The notes: generated by a model from the letters alone, not told the origin. DNA of 50,314 nucleotides from an uncultured Gammaproteobacteria bacterium (GCA_964516055.1 CAZEYK010000002.1:1-50314); one strand, 5' to 3'. Numbered from the stretch's first letter, positions 1 to 50,314 are shown. A program made the numbers and translations.

Positions 1-84
1 TTAATAATTATGTTATGACTCGGAGGGGTAAATATATGTGGGGCAACAAAAAGTCTCATCGATCCTAAATTTGCCAAAAAGTAC

Positions 85-234
85 ATGGCAAAAAGTCCAA
101 AGGCATGGGTATGGAAAAAAATAGTAGGAGAAGAAAGAGCCCTTAAGGTATTACGGATAGTATTCGCTCCAATAGGAATAGTTGTAGGGATCATACTGCT
201 ATTGTATGGGCTTAGCCTGTTTCTTACCACATAA
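85..234 (+). CDS. possible small single-pass membrane peptide (49 aa)
   Basis: Hand-translated ORF below the ORF-track size cutoff: MAKSPKAWVWKKIVGEERALKVLRIVFAPIGIVVGIILLLYGLSLFLTT. It has one hydrophobic helix and stops just before the hairpin terminator. There is no SD at this ATG. Confidence 0.2.
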   Translation: MAKSPKAWVWKKIVGEERALKVLRIVFAPIGIVVGIILLLYGLSLFLTT

Positions 235-235
235 A

Positions 236-273
236 CAAAAAAATACCGGGTAAACACCGGTATTATTTTTTAT
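236..273. terminator. bidirectional intrinsic terminator
   Basis: Stem ATACCGG (243-249) / CCGGTAT (257-263), with an A-run upstream and a T-run downstream. It lies between convergent ORFs. Confidence 0.6.
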
Positions 274-2066
274 TGCAATAATGATACTGTATTTTCCAAT
301 TCATCAACCTGCTTTTGTTGATCAAACCAGGTTTCTTCTGCCATATGTAACGCATGAGTCACATCAGCAAGTTCATCTTGTTTTACCCGAGAAAATGTTC
401 CTGTGTGCTTTTCAAACCAATCCATCAGCTGTTGCTTGCGTCGTTCTAGCTCCATCAGTTCTTCCTCTGTTGCACGAAGGATTTTTTTTGCTTCTTTCAA
501 TTCATTACGAACAGCAATACGCTCCGCCTTCTTTTCTTGTTCAGGGAGACTCTTCGTTTCTTGAACCACCTGTTTAATATGGAGTGTCTCTTTGAGGTGA
601 TACACATAATTTTCATAATCATGATAATACCGCTTCACCCGACCATTTCCAACAGTAATAATACTCGTTGCCACAGTATTTACAAATGTTCGGTTATGAC
701 TCACAAACAAGAGCGTCGTATTGCACTCAGCAAGTGCCTCAGACAATGCTTCCACTGTTTCAAAATCAAGATGGTTCGTTGGTTCGTCAAGAAGAAGCAC
801 CTCATGCTTTTGTAAAAGCAATCCAGCAAGGCACAATCGTGATTTTTCTCCACCACTAAGCACTGATATGGGTTTTTTTAAATCATCATCTCGAAACAAA
901 AAATTCCCCGCCATCTGAAATATCTCTTGATCACTTACCTCAGGTCCTGCCATTGCTTGAAGATGAGATTCTATTTGCATTTTTGGATCAAGCATCTCCG
1001 GAACATGTTGCGCATAATATCCAACAGAAATATGAGGACCAAACATTGCTGATCCTGATATGGGGGAAAGTTCCCCGGCAATCGTTTTCAAAAGGGTACT
1101 TTTTCCTTGCCCATTATCTCCCACAATAGCCACACGTTCTCCTCGATCAATATGAAACGTAACGTCTGCCGCAACAACGTTGTTTGGGTAACCAATGGTT
1201 AATGATTCAACAGAAAGTGCGGTTCCTTTTTTGTCCTTTACCAGCGGAATATGAATCGTACTTATCCGTTCGGGAGCCGCGATTTCCATGGTTTGTAATT
1301 TTTCAAGCTGCTTTAATTTTGATTGTGCTTGAGATGCTTTCGATGCTTTGTACCGAAATCGATCAACAAAGGATTGCAAATGCCGCTGCTCTTTGGCAAT
1401 TTTTTTATTATATCGTTTGGCAAATTCTTCTTGCTGTACTTTGTATGCCAAATATTCTTCCAATGTTTGTGGAAAATACGTAGATTTTCTATGAGCAATT
1501 TCCAAAATGCTGGTACACGTCTTATTCAAAAATTCTCGATCATGAGAAATAAGTAAAAAACTTCCAGAAAATTGTTGCAAAAATTGTTCGAGAAGCAATA
1601 TGGTTGAAAGATCCAAATAGTTCGTTGGCTCATCCAAAAGGAGTAAATTTGGATCAGTAAGTAAGACATCAACAACTTTGACACGCATTTGATATCCTCC
1701 AGAAAATGAGCCAATCTTCGTTGTTAATTGTTCATGTTTCAAATCAAACTGGCCTGCGAGTTTGGCACATGCCCATTCTTCCTTGCCACTCGAGCGCATT
1801 AAAAAATTGATTACCGTTTCTTCAGGATCAAATGGATCCACTTGTTGGCGGATATAACCAATGCGTGTATGAGCATGAATATTTACCTCACCCGAATCAG
1901 CAGGTTCAAATCCCATAATAATTTGAAACAGTGTAGATTTCCCCGCACCATTTCTTCCTACCACCCCAATATGTTGACGATCAGAAACCGAAAGCGTCAA
2001 TCCGTCAAAAAGGGGAATGATATCGTAGCATTTCGTAAGATTGTTGACTTGCAGGAGAATAGGCAT
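270..2066 (-). CDS. ABC-F family ATPase (tandem NBDs, no TM domain; EttA/Uup/YbiT-like translation factor class)
   Basis: Two full ABC cassettes: GRNGAGKST...LSGGYQMRV...LLLLDEPTNYLD and GDNGQGKST...LSGGEKSRL...LLLDEPTNHLD. A charged linker and a C-terminal coiled-coil tail are present. No membrane segments. Confidence 0.9.
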   Translation of the reverse strand: MPILLQVNNLTKCYDIIPLFDGLTLSVSDRQHIGVVGRNGAGKSTLFQIIMGFEPADSGEVNIHAHTRIGYIRQQVDPFDPEETVINFLMRSSGKEEWACAKLAGQFDLKHEQLTTKIGSFSGGYQMRVKVVDVLLTDPNLLLLDEPTNYLDLSTILLLEQFLQQFSGSFLLISHDREFLNKTCTSILEIAHRKSTYFPQTLEEYLAYKVQQEEFAKRYNKKIAKEQRHLQSFVDRFRYKASKASQAQSKLKQLEKLQTMEIAAPERISTIHIPLVKDKKGTALSVESLTIGYPNNVVAADVTFHIDRGERVAIVGDNGQGKSTLLKTIAGELSPISGSAMFGPHISVGYYAQHVPEMLDPKMQIESHLQAMAGPEVSDQEIFQMAGNFLFRDDDLKKPISVLSGGEKSRLCLAGLLLQKHEVLLLDEPTNHLDFETVEALSEALAECNTTLLFVSHNRTFVNTVATSIITVGNGRVKRYYHDYENYVYHLKETLHIKQVVQETKSLPEQEKKAERIAVRNELKEAKKILRATEEELMELERRKQQLMDWFEKHTGTFSRVKQDELADVTHALHMAEETWFDQQKQVDELENTVSLLQ

Positions 2067-2223
2067 ATATATGAGAGCATGCTAGCAGAAAAAAAACAAA
2101 GAATAAAGGACGTTGGGGAATACCCACTGTTATGATGAACAGAACAAAGACATGTTGGAAAGAATAAAAAACAAGAGAATAACGCGCTATACACGGATTT
2201 TTATTTATCAGAAAAAGAGAGTG

Positions 2224-2232
2224 TGATATAAT
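2224..2232 (+). promoter_or_regulatory. extended -10 promoter element (TGaTATAAT)
   Basis: TG-N-TATAAT lies 26 nt upstream of the 2258 ATG. The -35 region is weak (TTTATC). Confidence 0.4.
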
Positions 2233-2257
2233 TTAATCTATAGATAACCACAAACAA

Positions 2258-3619
2258 ATGGCAAAAAAAACATTTACCGAAGCATACATTGTTACCGTAG
2301 ACATGGGATACGGACATCAACGAGCAGTGTATCCACTCAAAGGTATTGCGGCAACTCCCGTTGGATGGAAAGAGAAAAACCCCATTATTAGTGCAAATAA
2401 CTATGCCGGAATTCCCATAAGTGATAGAACAAAGTGGGAAGGAGGGAGAAAATTGTACGAAACAGTTTCCCGCATGAAAGGAATTCCCATCATTGGAAAT
2501 TGGATTTTTGGTATCATGGATTATCTTCAGCGCATTGAGCCATTTTATCCAAAAAGAGATTTATCAAAACCAACTGCACAGCTAAAACAAGTGTATGGCA
2601 TGGTAAAAGGGGGAATGGGAAAACATCTCATTGATACGTTAAACAAAAAACCAGTGCCATATATTACTTCTTTTTTTACAACAGCATTTTTTGCCGAAGT
2701 TCATGGCTATAAAGGACCAATCTACTGTTTATGTACCGATACAGATATCAGTAGGGCATGGGTATCACCAAAACCCAAAAAAAGTAAAATCATTTACTTC
2801 GCGCCAAACTATCGTGTCAAAGAGCGTCTAAAGTGTTATGGTGTACAAGAAAAAAATATTCATGTAACGGGATTTCCACTTCCAAAAGAAAATATAGACG
2901 AAGAACATAAAGAAAAAATATTGAAAATTGCTCTAGGAGATAGAATCCAAAAACTCGATCCAGAGAAAAAATTTCAACAAAAATATCAGAAAACCATAGA
3001 ACAATATCTTGGAGATAGATATTGTAAACGAAAAGTCAAAAGACCTCTCACTATTATGTTTGCGGTAGGAGGGGCTGGTGCACAACGAGAAATTGGCGCA
3101 ACCATTTTACGAAGCCTTAAGGATCATATCAATAACGGGGAAGTGCGACTCTTTCTTGTGGCTGGTTCCAGAAATGACGTATATAGATATTACGAAAGTG
3201 TGCTAGAATCTCACTGCAAAAAAAATGTCTGCGGCATTGGCGTCCAAATTATTTATGCCGAGAAAAAAATGGATTATTTTTCCAAAATGAGCAAAGCGTT
3301 AAACGAAACAGATATTATTTGGACCAAACCAAGTGAAATGTCATTTTATGCCGGACTCGGGCTTCCTATCATTATGTCGCCAACCATTGGGTCACAAGAA
3401 AAATTCAATCGTTCTTGGTTACATAACATCGGTGCTGGATTTGAACAAGAAGACCCTCAATACACCCATGAGTGGCTGTTTGATTGGCTAGAAACAGGAT
3501 GGCTTGCTCAGGCGGCTATGGAAGGATATCTGGATGCTCCTCGCCACGGAACATATCTTATTGAAGATATTGTGTTACGAGGAAAAGTACGTCAAATCAA
3601 AGATACCAATTTGTTATAG
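2258..3619 (+). CDS. GT-B fold glycosyltransferase, MGDG-synthase/UgtP-like (GT28-type)
   Basis: N-terminal DMGYGHQRA (G-x-GH motif), VTGFPLP, VGGAGAQ, and C-terminal TKPSEMSFYAGLGLPII...GSQEKFN. This matches the diacylglycerol glycosyltransferase pattern (TKPGG..EA...P.I....PGQE..N). Confidence 0.6.
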   Translation: MAKKTFTEAYIVTVDMGYGHQRAVYPLKGIAATPVGWKEKNPIISANNYAGIPISDRTKWEGGRKLYETVSRMKGIPIIGNWIFGIMDYLQRIEPFYPKRDLSKPTAQLKQVYGMVKGGMGKHLIDTLNKKPVPYITSFFTTAFFAEVHGYKGPIYCLCTDTDISRAWVSPKPKKSKIIYFAPNYRVKERLKCYGVQEKNIHVTGFPLPKENIDEEHKEKILKIALGDRIQKLDPEKKFQQKYQKTIEQYLGDRYCKRKVKRPLTIMFAVGGAGAQREIGATILRSLKDHINNGEVRLFLVAGSRNDVYRYYESVLESHCKKNVCGIGVQIIYAEKKMDYFSKMSKALNETDIIWTKPSEMSFYAGLGLPIIMSPTIGSQEKFNRSWLHNIGAGFEQEDPQYTHEWLFDWLETGWLAQAAMEGYLDAPRHGTYLIEDIVLRGKVRQIKDTNLL

Positions 3620-3651
3620 GAAATATACTATATAGTAATAGTTAATTGTTG

Positions 3652-4575
3652 ATGTTTATGCTCTGGTTTTTTATTGCTCTTCTTGGATATGTTCTCCTCG
3701 CTATCGCGTTTATCCTCGACAAATTTATTCTCACGGAATCAGTAGACAATCCTGTTGTTTATACCTTTTATTCTACAATCGTCATGTTTGGCGCAGTATT
3801 GTTATTTCCATTTATGGGGTTTCAATGGCTTAATGGGGTCAATTGGTTATGGGCAATATTGTCTGGTGTTTCATTTGGGTTTGGACTGTTGATGTTGTAT
3901 AAAGCATTACAAAAAGGAGAATCATCACACATTCAGCCATTTAACGGAGCTATCATTACCATCACAACATTCACGATTGCCTCGTACACACTGGGCGAAA
4001 CACTTACGCTAGCACAAAAAATAGGAGTGGGTATCCTTATCATTTCATCATTACTTTTATCATTTGAAAAAAGCCGAAAGCATAATGGGTTCCATATAGG
4101 ATTTGTATGGGCCGCTATTTCAGGAGTATTATTTGGTGTTTCTCACCTTAGTGCAAAATATTTATATACTATATATGATTTTTGGCCAGCATTCACGTGG
4201 ACAAGAGCCACAACAGGACTCGTTGGACTACTTTGTCTTGCCTATCCTTCAGTAAGAAATACGTTCAAAAAAGGAAAACAGAAAAATGAAAAAAAACAAA
4301 CCAGTGCCAAAAAATATGCAGTACCGATTATTATGGTCAATAAAATATTTGCAATGGGCGCAGTAGTCATTATTCAATACGCGGCTGCTATTGGAAGTGT
4401 GACACTCGTATTTGCTCTCAGCGGATTACAATATGCACTCATGTTTGTGATAATTTTAGTGCTAAGCAAATGGTTCAAATCACTGTTTAACGAATATTTC
4501 ACCAAACGAGAGCTTGTCATTGAAACGATTGCTATTATATTGGTTATAATAGGATCTGCCCTATTTGTATTTTAA
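3652..4575 (+). CDS. DMT-superfamily (EamA-like) polytopic membrane protein
   Basis: About 10 hydrophobic helices in two halves separated by a basic loop (KKGKQKNEKKQTSAKK). The ORF opens at TTG 3646; the first ATG is at 3652. Confidence 0.5.
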   Translation: MFMLWFFIALLGYVLLAIAFILDKFILTESVDNPVVYTFYSTIVMFGAVLLFPFMGFQWLNGVNWLWAILSGVSFGFGLLMLYKALQKGESSHIQPFNGAIITITTFTIASYTLGETLTLAQKIGVGILIISSLLLSFEKSRKHNGFHIGFVWAAISGVLFGVSHLSAKYLYTIYDFWPAFTWTRATTGLVGLLCLAYPSVRNTFKKGKQKNEKKQTSAKKYAVPIIMVNKIFAMGAVVIIQYAAAIGSVTLVFALSGLQYALMFVIILVLSKWFKSLFNEYFTKRELVIETIAIILVIIGSALFVF

Positions 4576-4602
4576 ATATCCCCTCGTTGTTTCTACCCTA
4601 AT

Positions 4603-5592
4603 ATGAAAATTTTGAAACGTATCCTCTTGTTTTTTGGTATCACAGTCATAATACTTTATGCTGTGCTATGGATAGTAAGTCAAAAAACATACTCAGTTGA
4701 ATTTGGGATTAGCTTCAACCAAAATCATGCAGAATCACTTGGACTTGATTGGAAAAAAGTCTATACGGACATGTTAGAAGAACTCTCACCAAAATATATT
4801 CGTATTGCCGCCATGTGGAGTCAAATAGAAGCAGTAAAAACAGAATTCAACTTCGACGATGTTGATTTTATGATGGAAAAAGCAAAAGAACATGGCACAA
4901 AAGTTGTTCTCGTTGTCGGACAAAAAGCACCACGCTGGCCAGAATGTCATGTCCCTGGATGGCTTGATTACAGTCAAGAAGAATCACGTAATCACCTCTC
5001 AACATATATTACAAAGGTAGTAGAACGATACAAAGATAACGAAGCATTAGAAATGTGGCAAGTAGAAAATGAACCATACATCCGTTTTGTTTTTGGTGAA
5101 TGTACAGGCTATGATAAAGAGTTCGTTGCAGATGAAATAGCGTTGGTAAAAAAACTCGATCCACAGCATAAAATTATGATAACAGATAGTGGAGAGCTTG
5201 CGAGTTGGCACCAGGCGAGCAAAGCTGGAGATGTATTTGGTACCACCTTATACCGAATTGTCAAAACACCAAAAGGGCATATATTTACCTATGATTTTCT
5301 TCCTCCTGCATTTTATAGATGGAAAGCATTTTTTTGGGGAGTAGAATTACAAGATTTTTTCATTGCCGAACTCCAAGCAGAACCGTGGTTTTCGGATAGT
5401 ACACCAATGGATACTCCAATCGTTGAGCAAGAACAAACCATGAATCCCGAACGTCTCAAACAACATTTATTGTATGCACAAAAAATAGGGTCCCCACGAG
5501 CCTACCTGTGGGGAGTAGAATGGTGGTACTATATGAATCAGGCACATAACGATAATAGATATTGGAATATCGTAAAAGAAGCAATACAATAA
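4603..5592 (+). CDS. membrane-anchored glycoside hydrolase, clan GH-A (cellulase/GH5-like TIM barrel)
   Basis: N-terminal TM anchor (ILLFFGITVIILYAVLWIV). WQVENEPY carries the clan GH-A acid/base N-E-P motif. AELQAEPW is a candidate nucleophile strand. Confidence 0.55.
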   Translation: MKILKRILLFFGITVIILYAVLWIVSQKTYSVEFGISFNQNHAESLGLDWKKVYTDMLEELSPKYIRIAAMWSQIEAVKTEFNFDDVDFMMEKAKEHGTKVVLVVGQKAPRWPECHVPGWLDYSQEESRNHLSTYITKVVERYKDNEALEMWQVENEPYIRFVFGECTGYDKEFVADEIALVKKLDPQHKIMITDSGELASWHQASKAGDVFGTTLYRIVKTPKGHIFTYDFLPPAFYRWKAFFWGVELQDFFIAELQAEPWFSDSTPMDTPIVEQEQTMNPERLKQHLLYAQKIGSPRAYLWGVEWWYYMNQAHNDNRYWNIVKEAIQ

Positions 5593-5617
5593 GAAAAACC
5601 GCTTACTGCGGTTTTTC
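5593..5617 (+). terminator. intrinsic terminator
   Basis: AACCGC (5597-5602) / GCGGTT (5608-5613) hairpin followed by TTTTT. Confidence 0.7.
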
Positions 5618-5686
5618 TTATTCATTACATACCATTCATTTTTCTTTTATAAAAAAATACCCTGTAATGATACAAGATATTTTTTT

Positions 5687-5703
5687 GTACGCGCCAAGGG
5701 ATT
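5687..5703 (-). repeat. 17-nt exact duplicate of the tRNA-Val 3' end
   Basis: GTACGCGCCAAGGGATT at 5687-5703 is identical to 5799-5815 (T-arm 3' half, acceptor 3' strand and 2 flanking nt of the tRNA). Confidence 0.85.
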
Positions 5704-5760
5704 TACCACTTCGCTACGCTGCGTGGCATAAACTTCTCATCTTCACGGCACGTACCATAC

Positions 5761-5785
5761 AAAAACAGGACTCTGATGAGTCCTG
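5761..5785 (-). terminator. intrinsic terminator downstream of tRNA-Val
   Basis: CAGGACTC (5766-5773) / GAGTCCTG (5778-5785), an 8-bp stem. On the minus strand it is followed by UUUUU. Confidence 0.7.
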
Positions 5786-5799
5786 CCTTTGCATAGTAG

Positions 5800-5873
5800 T
5801 ACGCGCCAAGGGATTCGAACCCCTGACCCTCTCGGTGTAAACGAGATGCTCTAACCAACTGAGCTAGGCGCGC
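5800..5873 (-). tRNA. tRNA-Val (anticodon UAC)
   Basis: The reverse complement folds as a cloverleaf: GCGCGCC/TA/GCTC-AGTTGGTTA-GAGC/A/TCTCG-TTTACAC-CGAGA/GGGTC/AGGGG-TTCGAAT-CCCTT/GGCGCGT/A. G1:U72 is a wobble pair. CCA is not encoded. Confidence 0.93.
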
Positions 5874-5962
5874 ATGATGAAATACGAAAACAGTATATCT
5901 CATCATAAAGTATTTGTCAATAATATTATTTCAGTCTATATATATGATATAATGCATGTTAT

Positions 5963-7144
5963 ATGAACAACTATATTCGATTGAACAACGAACAACTACC
6001 ACGAAAACATAATGGCATTTTTAGAAAAAATATTTCCCTATGGGAAGCCACCGCACTTTTAGTGCCCATTGGCGCTGGAGTACTTGGTATTCCATATGCT
6101 GTCGCCCAGGTAGGGCTTTTTATTGGCATATTGTACATTATTATCCTTGGAGGAATCATGATGGCGTTGAATTTGCTTGTTGGAGAAATCATGGTACGAA
6201 CAAAAGGAAAGAAACAACTTGTCGGATTGGCAAAAAGATATTTAGGAACAACAGGACAAGTATTCATGTCAGTCATTATCTATCTCGGCTTATTTGGCAC
6301 ACTGGTTGTATATATTATTGGTATAGGAGAATCACTCGCAACTATTTTTTCCGGAGGGGCATTTTTTTGGAGTACAGTATTTTTTTTGTTAGGGAGTATT
6401 GTAATTTTTATTGGGTTACGAACCATAAAAAAAATAGAATTTCTCCTAATACTTGGAGTACTTGTTATCGTGGGAGTCATCGCAATTTTTTCGACACCGT
6501 ATGTCGCTCTTCCACACATTACCTATACCAATTGGGGTGCTCTACTATTTCCATACGGAGTTATTCTCTTTGCATTTCATGGTACCACCTCCATTCCAGA
6601 AGCACATAGTCTACTTATTCATAAATCACACATACTCAAAAAGGCCTTAATATACGCCATGCTTATTGCTATGTGTATTTATGCGGTATTTGCCGTAATT
6701 GTGGTTGGAGTAACAGGAACACAGACCACAGGAATTGCCACCATTGGATTGGGGCTCGCGATTGGTCCCAGTATGTTATTGTTTGGTAATCTGTTTGCGG
6801 TACTCGCTATGGGATCAAGTTTCCTCATGGTTGGTGTAGCACTTCGTGATTCATTTGTGTGGGACATAAAGATACCTCAAACGCTTGCCTCATTTTTAGT
6901 ATGCGGTATTCCATTTCTTATTTTTCTATTAGGGCTCAGACAGTTTATTACTGCTGTTGATATTGTTGGAGGACTTTTTGGAAGTATGGAATTTGTGTTA
7001 TTGCTATTGATATATTATCAAGCAAAGAGAAAAGGCGATCTTCCTGTTGGCAAATATAAACTTCATCATACGGCCATCGTTGCCATATTACTGTTTGCCA
7101 TGTTTGCCGTGGGAACAGTGATGAGTCTCATGAAATTATTCTAA
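5963..7144 (+). CDS. amino acid permease (Aa_trans / aromatic amino acid permease-like)
   Basis: About 11 TM helices. The N-terminal WEATALLVPIGAGVLGIPYAVAQVG is typical of this transporter class. Confidence 0.65.
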   Translation: MNNYIRLNNEQLPRKHNGIFRKNISLWEATALLVPIGAGVLGIPYAVAQVGLFIGILYIIILGGIMMALNLLVGEIMVRTKGKKQLVGLAKRYLGTTGQVFMSVIIYLGLFGTLVVYIIGIGESLATIFSGGAFFWSTVFFLLGSIVIFIGLRTIKKIEFLLILGVLVIVGVIAIFSTPYVALPHITYTNWGALLFPYGVILFAFHGTTSIPEAHSLLIHKSHILKKALIYAMLIAMCIYAVFAVIVVGVTGTQTTGIATIGLGLAIGPSMLLFGNLFAVLAMGSSFLMVGVALRDSFVWDIKIPQTLASFLVCGIPFLIFLLGLRQFITAVDIVGGLFGSMEFVLLLLIYYQAKRKGDLPVGKYKLHHTAIVAILLFAMFAVGTVMSLMKLF

Positions 7145-7145
7145 T

Positions 7146-7997
7146 ATGTCCACGATAATAAAAAAGATAATTATCATACAGGCGTTGTTGCTCTGTTTCT
7201 TATTGTTCATTTTTGGCTACACAAGTAATAAAAAACAAGAACATGCACAACAAACAACCACCACGAATCAAGAATTTTCAGCAACAGAACAGGATAATGA
7301 AAACACGTCACAGACTGATCAAACAATAGACACAGAAACATTCACAATGCCTATTTTAGGTTTTCATCATATTGGCATTGCCCCCGCGAGTCTAAGCAGT
7401 AGCGCAAAAGAATGGTACGTCTCTACACAGAAGTTTATTGAAATACTTGATCTGGTTGCTCAATATGAATATACGCCAATTACGGCTGCAGATCTTGTGA
7501 CAGCATTTGAAACTAAGCATATTGCCAATAAACCGATTATGATCACCTTCGATGACGGAAACATTGATTTTTACACCACCGTATTTCCTATTATAAAAGA
7601 GCGAAACATCCCGGTGACTCTTGCTATCATGACTGGGGTCGGAGGAAAAAATTACGTAATAAAAGAACAGCTCAAAGAAATGAACGAATCAGGACTCGTT
7701 GATATTCAATCCCATACAAAATACCACGCATACCTCACCAGAATTTCAAAAGAAGAACGAATGCCAGAATTGCAAGACAGCAAAGCATTTATCGAAAATC
7801 TGTTAGGAAAAAAAGCGGATGTCTTATTTTATCCATTTGGATTGCACGATGACGATGTTATCACCGATGCGCAAGAAGCCGGCTATACACTCGGGGTAAC
7901 CATTATTCCCTCCACCACACAATATATCAATAAGCCATTTGAGCTACAGAGAAATTTGATCGTAGAATACACCAACGTACAAGCACTCCTTGAATAA
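7146..7997 (+). CDS. polysaccharide deacetylase (NodB/CE4) with N-terminal anchor
   Basis: ITFDDGN (the TFDDG metal/catalytic motif) and IQSHTKYH (H-x-x-x-H). N-terminal hydrophobic helix followed by a Q/T-rich linker. Confidence 0.8.
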   Translation: MSTIIKKIIIIQALLLCFLLFIFGYTSNKKQEHAQQTTTTNQEFSATEQDNENTSQTDQTIDTETFTMPILGFHHIGIAPASLSSSAKEWYVSTQKFIEILDLVAQYEYTPITAADLVTAFETKHIANKPIMITFDDGNIDFYTTVFPIIKERNIPVTLAIMTGVGGKNYVIKEQLKEMNESGLVDIQSHTKYHAYLTRISKEERMPELQDSKAFIENLLGKKADVLFYPFGLHDDDVITDAQEAGYTLGVTIIPSTTQYINKPFELQRNLIVEYTNVQALLE

Positions 7998-8012
7998 CAC
8001 GAGTAACATATA

Positions 8013-8042
8013 TTGATACACAATCAATGTATGCGGTATACT
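8013..8042 (+). promoter_or_regulatory. sigma70-like promoter for metK (TTGATA-N18-TATACT)
   Basis: -35 at 8013-8018 and -10 at 8037-8042. This would give a ~150-nt leader before the metK ATG. Confidence 0.45.
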
Positions 8043-8199
8043 ATGCGGAACTGAGTATGACCGATGGTGTTCGTTGTTGGTTGGTTGTATGTTGCCGTGG
8101 TCGATAGCGACATTACTGCCCAACAACGTCCGTCTTTATAAAAGACTTCCTATCTTCTCATACACAGCAAACTCTATTCACATATATAGCTGTGTTTTT

Positions 8200-9369
8200 A
8201 TGATATCAAACAATTATTTTTTTACGTCAGAATCTGTGTCAGAAGGACATCCAGACAAAGTCGCCGATCAAATTTCAGATGCCATTCTCGATGAATGTCT
8301 CAAGCAAGACCCACACTCACGGGTTGCTTGCGAAACACTTGTAACCACTGGGCTCGTTGTTATCGCTGGAGAAATTACAACCAAGGCAACGATAAACATG
8401 AACAAAATTGCTCGGAATACGATTAACGACATTGGTTATACCAAAGGAGATTTTCGTTTTGATGGACATTCTTGCGGAGTGATTGTCTCTATAGATGAAC
8501 AATCACCAGACATTGCTCAAGGAGTAAACGAAGGAGAGGGGATAGACAAAAATCAAGGAGCAGGAGATCAAGGAATTATGTTTGGATATGCCTGCAATGA
8601 AACACAGGAACTCATGCCCGCAACAGCAGTCTATGCGCATAAGCTCCTCATGAAATTGGCAGAACAACGTCGATCAGGAGAAATTGTCTGGCTTCGTCCA
8701 GATGCAAAATCACAAGTGACTGCCGAGTACAACGAAGCAGGGGTATTGCAGCGTATTAGCTCCATTGTTGTTTCAACACAACACGATCCAACTGTTACAC
8801 TCGAAGAGATCAAACAAACCGTTATTGAAAAAACAATTAAACAAGTAATCCCTGCCGAATTACTTGATGAAAATACGATATATCATATCAACCCAACAGG
8901 ACTCTTTGTTCTTGGGGGGCCACATGCAGACAGTGGATTAACAGGAAGAAAAATTATCGTCGATACCTATGGTGGACATGGACGACACGGTGGGGGAGCC
9001 TTTTCTGGGAAAGATCCATCAAAAGTAGATCGAAGCGCTGCCTACTACGCACGTTACATGGCAAAAAACGTTGTCGCCTCAGGACTTGCCAAAAAATGTG
9101 AAATTCAACTTGCCTACGCCATTGGCGTATCAAAACCAGTATCAATTCACGTAAACACGTTTGGAACAGGTTCAGTGAGCGATCGAAACATAGAAAAAGT
9201 ACTTAGCAGCGTATTCGATCCACGACCAGCAATAATTATTTCAGAGCTCAATCTGCTCAAGCCAATCTACAAAAAAACGGCAGCGTATGGGCACTTTGGG
9301 AGACCAGAATTTAGCTGGGAACAGACAGACCGAGTTGACGCACTCAAACAGGCAGTGCAAGAAAGCTAG
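8200..9369 (+). CDS. metK: S-adenosylmethionine synthetase
   Basis: [53 protein letters not shown]. The start is set at the ATG giving [13 protein letters not shown]; the 42-codon upstream extension in the ORF track has no MetK counterpart. Confidence 0.95.
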
Positions 9370-9382
9370 AAAATAATAAAAC

Positions 9383-9409
9383 AAAAAAACACCAATTTGG
9401 TGTTTTTTT
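9383..9409 (+). terminator. intrinsic terminator
   Basis: ACACCA / TGGTGT stem, extended by A/T pairs and followed by a T7 run. Confidence 0.8.
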
Positions 9410-9489
9410 GTCGTTCTCTTTTACAAACGATGTTTGAAAAACAGAATTGGTCCTCCTATAAATAGGAGGGGGGGCAGTGGTTACTGCCA

Positions 9490-9780
9490 TTAAGACAGAT
9501 AATACCATGCCGTGCACAGAAGAGAAGGAAGAGCAAACATCGCCGATGCGATGCGGGGGAATTTATATCGACGGACCGCGTTGTTGCCGGTGTCCCAGCA
9601 AATAGCCGAGACCATACAGACAACCGCACCAAATCCAGCAATAAATTCCAACGTGCCCAAATCATGCAATTCCCAACCGCTCTCGTACCAAATCCACGTC
9701 AGCAGATTGGTACAAACGAGAGCAACGCGAAGCCAGATCATCTTGATCACTTCACGTTCGGTAAACAGATTTTCCTTCAT
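9490..9780 (-). CDS. small hydrophobic protein (96 aa, 2-3 TM), unknown function, GC-rich
   Basis: A canonical AAGGAGG lies 9 nt upstream of the ATG. Hydrophobic segments are present (IWLRVALVCTNLLTWIW, FIAGFGAVVCMVSAICW). An 8-bp palindromic hairpin (9452-9469) lies just downstream. Confidence 0.6.
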   Translation of the reverse strand: MKENLFTEREVIKMIWLRVALVCTNLLTWIWYESGWELHDLGTLEFIAGFGAVVCMVSAICWDTGNNAVRRYKFPRIASAMFALPSLLCTAWYYLS

Positions 9781-9937
9781 GGATATAAGCCTCCTTGGCT
9801 TGTGTTGTCGACCACAACCATGTGGCCAATGGGCCTCTCAGAAATGAGAAACAGCAAACCATACGCTATATCATCTATACAACTGTCAAGGACTTTGCTA
9901 CACTATCAAAGTAATTATCACTTCATTAAGCCAAATT

Positions 9938-10741
9938 ATGTCTATATTGCAGGCAATAATTCTTGGAATCGTCCAAGGGATTACCGAGTTTCTCCCTGTT
10001 TCTTCTTCCGGTCATTTAATTTTTATTCCAGAAATTTTTGGCTGGCAAGATCAAGGTATTTCCTTTGATGTTATGGTACACATGGGAACACTCGTTGCGG
10101 TCATCATCTTTTTCCGAAAAAAAATATGGGAGCTTGTTACCGCACTTTTTTCAAAAAATCCCATAAAAAAACAAGATCGTCGTCTGGCTTGGCTGCTTAT
10201 AGCAAGCGTTATCCCCGCAGGTGTTGTTGGTTATATACTTGACTCAAATTCTCGATCCGCATTCATTGTGGGGGTAAGCCTTATTTTTTGGGGAATTATT
10301 CTTGCTGTCGCAGATAGATACAGCCACCACATTGCACAAAAAAAAGAACTAATGAGCGATCTTCATACCCTTTCAGTAAAGCAAATTGCATTTATTGCTT
10401 GTGCCCAAGTACTTGCACTTATTCCCGGGACTAGTCGTTCAGGTATCACCATGACGGCAGCACTTTTTGCAACACTCAACAAAAAAGCTGCCGCAGAATT
10501 TTCATTCCTTATGGGAACACCAATCATTGCGCTCGCTGGTGGGGTAAAACTTCTCGAAATGATACAGAGTGGCACAGGAAGAATTAGCTTGACAGCACTC
10601 ACCGTAGGGTTTATCGTGTCAGCACTAAGTGGAGTGGCTGCCATAGCCATCCTCATGAAGATTATCCAAAAATGGTCATTCCTTCCATTTGCCGTGTATC
10701 GCGTACTCATTGGTATCCTCATTATCTTGTTCCTCGTGTAA
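9938..10741 (+). CDS. uppP: undecaprenyl-diphosphate phosphatase
   Basis: GITEFLPVSSSGHL and PGTSRSG motifs. Polytopic membrane protein. Confidence 0.93.
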   Translation: MSILQAIILGIVQGITEFLPVSSSGHLIFIPEIFGWQDQGISFDVMVHMGTLVAVIIFFRKKIWELVTALFSKNPIKKQDRRLAWLLIASVIPAGVVGYILDSNSRSAFIVGVSLIFWGIILAVADRYSHHIAQKKELMSDLHTLSVKQIAFIACAQVLALIPGTSRSGITMTAALFATLNKKAAAEFSFLMGTPIIALAGGVKLLEMIQSGTGRISLTALTVGFIVSALSGVAAIAILMKIIQKWSFLPFAVYRVLIGILIILFLV

Positions 10742-12297
10742 TGGCATATTCAATACGTATTATCTGTATGATAGAAAAAGATCTCTTCCAAAAAATTTAC
10801 GAAGTAAGCAAAGACACAAAAATAGATGTCTACGTTGTTGGTGGGTACGTCCGAGATCAACTTCTCAAACAATTATTTCCAGAAGTATATGGAAAAGAAA
10901 AAGAAAAAATTGAAAAAAGTCGTGTACAAGCAGCCATAGAACAAGACATCATCGACGGCGGAGAAGAAATAAAAATTGAAAAAATAAACAAGAAAACAGA
11001 TATTGACTTTGTTGTTGACGGCAGTGGTATTGCCTTTGCACAGCAGTTTGATCAACACATGAATGAAGAAGGAAGCCTGGTAGAGTTTCCAGATTTTGAC
11101 ACGGCTCGGTATGTTATGGACGATCTAGAAATAGAATTTGCTGGTGCCAGAAAAGAAGCTTACGAAAAAAATTCTCGTAAACCACAAGTACAAGAAGCCA
11201 CAATAGAAGAAGACCTCTCGCGTCGAGATTTTACCGTGAACGCCATGGCACAAAAAATTGAAGAAGGTGGAATACTCGGAGCAGTTATTGATCCATATAG
11301 TGGACAAGAAGACCTAAAGAAAAAAATTCTCCGAACACCACTTGCTCCAGATGAAACATTTTCCGAAGACCCACTTCGTATGATGCGTGCCGCCCGTTTT
11401 GCCGCACAACTGAAATTCAGCATAGAAGAACAAACACTGCAAGCAGTTCACGACAATGTAAGTCGGCTACACATCATTTCAAAAGAAAGAATTCAAGAAG
11501 AATTTTTTAAACTCCTCGATACCGATCGACCATCCATAGGGCTATGGATTCTTCAGAAGACAGGTCTTTTTCATCAATTCCTTCCAGAGGTACCAGCTCT
11601 CGATGGGGTAGAAGAGCTCTACGGACAACATCACAAAAATAATTTGAACCACAGTTTTCTTGTTGTCGATAATATTGCCGAACGTACCTACAAAACAGTA
11701 TTACGATTTGCCGCACTTATGCACGATATTGGAAAACCTGGCACCAAAAAATTTATGAAAGGTCGTGGGTGGACATTTGATATGCACGAACACCTTGGCC
11801 GAAAAATTGTTCGCAGTGTAGGGAAACGCCTTCGTATGAGCAAAGAAGATACCGAATACATTGCCAAACTAGTTCGTTGGCACCAACAACCCATCCAGCT
11901 TATGGACGATGGTGTTACCGATAGCGCCGTTCGTCGTCTTGTCGTAAACGTAGGGAATGATATTGATGATCTACTCAAGCTATGCCGAAGTGATATCACT
12001 ACAGGTAATCCCAAAAAATTAGAAAAAAGATTAACCAATTATGATGTTCTTGAAGAACGGATTATTGAGGTTATCAGCAAAGATAAACTTCGCGCCTTTC
12101 ATTCACCCGTACGAGGAGAAGAAATCATGGAAACCTGCAAACTGAAACCAGGGCCAACCGTGGGAGCAATAAAAGAAGCAATAGAAGAAGCCATCCTTGA
12201 CGGAAAAATTAATAATGAATACGAACCTGCGCTCGCATATTTTCTTTCAATAAAAGACACTTATGTGGAAAACGCAAAAGAGTGGGAAAAAGAGTAA
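10741..12297 (+). CDS. cca: class II tRNA nucleotidyltransferase (CCA-adding / poly(A) polymerase family) with HD domain
   Basis: VVGGYVRD...DIDFVV, RRDFTVNAMA, DPLRMMRAARFAAQL, HDIGKP. Its ATG overlaps the uppP stop (TAATG). Confidence 0.85.
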   Translation: MAYSIRIICMIEKDLFQKIYEVSKDTKIDVYVVGGYVRDQLLKQLFPEVYGKEKEKIEKSRVQAAIEQDIIDGGEEIKIEKINKKTDIDFVVDGSGIAFAQQFDQHMNEEGSLVEFPDFDTARYVMDDLEIEFAGARKEAYEKNSRKPQVQEATIEEDLSRRDFTVNAMAQKIEEGGILGAVIDPYSGQEDLKKKILRTPLAPDETFSEDPLRMMRAARFAAQLKFSIEEQTLQAVHDNVSRLHIISKERIQEEFFKLLDTDRPSIGLWILQKTGLFHQFLPEVPALDGVEELYGQHHKNNLNHSFLVVDNIAERTYKTVLRFAALMHDIGKPGTKKFMKGRGWTFDMHEHLGRKIVRSVGKRLRMSKEDTEYIAKLVRWHQQPIQLMDDGVTDSAVRRLVVNVGNDIDDLLKLCRSDITTGNPKKLEKRLTNYDVLEERIIEVISKDKLRAFHSPVRGEEIMETCKLKPGPTVGAIKEAIEEAILDGKINNEYEPALAYFLSIKDTYVENAKEWEKE

Positions 12298-12354
12298 GTC
12301 GGTCATTAAGAACGCGTTGCTTTCTCAAAGAAATTTTGTTACGATACTACTTGT

Positions 12355-13083
12355 ATGATTACCGAATTATGGAATACAGTTATTTACGAGCCGTTGTTTA
12401 ACGGTCTTATTTACATCTATAATAATTGGACAGATCAAAATTTTGGGTGGGCTGTTGTATATTTCACCGTTATCATCCGAATTTGTCTTATTCCGTTGAG
12501 TTTGTTTGATGCGCATAAGCATAGAAAAAATCAAGAAATTCAAGAGGATATTATTGAACTCACAAAAGGATATCGAAATGATCCTATCTTACAAAAACAA
12601 GAAATACGAGAATTACTCAAGAAAAAAAGGGTTAACCCGTGGGCAAAGGCAGTTATATTAGGAATACAAGTTATTGTTTTTTTTGAATTGTATGATATTT
12701 TTGTACGAGGATTAAGCAATGAAAAAATCATTCAAATACTATACCCATTTATAGATTTTCCAGGAGTTATTAATACTGCCTTTTATGGATTTGATCTTAG
12801 TATAAGACATGATGTATTTTGGTCAGCTATTGTTGCTATTGTAACGTTTTTGGGGATATATGTAGGGTATCGAAAGAGAAAAAATTTAACTATGGGAGAT
12901 CTGGCATTTTTGGTACTATTTCCCATTGCCATATTTTTCTTTCTCTTCATTCTGCCAATGGTAAAAGCCCTATTTATATTGACAACCATGCTATTTTCTG
13001 TTATATTCAATTACTTCGCTAAATTTATTTTCCCTGTAAAAAAGAAGGCTGTACAAACAGAACCAGGTAAAGAAAACACATAA
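12355..13083 (+). CDS. yidC: YidC/Oxa1-family membrane protein insertase (short form)
   Basis: N-terminal ...FGWAVVYFTVIIRICLIPLS is typical of YidC TM1/2. There is a basic amphipathic loop (KKKRVNPW) and five hydrophobic helices. Confidence 0.7.
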   Translation: MITELWNTVIYEPLFNGLIYIYNNWTDQNFGWAVVYFTVIIRICLIPLSLFDAHKHRKNQEIQEDIIELTKGYRNDPILQKQEIRELLKKKRVNPWAKAVILGIQVIVFFELYDIFVRGLSNEKIIQILYPFIDFPGVINTAFYGFDLSIRHDVFWSAIVAIVTFLGIYVGYRKRKNLTMGDLAFLVLFPIAIFFFLFILPMVKALFILTTMLFSVIFNYFAKFIFPVKKKAVQTEPGKENT

Positions 13084-13155
13084 CTATTTCAGGATAACTT
13101 TTTTAGCCAGAGGCTAACCACCCGTTGGGTGAAGCCCTGAACTAAACATTAATAT

Positions 13156-13746
13156 ATGAGTGATAAAATAGAAAAAATGATGTACTCTTTCGTAATGGAA
13201 GATGTACTCAAGGGAATCTTTATTTATGTTCCACCAGGATACGTCGCTTGTGTATACGACCTTGGGCGAGGAGTTCTCAAAAAGGTATTAACTCCAGGAC
13301 TACATTTCAAAATTCCATTTTGGCAAAAAGCAAAACTGTTCAACACACAAACACTTGAATACAGCATTAGTCGGCAATTCAATCTGTCAAACGAAAAATC
13401 CATGGGAGACATCCCAATTGCTGCCGTTGCTCAAAATGGAAAACGAATTGCGGTAGAAGGAACAATCCTTCTTCGCCTCGATATTCATCAAATTCCTGCC
13501 ATCTGGCAAACAATCGGTGAAGACTTTGTGGCAAAGATTATCCGCCCAACAATCAGAAGCCGAATACGAATGGTTGCCAGTCGATTTGATAAAGAACAAA
13601 TTGTTGGACCAAAACGAGACGCAGTGGAAACAGAACTTAAAAATGAGCTTGAACGCATCTTTTACTCTCGAGGGATCTATGTAGAAAATGTCCTCCTCAG
13701 TGAAATAGCCGATATCGAAGAATTCGCTAGAACAGCACAAAGTTAA
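13156..13746 (+). CDS. SPFH/band-7 (prohibitin-like) domain protein
   Basis: PGYVACVYDLGRGVLKKVLTPGLHFKIPFWQK...NVLLSEI follows the SPFH fold sequence pattern. Confidence 0.65.
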   Translation: MSDKIEKMMYSFVMEDVLKGIFIYVPPGYVACVYDLGRGVLKKVLTPGLHFKIPFWQKAKLFNTQTLEYSISRQFNLSNEKSMGDIPIAAVAQNGKRIAVEGTILLRLDIHQIPAIWQTIGEDFVAKIIRPTIRSRIRMVASRFDKEQIVGPKRDAVETELKNELERIFYSRGIYVENVLLSEIADIEEFARTAQS

Positions 13747-13749
13747 GAA

Positions 13750-13775
13750 AAATCCGCTAAACAAGCGGGTTTTTT
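13750..13775 (+). terminator. intrinsic terminator
   Basis: CCGC / GCGG core stem (13754-13768) followed by TTTTTT. Confidence 0.6.
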
Positions 13776-13850
13776 AGTCCACAGAAAACAAAGAGGAGTG
13801 ATACCAAAGACTATCGATGGTGAACTATATGCCTCAGATAAGGCTAGGTC

Positions 13851-13879
13851 TTGACAGTATTTAGATCCCTTGGTATATT
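13851..13879 (+). promoter_or_regulatory. consensus sigma70 promoter of the heat-shock operon (TTGACA-N17-TATATT)
   Basis: -35 TTGACA at 13851-13856, an exact 17-nt spacer, and -10 TATATT at 13874-13879. Confidence 0.75.
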
Positions 13880-13904
13880 ATCACTCAGAATAAAAGAGTG
13901 ATAA
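13878..13904 (+). promoter_or_regulatory. CIRCE-type HrcA operator (variant TTATCACTC-N9-GAGTGATAA)
   Basis: A perfect 9-bp inverted repeat with a 9-nt spacer. It overlaps the -10 and lies directly upstream of hrcA. It differs from TTAGCACTC-N9-GAGTGCTAA by one symmetric substitution. Confidence 0.8.
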
Positions 13905-13906
13905 TT

Positions 13907-14584
13907 ATGTTATCAAATCGCCAACAACAAATCCTTCATATTATTATTGAATATGTCATAAAAACAGCCGAACCCGTCGGATCAAAATTTTTGGCGGAAA
14001 ATTCTGCATTGAGCGTCAGTGCCCCTACACTACGAAATGAAATGCGAGTGTTAGAAGAACAAGGCTATCTTACACATCTTTACACCTCTGCAGGGAGAAT
14101 CCCTACAGAAAAAGGATACCGAGCATATGTTGAATCGCTTGAACCTCCTATACTCAGTACCAAAACAAAAAGTGCCCTAGAATCCTTACTCAAGCAAGAA
14201 GACAAAACCAAAGCCATGAAGTTCATTGCAAAGCAAGTTGCTGAGCATACCCAAAATGCAGTCTTTGTCAGCTTTGGTACCGATAGCGTATATTATACCG
14301 GACTTTCTCAATTGTTCACCCAACCTGAATTTAGAAATTATTCCCACACTATTAATGTTTCCTCTATCTTCGATACGGTAGACGAGCGAATAGATGAACT
14401 GCAAGCAAAGATTACCCAACGCCCCACTGTATTGATTGGAAAAGAAAATCCTTTTGGCAGTATGTGCAGTATCGTCGCCACGCCATTTGGAGAAGAAAAT
14501 ATGTTTAGCATTATGGGGCCAATTCGAATGGATTACAAAAAAAACATTGCTATAATTAGTCATTTAACTACCTTATTGTCATAG
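13907..14584 (+). CDS. hrcA: heat-inducible transcription repressor HrcA (short, ~225 aa)
   Basis: LSNRQQQILHIII...EPVGSKFL...SAPTLRNEMRVLEEQGYL...TSAGRIPTEKGYR. The first ATG follows the GTG at 13898. Confidence 0.85.
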   Translation: MLSNRQQQILHIIIEYVIKTAEPVGSKFLAENSALSVSAPTLRNEMRVLEEQGYLTHLYTSAGRIPTEKGYRAYVESLEPPILSTKTKSALESLLKQEDKTKAMKFIAKQVAEHTQNAVFVSFGTDSVYYTGLSQLFTQPEFRNYSHTINVSSIFDTVDERIDELQAKITQRPTVLIGKENPFGSMCSIVATPFGEENMFSIMGPIRMDYKKNIAIISHLTTLLS

Positions 14585-14587
14585 CCT

Positions 14588-15139
14588 ATGACGAAAAAAC
14601 AACAAGATGATCACAACAACATACTTTTTGAAGAAGAGGCAGTAGATCAAGAAGAACAACCACAAACAGCATTATCGGAAATTGAGGAGCTACAAGCCAA
14701 ATGCCAAGAATATAAAATTGGTTGGCAACGAGCACAAGCTGATTATCAAAATTTTAAAAAAGAGACAGAAGAAAAACGAGGAGAGCTAATGAAATGGTGC
14801 CAAGTGCAAGTGCTTGAGGAAGTAATTCCGGTATACGATAATTTCAAAAAGGCAAACGCACATAAACCAGAATCAGACGACAAATTATGGAAAAATTGGG
14901 CACAAGGAATTGATTTCATTATGAAACAGTTCGCCGACATTCTTGCCAATCACAAGATAGAAGAAATAAAAACCGTCGGAGAACAATTTAATATAGAACA
15001 GCACGAAGCTGTTGGTGAAGAAGAATCAGATGATCACGAAGAGAATGTCATTATTCGTGAAGTAGACGCAGGCTACCTGATTGACGGAAAAGTCATCAAA
15101 CCAGCCAAAGTCATTATTGCCAAGGCAAAAAATCAATAA
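14588..15139 (+). CDS. grpE: nucleotide exchange factor GrpE
   Basis: Acidic N-terminus, coiled coil with GWQRAQADYQNFKKE, and C-terminal beta domain (HEAVGEE...GYLIDGKVIKPAKV). Confidence 0.9.
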   Translation: MTKKQQDDHNNILFEEEAVDQEEQPQTALSEIEELQAKCQEYKIGWQRAQADYQNFKKETEEKRGELMKWCQVQVLEEVIPVYDNFKKANAHKPESDDKLWKNWAQGIDFIMKQFADILANHKIEEIKTVGEQFNIEQHEAVGEEESDDHEENVIIREVDAGYLIDGKVIKPAKVIIAKAKNQ

Positions 15140-15158
15140 GATAAAAAATAATATATAT

Positions 15159-15608
15159 ATGTCAATCATCCGTTACAATCCCAATTGGGATCCATTCCAA
15201 GAAATGGAAGATATGATGTCCAATCTTCCCGCCATGAGACAAATGAAATCCATGGTACCCGTTGTTGGTTTCACACCAGCAATAGACATGTACGAAACAG
15301 AAGATGCCGTAAAAGTGGAAACATCACTTCCAGGCATCAATCCAAAAAATGTAGAAGTAAGTATTGAAAAAGGATTACTCAGCATTCAAGGAACTGTCAA
15401 AAAAGAACATGAGGTAGACGACAAAAATTACTACCGTAAAGAAATGCGTTCAGGATCATTCTTTCGACAGCTTTCCCTTCCTGTACCGGTAAAAGAAGAT
15501 CAAGTTACCGCCGAATTTGAAGACGGACTTCTCAAAATCACGCTTCCCAAACAAGAACCAACCAAAGGAAAAAAAGTACAAGTGAAAGTCGTAAAGAAAA
15601 AGGAGTAA
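15159..15608 (+). CDS. small heat-shock protein (Hsp20/alpha-crystallin)
   Basis: PAIDMYETEDAVKVETSLPGINPKNVEVSIEKGLLSIQG...AEFEDGLLKITLPK. The start is set at MSIIRYNPNW. Confidence 0.9.
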   Translation: MSIIRYNPNWDPFQEMEDMMSNLPAMRQMKSMVPVVGFTPAIDMYETEDAVKVETSLPGINPKNVEVSIEKGLLSIQGTVKKEHEVDDKNYYRKEMRSGSFFRQLSLPVPVKEDQVTAEFEDGLLKITLPKQEPTKGKKVQVKVVKKKE

Positions 15609-15609
15609 T

Positions 15610-15999
15610 ATGAAAATTAAATATAAAGAAAAACCCACCAGTGAAAGTGTCGATAGATATATATCAATTTTAGAAAAATATTTATCTGCATTAGATGTAA
15701 CTCTGAAATTGGAAGTTTATGATAGTCCTAACGGACCATTAGAAGAAGGTATTAATGATGTACCTATTACTAGAAGTTATTTGTGGTTAGGTAAAATGGA
15801 AGTTATATCATCTAATCTCGGAGACACATTAGAAATTATTCCACCAAGATTAGGTTTAGATGCAAATATTTCCGTAAAATCAATTTGGGATGATGCCATT
15901 GAAATTCAAAATGCTATATATAACAAATTAAATATTAGTATAACTAATATGAATGATCCATACTGGAAGTTATGGGATCATATAGAAAACATTAAATAA
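15610..15999 (+). CDS. hypothetical protein (129 aa), AT-rich orphan inside the chaperone operon
   Basis: Open frame preceded by AAGGAG (inside the hsp20 3' end) 5 nt before the ATG. I recognise no motif. A 60-nt sample (15661-15720) has 13 G+C. Confidence 0.5.
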   Translation: MKIKYKEKPTSESVDRYISILEKYLSALDVTLKLEVYDSPNGPLEEGINDVPITRSYLWLGKMEVISSNLGDTLEIIPPRLGLDANISVKSIWDDAIEIQNAIYNKLNISITNMNDPYWKLWDHIENIK

Positions 16000-16008
16000 C
16001 AATAATCA

Positions 16009-16128
16009 TGTCATCCTGAGCGGAATGAGCGAGGGACGAGCGAATGGAGTCGAAGGATCTCGAAGAATGGATAAATTTTCCTCTATCACGAGATCCTTCG
16101 ACTCCGCTGCGTTTTGCTCAGAATGACA
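16009..16128. repeat. 120-nt imperfect palindromic intergenic element (GTCATCCTGAGCG ... GCTCAGAATGAC class)
   Basis: Outer arms TGTCATCCTGAGCG (16009-16022) / GCTCAGAATGACA (16116-16128). Inner perfect 17-bp arms GGAGTCGAAGGATCTCG (16046-16062) / CGAGATCCTTCGACTCC (16089-16105). Confidence 0.85.
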
Positions 16129-16226
16129 CATAAATTAATCAATTAACTATTTAACCAACTAACAAATAACAAGCCTAGTTCCCACGAACTATTGGCTTTG
16201 AACTAATAAGTATAACCTAACACACT

Positions 16227-18179
16227 ATGTCAAAAATTCTCGGAATTGACCTTGGAACAACAAATTCATGTATGGCCATCATCGAAGGTGGTCAACCAAA
16301 GGTTTTAGAAAACAAAGAAGGAAACAGAACCACGCCATCAATCATCGCCATGTCAAAAACAGGTGAACGACTCGTGGGGCAGCTTGCCAAACGACAAGCT
16401 GTTACCAACCCAACCAATACCCTTCATTCAGTAAAACGTCTCATTGGTCGAAGACCAGGAGATAAAGAAGTAGAAGCAGTAAGAAAACATGTTCCTTATG
16501 CAATTGTAGCCGACGGTGACAAAATAAAAGTAACCATGGGTGACAAAAATTATACCCCACCAGAAATTTCAGCCATGGTACTCCAAAAGCTTAAGGCAGA
16601 TGCTGAAGCAAAAATTGGAGAAACAATCACAGAAGCAGTAATCACCGTACCTGCATACTTTGACGATTCACAACGACAAGCAACAAAAGCTGCGGGAGAA
16701 ATTGCTGGACTCAAAGTAAGTCGAATTATCAACGAGCCAACTGCTGCTGCATTTGCGTACGGATTCGACAAAAAGAATGATCAAAAAATTGTTGTATACG
16801 ATCTCGGAGGAGGAACTTTCGACGTATCAGTACTCGAAATTTCTCATGATGAAGAAGATAATCATTCAACAGTAGAAGTTCGCGCTACCAATGGAGATAC
16901 TCATCTTGGAGGAGACGACTTTGACAAAGAAATTATTGAATGGATTCTTAATGAATTCAAAAAAATAGAAGGAATTGATCTTTCTTCCGATCCATTGTCA
17001 CTCCAACGGGTAAAAGATGCTGCAGAAAAAGCAAAAATTGAATTATCAAGCACCCCAGAAACAGAAATCAATGAACCATTTATCACTTCTGGTGCTGATG
17101 GACCAAAACATTTAAATCTCAAACTTTCACGAGCAAAATTAGAAGAACTCGTATCTGATCTTGTAAAGAAAACCATGGTGCCAGTAGAAAAAGCACTTAC
17201 TGATTCAGGATTTAAAAAATCAGACATCAACGAAGTAATCTTGGTAGGAGGAATGACTCGCATGCCACTTATCCAACAAGAAGTAGAAAAATACTTTGGG
17301 AAAAAACCAAATGTATCTGTTAATCCAGACGAAGTTGTGGCTATGGGAGCTGCTATCCAAGCAGGACAATTACAAGGTGATCTTGGAAAAGACATCCTTC
17401 TTCTTGATGTCACCCCACTCTCATTTGGAATTGAAACCATGGGACAAGTGATGACCAAGCTTATTGAACGCAACACCACTATCCCAACCAGTAAATCACA
17501 AGTATTTTCAACCGCAGCAGATAGTCAACCAAGTGTAGACATTGTCGTACTTCAAGGAGAAAGACAAATGTCCGCAGATAATAAAACACTCGGACGATTT
17601 ATCCTTGACGGCATTCCACCAGCACCACGAGGAGTACCGCAGATTGAAGTAACATTTGACATTGATGCAAATGGAATCCTCAACGTATCTGCAAAAGATA
17701 AAGGAACAGGAAAAGAACAATCAATTCGTATTGAAGCCTCTAGTGGACTTACTGACGAAGAAATTGAAAAAATGAAAAAAGATGCCGAGGTACACGCAGA
17801 GGAAGACAAAAAGAAACGTGAACTCATCGATATCAAAAATACCGCAGACACCATGGTATACACTACCGAAAAAATGATGAAAGAAGTCGAAGAAAAGAAA
17901 ATCGACGTTACCGAAGAAGAAAAGAAAAAAGTGGAAGATGCACTCAAAGCCGTAAAAGAAGTAAAAGACGGTGAAGATATCGAAGCTATCAAGTCAACAT
18001 CAGACAATCTTTCAACTGTGGCTCAAGCTGTTGGCATGAAAATGTACCAACAAGAACAAGCAAAGGCTGCTGATGATACTGCTGCTACCCCTGAAGGAGA
18101 AAATGCTTCAGAAAAGAAAGACGATGTGGTAGATGGAGAAGTTGTTGATGGAGATGTCGTAGACGACAAGAAAGAATAA
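16227..18179 (+). CDS. dnaK: molecular chaperone DnaK (Hsp70)
   Basis: [19 protein letters not shown] and [11 protein letters not shown] motifs. Full-length at 650 aa with an acidic tail. Confidence 0.98.
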
Positions 18180-18206
18180 TCCTGCTATAGTATTACAAAT
18201 CGTGAG

Positions 18207-18231
18207 ATCCCCAGAATATTCTTCTGGGGAT
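18207..18231 (+). terminator. strong hairpin downstream of dnaK (weak or no U-run)
   Basis: 10-bp stem TCCCCAGAA.../...TTCTGGGGA with a 5-nt loop. There is no clean T-run after it. Confidence 0.45.
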
Positions 18232-18313
18232 TCCGCATATTTGTAATAATCAATCGAACGCAGTAAGACGCACATATCAAGATAAGCAAATATTCATTGA
18301 TGTATACAGTTTT

Positions 18314-18910
18314 ATGATCAAACGATACCTTTTCCTCGCATTCGCACTTATTCTCTTTGGAAGTGGACTCTTTGTTGGATATAAAGTATTTCATACGCCG
18401 GCTGAAGCGGCACAACAAATCACCGGAGAAACAATTCTTGCTGCACTCAAAAGTGAAGGATTTTTGGTAACACAAACGTATATCTTTCACGAACAAGTAG
18501 AAATAGATAAATCCACGGGGAGCACCTTTAAAGATCTGTTCTGGAAACAAAATATCACTGCCGCCGCCAACATGAAGGTAAGTGCAGGTACAAATTTATC
18601 ACATCTTGAAGAAACAGACGTACTCGTCACAAAAGATAAGGTAGAAGTAACGATACCGAATATAGAAACATACGGGGTAGAAATTCTTGGGGACATTACT
18701 CTCAACAATGAACAAGGAATTCTCAAAAAACTATTTAATAGCGAAGACGGTTACAACGAAGCAATTAAACAACTCAAAGATCAGGCACTCAGTGCCGTAC
18801 AAACAGAAGAGCTCAGACAAGAAGCACGAGAAAGCGCACAAAAAGAAGTACAAAAAATTATTGAGCTTACAAATAATACAAACAAAACCGTTATCGTACA
18901 TATAAAATAA
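18314..18910 (+). CDS. membrane-anchored hypothetical protein (DUF4230-like)
   Basis: N-terminal TM (LFLAFALILFGSGLFVGY), then ILAALKSEGFLVTQTYIFHEQVEIDKS..., which resembles the DUF4230 pattern from memory. Confidence 0.5.
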   Translation: MIKRYLFLAFALILFGSGLFVGYKVFHTPAEAAQQITGETILAALKSEGFLVTQTYIFHEQVEIDKSTGSTFKDLFWKQNITAAANMKVSAGTNLSHLEETDVLVTKDKVEVTIPNIETYGVEILGDITLNNEQGILKKLFNSEDGYNEAIKQLKDQALSAVQTEELRQEARESAQKEVQKIIELTNNTNKTVIVHIK

Positions 18911-18956
18911 TCAATCACATTTCCTTTGAATCTTAAACGAAAAATTCTGAACTATT

Positions 18957-19865
18957 ATGTCAAAAGATTACTACAATATTCTCGGTGTTGAAAAAGGTGC
19001 CACCGAAGAAGAAATTAAAAAAGCGTTTCGTAAAAAAGCACATAAACTTCATCCCGACAAAAAAGATGGGAACGAAGCCCAATTTAAAGAGGTAAATGAA
19101 GCTTATCAAATTCTGGGTGACGAAACCAAACGAAAAAAATATGATCAATTTGGATCAAACTTTGACCAACAAGGTGGTTTTGGTGGTGGGGCCGGATGGG
19201 AAGATTTTATGCATGCAAATAGAGGGAATGGGGGACAGGGTGGTCAATCATTTAATTTTCAATTTGGTGGCGAACAAGTAGACCTTGGTGATATTTTTGG
19301 AAGCATGTTTGGCTTTGGAAATTCCAATCGGCCACGAAAAGGAAGTGATGTCCAAGTAGACGTAGAGGTTACACTCAAAGAAGCTATCTCAGGATTAGAA
19401 AAAGATATTCACTTTTTTATCCAAACAAAAAATGGCAGAGAAGAACGAAAATTTTCCGTAAACATTCCTGCAGGGATTGATAGTGGACAATCTATCCGAG
19501 TAAGTGGCAAAGGACAACCATCCCCAAATGGCGGACCAAATGGAGATGTCTATATGCTCATTCACGTAAAACCCGATCTTCGGTTTGCTCGTCAGGGTTC
19601 CGACATATTTACTGAACTTACCATCAATTTTGTGCAAGCCGTACTTGGTGAAACAATAGAAATAGAAACAATAGATGGAAGAAAAAAACTTATTGTTCCG
19701 CCAGGATCAACTCATGGACAACAAATTCGGCTCAAAGGAGAAGGAATGCCAAAGCTGCACGGGAGAGGAAAAGGCGATCAATATGTAAAAATACTCATCG
19801 ATATCCCAAAACGCCCAAATCGAAAAATGAAAAATGTACTGAAAGAATTGGAAGAATTGTTATAA
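18957..19865 (+). CDS. J-domain co-chaperone, type II (DnaJ/CbpA-like, no zinc-finger domain)
   Basis: DYYNILGVEKGATEEEIKKAFRKKAHKLHPDK (HPD), a G/F-rich linker and C-terminal substrate-binding domains. There are no CxxCxGxG repeats. Confidence 0.85.
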   Translation: MSKDYYNILGVEKGATEEEIKKAFRKKAHKLHPDKKDGNEAQFKEVNEAYQILGDETKRKKYDQFGSNFDQQGGFGGGAGWEDFMHANRGNGGQGGQSFNFQFGGEQVDLGDIFGSMFGFGNSNRPRKGSDVQVDVEVTLKEAISGLEKDIHFFIQTKNGREERKFSVNIPAGIDSGQSIRVSGKGQPSPNGGPNGDVYMLIHVKPDLRFARQGSDIFTELTINFVQAVLGETIEIETIDGRKKLIVPPGSTHGQQIRLKGEGMPKLHGRGKGDQYVKILIDIPKRPNRKMKNVLKELEELL

Positions 19866-19912
19866 ATAATATTGTATATAACATAAATGTATAATTAGAT
19901 AATTATTTTCCT

Positions 19913-19946
19913 AAAAAAACACCAGTCTATATCGCTGGTATTTTTT
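19913..19946. terminator. bidirectional terminator between dnaJ-like and rnhA
   Basis: ACCAG / CTGGT stem flanked by A7 and T6 runs. It lies between convergent genes. Confidence 0.5.
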
Positions 19947-19995
19947 ATACATGAAATTATTTTTTAATTACTCTACATCGGTATCTATACTATAC

Positions 19996-20400
19996 TCACA
20001 TTTCCCGATCAAGCACCTTATTCACCTCCGCATCAGCCGCTGTATTTTCTTCACGCCGAACGTGAGTTAATGTAACTTTTGTGTACCCTTGCATGAGATT
20101 CCATGCTTTTATAAAAAGTGTTTGAAGTGTAGGTTCCTTTACTTTCCAATTTCTTTTTAATTGTTCAACAACAAGTTTACTATCACACATAAAATGAAGC
20201 TCTTTAGCTCCCAAATCCTTTGCTTTCTCAAGAGCAGAAATAACTCCCATGTATTCGGCATAATTGTTGGTTTGTTCACCCAAGTATTCACCATAGCGTT
20301 TTACTTCCTTACCTGAAATAGTATCTTTCATCACCACACCAAGAGCAGCTGGGCCAGGATTGCCACGAGCACCACCGTCCGTATAAATAGTTAATTTCAT
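19996..20400 (-). CDS. rnhA: ribonuclease HI
   Basis: IYTDGGARGNPGPAA, NNYAEY and a C-terminal ...NTAADAEVN pattern of the RNase H fold (DEDD carboxylates). Confidence 0.88.
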   Translation of the reverse strand: MKLTIYTDGGARGNPGPAALGVVMKDTISGKEVKRYGEYLGEQTNNYAEYMGVISALEKAKDLGAKELHFMCDSKLVVEQLKRNWKVKEPTLQTLFIKAWNLMQGYTKVTLTHVRREENTAADAEVNKVLDREM

Positions 20401-20467
20401 AAATTACGAAATAAAAGATGTGTGAGGAACGAGTTACGAGTATGTCGTATATCGTACGTCGCACGTC

Positions 20468-22237
20468 TTATGATTTTTGAAGATCTATAAGGGTCATCTG
20501 CAATTCTCGATTTCCATTCCACTCATTCACGCCAAGTTCAAAAACAACATCAATAGTGTCTCCAATAGTGAGGCTGTTACACCAGTTTATCTTTCCTTTT
20601 CCCGTATGACAAAAATTCCATCCAACTAACTTTCGCATGCGTGGCGTTTTATGTTGCACAAAAAGTTGAATATGGTTATTCTGTTTTCCAATAGCTTTTA
20701 CCTTAGCGACAGTAACACCTTTTGCCAAGAATAATGGTTTTTCATTATCTTTACCAAATGGCTTAAATCGTTCAAGCAAATCATACAAATCCCAATGAAC
20801 ATCTTCCAAGATAACTTCTGCCGCAATAGATAATTGCCGTCGCATATCTTTTTCTTTTGTTTTTTCATGATATTTTGCAATGAGTGCTTCTTGGAATGGC
20901 AAAAACTGTTCTTTTGAAGACAGGGTAAATCCGCAGGCCATGGGGTGTCCTCCAAATTTTGCAAAATATTCGGGAATTTCTTGCATTGCTTCAATCATAT
21001 TGAATCCATCAATACTTCTTCCAGATCCCATAATACTGCCATGTCCATACGCCATCGCGATAGTTGGCTTGTAATAGCGTTCTTTCAATTTACTCGCAAT
21101 CAATCCTACAATACCAGTTTTCCATTCATCACCAATAACAAACAAAATAGGTTTATCAAGTTGATCTCGTTCAATTTGCTCAACGGCTGCCGTTACATAT
21201 GTCTCGGTAATTTGTTTTCGTTCGGTATTATTTTTATCTAGTTGAAACGCAAGATCGGTGGCTTCAATAGGATCCTCGCTTACCATTAATTTATATGCCA
21301 CGTTTGCGTGTTCCAATCTTCCTGCAGCATTAATTCGTGGCGCTATTTGAAAACCAATACTTTCTGCATCAAGTTCCTTCGCTAACGTACCGTCATCATG
21401 AAGAAGTCGTGCTTCAGACAAGAGCTTTCTCATGCCAAGTCGTCTTGTTTTATTTAAGACAAGGAGACCAAACGTCGTAAGTGTCCGAGATTCTCCAAGA
21501 AGAGGAACCATGTCTGCTACACTTGCCACGGCCACCATATCAAGAAGCCATTTTTCAAATGCTTCATGTTGTTCACCATTTGGCAATGTGTCATGATCTT
21601 TTTTATGTGTTGCCAGCAGTGCCTGAGAAACCTTAAATGCCACCGCACCACCACATAATCCTTTGTCTGGGTAGGGCTCTCCTGGCATTTTGGGATGGAT
21701 AACACTAAATGCCGGTGGAGGAGTTTCTGGCACAGCATGATGATCCGTGACAATAACATCCATACCAAGCTCATTCGCCAAAGTAATTTCTTCTACATTA
21801 CTAACGCCGCAATCACACGTAATAATTAGATGAGTCCCCGCATCTTTTAGTAGCTGTACGGTATTACAATTTAATCCATATCCATCAATATCACGATGGG
21901 GGAGAAACACATCAATATGTTGCGCACCAAGAGCACGAAACGTTGTTGCCAAAATTGTCGATGCAGAAACACCGTCCGCATCATAATCACCATGAATCAC
22001 AATATGTTCATCTTTTTTTATCGCATCAAAAATTCGTACAACCGTTTTTTCCATATCCTGAAACAAAAAAGGATCATGAACATGACATGAATAATCAGGA
22101 TTTAAAAATTCATCAAGTGCCTCTTGAGTACGAAGATCTCGATTGTATAATAATCTTGCCGCCACTGGTGGAATTTCTGGATGTGTATCAAAAAATGATT
22201 GTGGTGGTTCCTCTTGAACATGCCAGTTCTTTTCCAT
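20468..22237 (-). CDS. recJ: single-stranded-DNA-specific exonuclease RecJ
   Basis: DHH family motifs: HGDYDADGVSA, ITCDCG, VTDHH, GGHPMACG. Confidence 0.93.
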   Translation of the reverse strand: MEKNWHVQEEPPQSFFDTHPEIPPVAARLLYNRDLRTQEALDEFLNPDYSCHVHDPFLFQDMEKTVVRIFDAIKKDEHIVIHGDYDADGVSASTILATTFRALGAQHIDVFLPHRDIDGYGLNCNTVQLLKDAGTHLIITCDCGVSNVEEITLANELGMDVIVTDHHAVPETPPPAFSVIHPKMPGEPYPDKGLCGGAVAFKVSQALLATHKKDHDTLPNGEQHEAFEKWLLDMVAVASVADMVPLLGESRTLTTFGLLVLNKTRRLGMRKLLSEARLLHDDGTLAKELDAESIGFQIAPRINAAGRLEHANVAYKLMVSEDPIEATDLAFQLDKNNTERKQITETYVTAAVEQIERDQLDKPILFVIGDEWKTGIVGLIASKLKERYYKPTIAMAYGHGSIMGSGRSIDGFNMIEAMQEIPEYFAKFGGHPMACGFTLSSKEQFLPFQEALIAKYHEKTKEKDMRRQLSIAAEVILEDVHWDLYDLLERFKPFGKDNEKPLFLAKGVTVAKVKAIGKQNNHIQLFVQHKTPRMRKLVGWNFCHTGKGKINWCNSLTIGDTIDVVFELGVNEWNGNRELQMTLIDLQKS

Positions 22238-22272
22238 AGAGATAGTATTAGGACAAACCAGGATTTGCCAGA

Positions 22273-22836
22273 TTAGGACAATTCAGCTCGGAGTGATGAT
22301 AAATGTTTATGACACAATACCATTGTATCAATTGAGTTGCTCACACGATCAGCATAGTGTGTATCTTTTTCTTCTGCTGACATGTTGGAGAATTCTCCAA
22401 CTTTTGGAAAATATAATGCACCCGCCTGCATCATCTTAAAATTTGAAATAAGTGTTGTGAATTGTTCTACTACACGAATCCCACCAAAATCACCAATAGA
22501 GACTCCGGCAACCATAATAGGTTTATATGCATAGGCAGCAATAGCTGCCTGATCAATCCATAGTTTTAATTCGCCAGGATATGAATGGTTGTACTCAGGG
22601 GTAACAATAATAAATGCATCAATGGTTTGTACGGCATCTCGCCATGCTTGCGTTAATGGATTGTTATCGGTATGGTAAATAGTTTTGTCTACGGAAAAAT
22701 TTCGAACATCATATGCCGTAACGTGTACGTCATCTCGTGCTTCGAGTTTTTCATGAATATACGTAAAAACAGATTCAGACATCCGTCCATCGCGAGCCGT
22801 ACCAAGCATCAATCCAATATGTGGTTGTGAATTCAT
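22273..22836 (-). CDS. NAD(P)H-dependent FMN reductase family protein
   Basis: IGLMLGTARDGRMSE... and IIVTPEYNHSYPGELK match the flavodoxin-like FMN_red pattern. Confidence 0.8.
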   Translation of the reverse strand: MNSQPHIGLMLGTARDGRMSESVFTYIHEKLEARDDVHVTAYDVRNFSVDKTIYHTDNNPLTQAWRDAVQTIDAFIIVTPEYNHSYPGELKLWIDQAAIAAYAYKPIMVAGVSIGDFGGIRVVEQFTTLISNFKMMQAGALYFPKVGEFSNMSAEEKDTHYADRVSNSIDTMVLCHKHLSSLRAELS

Positions 22837-22851
22837 AAAGATGTAAAAATA

Positions 22852-22953
22852 TTAATATAACGCAGGAAGAATAGTAAAAAATATCATACTCAACATAGCA
22901 AGAAGACTAATGACAATCCAGATGGTTTTAACAACTTTTCGTTTAGTAAGCAT
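22852..22953 (-). CDS. possible 33-aa membrane micropeptide
   Basis: Hand translation: MLTKRKVVKTIWIVISLLAMLSMIFFTILPALY. A basic N-terminus is followed by one TM helix. It fills most of the lepA-to-reductase gap. No SD. Confidence 0.25.
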   Translation of the reverse strand: MLTKRKVVKTIWIVISLLAMLSMIFFTILPALY

Positions 22954-23023
22954 AGATCATGGTAACGTGAAATATGTCCCTGTCCCATTTGTGACAAGAG
23001 ACATGAAAAAAATATAAATACTA

Positions 23024-24817
23024 TTATCGTTTAAGCACTGCCAAATACGCTTCAGTAGGAATATCAACTTTTCCTTTACCCATCGCCATCATTTTTTTCT
23101 TTCCTTTCTTTTGTTTTTCTAGAAGCTTTCGTTTACGAGTAACATCACCTCCATAGAGTTTTGCCGTCACATCTTTTCTTATGGCAGAAAGCCGTTCACC
23201 TGCTATGATTTTTCCACCAACTGAGGCTTGGATTTTTATAACAAATTGTTGTCTTGGAAGCGAATCTTTTAGTGAATTAACAATTTGTTTTCCAACACGG
23301 AATGCTTCATCTCGCCATACAAGGGTAGACAGTGATTCCACAGGTTCTTCTGCAACCGAAATATCAATTTTTACCACATCTGTTTTTCTATAATCTTTCA
23401 GTTCATAATTAAGAGACGCATAGCCACTCGTAACCGTTTTTAGTTTATCATAAAAATCCGTAATCAACGACGCAAGAGGAATTTCATAATGCAACATTGC
23501 TCGCTTGGTATTTCCAGCACTCAAGTATTCCGTATTTGTGTATTGTCCTTTTCTCTCCGATACAAGAGCCATAACATTTCCAATATACGCATCAGGGGTA
23601 ATAAGATCAACCGTCATCCATGGCTCTTCAATAAGCGTAATACGTTGTTGTTCAGGAAGATCTTGAGGGCTCCGAACAATCAGTATTTCTCCATTCGTTT
23701 GTGTCACTCGATACGCAACACTTGGTACTGTCACCACAATATGAAGACCAAATTCTCGTTTCAATCGTTCTTGAAAAATATCCAAATGGAGCATCCCCAA
23801 AAAGCCACATCGGAAACCAAATCCAAGTGCTTGTGAATGTTCTGGTTCATATTGTAATGCAGAGTCAGACAACTTCAATCGATCCATTGCTTCGCGAAGA
23901 GCAGAATAGTCGTCACCTTCTTTTGGAAAAATTCCCGCAAATACCATGGGTTTTACCTGTTTGTATCCAGGAAGTTGGGACGTCGCTGGATTTTTTGTTT
24001 GGGTAATCGTATCACCCACGCGTACTTGTGAAATGTCTTTTAATCCTGATACCACAAAGCCAATTTGTCCATTTGCTTGTACTCCTGTAGAAATTAATTG
24101 AGGGGAGTGGTGGCCAGTATCAAGCACCTCTGCGGTGGCCTTTGTTCCCATGAAAGTAATTCTGTCACCTTTTTTCATTTCACCATCAACCACGCGAACA
24201 GCTGCAACAACACCTTTATAATCATCATAAAATGAATCAAAAATAAGCGCACGAAGTGGAAGCAGTTTTTTTGTGGCAACATCTGGTGGGGGAACACGCT
24301 CAATCACTGCATCAAGAAGATCAGCAACTCCATCGCCCGTTTTTCCAGAACAATGTAAAATGTCTTCTTTTTTACATCCAATAAGATGAATTAACTCAGC
24401 GCTGGATTTCTCTATATCAGCGTTTGGTAAATCAATTTTATTCAAGACGGGAATAATCGTTAAGTTTTGTTCAAGCGCCAAATACAAATTTCCAATCGTT
24501 TGTGCTTGCACTCCTTGGCTGGCATCAACTAGGAGAATGGCTCCTTCAACCGCAGCAAGAGAACGAGACACCTCATACGTAAAATCAACATGGCCAGGAG
24601 TATCAATCAAATTTAACGTCTTTCCTTTATATTCCATCCGTACAGGCTGAAGTTTAATGGTAATTCCACGCTCTTGTTCAAGTTCCATGGTATCAAGCAA
24701 TTGGGCGGTCATGTTTCGTTTTTCAACCGTTTCTGTAATTTCAAGAAAGCGATCGGCAAGAGTCGATTTTCCATGATCAATATGGGCAATAATACAAAAA
24801 TTTCGAATATCAGACAT
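23024..24817 (-). CDS. lepA: translation elongation factor 4 (LepA)
   Basis: IRNFCIIAHIDHGKSTLADR, DTPGHVDF, NKIDL and the conserved LepA C-terminal domain. The start is set at MSDIRNF; the 22 upstream codons in the ORF track are not conserved. Confidence 0.97.
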   Translation of the reverse strand: MSDIRNFCIIAHIDHGKSTLADRFLEITETVEKRNMTAQLLDTMELEQERGITIKLQPVRMEYKGKTLNLIDTPGHVDFTYEVSRSLAAVEGAILLVDASQGVQAQTIGNLYLALEQNLTIIPVLNKIDLPNADIEKSSAELIHLIGCKKEDILHCSGKTGDGVADLLDAVIERVPPPDVATKKLLPLRALIFDSFYDDYKGVVAAVRVVDGEMKKGDRITFMGTKATAEVLDTGHHSPQLISTGVQANGQIGFVVSGLKDISQVRVGDTITQTKNPATSQLPGYKQVKPMVFAGIFPKEGDDYSALREAMDRLKLSDSALQYEPEHSQALGFGFRCGFLGMLHLDIFQERLKREFGLHIVVTVPSVAYRVTQTNGEILIVRSPQDLPEQQRITLIEEPWMTVDLITPDAYIGNVMALVSERKGQYTNTEYLSAGNTKRAMLHYEIPLASLITDFYDKLKTVTSGYASLNYELKDYRKTDVVKIDISVAEEPVESLSTLVWRDEAFRVGKQIVNSLKDSLPRQQFVIKIQASVGGKIIAGERLSAIRKDVTAKLYGGDVTRKRKLLEKQKKGKKKMMAMGKGKVDIPTEAYLAVLKR

Positions 24818-24894
24818 AAAAGTTAGGTGATAGCCAAAAGCCATTAGATCGTTTTGACTCTGAACTTGCCTATATATAGGCAAAATGTGACGCT

Positions 24895-24923
24895 ATGATA
24901 TCAGTTTCTGTGAGACTTTACAA
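24895..24923 (-). promoter_or_regulatory. candidate lepA promoter (TTGTAA-N17-TATCAT on the minus strand)
   Basis: Hexamers at 24918-24923 and 24895-24900 with a 17-nt spacer, about 75 nt upstream of the lepA ATG. Confidence 0.4.
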
Positions 24924-25340
24924 GAGAGAAAATAACTAATAACAAGCCATCATTTTTTCTTATTTTTGCTCAACAAAGGGAAAAAATAGAGAAAAGAAGA
25001 CATTGACAGACAACAAATGGTGTGATAGGCTGGTAAATTGGTACAGCCGATTACCACAACACTATGGGAGCGCCTATCATGATTATTCATCATGAGATTT
25101 CCCTCGTAAAGTGGGGAGGTCTTTCAGATAGCGATGAAGCTATCGTAAGCGCAGCAAAGTTGCACTATACCCACACCCGCCTGAATGGGACCAGGCTGGC
25201 GGTTATCCGTCTCATGTCGGATGGCCCGTGGGAACATGTTTCTCCTGAGAGTAAATTTCGGAGAGCAAAAGAACTCCCCGGCGAGCTGTCAGCCGAGAAT
25301 GGCTTTCATTTTGCCATCAGTGTAAACAAAAGTCGTACCC

Positions 25341-25350
25341 CGAGGTTCAA
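25341..25350. repeat. target-site duplication, left copy (CGAGGTTCAA)
   Basis: Exact 10-nt direct repeat of 26508-26517, abutting the left inverted repeat. Confidence 0.8.
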
Positions 25351-26507
25351 GATATCGTTCGTTTTTGGGTGCGTAAAAAGTTGAATTTGAGGCTAGGTTA
25401 TGCTAAGAAATAGGTGTTTAACTAGTTAAATTGAGTATTATGACAAAAAAAACGGAATCCGAAGTGTCCAAAATGTAGTTGTGAAAGAACCCAAAAAAGA
25501 GGTGGGCGGCGTGGATTAAAAAGATATTTTTGTAATCAGTGTCGAACATCATTTTCAATTGATCACGGACAGAAAGAAGAAATATTTTGGATTCAACACA
25601 TAGATGGGATACCAATCCGTAAATTAGCAGATGAAAGAAAAATAAGCATTAGTCAAACGTATGAAAAAATTATTGTTGAGTTGAATGCGTTGCCAAACAA
25701 TACTTTTGTAACAAAGGAATATTGTGACAGTGAAAAATTTTGTGGAATTTTAATAGTTGATGGAAAGTTTATTAAAGTAAAAGGATACAAACAAAAAATA
25801 CCGTTCATTTATTGTATTGACTACTTAACGCATGACATTCCTGTTGGAATGGTTGTGAGATCTGAAAGTGAAGAAGCATTTGAAAGTTTTTTTCAAAAAC
25901 TCAAAGATTGTAATTATCCGCTGAAGATTGTTGTCTGTGATGACCGTTCTTCCCTCGAGAAACCACTGAAAAGACATTATCCGGAAGCACTCATTCAACG
26001 ATGTTTGAATCACTATGTTGAGAATATTCGTGAGTCTTTGTATATCCGCAGTCAAAGTACACACCAACATTTTTTTAACTCAATACAAAAACATGTTTTT
26101 GAAGAATATATTGATGAAAATAATTTACAAAAACAACTTGAATACATTTTTCAAAAACATACAAAAGAAAATTTGCATCGAACAACAATTTTAAAAGATA
26201 TTTACAAACGAAGAACAGAATTATTTAACTACACCAAGGTTGATCATTGTCCAAAGAATACGAACCTCATTGAATTGTACAATTCACATTTCAATGCCAG
26301 GTTTAGAGCCCTCAAAGGCTTCAAATCTTTCGACAGTGCTCAGTGTTGGTGTAATGCACTTCTACTTCGTAGAAGAACCAAACCATTGACCGATTGCAAA
26401 GCGAAATTCAAACATCTCAATGGCATCGCTTCGCTCCGACTGACATTAAAAAACAGGCTCATTGGCCTGATAATTTCTTAAAAAACGCACCCAAAACCGA
26501 ACGCTAA
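25351..26507 (+). mobile_element. insertion sequence, 1157 bp, single ZnF-HTH-DDE transposase (IS1/IS6/IS1595-like; family unresolved)
   Basis: Terminal inverted repeats: GATATCGTTCGTTTTTGGGTGCGT (25351-25374) versus the reverse complement of ACGCACCCAAAACCGAACGCTAA (26485-26507). Over the inner 19 nt, 18 match. The element is flanked by 10-bp direct repeats. Confidence 0.85.
25440..26481 (+). CDS. DDE transposase with N-terminal zinc finger; the frame is broken at an A8 run after codon 2
   Basis: ATG 25440 is in frame 0. The long open frame (25444-26481) is +1 relative to it, and the two are joined only through A8 (25445-25452). Motifs: CPKCSCE...CNQC, an HTH-like IPIRKLADERKISISQTY, VDGKFIKVKG, VVCDDRSS, TNLIELYNSHFNARFRALKGFKS. 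Confidence 0.8.
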
Positions 26508-26517
26508 CGAGGTTCAA
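26508..26517. repeat. target-site duplication, right copy (CGAGGTTCAA)
   Basis: Exact repeat of 25341-25350, abutting the right inverted repeat. Confidence 0.8.
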
Positions 26518-26711
26518 CGAAAAAAAAGGAGCCTTTGGTGTGCTAAATTGGTATGGGAAAAAAATTGACCCTCTCATAAAAACAGAAGTAGAAGAAATTT
26601 GCGCATAAAGGAGATCTTCATGCCGCACTCACCGTGCGGCGTATGGGAGATCGCTGGCGGATGAGTTGGCTGGAGTGTGTGATGAAGGGGATAACGTTCC
26701 TGTCCTCACAT

Positions 26712-26757
26712 AAAAAAACATGGAGTTCGCGAATCAAAGTGAACTCCATGAATTTTT
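26712..26757. terminator. bidirectional terminator-like hairpin
   Basis: Perfect 10-bp stem CATGGAGTTC (26719-26728) / GAACTCCATG (26741-26750), with A7 upstream and ATTTTT downstream. Confidence 0.5.
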
Positions 26758-26825
26758 GGCAAAGCATTCATCAGCAGCCAACACCCACGCGGTTACCGGG
26801 CTCACCCAGAGCCTGCAACACGCCG

Positions 26826-26898
26826 CGTAAAATTGTCCTCTATCTCCCAAACGGAGGACAATAAAAAACAAACCCCGGACGCACTCAGCTCCGGGGTT
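26826..26898 (-). terminator. tandem intrinsic terminators downstream of the 137-aa ORF
   Basis: AACCCCGGA (26871-26879) / TCCGGGGTT (26890-26898), followed on the minus strand by TGTTTTTT. A second hairpin, ATTGTCCTC (26832-26840) / GAGGACAAT (26854-26862), is followed by TTTT. Confidence 0.7.
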
Positions 26899-26915
26899 CA
26901 TTCATTTTTTGGGCA

Positions 26916-27329
26916 TTATTCAGTTTTTTCACGAGGAGGATTTACTAATGTGTTAATCTGATTATACAGTGCAATAAACATCGTTTCGTCAAGTGTTGTA
27001 TCTGTATAGGCGTGATTGATTTTATCAATAAGCTCATGTAATTGTTTCGTTGCTGTTTCGTCTGTAGATTCGAGCAGGGAAATTTTTTTAGCATCACCAC
27101 CAGAAACTTCTTGAACGTATTCTTCATAAGTAGGGATAAGTTTGCCGTTGTATTTCTTACTCAAATCCTCACATGTTTTTAAAAAGTGAGGATGATCCCA
27201 TGTTGCTGCCGTATAGAGACCATTAAGTTTATTCATAAAATCGCCATGAAATGATCCACGAGATTGTTCTCGTTGTTCTCGTATCATGTCCAATTCAAAT
27301 CTTTTTTTCCCAGCATCGTGTTCTTTCAT
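26916..27329 (-). CDS. hypothetical protein (137 aa, soluble, helical-looking)
   Basis: Open frame 34 nt downstream of murJ on the same strand, ending at the tandem terminators. I recognise no motif. Confidence 0.55.
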   Translation of the reverse strand: MKEHDAGKKRFELDMIREQREQSRGSFHGDFMNKLNGLYTAATWDHPHFLKTCEDLSKKYNGKLIPTYEEYVQEVSGGDAKKISLLESTDETATKQLHELIDKINHAYTDTTLDETMFIALYNQINTLVNPPREKTE

Positions 27330-27363
27330 ATGGTGTGGTGTTTAGGTAAGTACAAGTTTGGCA

Positions 27364-28977
27364 TTATATTTCATCAGCAGGGATATCAGTAGGAACGTCC
27401 ACTGTCTGAAATATTTTTTTTCGAATAACAGATTCTATAATTTCAACTTCTTTTAACTTAAAGACCTTTCCAATTGTGAGGTAAACAAACAACCCCGCCC
27501 CTCCCGCCAGGAGTCCTTGCGTTGCAATACCCCAAAACCTATCCATATCTACTAAGGTAGCAATTGGGAATTTTAACATTTGAACAATAATCCCCATCGC
27601 AAAGGCGGCTAAAGAAATTTTGTACAAAAAATGCAAAATAGCCATTTCATCCAAACTTTGTATGTGACGTACACGAAGCGTTACCCATAAAATAGCGACC
27701 TGCACAAACATAGAGATAGAAAAAGACAACGCCAATCCAGCAATACCAAAAACATTTTTAAGTAACAAGGCAAAAATAACATTTATCAATGTCCCAATGA
27801 TTGCTGCAATAAATGGAGACCACGTGTCATGCATGGCATAAAACGCCCGAGCAAGTAACGGAATCAAACATTGAGCAAAAAGAGAAAGAGAAAAAAATGC
27901 CAACGTATTTGCGGTCAAAATAGTTGCTTCCCATCCAAATGCACCAGTTCCAAACAACACCCGAACAATCTGCGCACGAAGTAAAAGAAGAATAATGGTA
28001 AGTGGGACAATAAAAAATAAAATTTGTCGAATGGCTTGGGACAAGTGATGCACAAATTCGGCACCTTTTTCTTCAGCTACAAACATAGCAAGCGTTGGAA
28101 ACGCCGCAATCGCAAACGAATACCCAATAATGCCAACAGGAAAATATTGAATATTGCTTGCAAAATTAAAGACTGCCAAACTTCCTGCTGCAAGTGTAGA
28201 TGCAATCGTCGTCATGAGTAATAAATTAATTTGGTGAGTGGCAAGACCAAGTGTTCTCGGAAGCATTAATTTCCAAATGTCACGAACATGGCCATTTTTC
28301 CACAAAAATACTCGTCGATAAGAAAATTTATAATGTCGAAGTGCAGGAATTTGAATAACCAGATGGAAAAGTGCTCCAAAAATAACCCCAAAGGCAAGAC
28401 CAATAGGACCCCACAATGGCACAAACCAGATAGCCCCAACAATAATACCAATATTGTATACAATAGGTGTTAGCGAATAAACCAAAAAAGCTTTAAAGCT
28501 TTGTAAGACACTACTAAACACACCACTAATCCCAAGCAAAACAGGAGAAACAAACATAACACGGGTCATCATAATAGTGAGATCCAGTTTCTCACCGCTA
28601 AATCCCGGGACAATAATTCGCATCAACTGTGGGGTAAAAAGACACATGATGCTACAAACAATAATAAGAAACACTGCCAAAATATTAATCACACTATTTG
28701 TTACCGTGAGCGCTTCTTCAGGATCTTTTTTCATGAGCTTGGTAAAAATAGGGATAAATCCCGCAGACAATGCCCCCACTACAATTAAATTGTATACAAG
28801 ATCCGGAATACGGAATGCTGCATAATAGGCGTCAAGCACATCTCCCGCTCCATAAAGATGGGCAAAAATACGATCTCGCAAAAATCCCATTAAGCGACTC
28901 ACAAAAGATGCGGCACCAAGAATAACCGCAGCGCCGGTAATTGTTTTTGATTGATTTGATAAAATTCGTTTAATCAT
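27364..28977 (-). CDS. murJ: lipid II flippase MurJ (MviN)
   Basis: SFVSRLMGFLRDRIFAHLYGAGDVLDAYYAAFRIPD at the N-terminus and about 14 TM helices. Confidence 0.9.
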   Translation of the reverse strand: MIKRILSNQSKTITGAAVILGAASFVSRLMGFLRDRIFAHLYGAGDVLDAYYAAFRIPDLVYNLIVVGALSAGFIPIFTKLMKKDPEEALTVTNSVINILAVFLIIVCSIMCLFTPQLMRIIVPGFSGEKLDLTIMMTRVMFVSPVLLGISGVFSSVLQSFKAFLVYSLTPIVYNIGIIVGAIWFVPLWGPIGLAFGVIFGALFHLVIQIPALRHYKFSYRRVFLWKNGHVRDIWKLMLPRTLGLATHQINLLLMTTIASTLAAGSLAVFNFASNIQYFPVGIIGYSFAIAAFPTLAMFVAEEKGAEFVHHLSQAIRQILFFIVPLTIILLLLRAQIVRVLFGTGAFGWEATILTANTLAFFSLSLFAQCLIPLLARAFYAMHDTWSPFIAAIIGTLINVIFALLLKNVFGIAGLALSFSISMFVQVAILWVTLRVRHIQSLDEMAILHFLYKISLAAFAMGIIVQMLKFPIATLVDMDRFWGIATQGLLAGGAGLFVYLTIGKVFKLKEVEIIESVIRKKIFQTVDVPTDIPADEI

Positions 28978-29055
28978 AAACGTACTTTCCTAACATGAAT
29001 CAAGGAGCATGGTATACACAAAATACGCCATGCTCCTCGTGTCATGTTCCAGAAT

Positions 29056-29973
29056 TTACAGCAATTGCTTACGTTTCATAATAAAAATGATCAAAATAAT
29101 CCCTGTTGCCAAGGTACCAAACATACCCCACACAAGTAAAGGATGATTCGCAAATGGAAGGGGAATATTCATTCCATAAATACCGGCTAAAAGGGTAAGT
29201 GGGAGCAATGCCACTGAAATGACGGTCAGTGCGCTAATAACATTATTTGTTCGTCGAGTAAGCAATGATTCAACCGTAACATGTAGACCATCAACCGTAT
29301 CTTTGTAATTTGTGATAACAGACCATAATTTACTCAAATAGTCGTTAACATCATCAAAATATAAACTCAGTGTTTCGTCAAGAAACGGTTTCCGAATATG
29401 GGATAAATGAGAAAGTAAATATCGTTGAGGATCAATAATTCGTCGGAATCCCAAAATATTTCGTCGATGCGTTGCAAGCTGTTTAACAACGTGGGTATCA
29501 GGTTTGTTTTCAAATATGTCTGTTTCTAGTTGAGATATTTGTTTGCCAATATTGTGCAAAATTGGTCTGGAATTATGAAACAAGGATTCTGTTAATTTAT
29601 ACAAAAGATAGCCAGATCCATTACTCATCCATTCACGTTTAATACTTCTATTTCGCATACAGCGATAAAAGAAGTTTTTCATTTGCTTGGTACTATTGTG
29701 TTGAATCGTGATTAAAAAGTCATTGCCAACAAAAATATCGAGTTCAAGAGAAATGACTCGTTTTGTATCTCCTTGCCAATGAGGAAATTGAAATACCAAA
29801 AAAAGATAATCCTTATACGTATCAATTTTTGGTGTTTGACTTTCGCTTTGAATATCCTCCAAATCAAGATGATGAAAATGAAAGTTTTGTTTCAAAAATT
29901 CCAGTGCTTCTTCATCAATACGATCAATATTAATCCATCGGAGTTTTTTTGATTCAAGAATTTTGATAGCCAT
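29056..29973 (-). CDS. corA: CorA-family magnesium/cobalt transporter
   Basis: Cytoplasmic N-domain plus two C-terminal TM helices carrying YGMNIP (the GMN signature). Confidence 0.88.
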   Translation of the reverse strand: MAIKILESKKLRWINIDRIDEEALEFLKQNFHFHHLDLEDIQSESQTPKIDTYKDYLFLVFQFPHWQGDTKRVISLELDIFVGNDFLITIQHNSTKQMKNFFYRCMRNRSIKREWMSNGSGYLLYKLTESLFHNSRPILHNIGKQISQLETDIFENKPDTHVVKQLATHRRNILGFRRIIDPQRYLLSHLSHIRKPFLDETLSLYFDDVNDYLSKLWSVITNYKDTVDGLHVTVESLLTRRTNNVISALTVISVALLPLTLLAGIYGMNIPLPFANHPLLVWGMFGTLATGIILIIFIMKRKQLL

Positions 29974-29982
29974 AGAAAAACA

Positions 29983-30642
29983 TTAATCAGTATGAGGGAC
30001 AGATACCACCAACGTCATTGATGTTGTCCCTTGGTCTTTTGATTCATCCGTAATGGTCAACATGCCATAAAATGTATCTGCTGTCAGTTGTAGTCGTTTT
30101 TGAGAAAGAGTATCTTCACGTTCCGTTACCTCAATAGCTTGTTCTTCAAATTGTCTACGGTAATAATCAAAAATAAAATCAGGATCAGCAGGAAGATTCT
30201 TCCAGACAACGGTAACGGTGTCATCACGTTTAGTTACCGATTCATTTGCCAATTGTACCATGTTATTAAACGTAAGCGAGGTATCACCAGAGTCAAGGGT
30301 AGTATACTGATCAAAGGTTAAGAGAATGGGGGACAAAATCAATTTTGGCAAAAATGTTGCTGCCTCAAGGGGTCTTCCTTTTTGTTCAGCAGGTAAAAAG
30401 GTAATTTCTTCAATATAATCGTCATCATATAAAAAAATAGTATCAGGAAATACTGCAGGAACTTCAGATAACCGTTTTGGTTTGACAGGTGCCGTTAATT
30501 GAAGCAAAAGGACAATACCAATAATAAACATCCCCAAACAACCACAACCTGAAAAACATGTTCGCTTTACACAAGAGCGTTTTTTTTTAAATTCAGTAAG
30601 CGGTGGTGATTGAATAGATACGGGCTCAGTATGTCTAGGCAT
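29983..30642 (-). CDS. membrane-anchored hypothetical protein (219 aa)
   Basis: Cys-rich juxtamembrane segment and one TM (CFSGCGCLGMFIIGIVLLLQL), then a ~170-aa extracytoplasmic domain. It lies 9 nt upstream of corA on the same strand. Confidence 0.55.
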   Translation of the reverse strand: MPRHTEPVSIQSPPLTEFKKKRSCVKRTCFSGCGCLGMFIIGIVLLLQLTAPVKPKRLSEVPAVFPDTIFLYDDDYIEEITFLPAEQKGRPLEAATFLPKLILSPILLTFDQYTTLDSGDTSLTFNNMVQLANESVTKRDDTVTVVWKNLPADPDFIFDYYRRQFEEQAIEVTEREDTLSQKRLQLTADTFYGMLTITDESKDQGTTSMTLVVSVPHTD

Positions 30643-30802
30643 AGTATTCTCGCAGTGAGTATATCAAATTGATCGTATTTTGTGTACCAGTCATGTGTAT
30701 GGTAAGCTGTAACAACAGAGAGACATAGGAAGTAGAATAGTATTCTTCTATAAACTATTTCAGCCAAAGGCTGAGCCTATACATAATTATCAATTTATAT
30801 AT

Positions 30803-32152
30803 ATGCACATACAATTTTGTGGAGCTAATCATGAAGTAACAGGCTCTTGTCATTTACTCACCACAAGCAAAAAAAGGATCCTCGTAGATTGTGGCATGTT
30901 TCAAGGAGGAAACTACAGCGAAGGAAAAAACTTTGATACGTTTCCATTCAATGCGGGAGACATTGATATTCTTATTGTAACACATGCGCATCTTGACCAC
31001 GTGGGAAGAATCCCTAAGTTAATAAAAGAAGGATTTCATGGAAAAATTATTGCCACCAAAGGAACATGTCATATCATGCCACTTGTTCTTGAGGATGCAC
31101 AACACATAATGACCTACAATCATCGAAAATTCCAAACCCCAATTTTATATAGCATGGAAGATGTAGACAAAGTTACAGAACTTTGCCAAGGTATTGAATA
31201 TAATGAACGAGTAGATTTAGGAGACGGCGAAACGGTCATCTTTAAAGATGCTGGGCATATTTATGGATCATCATTTTTAGAAATAGAAGCAGACGGGAAA
31301 CGTATCGGGTTTTCAGGAGATATTGGAAACGATAATGTTCCTATTCTCAAAGATACACAACCGCTTGGTGACGTTGATGTATTGCTTTGCGAATCAACGT
31401 ATGGAGATAGAATCCATGAAGCCTCCACCATGCGAGATGAAATAATACAAAAACTCGTTACCGAGGCAGCACATAATGGGGGAGCCATTATGATTCCCGC
31501 TTTTTCTATAGAACGAACACAAGAGCTCTTATACAGTTTGGAAACACTCGCCACAGAAGGAAAACTCCCGCAAATGCCTATATTTGTTGATAGTCCGCTT
31601 GCCATAAAAGTCACAAAAGTATTCAAAGAATTTCCAGAGTATTACGATAAAGAGGCCTGCAAAAAATATATGCAAGGAAATGATTTTCTTCAATTCCCAC
31701 GGTTAGAAATGACTAACACAAAAGAAGAATCAAAAAAAATAAATGACATCAATCCTCCAAAAATGATTATAGCCGGTGCCGGTATGATGAATGGAGGAAG
31801 AATCCTGCACCATGCGCATCGCTACCTATCAGATCCAAAATCAACACTTATCATTGTTGGCTACCAAGCGCAAGGATCTCTTGGAAGAAGATTGTACGAA
31901 GGAGCCGAAAGCGTAAAAATATTTGGTGATGAAATTCCTGTTCGTTGTACCGTAAAAGCAATTGGTGCGCTCTCTGCACATGGTGATCAACACAAACTTA
32001 TGTCATGGGTTGGTACTGCAACACAAGCTCCAAAGAAGATTTACTATGTCCACGGAGAACCACACGCCGCCACCGCCCTCGCACACAAAATAAAACAAGA
32101 TATGGGTATTTCCGGATTTATTCCAGAATATGCAGAAACAATAGAAGTATAA
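30803..32152 (+). CDS. MBL-fold beta-CASP hydrolase (RNA-metabolising metallo-beta-lactamase family)
   Basis: HAHLDHVGRIP (HxHxDH), ...GDIGN..., ESTYG, and a C-terminal SAHGD...YVHGEP, typical of the beta-CASP family. Confidence 0.85.
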   Translation: MHIQFCGANHEVTGSCHLLTTSKKRILVDCGMFQGGNYSEGKNFDTFPFNAGDIDILIVTHAHLDHVGRIPKLIKEGFHGKIIATKGTCHIMPLVLEDAQHIMTYNHRKFQTPILYSMEDVDKVTELCQGIEYNERVDLGDGETVIFKDAGHIYGSSFLEIEADGKRIGFSGDIGNDNVPILKDTQPLGDVDVLLCESTYGDRIHEASTMRDEIIQKLVTEAAHNGGAIMIPAFSIERTQELLYSLETLATEGKLPQMPIFVDSPLAIKVTKVFKEFPEYYDKEACKKYMQGNDFLQFPRLEMTNTKEESKKINDINPPKMIIAGAGMMNGGRILHHAHRYLSDPKSTLIIVGYQAQGSLGRRLYEGAESVKIFGDEIPVRCTVKAIGALSAHGDQHKLMSWVGTATQAPKKIYYVHGEPHAATALAHKIKQDMGISGFIPEYAETIEV

Positions 32153-32154
32153 TA

Positions 32155-32184
32155 GAAAAAAACAGCGATTATCGCTGTTTTTTG
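32155..32184. terminator. bidirectional intrinsic terminator
   Basis: AACAGCGAT / ATCGCTGTT palindrome flanked by A7 and T6. Confidence 0.8.
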
Positions 32185-32320
32185 ATTTGATACGTAGGGG
32201 TGTTGTTCTTGAGCGTCGATCTCCAGGCAGCTGTTAGCCATAAGCCAACAACCACCATGGGCGGTGCGCATCTTTCCCTTAACATACTACTCCGTAAGGA
32301 TGTTCAATCAAGGACCTCAG
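32155..32320 (-). ncRNA. candidate ~165-nt small RNA (promoter-to-terminator unit, function unknown)
   Basis: Bounded by a minus-strand TTGACA-N18-CATAAT promoter and the bidirectional terminator. It is GC-rich with internal complementarity. The only ORF runs through the terminator. Confidence 0.3.
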
Positions 32321-32327
32321 ATATTCT

Positions 32328-32357
32328 ATTATGGGCACAGAAAAGGGGACGTGTCAA
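32328..32357 (-). promoter_or_regulatory. sigma70-like promoter on the minus strand (TTGACA-N18-CATAAT)
   Basis: Plus-strand TGTCAA at 32352-32357 and ATTATG at 32328-32333. Confidence 0.4.
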
Positions 32358-32635
32358 GTTTTAGCAAATAAAAAAATATCATATTGCAGATATTTTCATA
32401 TTCATCCGTTGCTACCATGATATGATAAAAACAGGTGAGGGGGCAGATCTATATCGTGTTTGGTGTTGTTGGGGGTTTTGTGTCTTGCCTGGTGGCCAAT
32501 ATGTTCTCTCCATGATGAAGAGACATTTTTTGACCCACAAAGGTCAACGATACCCAACGCACAAACAGTCTATTCTCTGCTCAGAGACATGTGTGGGATT
32601 CCTCCCACAGGTCTTTTGTTAGACATCCATGTCAC

Positions 32636-32676
32636 CCTCCACACAAATACATATCAGTGATATATCAATGTGGAGG
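32636..32676 (+). promoter_or_regulatory. SD-sequestering hairpin (anti-SD CCTCCACA / TGTGGAGG)
   Basis: An 8-bp perfect stem, 32636-32643 with 32669-32676. The 3' arm contains the GGAGG that precedes the ATG at 32682. Confidence 0.4.
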
Positions 32677-32681
32677 ATAAC

Positions 32682-32780
32682 ATGAGTGGAAAACGTGTCT
32701 CAAAAAAAAGAACTAGGGAAATAATAAACAATTTATATATTTCTGTCAACGATATTGTCACCAGGGGGACTCTATGCTAA
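32682..32780 (+). CDS. possible 32-aa basic peptide upstream of uvrB
   Basis: GGAGGA lies 4 nt before the ATG. Hand translation: MSGKRVSKKRTREIINNLYISVNDIVTRGTLC. The stop is 27 nt before the uvrB ATG. Confidence 0.25.
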   Translation: MSGKRVSKKRTREIINNLYISVNDIVTRGTLC

Positions 32781-32806
32781 GATAATTTGGCTATAATAAG
32801 GAAAAT

Positions 32807-34849
32807 ATGAAACTCAAACTCAAATCAGATTACAAACCAGCAGGCGATCAACCCAATGCAATCAACGGGCTTGTTGACGGAATAAAAAAGGGATACGGGA
32901 AACAAACCCTTCTTGGTGTTACCGGATCTGGAAAAACGTTTACCGTCGCCAACGTCATTGAACAAACGCAACTTCCCACGCTTGTTATCGCCCACAACAA
33001 AACACTTGCAGCACAGCTTTGCAATGAATTTCGGGAATTTTTTCCAAATAACGCAGTAGAATATTTTGTTAGCTATTACGATTACTATCAACCGGAAGCA
33101 TACATTTCATCAAGCGATACCTACATAGAAAAAGAAGCCCAGGTAAACAACGAAATTGATCGACTTCGTCATGCCTGTACGCAGGCCCTCCTTACAAGAA
33201 AAGATGTTATCATCGTTGCCTCCGTATCTGCCATCTACGGTCTTGGATCTCCAAAAGAATATGAACAAATTGTTTTGCATCTTCGTAAAGGCGACGTCCT
33301 TGATCGCAGAGGAATGATGGAGCATCTTATCTCCATGCAATTCACCAGAACCACCACCGATCTTACACGTGGAAACTTTCGTATGCGCGGTCAAGTATTT
33401 GAAATCATGCCAGTCAATGAAGAACGCATTTACCGATTTGAAATTAGTAAACACATCGACCACATAGAACTCATTGATCCTGTAACACGAAAAATTATTC
33501 ATCCTGATCTTGAAGATGCCTGGTTTTTTCCAGCCAAACATTACGTGGCAAGTCCCGAAGCTCGCGAACAAGCTGTGGGAAGAATTGAAGCAGAATTAAA
33601 AACACAACTTGCGTTATTTAAAAAACAAGGAAAAGTCCTTGAACACGAACGACTCAAACGGCGAGTAAAACATGATGTAGAGCTCATAAAAAATATTGGC
33701 TATTGCAATGGGATAGAAAATTATTCAAGATTATTTGAAGGAAGAGAAGAAGGGGAACCGCCATTTACTCTTCTTGATTATTTTCATTATTCTTCACCAG
33801 ATTTTCTTACGGTTATTGATGAATCCCATGTCACAGTATCGCAAGTTCGTGCTATGTACAAAGGAGACAGAGCAAGAAAGGAATCACTAGTAGAACATGG
33901 ATTTCGTTTACCAAGCGCAAAAGATAATAGACCACTGCAATATCACGAATTTGATGAACGAACAAAAAAAATGCTGTATGTTTCTGCCACACCAAACGAA
34001 TATGAATTAGGCGAAAGTGAGCAAGTAGTGGAACAAATCGTTCGGCCAACAGGACTTGTTGACCCCGAAGTGGTTATTCGTCCAATTACCGAAACAAAAG
34101 AGAATCCCTCACAAGTAGACGATGTCATTACCGAAATTCAAGCACAAATCAAAAAAGGGGATCGAACACTCGTTACCACCCTTACCAAAAAAATGGCCGA
34201 GGATATTACCGAATATCTCAAGAAAAAGGGTATCAGTGTGTCGTATCTCCATAGTGATATTGATACCATCGAACGAATTGAAATCATTATGAAACTCAGA
34301 CAAGGGGAGATTGACGTCATCGTTGGGGTCAATTTGCTTCGTGAAGGATTAGACATTCCTGAAGTGTCACTTGTTGCCATCCTCGACGCGGACAAAGAAG
34401 GCTTTCTTCGTAGTAAAACCAGTCTTATTCAAACAATTGGTCGTGCTGCTCGTAATGCCGATGGACGGGTTATTCTCTATGCCGACAACATGACAAATTC
34501 AATAGATAAAGCGATAGAAGAAACAGATCGTCGTCGAAACATTCAGCTTGCATATAATAAAAAACATGGCATCACGCCACAAACCATTCAAAAGAGCATC
34601 CGAAACATTCTTGAAGAATTTGGTATCGATCCCGAAGCCCAGAAGCAAAAACGCAAAAAAGGAAAAGGTGGATCACGTGGCGCTAAAACGCTTGCTCTCG
34701 ATACCATCGGCGACGACCGCCCGATTAAAGAACAAATCAAAGATAGAGAACAACAAATGAAAGAAGCTGCCAAAAATCTCGAATTTGAACTCGCCGCCAT
34801 TTTGCGAGATGAAATTCATGAACTCAAAAAAGTAGATCGAAAAAAATAA
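32807..34849 (+). CDS. uvrB: excinuclease ABC subunit B
   Basis: GVTGSGKTFT, DESHVT, helicase motifs, and a C-terminal UVR domain (EFELAAILRDEIHELKK). Confidence 0.97.
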   Translation: MKLKLKSDYKPAGDQPNAINGLVDGIKKGYGKQTLLGVTGSGKTFTVANVIEQTQLPTLVIAHNKTLAAQLCNEFREFFPNNAVEYFVSYYDYYQPEAYISSSDTYIEKEAQVNNEIDRLRHACTQALLTRKDVIIVASVSAIYGLGSPKEYEQIVLHLRKGDVLDRRGMMEHLISMQFTRTTTDLTRGNFRMRGQVFEIMPVNEERIYRFEISKHIDHIELIDPVTRKIIHPDLEDAWFFPAKHYVASPEAREQAVGRIEAELKTQLALFKKQGKVLEHERLKRRVKHDVELIKNIGYCNGIENYSRLFEGREEGEPPFTLLDYFHYSSPDFLTVIDESHVTVSQVRAMYKGDRARKESLVEHGFRLPSAKDNRPLQYHEFDERTKKMLYVSATPNEYELGESEQVVEQIVRPTGLVDPEVVIRPITETKENPSQVDDVITEIQAQIKKGDRTLVTTLTKKMAEDITEYLKKKGISVSYLHSDIDTIERIEIIMKLRQGEIDVIVGVNLLREGLDIPEVSLVAILDADKEGFLRSKTSLIQTIGRAARNADGRVILYADNMTNSIDKAIEETDRRRNIQLAYNKKHGITPQTIQKSIRNILEEFGIDPEAQKQKRKKGKGGSRGAKTLALDTIGDDRPIKEQIKDREQQMKEAAKNLEFELAAILRDEIHELKKVDRKK

Positions 34850-34867
34850 TTGCTCCTTAGTAAAAAT

Positions 34868-35467
34868 ATGACCGTTGAACAATTTCTTACTGAAGCGTTA
34901 CAAGCCCACAAAAAAAGAATGAACATTTTTAAATATGTTAAGGAAGGGATTATTTTTGAATGGACTTTGAAAAAGTGGATAATTACGGGAATTTTTTCAA
35001 AAGAAAAAAAAATGATTGAAAAAGCGGCAAGTTGGATGGTTCTCGTTATTGGGCTGTTAGTTGTCGTGCAATATCCATATTCGCCAATAAAATGGGGAAA
35101 TAGAGTATCGCCAGTAATATATATTATGGGAAATGTGTTTTTTTGGGTAATAATGTCTTTGGTATTTAATGAACTGATGTTCAGGGCAAATAAGGAAGAT
35201 CGTTTTGTAAAAAAAATTATCAAGCAGTATAAACAGAAAATGGAATTTTCCGGACAAGAAATAGTGACCGCTGCCAAAATTTTACGAAGCTGGGAAGCTA
35301 TGACATATGAAAAGGCAGTCAAAACACATGGAAAACGAATTGTTGATGTACTCCTTATGGCAAGAGCTATCTACCCATTTCTTAATAGCAAAAAACAACT
35401 TACCCTCAAACGCCTTGTTTCCATAAAAGCTATTGAAGAAAACAGAGAGGCAGGTTGGGAAGAATAA
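34868..35467 (+). CDS. hypothetical membrane protein (199 aa, 2 TM)
   Basis: First ATG in the 34850 ORF. It has two hydrophobic helices and charged soluble termini. I prefer it over the overlapping minus-strand ORF, which has a low-complexity hydrophobic composition. Confidence 0.5.
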   Translation: MTVEQFLTEALQAHKKRMNIFKYVKEGIIFEWTLKKWIITGIFSKEKKMIEKAASWMVLVIGLLVVVQYPYSPIKWGNRVSPVIYIMGNVFFWVIMSLVFNELMFRANKEDRFVKKIIKQYKQKMEFSGQEIVTAAKILRSWEAMTYEKAVKTHGKRIVDVLLMARAIYPFLNSKKQLTLKRLVSIKAIEENREAGWEE

Positions 35468-35488
35468 TACAACAAAAAAGAATAGTAT

Positions 35489-36127
35489 ATGACACAGAAT
35501 AAATACAAATGGTATATTGGTTGTTTTTTTTGTCTTCTCTTTGGTATTGGACTACTCTTTCGTTCCCAAACGTACATAAACTCATTCCCCAACTTTTCAG
35601 ACAATCTCAACGAGTTACATCCTCAACCAGTTGCCCTCGTATTTGGTGGAGGAGTAAAAAAAGACGGCACACTTAGCAATGCCCTAGAAGATCGTGTCAT
35701 CAAAAGTATAGAACTCTACAAAGCCGGAAAAGTAAGTAAACTTCTCATGACAGGAGACAATGGCAGTCGCCACTATGACGAAGTAACGCCAATGAAAGCC
35801 TATGCCATAGACGCTGGCGTTCCCGCCGAAGATATTGTCCTTGATTACGCTGGCTTTCGTACGTACGATAGTTGCTATCGTGCACGAGATATCTTTGGAC
35901 TCACCGATGTTATTGCCGTATCGCAAGCATTCCATCTTCCTCGCATTCTCTATATCTGTAATACGTTGGGAATATATACTACAGGGTACATCGCCGATCG
36001 CCGTAAATATGTTGCCAAAAATACTTGGGCAATCCGTGAGTTCCTTGCTAAGTTCAAAGCATGGTATCAAGTAGAACTCACCAAACCGTTTCCCAAATAT
36101 CTTGGCAAAAAAGAATCAGTATTCTAA
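35489..36127 (+). CDS. SanA/YdcF-like DUF218 protein (N-terminal anchor)
   Basis: ALVFGGGV...LLMTGDNGSRHYDEV..., AVSQAFHLPR. Confidence 0.8.
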   Translation: MTQNKYKWYIGCFFCLLFGIGLLFRSQTYINSFPNFSDNLNELHPQPVALVFGGGVKKDGTLSNALEDRVIKSIELYKAGKVSKLLMTGDNGSRHYDEVTPMKAYAIDAGVPAEDIVLDYAGFRTYDSCYRARDIFGLTDVIAVSQAFHLPRILYICNTLGIYTTGYIADRRKYVAKNTWAIREFLAKFKAWYQVELTKPFPKYLGKKESVF

Positions 36128-36155
36128 AAAAATCGACAGAACGCCGATTTTTTTA
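36126..36155. terminator. bidirectional terminator
   Basis: AAAAAAATCG...CGATTTTTTT inverted repeat between convergent genes. Confidence 0.55.
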
Positions 36156-36171
36156 TTATTTAGAAAGACTA

Positions 36172-36555
36172 TTATTGAATTTCTACCACCACATCATTAC
36201 TATAAAAAAGACAACGCGCAGGATCATTCATCGTATTAAAGGTACACAACCGCACATGCCATTTTCCTGGGGGAAGGTCAGTCCATGTAGCTTTTCGTTT
36301 ATCATTATCGATTTGATACCACTGACTTTCGCCATCAACGGTAGGATCTTTTTGTTCACCCATCACAAACCGAAATTGATCTCCTTCAAGTAAGTCAGTA
36401 CTAATCTGCCAGGAAAAGGTTGCACTATCTTTTTTTACTTTATCTACGGTGAGATTGAATGTTCCATTAGGGGGTTCTGAACGTGTATAAAAGGCACATC
36501 CACTAAGGAAAACAACACAAAAAAGAGCTATACTGCCAAGATACAAGAGTTTCAT
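36172..36555 (-). CDS. lipoprotein with an FN3/Ig-like beta domain (127 aa)
   Basis: Signal peptide with lipobox: MKLLYLGSIALFCVVFLSGC. The mature part reads like a beta-sandwich (FNLTVDKVKKDSATFSWQ...). The upstream 36 codons in the ORF track were rejected. Confidence 0.6.
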   Translation of the reverse strand: MKLLYLGSIALFCVVFLSGCAFYTRSEPPNGTFNLTVDKVKKDSATFSWQISTDLLEGDQFRFVMGEQKDPTVDGESQWYQIDNDKRKATWTDLPPGKWHVRLCTFNTMNDPARCLFYSNDVVVEIQ

Positions 36556-36621
36556 AAAAAAAGGGGATATTATTATATATAATAGTATTGTAAATATAAA
36601 AAAAAGAATTAGCAAATAGCA

Positions 36622-36649
36622 TTGACATATCATACCGATAAGGTATACT
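36622..36649 (+). promoter_or_regulatory. candidate uvrA promoter (TTGACA-N16-TATACT)
   Basis: Hexamers at 36622-36627 and 36644-36649, about 135 nt upstream of the uvrA ATG. Confidence 0.45.
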
Positions 36650-36785
36650 ATCGCAACGCTCATTCAACGTACCTATAAACATACAAAAGCCCAAATAGGG
36701 CCATTTTTTGGTATATCATCACATATTAGAGATATACCCGTATTGATCATCTATTGTTACTACGTGTTTTCAATTATAAGACAAT

Positions 36786-39362
36786 ATGCAAGATAAAATT
36801 TCTATCAAAGGTGCTCGTGAACACAACCTCAAAAACATCACTGTTGAACTTCCACGAAATCAGATGATTGTGTTTACCGGACTTTCAGGCTCAGGAAAAA
36901 GTAGCCTTGCTTTTGATACCATATTTGCCGAAGGACAGAGGCGGTATGTGGAAAGTCTATCTGCTTACGCTCGGCAATTTCTTGGCAATATGCAAAAGCC
37001 AGACGTTGATGAAATAGAAGGTTTGTCTCCGGCAATTTCAATCGATCAAAAAGCACACAGTGCCAATCCACGTTCTACCGTTGCCACCATTACTGAAATT
37101 TATGATTATCTTCGTGTCCTCTTCGCTCGGGTGGGAAAACCACATTGTCCACTCTGTGGTACCAAAATAGAAAAAATGACGACAGAAGAAATGGTAGAAA
37201 AAATAGAAATAGGATTAACAAAAGACAAAAAGAAAAAAGCGAAACAAGATGAAGGACTCTTAATTCTTGCCCCCGTTGTCCGTGGAAGAAAAGGGGAGTA
37301 CTACCAAATGCTCTATGACATGTACAATTCAGGATTTCTTGAAGTACGCGTGGATGGAGTGATAAAAAGTCTTCGTAATAAAATTATCCTCTCAAAAAAC
37401 AAAAAACACAGCATAGAAATTATTATCGATAAAATTCCCGTTACCAAACTAGACAAAGCTCGGTTAGCCGAAGCCGTTGAAACAGCCGTTGATTTATCAA
37501 ATGGACTGTGTACAGTTATTTACCCGAGCATAGAAGAACAAATTCTCAGCACAGAATACTCTTGCCCCAAAGATGGATTTAGTTTTCCAGAAATTGAGCC
37601 ACGTCTGTTTAGTTTCAACAGTCCATACGGGCAATGCCAAGACTGTACCGGGCTTGGAACAAAAGAACTATTCAGCGAAGAACTTTGCCCAACTTGCGAA
37701 GGAAAACGGCTAAACAAAAATGCCCTTAGTGTAAAAATTGGTGAAAAAAATATATTCGATATCGTTTCCCTCACTATAGAAGATGCTAAAGATTTTTTTA
37801 TTTCACTCAATCAGACCTTAAGTGAACAAGAAATAGAAATTTCCAGTGCCGCACTTCGTGAAGTCAATAACCGACTACAATTTATGTTCAACGTCGGATT
37901 ACATTACCTCACGATGCATCGTCGAGCCGGAACGCTCTCTGGTGGAGAAGCACAGCGCATTCGCCTTGCCTCACAAGTGGGGCAACAACTTGTCGGTGCG
38001 CTCTATGTACTCGACGAGCCAACCATTGGTTTGCACCAACGGGATAACGATCAACTAGTGTCAACCCTCCGCAATCTTTGTGATATTGGAAACACAATTA
38101 TCGTTGTAGAACATGATGAAGATACTATTCTCGTCAGCGATTGGATTGTTGATATTGGACCGGGAGCAGGAAAGCACGGCGGAAATGTTGTCTACTCTGG
38201 ACCGCTCAGCGAATTATTAAAGAAACAACATTCCACCAAACAAGAATCCACCAAAGTGAGTGATTGTATGGTTATTGGTGAGGCAAAAAATTCATTAACA
38301 GGAAAATACCTCCGTGGCGAAGAAAAAATAGATGTTCCTACAAAAAGAAGAAAAGTAGACAAATCTTCTGCCAAAATAAAAATCAAAGGTGCCGAAGAAA
38401 ATAATCTCAAAAATATCGATGTCGAAATTCCGCTCAAACGGTTTGTTTGTCTTACTGGTGTTTCTGGATCAGGAAAATCAACACTCATGCATCGTATTCT
38501 TCATCGAACCATTGCCAACAAACTCAACCACGTCAACAAAAAAACAGGGAAACATAAATCGCTCACAGGAATAGAATATATTGATAAAATTATCAAAATA
38601 GATCAAAAACCAATTGGACGAACTCCAAGAAGTAATCCTGCTACCTATACCAAGGCGTACGACCACATTCGTGATCTTTTCGCCTCAACACCAGAAGCAA
38701 AAATTCGTGGCTATAAAAAAGGGCGGTTCAGTTTCAATAGACCTGGTGGTCGGTGTGAACATTGTGAAGGAAAAGGGACATTGAAAATAGAAATGCACTT
38801 CCTTCCTAGCGTAGAAATTATTTGTGATGTGTGTAACGGCAAACGATTTGACCACGAAACCTTACAAGTGCATTACGCCAAGAAAAACATTTCAGATGTT
38901 CTGGGCATGACGGTAGAAGAAGCCAAAGAATTTTTTCAAGATATTCCACCAATTGCTGATAAGCTCAATATGCTCAGCGATGTGGGACTTGATTATCTTA
39001 CTCTTGGGCAATCGGCAACCACATTATCCGGTGGAGAAGCACAACGCATCAAACTTTCAAAAGAACTTTCAAAACGAAACACCACCCGCACATTATATCT
39101 TCTCGACGAACCAACTACAGGGCTTCATTACGCCGATGTAAAAAAACTGATAGAAGTGTTGCAAAAGTTAGTTTCTCAAGGGAATACTATAATGATTATC
39201 GAACACAACCTTGATCTTATTAAGTGCGCCGATTGGATTATTGATCTTGGCCCAGAAGGGGGAGACAAAGGAGGAGAAGTTGTTACTTGCGGGACCCCCG
39301 AACAAGTTGCTATAGTAGGAAAAAGTCATACAGGACAATATCTAAAAAGATTACTTAAATAA
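36786..39362 (+). CDS. uvrA: excinuclease ABC subunit A (short form, insertion domain absent)
   Basis: GLSGSGKSSLAFDT, LSGGEAQRIRLA, GVSGSGKSTL, LSGGEAQRIKLS, zinc modules CQDC...CPTC and CEHCEGKG...CDVCNG. Confidence 0.97.
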   Translation: MQDKISIKGAREHNLKNITVELPRNQMIVFTGLSGSGKSSLAFDTIFAEGQRRYVESLSAYARQFLGNMQKPDVDEIEGLSPAISIDQKAHSANPRSTVATITEIYDYLRVLFARVGKPHCPLCGTKIEKMTTEEMVEKIEIGLTKDKKKKAKQDEGLLILAPVVRGRKGEYYQMLYDMYNSGFLEVRVDGVIKSLRNKIILSKNKKHSIEIIIDKIPVTKLDKARLAEAVETAVDLSNGLCTVIYPSIEEQILSTEYSCPKDGFSFPEIEPRLFSFNSPYGQCQDCTGLGTKELFSEELCPTCEGKRLNKNALSVKIGEKNIFDIVSLTIEDAKDFFISLNQTLSEQEIEISSAALREVNNRLQFMFNVGLHYLTMHRRAGTLSGGEAQRIRLASQVGQQLVGALYVLDEPTIGLHQRDNDQLVSTLRNLCDIGNTIIVVEHDEDTILVSDWIVDIGPGAGKHGGNVVYSGPLSELLKKQHSTKQESTKVSDCMVIGEAKNSLTGKYLRGEEKIDVPTKRRKVDKSSAKIKIKGAEENNLKNIDVEIPLKRFVCLTGVSGSGKSTLMHRILHRTIANKLNHVNKKTGKHKSLTGIEYIDKIIKIDQKPIGRTPRSNPATYTKAYDHIRDLFASTPEAKIRGYKKGRFSFNRPGGRCEHCEGKGTLKIEMHFLPSVEIICDVCNGKRFDHETLQVHYAKKNISDVLGMTVEEAKEFFQDIPPIADKLNMLSDVGLDYLTLGQSATTLSGGEAQRIKLSKELSKRNTTRTLYLLDEPTTGLHYADVKKLIEVLQKLVSQGNTIMIIEHNLDLIKCADWIIDLGPEGGDKGGEVVTCGTPEQVAIVGKSHTGQYLKRLLK

Positions 39363-39367
39363 TCACT

Positions 39368-40933
39368 ATGTTTAGAGAAGGACAAAGAAATCCAGGACAA
39401 GAATTTCAAATAAAACCTCCCAAAAAAGAATCTCCAGGAGAAAAATTTCAACGGGAAACGAGAGAAACATTAGAAGAAATGAAAAAAACAGCAGAAATAA
39501 AAAGAAACCTTAAAGGAAAATCTGTCCCACTAGAAAAAGTGGGTGAAGCAATTGGTGAAGATACTGGAGAATTTAATGTAGATGAAGTAATGGCGGACAC
39601 GGAGAGCTTATGGGGAGCTTCCCCAGACACAAAAGAAACAACGATAGATGCAAAAGAAGCAACAAAAGAAACGTATGCAGGTGATCCTCGAGATTCTCAA
39701 AACTACGTAGCTTCAGCAGAAGCTCCAAATACGGGTGAGTTTGATGCTGTTGATAAAAAACCAACACTAAAAGATTCTCGCTATACGCTAACCAAAGAAC
39801 TTGGAGAAGGAGGATTGGGAACCGTATATCTTTCTGAACGACGTCCATACGGAAAAGCAGATACTAATGACAATGTCACACAAGTTGCCGTAAAAGTAAT
39901 AAAAGCAAATCAATTAAAATGGATGTCTGAAGCAGCACAAGAAGATGCCAAAGCAAGATTTAAACGAGAGATGCATGCACAAGTTGAAGCATCACAGCGA
40001 TCTCCGTTTATTGTAGAAATTTTAGATGCCCCAGAAATAGAAGGAGAAAAAGATAGCATGGCGCTTGTGTTAGAATATTTCAAAGAAGGAGATATCGAAT
40101 CGTTCATGGAAAAAGGAAAAGGATTACCAGAAGAAACCGTTTGTTCAATAGCAGTACAAACAGCACTCGGATTAGCCGAGATGCACAAAAAAGGTATTCT
40201 TCATAGAGATCTGAAGCCCGCAAATATGTTTGTGGACACACTCAGTACCGTGGTAAATGAAGATGGCAAAGAATCCATTGATCCTGCATTACGAAAAGAA
40301 CATATAGCAACAGGAAACATTCATATAAAGATTGGAGATTTTGGTATTTCCACACTAACAGGTGACAAAAAACAACAAATAGAAGCTGCCAAGGATACTC
40401 AGGATGCCAAAAATACCCTGACACAAAGTGATCAAGTATTGTCCAGTAAAATTACCCAAGAAGGATCAATCGTTGGGACTGTTGCGTATCTTTCTCCAGA
40501 AGGGGCACTTGGTGAATCACAAGGAACTGATGAAGATTTATATCAATTAGGAACCGTACTGTATGAATTGTTATCAGGAAAACTTCCCTACGAGGAAGGT
40601 TCTATTATGAAAATGGTCAGTCAAAAAATGAGCAAAGAAAAACATGTGAATGATGCTATGGGGAGAAAAGAAGAAAATATGTTGCATCGTATAGTAAATA
40701 CACTCATTAACCCAGATCCAGAAAAAAGGAAAAAAATGGAATGGAACGGAGCCTCATTCGATTTATCGTCGGCCTCTGCTGTTGCAAGAACAATTACTGA
40801 ATATATCACAAACAAACAGACGCCAATGGTATCATCGATAGAAAGTTCAGCTCCTACAGAAGAAAGCCCTGTCAGCCCACGACAGTTTCCTTATCTGTAT
40901 GTTGGTGGAGTACGAGATTTTTCTGCCCAATAA
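39368..40933 (+). CDS. Hanks-type Ser/Thr protein kinase 1 (521 aa, cytoplasmic)
   Basis: LGEGGLGTVY, VAVKVIK, HRDLKPANMF, DFGIS, GTVAYLSPE. Acidic, disordered N-terminus. No TM. Confidence 0.85.
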   Translation: MFREGQRNPGQEFQIKPPKKESPGEKFQRETRETLEEMKKTAEIKRNLKGKSVPLEKVGEAIGEDTGEFNVDEVMADTESLWGASPDTKETTIDAKEATKETYAGDPRDSQNYVASAEAPNTGEFDAVDKKPTLKDSRYTLTKELGEGGLGTVYLSERRPYGKADTNDNVTQVAVKVIKANQLKWMSEAAQEDAKARFKREMHAQVEASQRSPFIVEILDAPEIEGEKDSMALVLEYFKEGDIESFMEKGKGLPEETVCSIAVQTALGLAEMHKKGILHRDLKPANMFVDTLSTVVNEDGKESIDPALRKEHIATGNIHIKIGDFGISTLTGDKKQQIEAAKDTQDAKNTLTQSDQVLSSKITQEGSIVGTVAYLSPEGALGESQGTDEDLYQLGTVLYELLSGKLPYEEGSIMKMVSQKMSKEKHVNDAMGRKEENMLHRIVNTLINPDPEKRKKMEWNGASFDLSSASAVARTITEYITNKQTPMVSSIESSAPTEESPVSPRQFPYLYVGGVRDFSAQ

Positions 40934-40954
40934 AATATAATCATATCGCAGTAT

Positions 40955-42280
40955 ATGTCAGAACAAAAAAGTCGATCAGGACAAGAATTTTCTATAAAAA
41001 AAGGAGAACCAGAACCAAAGAATATTGTTCCTATTATTGATTCAACCATAAGCGAGATTTTGCCATTAGTAAAAAAGAACACTTCAGAAAGTAGTGCAAA
41101 TCATCCCCCACAAACAACCATTGACACAGGAAAAAAATCTCAAGAAATTAAAATAGGCACAATAGAAAAAAATGGGAAATACCGGTTTGTCAAAAAACTG
41201 GGTGAAGGTGGTATGGGAGAAGTGTGGCTAGTAGACGAAATGGATAAATGCTATGAAGAACAAGGAACAACAGTTTGCGCACAATCCGTGGTAAAAGTGA
41301 TAAAACCAACCCTATTGAATTCTGAAAAACAAAAAAAAGATTTTAAAAGAGAAATGGACGCCATGGTTGATGTAGAAAATGAATTTATCGGTCGAGTTTT
41401 TGATACCTATGAAGAACATGGAGACATGCGAATAGTGATGGAATATCTTTCAGGAGGAGACGCATTTACTCTTATTGGAGAAATGCGCAATAATAAGCAA
41501 GACTATCCACCCCAAAGAAGAGAACAACTGTCTGCTGCCATTGGCTATCAAGTTGCCTTGGCATTGGAATACATGGCAACACGGCATGTATTACATCGAG
41601 ATTTGAAAGCACCTAATGTGTTAATTCAAAACGGTGTATTTGAACAGTTTCCATTGGCAAAAGTTATTGATTTTGGTTTGGTAAAGTACCTGAATGGTCC
41701 AAATGCAGAGGGAAAAAACTTGAGATCTTCTACGGAATTTCTTCCCATTTCACCAGATGACACAATAGATGATACAACACAACATGAAACAGAACCAGGT
41801 CAAATAAAAGGAACTCCGTATAGTATGCCGCCGGAGACAATTAAAGGAGAAAAAGCTACCTATCAAACAGACAGCTATGCCTTGGGGTTATTGATGTACC
41901 AATTAGCGGCCGCTAATGAAACACCCTTTGATAAAAGTGGTGCCGATTTTTTTCTATTAAAACAAAAAACAGAAAATGCATTTAAACCACTTCATGAACA
42001 ACTGGGATACGCATCTCCTACAACATTTACACAAATTGTAGAAACACTCATGGATGGTAATCTTCTTGAGCGTGAACTGTTAATAATAAATACGGAAGGG
42101 GAAAGAATACGATTATCAAAAATAACAAACGCCAAAGAATATGATGATAAAAATATTATTTTTCTCCAAAATCCAACTGAAATAAAAAAGGCAATTCGCA
42201 ATGCCATTATTGAAGAATATCCAGAACTAGCACAAGAAGATCCTTTTGCTATCACGGAATTACCTAAAAGAGAGAGATAA
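40955..42280 (+). CDS. Hanks-type Ser/Thr protein kinase 2 (441 aa)
   Basis: LGEGGMGEVW, VVKVIK, HRDLKAPNVL, DFGLVK, GTPYSMPPE. The C-terminal module is shared with kinase 3. Confidence 0.85.
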   Translation: MSEQKSRSGQEFSIKKGEPEPKNIVPIIDSTISEILPLVKKNTSESSANHPPQTTIDTGKKSQEIKIGTIEKNGKYRFVKKLGEGGMGEVWLVDEMDKCYEEQGTTVCAQSVVKVIKPTLLNSEKQKKDFKREMDAMVDVENEFIGRVFDTYEEHGDMRIVMEYLSGGDAFTLIGEMRNNKQDYPPQRREQLSAAIGYQVALALEYMATRHVLHRDLKAPNVLIQNGVFEQFPLAKVIDFGLVKYLNGPNAEGKNLRSSTEFLPISPDDTIDDTTQHETEPGQIKGTPYSMPPETIKGEKATYQTDSYALGLLMYQLAAANETPFDKSGADFFLLKQKTENAFKPLHEQLGYASPTTFTQIVETLMDGNLLERELLIINTEGERIRLSKITNAKEYDDKNIIFLQNPTEIKKAIRNAIIEEYPELAQEDPFAITELPKRER

Positions 42281-42331
42281 AAGTATACAAAAAGTTTCAA
42301 TATACCATTCTATTATTTTCTATGTAACTAT

Positions 42332-43699
42332 ATGGAAACACCATCTATTACACCAGAGGAGAGAGTTGAACAAAATAAAGTAAGTGACATAAAAATTGGA
42401 GAAAAAATTAAGGGAAAAATACCTGCTATTGAAATACGAAAAACAAAAGAGGTTGAACCTGGAACCATAGAGAATGGTAAGTATCGATTTACAAAGAAAC
42501 TGGGTGAAGGGGCCATGGGAAGTGTGTGGGAAGTTGATGATATAACGAAATGTTATGAAAAAAATGGGAAAGAAGAATGTGCAAACGCTGTAGTAAAAGT
42601 ACTAAAATCAGGGGCTACCGTTACAGAGCAAGCAAAACAACGGTTGCGACAAGAATTAGATACGATGATTAAGTCAGAATCGGAATTTGTTGCACGCGTA
42701 TATGATGTATACGAAGAAGAAGGAGAAACAAGAATCGTAATGGAAAAAATTAATGGAAAAGATGGAGGAGATCTCTTAAAGGATATGCTGAAAAATAGAG
42801 AACAATACTCTCCAGAAAGAAGAGAACAATTAGGTGCTGCCATTGCCTATCAAGTTGCTCTTGCATTAGAAGAAATGCAAAAAGTAGGAATTGTCCATAG
42901 AGATTTGAAAGTAGCAAATATTATGTTGGTAGATGGGGTGTTTGAAAATTTCCCTTTGGTAAAGGTCTTGGATTTTGGGGTTGCAAAAGAAATGCAGCCA
43001 GAAGAAAATTCGACAAAGCCTTTTGACTCACAAAATTTTCTTCCAATAACACCAAATGAAACACCACAAATGAATAATCTAACAAGAGATGGTGTTATTA
43101 TGGGCACACCATTTTATATGCCTCCAGAAATGGGAGATTCATTTTTAGATAAAAAAACAAGTCCAAGAGATAGTGAATTTGCAAAAGCAGACACCTATGC
43201 GCTCGCAATGATGTCCTATATTATCACAGCAGCAAACAATCCTTTTAGCATGAAGAATAGAAAAGATGCCTTTGTGCGTGAACAAAAAAAGAATAATGAG
43301 TTTCCACCGCTCCATGAGCAACTAGGATACGAATCACCAACAAGATATACGCAGCTCATAGAAACCTTGATGGATGGTGATCCAACAGAGCGTCAAATCA
43401 TGATAATAGATAAAGATGGAGTAAGAAAGCGGTTATCTGAAATGCAAGAAGGAGAAGGCTATGAAGATAAAACAATTATTTCACTCAAAAATCCTACGGA
43501 AATAAAAACAGCCATTCGAGATGCCATCGTAGAAGAATATCCAGAACTAGCACAAGAAGATCCTTTTTCTATTACCGCACTTCCGTCACGGGATAAACAA
43601 AGTTCTTCCCCCACTCAACAAGAAGAGTCTCCACAACCCCCTGCAACAACGCCGCCAAAATCAGGATTTTTTAATAAAATAAAAGGATTATTTAGCTAA
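42332..43699 (+). CDS. Hanks-type Ser/Thr protein kinase 3 (455 aa)
   Basis: LGEGAMGSVW, VVKVLK, HRDLKVANIM, DFGVAKE, GTPFYMPPE. The C-terminal module is shared with kinase 2, followed by a P/Q/S-rich tail. Confidence 0.85.
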   Translation: METPSITPEERVEQNKVSDIKIGEKIKGKIPAIEIRKTKEVEPGTIENGKYRFTKKLGEGAMGSVWEVDDITKCYEKNGKEECANAVVKVLKSGATVTEQAKQRLRQELDTMIKSESEFVARVYDVYEEEGETRIVMEKINGKDGGDLLKDMLKNREQYSPERREQLGAAIAYQVALALEEMQKVGIVHRDLKVANIMLVDGVFENFPLVKVLDFGVAKEMQPEENSTKPFDSQNFLPITPNETPQMNNLTRDGVIMGTPFYMPPEMGDSFLDKKTSPRDSEFAKADTYALAMMSYIITAANNPFSMKNRKDAFVREQKKNNEFPPLHEQLGYESPTRYTQLIETLMDGDPTERQIMIIDKDGVRKRLSEMQEGEGYEDKTIISLKNPTEIKTAIRDAIVEEYPELAQEDPFSITALPSRDKQSSSPTQQEESPQPPATTPPKSGFFNKIKGLFS

Positions 43700-43704
43700 A
43701 ATAG

Positions 43705-43731
43705 AAAGAGTCGGTTACGCGGCTCTTTTTT
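43705..43731 (+). terminator. intrinsic terminator after the kinase array
   Basis: 7-bp stem AGAGTCG (43707-43713) / CGGCTCT (43720-43726), followed by TTTTT. Confidence 0.7.
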
Positions 43732-43794
43732 GGTATATAACGGAACCACATTGAATCAGCAAGAATTTCATAGTAGTATAAACAAAGAATAGCT

Positions 43795-45069
43795 ATGGAA
43801 AAAAATACTATAGAAAAACTCAAGAAAAAAATACAAACATTTCCAGATGAACCAGGCATCTATCAATTTTTTGATACAAAAAAAGAACTCATCTACGTAG
43901 GCAAAGCCACTTCACTCAAAAACCGTGTGAAAAGTTATTTTATTGGCAAAAGAACCAGTCGACCAATAGAACAAATGATCCATCAAGTAGCCAGCATTAC
44001 ATACAAGCAAACAGACTCCGTGATAGAAGCCATCATCCTTGAATCAAACTACATAAAAAAATACAAACCAAAATATAACGTCATCAGCAAAGACGACAAA
44101 TCATGGAACTATCTCGTCATTACCAAAGATGAATATCCACTGGTAATTCCAATCCGTCAGCATGAACTCAAACAGAAAATTGAACAAGAGATCAAAAAAG
44201 AATTTCAATACGTGTTTGGTCCATACCCCGGTCTTGCCCAAAAACCAACCATGAAAGTACTTACCAAACTTTTCAATCTTTCGACTTGTCAAAAAAACAA
44301 GAAAGCAAAAAAACAAAAAAAACCGTGTTTATATAGACAAATGGGGCAATGTCTTGGTGTCTGCACCGGAGAAATAACCTCAGCAGTATACAAACAAAAA
44401 GTTATAAAACCGCTTGTAACCTTTCTTCGTGGCGGGAAAAAGCGTCTCCTCACCAGCATCAAAAAAAATATGCAACAAGCGGCAAAAGAAAAACAATTTG
44501 AAGAAGCCGCACGGCTTCGTGACCAACTTCACAACCTCCAAAAAATTCAAGATGTTACCCTCATAAATAAATCGTTCTTCGAAACAGAAGAAACAAATAC
44601 TCAAGAATTCATCACAAAAATAGAAGGATACGATATCTCAAATTTGGGGACCACCGGGAAAGTCGGTTCCATGGTCGTTTTTGTTCATGGTGAACCAGAC
44701 AAAACACAGTACCGAAAATTCAAAATAAAAACGGTTGAAGGACAAAGTGACGTCGACTGCCTCGATGAAGTTCTTACCAGAAGACTCAAACATAATGAAT
44801 GGAAGTATCCAGATTTATTTTTAATCGACGGCGGACTCCCACAAGTAAATCGTATTAAAAAAGTATTCAAAAAAACAGGCATTCAGATTCCCATCATTGG
44901 TATTGCCAAAGGGTCAGATCGAAAGAAAAATGAAATCATTCTTGGCACCACAGATCGAGAAATTATTAAATGGGTATACAAACATACCAAAATACTTATC
45001 CGTGTCAGAGATGAAGCTCATAGATTTGCAATCAAGTTTCAACGCGAGCAACGAAAACTAAAAGCATAA
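43795..45069 (+). CDS. uvrC: excinuclease ABC subunit C (short form, no C-terminal (HhH)2)
   Basis: GIY-YIG (PGIYQFFD...LIYVGKATSLKNRVKSYF), UVR domain (EEAARLRDQLHNLQKI), and endonuclease domain (IEGYDISN...LIDGGLPQV...RDEAHRFAI). The protein ends right after that. Confidence 0.92.
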   Translation: MEKNTIEKLKKKIQTFPDEPGIYQFFDTKKELIYVGKATSLKNRVKSYFIGKRTSRPIEQMIHQVASITYKQTDSVIEAIILESNYIKKYKPKYNVISKDDKSWNYLVITKDEYPLVIPIRQHELKQKIEQEIKKEFQYVFGPYPGLAQKPTMKVLTKLFNLSTCQKNKKAKKQKKPCLYRQMGQCLGVCTGEITSAVYKQKVIKPLVTFLRGGKKRLLTSIKKNMQQAAKEKQFEEAARLRDQLHNLQKIQDVTLINKSFFETEETNTQEFITKIEGYDISNLGTTGKVGSMVVFVHGEPDKTQYRKFKIKTVEGQSDVDCLDEVLTRRLKHNEWKYPDLFLIDGGLPQVNRIKKVFKKTGIQIPIIGIAKGSDRKKNEIILGTTDREIIKWVYKHTKILIRVRDEAHRFAIKFQREQRKLKA

Positions 45070-45194
45070 GAATCGATACGGACAATATATGAAAGGGTAG
45101 CTAGTATATTTATCCGGAACCGCTGTCAGACGCAGTTTTTTGTTACGTGCGCTAGGGTACCTAAAAATTTTTTATCCACATCCTCACATCAAAA

Positions 45195-45259
45195 GTGGGC
45201 TTTTTTATTGAAAAGGGAATAGAAGTGGTGTAAAATGGAGACAAGTGGGGAGAAGTGGG
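45195..45259 (+). promoter_or_regulatory. MraZ-box array (four GTGG(G/T) direct repeats in 10-bp phase)
   Basis: AAGTGGG / AAGTGGT / AAGTGGG / AAGTGGG with the GTGG starting at 45195, 45225, 45245 and 45255, immediately upstream of mraZ. Confidence 0.6.
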
Positions 45260-45296
45260 GAAAATGCTTGTCTTCCTATCACTCACTTACAGTACT

Positions 45297-45728
45297 ATGT
45301 TCATCGGAGAGTACAATCACAATCTAGATGCCAAAGGGCGGCTCGCCGTACCAAAAAAGTTTCGTACTGCCCTCAAAAAAGGGGCAGTCGTTACTCGTGG
45401 TCTAGACAACTGTTTGTTCCTCTACACGCATGAAGAATGGAAAAAACTTGCAGAAAAACTTGCCAGCCTTCCATTTGCGCAAGCAAACACACGAGCCTTC
45501 GCTCGCCTTATGCTTGCCGGTGCTATGGACGTAGAACTCGATAAACAAGGAAGAATCATTCTTCCAGAATACCTTCGCACCTTTGCCTGTCTCAAAAAAG
45601 AGACAGTTCTAGCCGGTCTATACAACCGCCTTGAACTGTGGGACAAAACTAAATGGGAAACATACAAAAAGAAAACAGAAAAAGAAAGTAACAACATAGC
45701 CGAACAAATGGCTGATCTAGGGGTATAA
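45297..45728 (+). CDS. mraZ: transcriptional regulator MraZ
   Basis: MFIGEYNHNLDAKGRLAVPKKFR and a second SpoVT/AbrB-like repeat, LDKQGRIILPEYLR. Confidence 0.93.
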   Translation: MFIGEYNHNLDAKGRLAVPKKFRTALKKGAVVTRGLDNCLFLYTHEEWKKLAEKLASLPFAQANTRAFARLMLAGAMDVELDKQGRIILPEYLRTFACLKKETVLAGLYNRLELWDKTKWETYKKKTEKESNNIAEQMADLGV

Positions 45729-45753
45729 TTTATGAATGTTCATCTGAAAATTT

Positions 45754-46662
45754 ATGTCACGACACGAACCAGTTTTATTAGCAGAAGTAATAGAAAATGT
45801 ATCCCTAACCTCCGGAATGACGGTCATTGACTGTACCGTCGGTGATGGTGGTCATTCAGAAAAACTTGTACAAGCTATTGGAAATAAAGGAACGCTCCTT
45901 GCAATTGATGCCGATCCCGAATCACTTCTTCGTGCAAAGAAATATCTTCATGAATACAAAGATAACATTCGATTTGTACGAGGAAACTTTGAACATCTCA
46001 AAGAAATAGCAGAAAAAGAGCATATTGATTCAGCAAACGTTATTCTCATGGATTTTGGTTGGTCTAGTCCACAGTTTTCAGATAGGAATAGAGGATTTAG
46101 TTTTCAGGGTGAAGAACCCCTCGATATGCGCTACGGCGCTGGACTCGATCACAATATCACTGCCAAAGAAATAGTAAATCAATGGTCAGCAGAAGAGCTT
46201 GAGAAAATATTCAAAGAATACGGCGAAGAAAAGCAAGCAACAAAAATTGCCCACGCAATAACAGAAGCAAGAAAAGACAAAGAAATTGAAACAACAAAAG
46301 ACCTGGTAGACATTATCCTTACTGTATTCCGTGATAAGTTTCAAACCAAAAAAGATTTGCCATGGGTTGGTGGACTACATCCTGCCACAAAAATATTTCA
46401 AGCATTGCGTATTGCTGTAAATGATGAACTTGGTGTTATAGAACGAGTACTTCCTCAAGCAATAGAGTTACTCGCTCCAGGAGGACGGCTCGCTATCATC
46501 ACGTTTCATTCACTAGAAGATCGCATCGTAAAACATTACTTCAAAAAACGACAAGAAGAAATAGCTATCATTACCAAAAAACCAATCGTCCCTACAGACG
46601 AAGAAGCAAAACAAAACTCCAGGTCACGTTCCGCAAAACTCCGAGTCATCGAAAAAAAATAA
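45754..46662 (+). CDS. rsmH: 16S rRNA (cytosine1402-N4)-methyltransferase RsmH
   Basis: HEPVLLAEV, DCTVGDGGHS, DFGWSSPQF, FHSLEDRIVK. Confidence 0.95.
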   Translation: MSRHEPVLLAEVIENVSLTSGMTVIDCTVGDGGHSEKLVQAIGNKGTLLAIDADPESLLRAKKYLHEYKDNIRFVRGNFEHLKEIAEKEHIDSANVILMDFGWSSPQFSDRNRGFSFQGEEPLDMRYGAGLDHNITAKEIVNQWSAEELEKIFKEYGEEKQATKIAHAITEARKDKEIETTKDLVDIILTVFRDKFQTKKDLPWVGGLHPATKIFQALRIAVNDELGVIERVLPQAIELLAPGGRLAIITFHSLEDRIVKHYFKKRQEEIAIITKKPIVPTDEEAKQNSRSRSAKLRVIEKK

Positions 46663-46663
46663 T

Positions 46664-47005
46664 ATGAAAACAAAAGAAAAAAAACAAACCATGCGACAAA
46701 AAAAGCTCAAAATGAGAAAGCTTATTGTGAGTAATACGTTTCGGGTGGGGATGATTAGTATCATTGCTGTTTTTGGGCTTTTGAATATTATTCAAATTAC
46801 CAGAATTTCCACCACAGGATATCAAATGAATGACTTAGAAAAAGAAATTGTTTCCCTCAAGAGAGACACAAAACAATTAGAAGTACATATTTCAACATAC
46901 CGCTCCATAAATCGTATTCAAGAAAGAGTTGAAGATATGGAACTCGTGCGAGCAGACTCCATAGAATACATAACTATTCCAGGAAACATTGTTGCCAGAA
47001 GATAA
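46664..47005 (+). CDS. FtsL-like cell division protein (basic N-terminus, one TM, coiled coil)
   Basis: Position immediately after rsmH. The architecture is KK-rich tail, TM (MISIIAVFGLLNIIQI) and heptad-like region. Confidence 0.5.
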   Translation: MKTKEKKQTMRQKKLKMRKLIVSNTFRVGMISIIAVFGLLNIIQITRISTTGYQMNDLEKEIVSLKRDTKQLEVHISTYRSINRIQERVEDMELVRADSIEYITIPGNIVARR

Positions 47006-47021
47006 AATAAGATACAAAAAA

Positions 47022-47052
47022 ATAATTCCCACATAGGGAGTTTTTTATTTTT
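47022..47052 (+). terminator. intrinsic terminator after the ftsL-like gene
   Basis: AATTCCC / GGGAGTT stem with a 5-nt loop, then TTTTTTATTTTT. Confidence 0.55.
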
Positions 47053-47127
47053 GTGGTAAAATAATAACGTAATACAATTCATATACCATTGTCGCAAAAT
47101 ATATATGTGACATGACGCTATTTGTTT

Positions 47128-47481
47128 ATGAATATTATTGTTCTCCAACGCATTGCACTAGAATTTTTTCTTGATTTTATCTATTTTCCAATCTGGTGGT
47201 ACACCGGTGGTATTGTGTATGCTGCCAAATATTGTATCAATCTCACGCTCAGTGCAAATGACCAGCTTGCTCCCATGTTATGGCTCAAAAATTTACTTGT
47301 TCCCATGTTTGGTCAATATGATTGGCAGGGGAGATTGGTAAGTTTTTTCATGAGATTGGTAAATGTCATATTTCGTGAGCTCATGGTATTTTTTGTGGGC
47401 ATGTGTGCTTGTATATTATTTGTTTTGTGGCTTATTGTGCCATTATTTGTGTGTATTATGTTTGTGCTTTCATTACGTTAA
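47128..47481 (+). CDS. small polytopic membrane protein (117 aa), unknown function
   Basis: 3-4 hydrophobic helices. Its stop is 3 nt before the Clp-like ATG, so translational or operonic coupling is likely. Confidence 0.5.
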   Translation: MNIIVLQRIALEFFLDFIYFPIWWYTGGIVYAAKYCINLTLSANDQLAPMLWLKNLLVPMFGQYDWQGRLVSFFMRLVNVIFRELMVFFVGMCACILFVLWLIVPLFVCIMFVLSLR

Positions 47482-47484
47482 TTT

Positions 47485-50244
47485 ATGTTATTTGAAAAAG
47501 GAAAAGACATATCACTTGCGCCATATAGTCCACACCAATCAGGACTATTTGCTAAACTAAAATATACAAAAGACACCGGAATAAAACATGCTCAAATTAT
47601 TCGGAACAGTGTGTTATTTTGGGGGAAGCCTCTCACCAATTATCACATCACACTCAGGAGATACCGTCAGTATTTGCGAAACTTTCAATTTATAGGGAGT
47701 TTAATATTTACCGTAGGTTTCCTGGGTATATTTTTTTATATTGTTACCAAACAAGAATTCACAGATAAACTTTTTACCGTTAAATTTTGGACAGTTGCCG
47801 GGGAAAACCCAGTAAGAGTGCTCTTGTGGTTATCTGCCATATCATTTGGGTATCTTGTGTATCGGCTGGTAACAACAACACCTCATACCATACAAGTTGA
47901 TGAAATTGAACAAAACAAAGATCTTTTCACAGATAGAACAATTGAACAGCAAGACTCCATGGTAACTGTTGCCCCAGATCAAATTGCAAAAAAACATCAT
48001 CACGATATTTCTGCTGTATATACCGAAGAAACCATACACATCCTCGAACAAGCATTCATTACCGCAAAAATGTACAAAAACGCACAAGTAGAAATAGAGC
48101 ATCTGTTCTATGCACTCCTGCAAGCACCAAGTATGAAAGCCATTTTTCTTCGCTTAGGTATTGCTGTCACCTCTATTGAAAAAGGATTAAAAACTTATTT
48201 TTCACAACAAGAACATATCACCGCAACGCCAACCATAAACAGCGATGTAGAACAAATACTCTATATGGCATATGATGAAGCTTATAGAGCACGTCAGCCA
48301 TACGTACACATCACAGAATTGCTTGTATCAGTAATAAAAAAATCAGAAAAATTACAAGAAGTACTCTATGAATTAAACATTGATAAACAAAAGCTCCTCA
48401 ATGTAATTGAATGGGTTCGTGTTCGAGAAATGCTTATCATGCGTAAAAAATCATTTTATAAAGCTGCCCGAAAACGAAGTAAAAGCGGCATAGACAGAGC
48501 CATGACAGCCGTTGCAACACCATTTTTGGATTCATTTAGCCAAGATATTACTCTCGCCGCAAAGTATAATCATCTTGAACCCTGTGTTGCCAGAAATAAA
48601 GAAATTCAAGAAATATTTCGTATTATTGATGGTGGTCGGCAAAGTATTGTTCTTACGGGAGAACACGGGGTAGGAAAGATGAGTATTGTTGAAGGAATAG
48701 CTCAGCTCATGATAGAAGACAACGTTCCCAAACGATTACAAGACAAGCGACTCGTACAATTATCAACATCATCACTTATCGCTGGTACAACGGTAAATGG
48801 AGCCATTGATCGACTACAAAAGATCATGTTTGAAATTGCTCGTGCTGGCAATATTATTTTGTTTATCAATAGTATTCACGATCTGGTAAGCATCGCTGGA
48901 GATAGCGAAGGGCTCGATGTATCAGAAGCATTATCCGAATATCTTGGGCCAGGAAGATTCTTGACCATTGCCACTACCACCATTGATGGCTACAACAAAC
49001 ATATTGCAAATAGCCAAGTCGGTAGTGTGTTCGCAAGAGTCAACATTGATCAAATGAATGAAAACCAAGCCATACAAGTATTAGAATCAAAAGTTGGTCG
49101 AGTTGAGTATAAACATCACGTATTTTTTTCGTATGATGCCTTAGAACAATCGGTAACACTCGCTGGAAAATTTCTTCACGATCAGCGGCTTCCAGAAAGT
49201 GCCATCAGCATCATGGCTGAAGCAGCAAGTTATACCAGACAAAAAAAGGGAGAAAACACCCTTGTCTCAGGAAATGACGTTGCTATCATCATTGGAGAAA
49301 AAACAGGTATCCCTACCGCCAGTATTTCAGAAGACGAATCTTCAAAACTGTTGCGTTTAGAAGAAGAAATGCACAAAAAAGTTATTGGGCAAGATGAAGC
49401 CGTTATTTTGGTATCAAGTGCCCTTCGTCGTGCCCGCGCAGAAATTCGTTCCAAAAAAAGGCCAATTGCGAACTTTCTTTTTCTGGGACCAACTGGGGTA
49501 GGAAAAACAGAACTTGCCAAAACTATTGCGAGTGTCTATTTTGGTGGTGAAGACAAAATGATCCGTATTGATATGAGTGAATTTCAAGATAAAAGCGGTA
49601 TATATCGACTCATTGGACAACCAGGAAAACAGGGGACTGGTATTCTTACCGAAGCCGTTCGCCAGCAACCATTTTCCCTTGTACTTCTCGACGAAATGGA
49701 AAAGGCAGATCCAAATATTCTCAATTTATTTTTGCAAGTATTTGATGATGGGCGACTAACAGATAGCGTAGGAAGGTTGATTGACTTCACTAATACCATC
49801 ATCATTGCCACATCAAACGCTGCTACCGACTATGTATCAAAGCGCCTTGCCGAACAGGCCCTGCTCGAAGATATTCGTCAAGAACTTGTGCGTGGAGAAT
49901 TAAAACAATATTATCGACCGGAGTTTCTCAATCGGTTTGATGGCATTGTGCTTTTCCGTGCACTCAGACGGGAAGAAATAAAGCAAATTGCTGCGCTTAT
50001 GCTCCAGCGTGTTGCCAAAGATTTAGAAACACGTGGAGTAGCACTTGAAGTGCAAGATGTCGCGCTCGAAGCACTGGCTGAAGTTGGGTTTGATCCAGAA
50101 TTTGGAGCACGGCCCCTGCGTCGTGCTATCCAAGATTATATAGAAAATAAACTCGCCGACCTTGTGCTCAAAAATGAACTCAAACGTCGCGACACCATCG
50201 TTATTGGAGAAAACATGGGTATTTCAATAAAACACACTGCATAG
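47485..50244 (+). CDS. Clp/Hsp100 AAA+ ATPase (ClpA/B/C family) with N-terminal 2-TM extension and degenerate D1
   Basis: Two Clp_N repeats (LFYALLQAPSMKAIFLRLGI; ELLVSVIKKSEKLQEVL). D1 reads GEHGVGKMSIVEGIA and ILFINSIHDL. D2 reads GPTGVGKTELAK, LVLLDEMEKA, FRPEFLNRFDG. Confidence 0.88.
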   Translation: MLFEKGKDISLAPYSPHQSGLFAKLKYTKDTGIKHAQIIRNSVLFWGKPLTNYHITLRRYRQYLRNFQFIGSLIFTVGFLGIFFYIVTKQEFTDKLFTVKFWTVAGENPVRVLLWLSAISFGYLVYRLVTTTPHTIQVDEIEQNKDLFTDRTIEQQDSMVTVAPDQIAKKHHHDISAVYTEETIHILEQAFITAKMYKNAQVEIEHLFYALLQAPSMKAIFLRLGIAVTSIEKGLKTYFSQQEHITATPTINSDVEQILYMAYDEAYRARQPYVHITELLVSVIKKSEKLQEVLYELNIDKQKLLNVIEWVRVREMLIMRKKSFYKAARKRSKSGIDRAMTAVATPFLDSFSQDITLAAKYNHLEPCVARNKEIQEIFRIIDGGRQSIVLTGEHGVGKMSIVEGIAQLMIEDNVPKRLQDKRLVQLSTSSLIAGTTVNGAIDRLQKIMFEIARAGNIILFINSIHDLVSIAGDSEGLDVSEALSEYLGPGRFLTIATTTIDGYNKHIANSQVGSVFARVNIDQMNENQAIQVLESKVGRVEYKHHVFFSYDALEQSVTLAGKFLHDQRLPESAISIMAEAASYTRQKKGENTLVSGNDVAIIIGEKTGIPTASISEDESSKLLRLEEEMHKKVIGQDEAVILVSSALRRARAEIRSKKRPIANFLFLGPTGVGKTELAKTIASVYFGGEDKMIRIDMSEFQDKSGIYRLIGQPGKQGTGILTEAVRQQPFSLVLLDEMEKADPNILNLFLQVFDDGRLTDSVGRLIDFTNTIIIATSNAATDYVSKRLAEQALLEDIRQELVRGELKQYYRPEFLNRFDGIVLFRALRREEIKQIAALMLQRVAKDLETRGVALEVQDVALEALAEVGFDPEFGARPLRRAIQDYIENKLADLVLKNELKRRDTIVIGENMGISIKHTA

Positions 50245-50314
50245 CATAGGAAAAAGAAGAAAAAGCCAAAGGGCTTTATCTTGATATTATCCACTGCTAT
50301 AATACGAGTATATG

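Follow-up and report, generated by a model that had tools for sequence, protein, structure and literature searches.

Tandem Hanks-type kinase genes between uvrA and uvrC in Candidatus Magasanikbacteria and their possible link to nucleotide excision repair

What might three Ser/Thr kinase genes be doing between two genes of nucleotide excision repair (NER)? The question is raised by a 50,314-nt stretch of DNA (the window) from a groundwater bacterium, which is a member of Candidatus Magasanikbacteria (Patescibacteria/CPR). The initial annotation described uvrA, three same-strand kinase ORFs of 521, 441 and 455 aa (K1, K2 and K3) and uvrC, and suggested that the kinases are coupled to DNA-damage or foreign-DNA sensing through reduced UvrA and UvrC proteins. 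The coordinates, lengths and strand were reproduced exactly (Table 1), and the distance from the uvrB start to the uvrC end, 12,263 nt, agrees with the 12.3 kb given for the three uvr genes.

Table 1. Features of the uvrB-uvrC region; positions are counted from the first nucleotide of the window
Feature	Position	Strand	Details
uvrB	32807..34849	+	680 aa; NF003673 987.9 bits vs cutoff 743
Candidate sigma-70-like promoter of the uvrA-K1-K2-K3 unit	36622..36649	+	TTGACA-16-TATACT, 11/12 matches, 5' of uvrA
uvrA	36786..39362	+	858 aa; NF001503 1294.6 bits vs cutoff 1147
K1 kinase gene	39368..40933	+	521 aa; 5-nt spacer from uvrA
K1 activation segment	40337..40501	+	DFG to SPE, residues 324-378; 55 residues, 12 Ser/Thr
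K2 kinase gene	40955..42280	+	441 aa; 21-nt spacer from K1
K2 activation segment	41669..41836	+	residues 239-294; 56 residues
K3 kinase gene	42332..43699	+	455 aa; 51-nt spacer from K2
K3 activation segment	42971..43129	+	residues 214-266; 53 residues
K3 ordered family tail	43394..43576	+	residues 355-415; from AF2 block means and tail HMM
K3 C-terminal basic/hydrophobic helix	43658..43696	+	KSGFFNKIKGLFS, after S/T/P-rich linker
Intrinsic terminator after K3	43703..43733	+	11-bp stem, 6-nt loop, U-run
uvrC	43795..45069	+	424 aa; TIGR00194 336.4 bits vs cutoff 285.45; Pfam domains

The probable uvrA-kinase transcription unit

UvrABC nucleotide excision repair is represented by equivalog matches of UvrA, UvrB and UvrC, all above the cutoffs. 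UvrA keeps the UvrB-binding domain (PF17760) and lacks an insertion domain of about 110 residues; its alignment to 2r6f passes over chain residues 307-416, which correspond to the missing domain. UvrC contains the GIY-YIG, UVR and RNase H-like endonuclease domains of Pfam, without the HhH tail. In relatives uvrB is the upstream member of a conserved backbone, uvrB-(DUF218)-uvrA-[slot]-uvrC-mraZ-rsmH-clpB, and the kinase genes occupy the slot.

The hairpin between K3 and uvrC (43703-43730) folds with a dG of -13.5 kcal/mol (z = -4.08), and none of 200 shuffled sequences folded as well. The three spacers upstream of it folded no better than their shuffles, and no internal terminator was found from uvrA to the K3 end, as expected if the only hairpin with a T-run follows the third kinase. 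The sigma-70-like site 5' of uvrA is a consensus match only, the regional count of such sites being equal to the shuffle expectation. No Cheo-type LexA box was found upstream of uvrA or uvrB. The spacing of the genes and the placement of the terminator favour the proposed co-transcription of the kinases with uvrA, and the unit in this genome is likely to be uvrA-K1-K2-K3, closed by the terminator after K3. The kinases would therefore be made whenever UvrA is made, and they are probably also translationally coupled with it. In other species the kinase transcript appears to run on into uvrC.

Catalytic core, activation segment and tail of the kinases

The Pfam Pkinase domain (PF00069) matched K1, K2 and K3 at E-values of 9.5e-36, 2.4e-31 and 4.8e-32 (124, 109.5 and 111.8 bits, respectively, against a gathering cutoff of 31.7). 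The complete catalytic set reported previously was recovered in each protein: the Gly-loop, VAIK Lys, HRDxKxxN (HRDLKxxN), DFG and xPE. The αC Glu, the subdomain IX Asp and the subdomain XI Arg are present as well. The AF2 model of K3 (mean pLDDT 79.9, most 10-residue core blocks at least 90) has a bilobal kinase fold, and a Foldseek search with this model gave PknA, PknB and Stk1 as the best matches (E ~1e-13 to 1e-15; TM-score 0.75-0.82, normalised to the target); by sequence the best PDB matches of the kinases were StkP and PknA. No TM helix was detected in K1-K3 (best 19-residue Kyte-Doolittle mean 0.9-1.2), and Pfam gave no PASTA or FHA domains in them. Hydropathy and Pfam thus agree with the earlier description of proteins devoid of a TM helix, PASTA, FHA or other sensor. 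The reported absence of a PP2C phosphatase also held, as neither PP2C nor FHA genes were present among the window ORFs scanned. Judged by their sequences, K1-K3 are catalytically intact cytoplasmic Hanks-type Ser/Thr kinases.

An assignment to the PASTA kinases (NF033483, Stk1/PknB/PrkC) was considered and rejected: the scores of 145, 93 and 83 bits fall short of the cutoff of 450, K1-K3 have no hydrophobic segment, and their alignment to the 563-position model is confined to its kinase-domain portion, with the best stretches within positions 4-158.

K2 and K3 share 50 % identity over about 390 residues, and the identity of K1 is 26 %. By this comparison K2 and K3 are whole-length paralogues and recent tandem duplicates (subfamily B), and K1 is their distant cousin, placed in a loose subfamily A. 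K1 begins with a low-complexity N-terminus of about 130 residues, followed by the kinase domain (residues 139-456) with an insert between HRD and DFG and by a tail ending in FPY. The family, a small one, is defined by an ordered tail and by an activation segment that is long (44-64 residues), disordered and rich in Ser/Thr. In K1, K2 and K3 the DFG-to-PE segments span 55, 56 and 53 residues, in line with the earlier estimate of about 50; other members cover the whole family range. In K3 the segment is predicted to be disordered (pLDDT below 50 at residues 219-253).

The C-terminal module of about 110 aa ascribed to K2 and K3 needed revision. Both kinases do share it, but its first ~30 residues (PLHEQLGY...ETLMDGDPTER) are kinase subdomains X-XI (helices αH-αI): the Pfam kinase match reaches K3 residue 354, and K1 aligns at the same place as NTLINPDPEKR. 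The genuine extra piece is a tail of about 60-70 residues in K2 and K3, which is present in K1 in a shorter form. Across the family the tail comprises 50-70 ordered residues beyond subdomain XI. After the subdomain XI Arg it follows the pattern strand-G-strand, then an L-x-[TS]-[AP]-x-x-[VIL]-x-x-[AT]-[IL] helix, then a [FY]P[FY]-type end; the pattern occurs in K1, K2, K3 and most of 11 other members, two of which have variant end motifs. All 14 family sequences could be aligned over the tail. Of 285 proteins searched with an HMM of the tail alone, only family members matched; the roughly 260 generic kinases gave no match even at E<=10. In the K3 model the strands lie at 356-359, 365-366 and 381-384 and the helix at 388-402, with the EEYPELAQEDPF motif, and over residues 351-410 the means of 10-residue blocks lie at 92-97. 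The Pfam and structure searches, which had been proposed as a check of the module, gave no match to a known unrelated domain.

K3 ends in a further helix, which AF2 places at 446-454 with low confidence. Similar C-termini occur in two relatives, L091k (GSWWQRVKRMFS) and L093k (GVFASIKKWLGR). The element is possibly an amphipathic membrane-targeting helix; the hydrophobic-moment calculation was not discriminating. At the other end of the proteins, the N-terminal GQEFxIK motif noted in K1 and K2 was confirmed, though it comprises no more than 7 residues (at the DNA level 14 identical bases plus ATAAAA), and by eye it was not seen in the N-termini of the other family members inspected.

Occupancy of the uvrA-uvrC slot in relatives

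When 1.84 billion representatives were searched exhaustively with HMMER, without regard to context, four non-self single-stretch matches were returned. Three of them (P0143, P0144 and P0146) cover nearly the whole profile and P0178 covers positions 5-332 of 380; each of the four is encoded between uvrA and uvrC. A further four species (L011, L038, L107 and L108) came from neighbourhood scans. The arrangement uvrA-kinase-uvrC on one strand, which had been put forward for checking in related genomes, is accordingly not unique to this one: it was found in the window and in eight other species-level loci (9/9). Among the members from the HMMER search and the scans whose gene context could be read, none lies outside the slot, and the family has so far been seen only in Candidatus Magasanikbacteria. 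The spacers from the uvrA stop to the first kinase are 5, 8, -4, 14, 13, 21 and 45 nt, and where the slot is shared with non-kinase cargo (L038, L094 and L107) the kinase always adjoins uvrA. In the window 95 nt, including the terminator, separate the last kinase gene from uvrC; in L011 the two genes overlap, and in others the distance is 12, 32 and 20 nt. The kinases are 16-49 % identical and the flanking UvrA proteins 67-82 %, so the linkage has outlasted much sequence change. The kinase anatomy and the conserved operon membership can both be put forward with considerable confidence.

The kinases are patchily distributed. They were present in two of 62 species-representative loci and in one of 59 metagenome loci, all showing uvrA and uvrC; about 3 % of Magasanikbacteria species have them, and otherwise the slot is empty or filled with unrelated cargo, including an integrase. 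Since most slots have no kinase, NER in the clade does not need them. Judging from match lengths in relatives, the reduced UvrA and UvrC are apparently clade-wide, and about 97 % of these relatives have no slot kinase. The reduction is thus not tied to the kinases, and the initial interpretation is supported only in part.

Loss in most relatives, together with the in-frame stop and the degenerate motifs in L011, could mean that the genes are relics, neutral passengers on the way to loss. We regard this as highly improbable for K1-K3, whose ORFs are all full-length and whose sets of catalytic motifs are complete. The K3 translation was identical in the 10 loci examined, out of 21 contigs from several samples, and a variant contig differed from the window at only 2 of 6007 bases. 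Moreover, the small genomes of CPR bacteria soon shed DNA that serves no purpose.

A role in conflict was also considered: like single-gene defence kinases such as PD-T4-6 or Stk2, the kinases would act against phage or in host interaction, and the variable-cargo hotspot in which they reside would have uvrA and uvrC as its borders by chance. The slot is indeed hotspot-like: its gaps range from -16 nt to 7.8 kb, and its cargo is mixed and includes one integrase. Sequence change is much faster in the kinases than in the neighbouring genes; the kinases are expanded in tandem (three copies in the window, four in L011) and decay to pseudokinases, and the PADLOC models mad6, PD-T4-6 and Stk2 match them at up to 167 bits. 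Conflict genes, or genes under relaxed constraint, typically show such fast evolution and lineage-specific expansion, as well as defects like the in-frame stop and the degenerate catalytic motifs, the latter seen in L011k1 and L107k. On the other hand, the PADLOC and NCBIfam matches span the generic kinase domain only, and the scores are far below the NCBIfam cutoffs (MAD6, NF047741, 56-76 bits vs 460; BREX PglW, NF033442, 21-41 vs 990). No partner defence genes adjoin the kinases in the window, a structure search of viral proteins returned only generic giant-virus kinases, and the fixed uvrA adjacency with spacers resembling those of translational coupling is atypical of hotspot cargo. Assignment to these defence families was rejected, and a conflict role is considered quite improbable.

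The shared position could also simply be inherited. An ancestral member of the clade would have gained a soluble Hanks kinase 3' of uvrA, descendants would have kept or lost it, and the kinases would borrow the uvrA promoter to regulate, for example, envelope growth or cell division; most bacterial Hanks kinases regulate these or similar non-repair processes. The backbone is conserved in the clade, so a gene placed there tends to stay. The closest relatives of the window by UvrA (L091, 82 %; L092, 78 %) and by UvrC (L093, 73 %) all have subfamily-B kinases, and L094 and L107 are sisters (UvrC 83 %), a pattern expected from vertical inheritance. The kinases were lost in most species with NER retained, and K3-type members end in the possible membrane-targeting helix, with the dcw-type genes mraZ and rsmH just downstream. 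Against this, seven species preserve the very close same-strand junction with uvrA in a slot whose content otherwise changes, the search and scans gave no family member elsewhere, and genes of one bacterial operon are usually needed under the same conditions. Inheritance of position without a repair function is judged rather unlikely. In general, non-repair roles fit patchy, fast-evolving and sometimes degenerate kinases in a variable-cargo slot equally well.

A tentative role in repair and comparison with known kinases

The explanation preferred here, which is held tentatively and at somewhat under an even chance, is that the kinases constitute a co-expressed, uvrA-linked accessory phospho-signalling arm of the NER operon. 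The kinase would be activated by autophosphorylation of its long activation loop and might then phosphorylate the Uvr proteins or downstream targets. Division and envelope proteins are among the candidate targets because the mraZ-rsmH cluster adjoins the operon and the K3 C-terminus is possibly membrane-targeting. From gene context and sequence, a real functional connection of the kinases to repair or DNA damage appears possible but somewhat doubtful. A more specific version, in which some CPR bacteria have a checkpoint for DNA damage or foreign DNA with the kinases as its output arm, is unlikely. There, lesion-engaged UvrA would recruit or activate the co-translated kinase, which would phosphorylate repair or cell-division proteins, the family tail serving as a docking element.

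K1-K3 have the same catalytic domain and motifs as the Hanks kinases PknA, PknB, Stk1 and StkP. They differ from these in lacking a TM helix and any sensor domain, PASTA included, in an activation segment about twice as long, in the extra ordered C-terminal tail and in the location of their genes inside a uvrA-uvrC operon. With the defence kinases PD-T4-6, Stk2, MAD6 and PglW they share kinase-domain profile matches as well as patchy occurrence, fast evolution and tandem expansion in a variable locus; they differ in the absence of methylation, BREX or other partner genes and in the fixed adjacency to uvrA.

In CaMK and AGC kinases the kinase domain is followed by a regulatory segment, and K3 is likewise predicted to be ordered after αI. 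CaMKII and CDPK were among the top structural matches of K3, with longer aligned spans (about 355-365 columns), but the superposition is poor (rmsd ~10 Å), the tails have no sequence similarity and there is no calmodulin-type partner. The likeness is one of analogy.

RqkA of D. radiodurans is a DNA-linked Hanks-type Ser/Thr kinase, and YabT of B. subtilis has a TM helix, unlike K1-K3; to our knowledge neither is encoded in a uvr operon. Both are Hanks-type kinases without an extracellular sensor that act in DNA-damage or DNA-integrity signalling, and the operon context suggests that K1-K3 may act likewise. YabT is ssDNA-dependent and phosphorylates RecA (PMC4754617). If the checkpoint reading were true, the uvrA-linked kinases would be a bacterial counterpart, coupled to NER, of the damage-kinase signalling of eukaryotes.

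The gene string between uvrA and uvrC

A six-frame ORF list reproduced exactly the coordinates, lengths and strand that the initial annotation had assigned to uvrA, the three tandem Hanks-type Ser/Thr kinase genes (K1, K2 and K3) and uvrC. The spacers uvrA-K1, K1-K2, K2-K3 and K3-uvrC are 5, 21, 51 and 95 nt long, respectively, and uvrB, uvrA and uvrC lie within a stretch of 12,263 nt. The three repair proteins matched their NCBIfam equivalog profiles with 1294.6 bits for UvrA (cutoff 1147), 987.9 bits for UvrB (cutoff 743) and 336.4 bits for UvrC (cutoff 285.45).

Features of the window
Feature	Position	Strand	Details	Source
uvrB	32807-34849
uvrA	36786-39362	+		six-frame ORF list
K1	39368-40933	+	521 aa	six-frame ORF list
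GQEFxIK codons of K1	39395-39415
K2	40955-42280	+	441 aa	six-frame ORF list
GQEFxIK codons of K2	40979-40999
K3	42332-43699	+	455 aa	six-frame ORF list
hairpin 3' of K3	43703-43730
uvrC	43795-45069	+	424 aa	six-frame ORF list
hairpin 5' of uvrA (rejected)	about 36686-36710
tRNA gene	5800-5873	-	sole Rfam match in the window
heat-shock cluster	13898-19865	+	hrcA-grpE-hsp20-(129-aa unknown)-dnaK-DUF4230-dnaJ
truncated Mutator-family (IS256-like) transposase	25681-26481		266 aa, TTG start; profile positions 201-361 of 379 only
clpB	47485-50244		downstream of mraZ-rsmH

The terminator proposed to follow the third kinase gene was borne out, as the hairpin 3' of K3 has a folding energy of -13.5 kcal/mol (z = -4.1, none of 200 shuffles folding as well) and precedes a U-run. 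The uvrA-K1, K1-K2 and K2-K3 spacers folded no better than shuffles. It is likely that K1-K3 are co-transcribed with uvrA, and their translation is probably coupled to it. A candidate hairpin 5' of uvrA was rejected, being no better than shuffles (z = -1.2 and -1.8).

Anatomy of the kinases

The Pfam Pkinase domain was recognized in K1, K2 and K3 with E = 9.5e-36, 2.4e-31 and 4.8e-32, respectively. The full catalytic set attributed to all three was confirmed by a motif check: the Gly-loop, VAIK lysine, αC glutamate, HRDLKxxN, DFG, xPE, subdomain IX Asp and subdomain XI Arg are all kept, and the catalytic domain is ordinary. The activation segments, initially noted as unusually long at about 50 aa, measured 55 (K1), 56 (K2) and 53 (K3) residues from DFG to PE. 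The best 19-residue hydropathy mean was only 0.9-1.2, so the kinases have no TM helix, and PASTA, FHA and PP2C domains were found neither in them nor in any other window ORF scanned, in agreement with the initial annotation.

The C-terminal module said to be shared by kinases 2 and 3 had to be redefined. The Pfam match in K3 stops at residue 354, the Arg of ETLMDGDPTER, and therefore the first third of that module corresponds to the kinase helices αH-αI; K1, which is 26 % identical to K3, aligns through the same stretch with NTLINPDPEKR. Moreover, K2 and K3 are similar over their whole length (50 % identity across about 390 residues) and are whole-gene paralogues. What stood is a truly extra region of 60-70 residues.

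The structure of K3 was modelled with AF2 from an alignment of 71 sequences, an earlier model from a three-sequence alignment (pLDDT 53) having been discarded. The mean pLDDT was 79.9, with 10-residue blocks of the kinase core mostly at 90 or above and the activation-loop insert (residues 219-253) below 50. The extension after subdomain XI, here called the tail, is predicted to be ordered (block means 92-97, residues 351-410), comprising strands 356-359, 365-366 and 381-384 and helix 388-402. Foldseek with K3 retrieved kinase cores only, the best being PknA, PknB and Stk1 (TM-score 0.75-0.82, normalised to target); the similar viral structures were only generic giant-virus kinases, and the tail had no structural counterpart in the PDB or viral structure libraries.

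When K1-K3 were aligned with the kinases of L011 and L038, two loci of other species, the tail was common to all. It consists of a short strand, Gly and a second strand, a helix of the pattern L-x-[TS]-[AP]-x-x-[VIL]-x-x-[AT]-[IL] and an end of the [FY]P[FY] type. About 17 additional residues lie between the tail strands in subfamily B (K2, K3 and their orthologues), and the K1 tail carries an insert ahead of FPY. An HMM of the tail alone recognised all members of the family and gave no match to about 260 generic kinases, even at E<=10. Activation segments of 44-64 residues occur throughout the family.

The GQEF(Q/S)IK motif described at the N-termini of K1 and K2 is present, and at the DNA level the two copies have 14 identical bases (CAGGACAAGAATTT) plus ATAAAA. 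By-eye reading did not reveal GQEFxIK in K3 or in the printed N-termini of other family members.

The C-termini of K3 and of its L091 and L093 orthologues consist of an S/T/P-rich linker and, after it, a helix that is both basic and hydrophobic (KSGFFNKIKGLFS, GSWWQRVKRMFS and GVFASIKKWLGR in K3 and the L091 and L093 kinases, respectively). We take these helices to resemble the membrane-targeting helices of the MinD and FtsA type. A calculation of the hydrophobic moment of the K3-type C-terminus did not discriminate, so that possible membrane targeting is a lead only.

Occurrence and evolution of the kinases in related genomes

The proteins of the window locus were found only in contigs of one organism, in an identical arrangement each time. 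Only one variant contig was found, with 2 differences in 6007 bases; both are nonsynonymous (K1 S418R and K3 K443N), and they are too few for dN/dS. A UvrC scan of 185,579 species genomes gave 80 loci at 51-63 % identity, whose specific-lineage titles are mostly Candidatus Magasanikbacteria, many others carrying a generic or evidently wrong label ('uncultured Gammaproteobacteria'). The backbone uvrB-(DUF218)-uvrA-[slot]-uvrC-mraZ-rsmH-clpB is recurrent among them, the slot being the space between the uvrA stop and the uvrC start. Both genes share a strand, with uvrA upstream, in 62 of the 80 loci, where the slot ranges from a 16-nt overlap up to 7.8 kb.

The slot is a hotspot of variable cargo in Magasanikbacteria (species and metagenome loci L011-L090 and L095-L174). 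It may hold a biopterin-dependent aromatic amino-acid hydroxylase, riboflavin synthesis genes, a phage-type integrase, dihydroorotate dehydrogenase, M15 and M23 peptidases and many ORFs without a family.

Kinases occupy the slot in only two of the 62 species-genome loci: L011, in which an M23 peptidase accompanies four kinase genes, and L038, with one kinase gene. Among 59 loci with uvrA and uvrC on JGI metagenome contigs a kinase was present in one (L107), and on the short JGI contig L108 a kinase tail lies directly 5' of uvrC.

Searches of protein collections differed in outcome. A word-indexed search with K3 alone returned only generic kinases at no more than 35 % identity, and with tail profile A3 only the species' own K2 cluster; a metagenome pattern scan with a three-sequence tail alignment matched 317 stretches, none from a relative. 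An exhaustive HMMER search, blind to gene context, compared the K1-K3 profile with 1.84 billion cluster representatives and gave four single-stretch matches beyond the species' own clusters. P0143 (301 bits), P0144 (295 bits) and P0146 (287 bits) covered nearly the whole profile and P0178 (210 bits) positions 5-332 of 380; the remainder of the top 150 matches were multi-domain or generic kinases. The first three had been missed by the word-indexed search, and negatives of indexed searches are therefore weak evidence for fast-evolving families.

All four proteins are encoded in the slot. In L091 (P0144) a uvrA 82 % identical to that of the window is followed by 14 nt, the kinase, 12 nt and uvrC; in L092 (P0146) uvrB..DUF218..uvrA is followed by 13 nt, the kinase and the start of a second one; L093 (P0143) has the kinase, 32 nt, uvrC (72 %) and mraZ; and L094 (P0178) has uvrA, the kinase, a 420-aa ORF and uvrC. 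That ORF (L094:4710-5972, same strand) overlaps the kinase end and has no Pfam or PADLOC match. So 4/4 of the context-blind finds and 9/9 loci overall, the window included, place the family in the slot, and the uvrA-kinase-uvrC arrangement, whose conservation the initial annotation had put forward for checking, held. The distance from the uvrA stop to the first kinase ATG is 5, 8, -4, 14, 13, 21 or 45 nt. From the last kinase stop to the uvrC start there are 95 nt with the terminator in the window, an overlap in L011, and then 12, 32 and 20 nt. Where the slot is shared with unrelated cargo (L038, L094 and L107), the kinase is the gene adjoining uvrA. The anatomy of the kinases and their conserved linkage to uvrA-uvrC can be held with great confidence.

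The family tree has three groups: subfamily B (K2, K3 and the L093, L091 and L092 kinases; 33-49 % identity), with K2/K3 as the latest split, a loose subfamily A (K1 and the L038, L094 and L107 kinases; 26-31 %) and L011's own expansion. Kinase identity across the nine species is as low as 16-49 %, yet all are tied to uvrA-uvrC. Between L091 and the window, UvrA is 82 %, UvrC 64 % and the kinase 37-40 % identical; by these values the kinases are evolving far faster than the neighbouring genes. Subfamily-B kinases are present in all of the loci nearest to the window by UvrA (L091 and L092) and by UvrC (L093). L094 and L107 form a sister pair, and the closest relatives of L011, L038 and L108 have no kinases. 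The simplest reading of these relationships would be that the kinases have long resided in the slot and were lost many times. One of the two main rivals of a repair function, inheritance in place combined with a regulatory role unrelated to repair, is considered rather unlikely.

Some copies are altered. The kinase gene L011:5574-6602 has one in-frame TAA at 6138-6140, both halves matching the kinase profile and the second also the tail profile, and may be a pseudogene or misassembled. Another L011 kinase (L011:4348-5529) has HGD for HRD and DYE for DFG and lacks the Gly-loop and VAIK, and the L107 kinase (L107:658-1977) has HGD for HRD and DAG for DFG; from these motifs both are likely pseudokinases.

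UvrA of the window lacks the insertion domain of about 110 residues, as its alignment to 2r6f (G. stearothermophilus UvrA) covers only chain residues 21-306 and 417-956. It has an insert of about 20 residues at about 479-498 and keeps the UvrB-binding domain. Since relatives are similar in length, the loss appears clade-wide. UvrC has the GIY-YIG, UVR and RNase H-like endonuclease domains and lacks the C-terminal HhH domain; its relatives (L011-L174) match over the same approximately 415 residues, those of L094 (507 aa) and L107 (582-aa ORF) being longer. A few Uvr alignment columns were enriched in kinase-bearing genomes; for example, UvrA D732 was found in 4/6 kinase-bearing vs 0/83 kinase-free genomes and UvrC I391 in 7/7 kinase-bearing genomes vs 21 % of the others. 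These were rejected as residues specific to kinase-bearing genomes: the enrichment could be due to common descent of some of these genomes, and none of the residues is a Ser/Thr site.

Possible roles of the kinases

The kinases constitute an accessory, clade-restricted, sensor-less Hanks family within a uvrA (sometimes uvrA-uvrC) gene string. Hanks-type kinases are common in bacteria, and where a sensor domain is absent their inputs are mostly unknown; we know of hardly any work on regulation in the host group of ultra-small, uncultured bacteria. Searches of the literature yielded no publication dealing with kinases in Magasanikbacteria or with Hanks kinases in CPR bacteria, and none describing kinases in uvr/NER operons. 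Three features are new: the tail, the conserved operonic position and an activation loop of double length that characterises the family.

The operon tie provides a concrete and testable guess at the input (UvrA or DNA damage) and at the timing of expression. The long Ser/Thr-rich activation loop would serve in kinase activation, and targets may lie among repair or division proteins. A real function in repair or in the response to damage is a tentative proposal, with the balance somewhat against it. Counted against it are the about 97 % of related species that, by match length, appear to share the insertion-domain-less UvrA and HhH-less UvrC and have no kinase, and the nature of the slot as a cargo hotspot. 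The same applies to the Cheo-type LexA box (GAAC-N4-GTTC, at most 1 mismatch), with 17 matches vs 19.6 expected and none upstream of uvrA or uvrB. The conflict-gene-like evolutionary behaviour of the kinases and their PADLOC matches were also counted against a repair role. This behaviour would suit a conflict system; however, the PADLOC matches (mad6, PD-T4-6 and Stk2) involve the kinase domain only and fall far under the curated cutoffs, and a conflict system, the other main rival, is regarded as improbable.

If the functional link of the kinases to UvrA is true, it would represent a new bacterial pathway by which the recognition of DNA lesions leads to protein phosphorylation, and a demonstration of UvrA-dependent signalling would make the interest high. 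If the link is not functional, the locus is still a clean case of a fast-evolving accessory family in one core-gene hotspot. For Hanks kinases linked to DNA, as proposed here for the uvrA-linked ones, a precedent is offered by YabT, an ssDNA-dependent Hanks kinase that phosphorylates RecA (PMC4754617).
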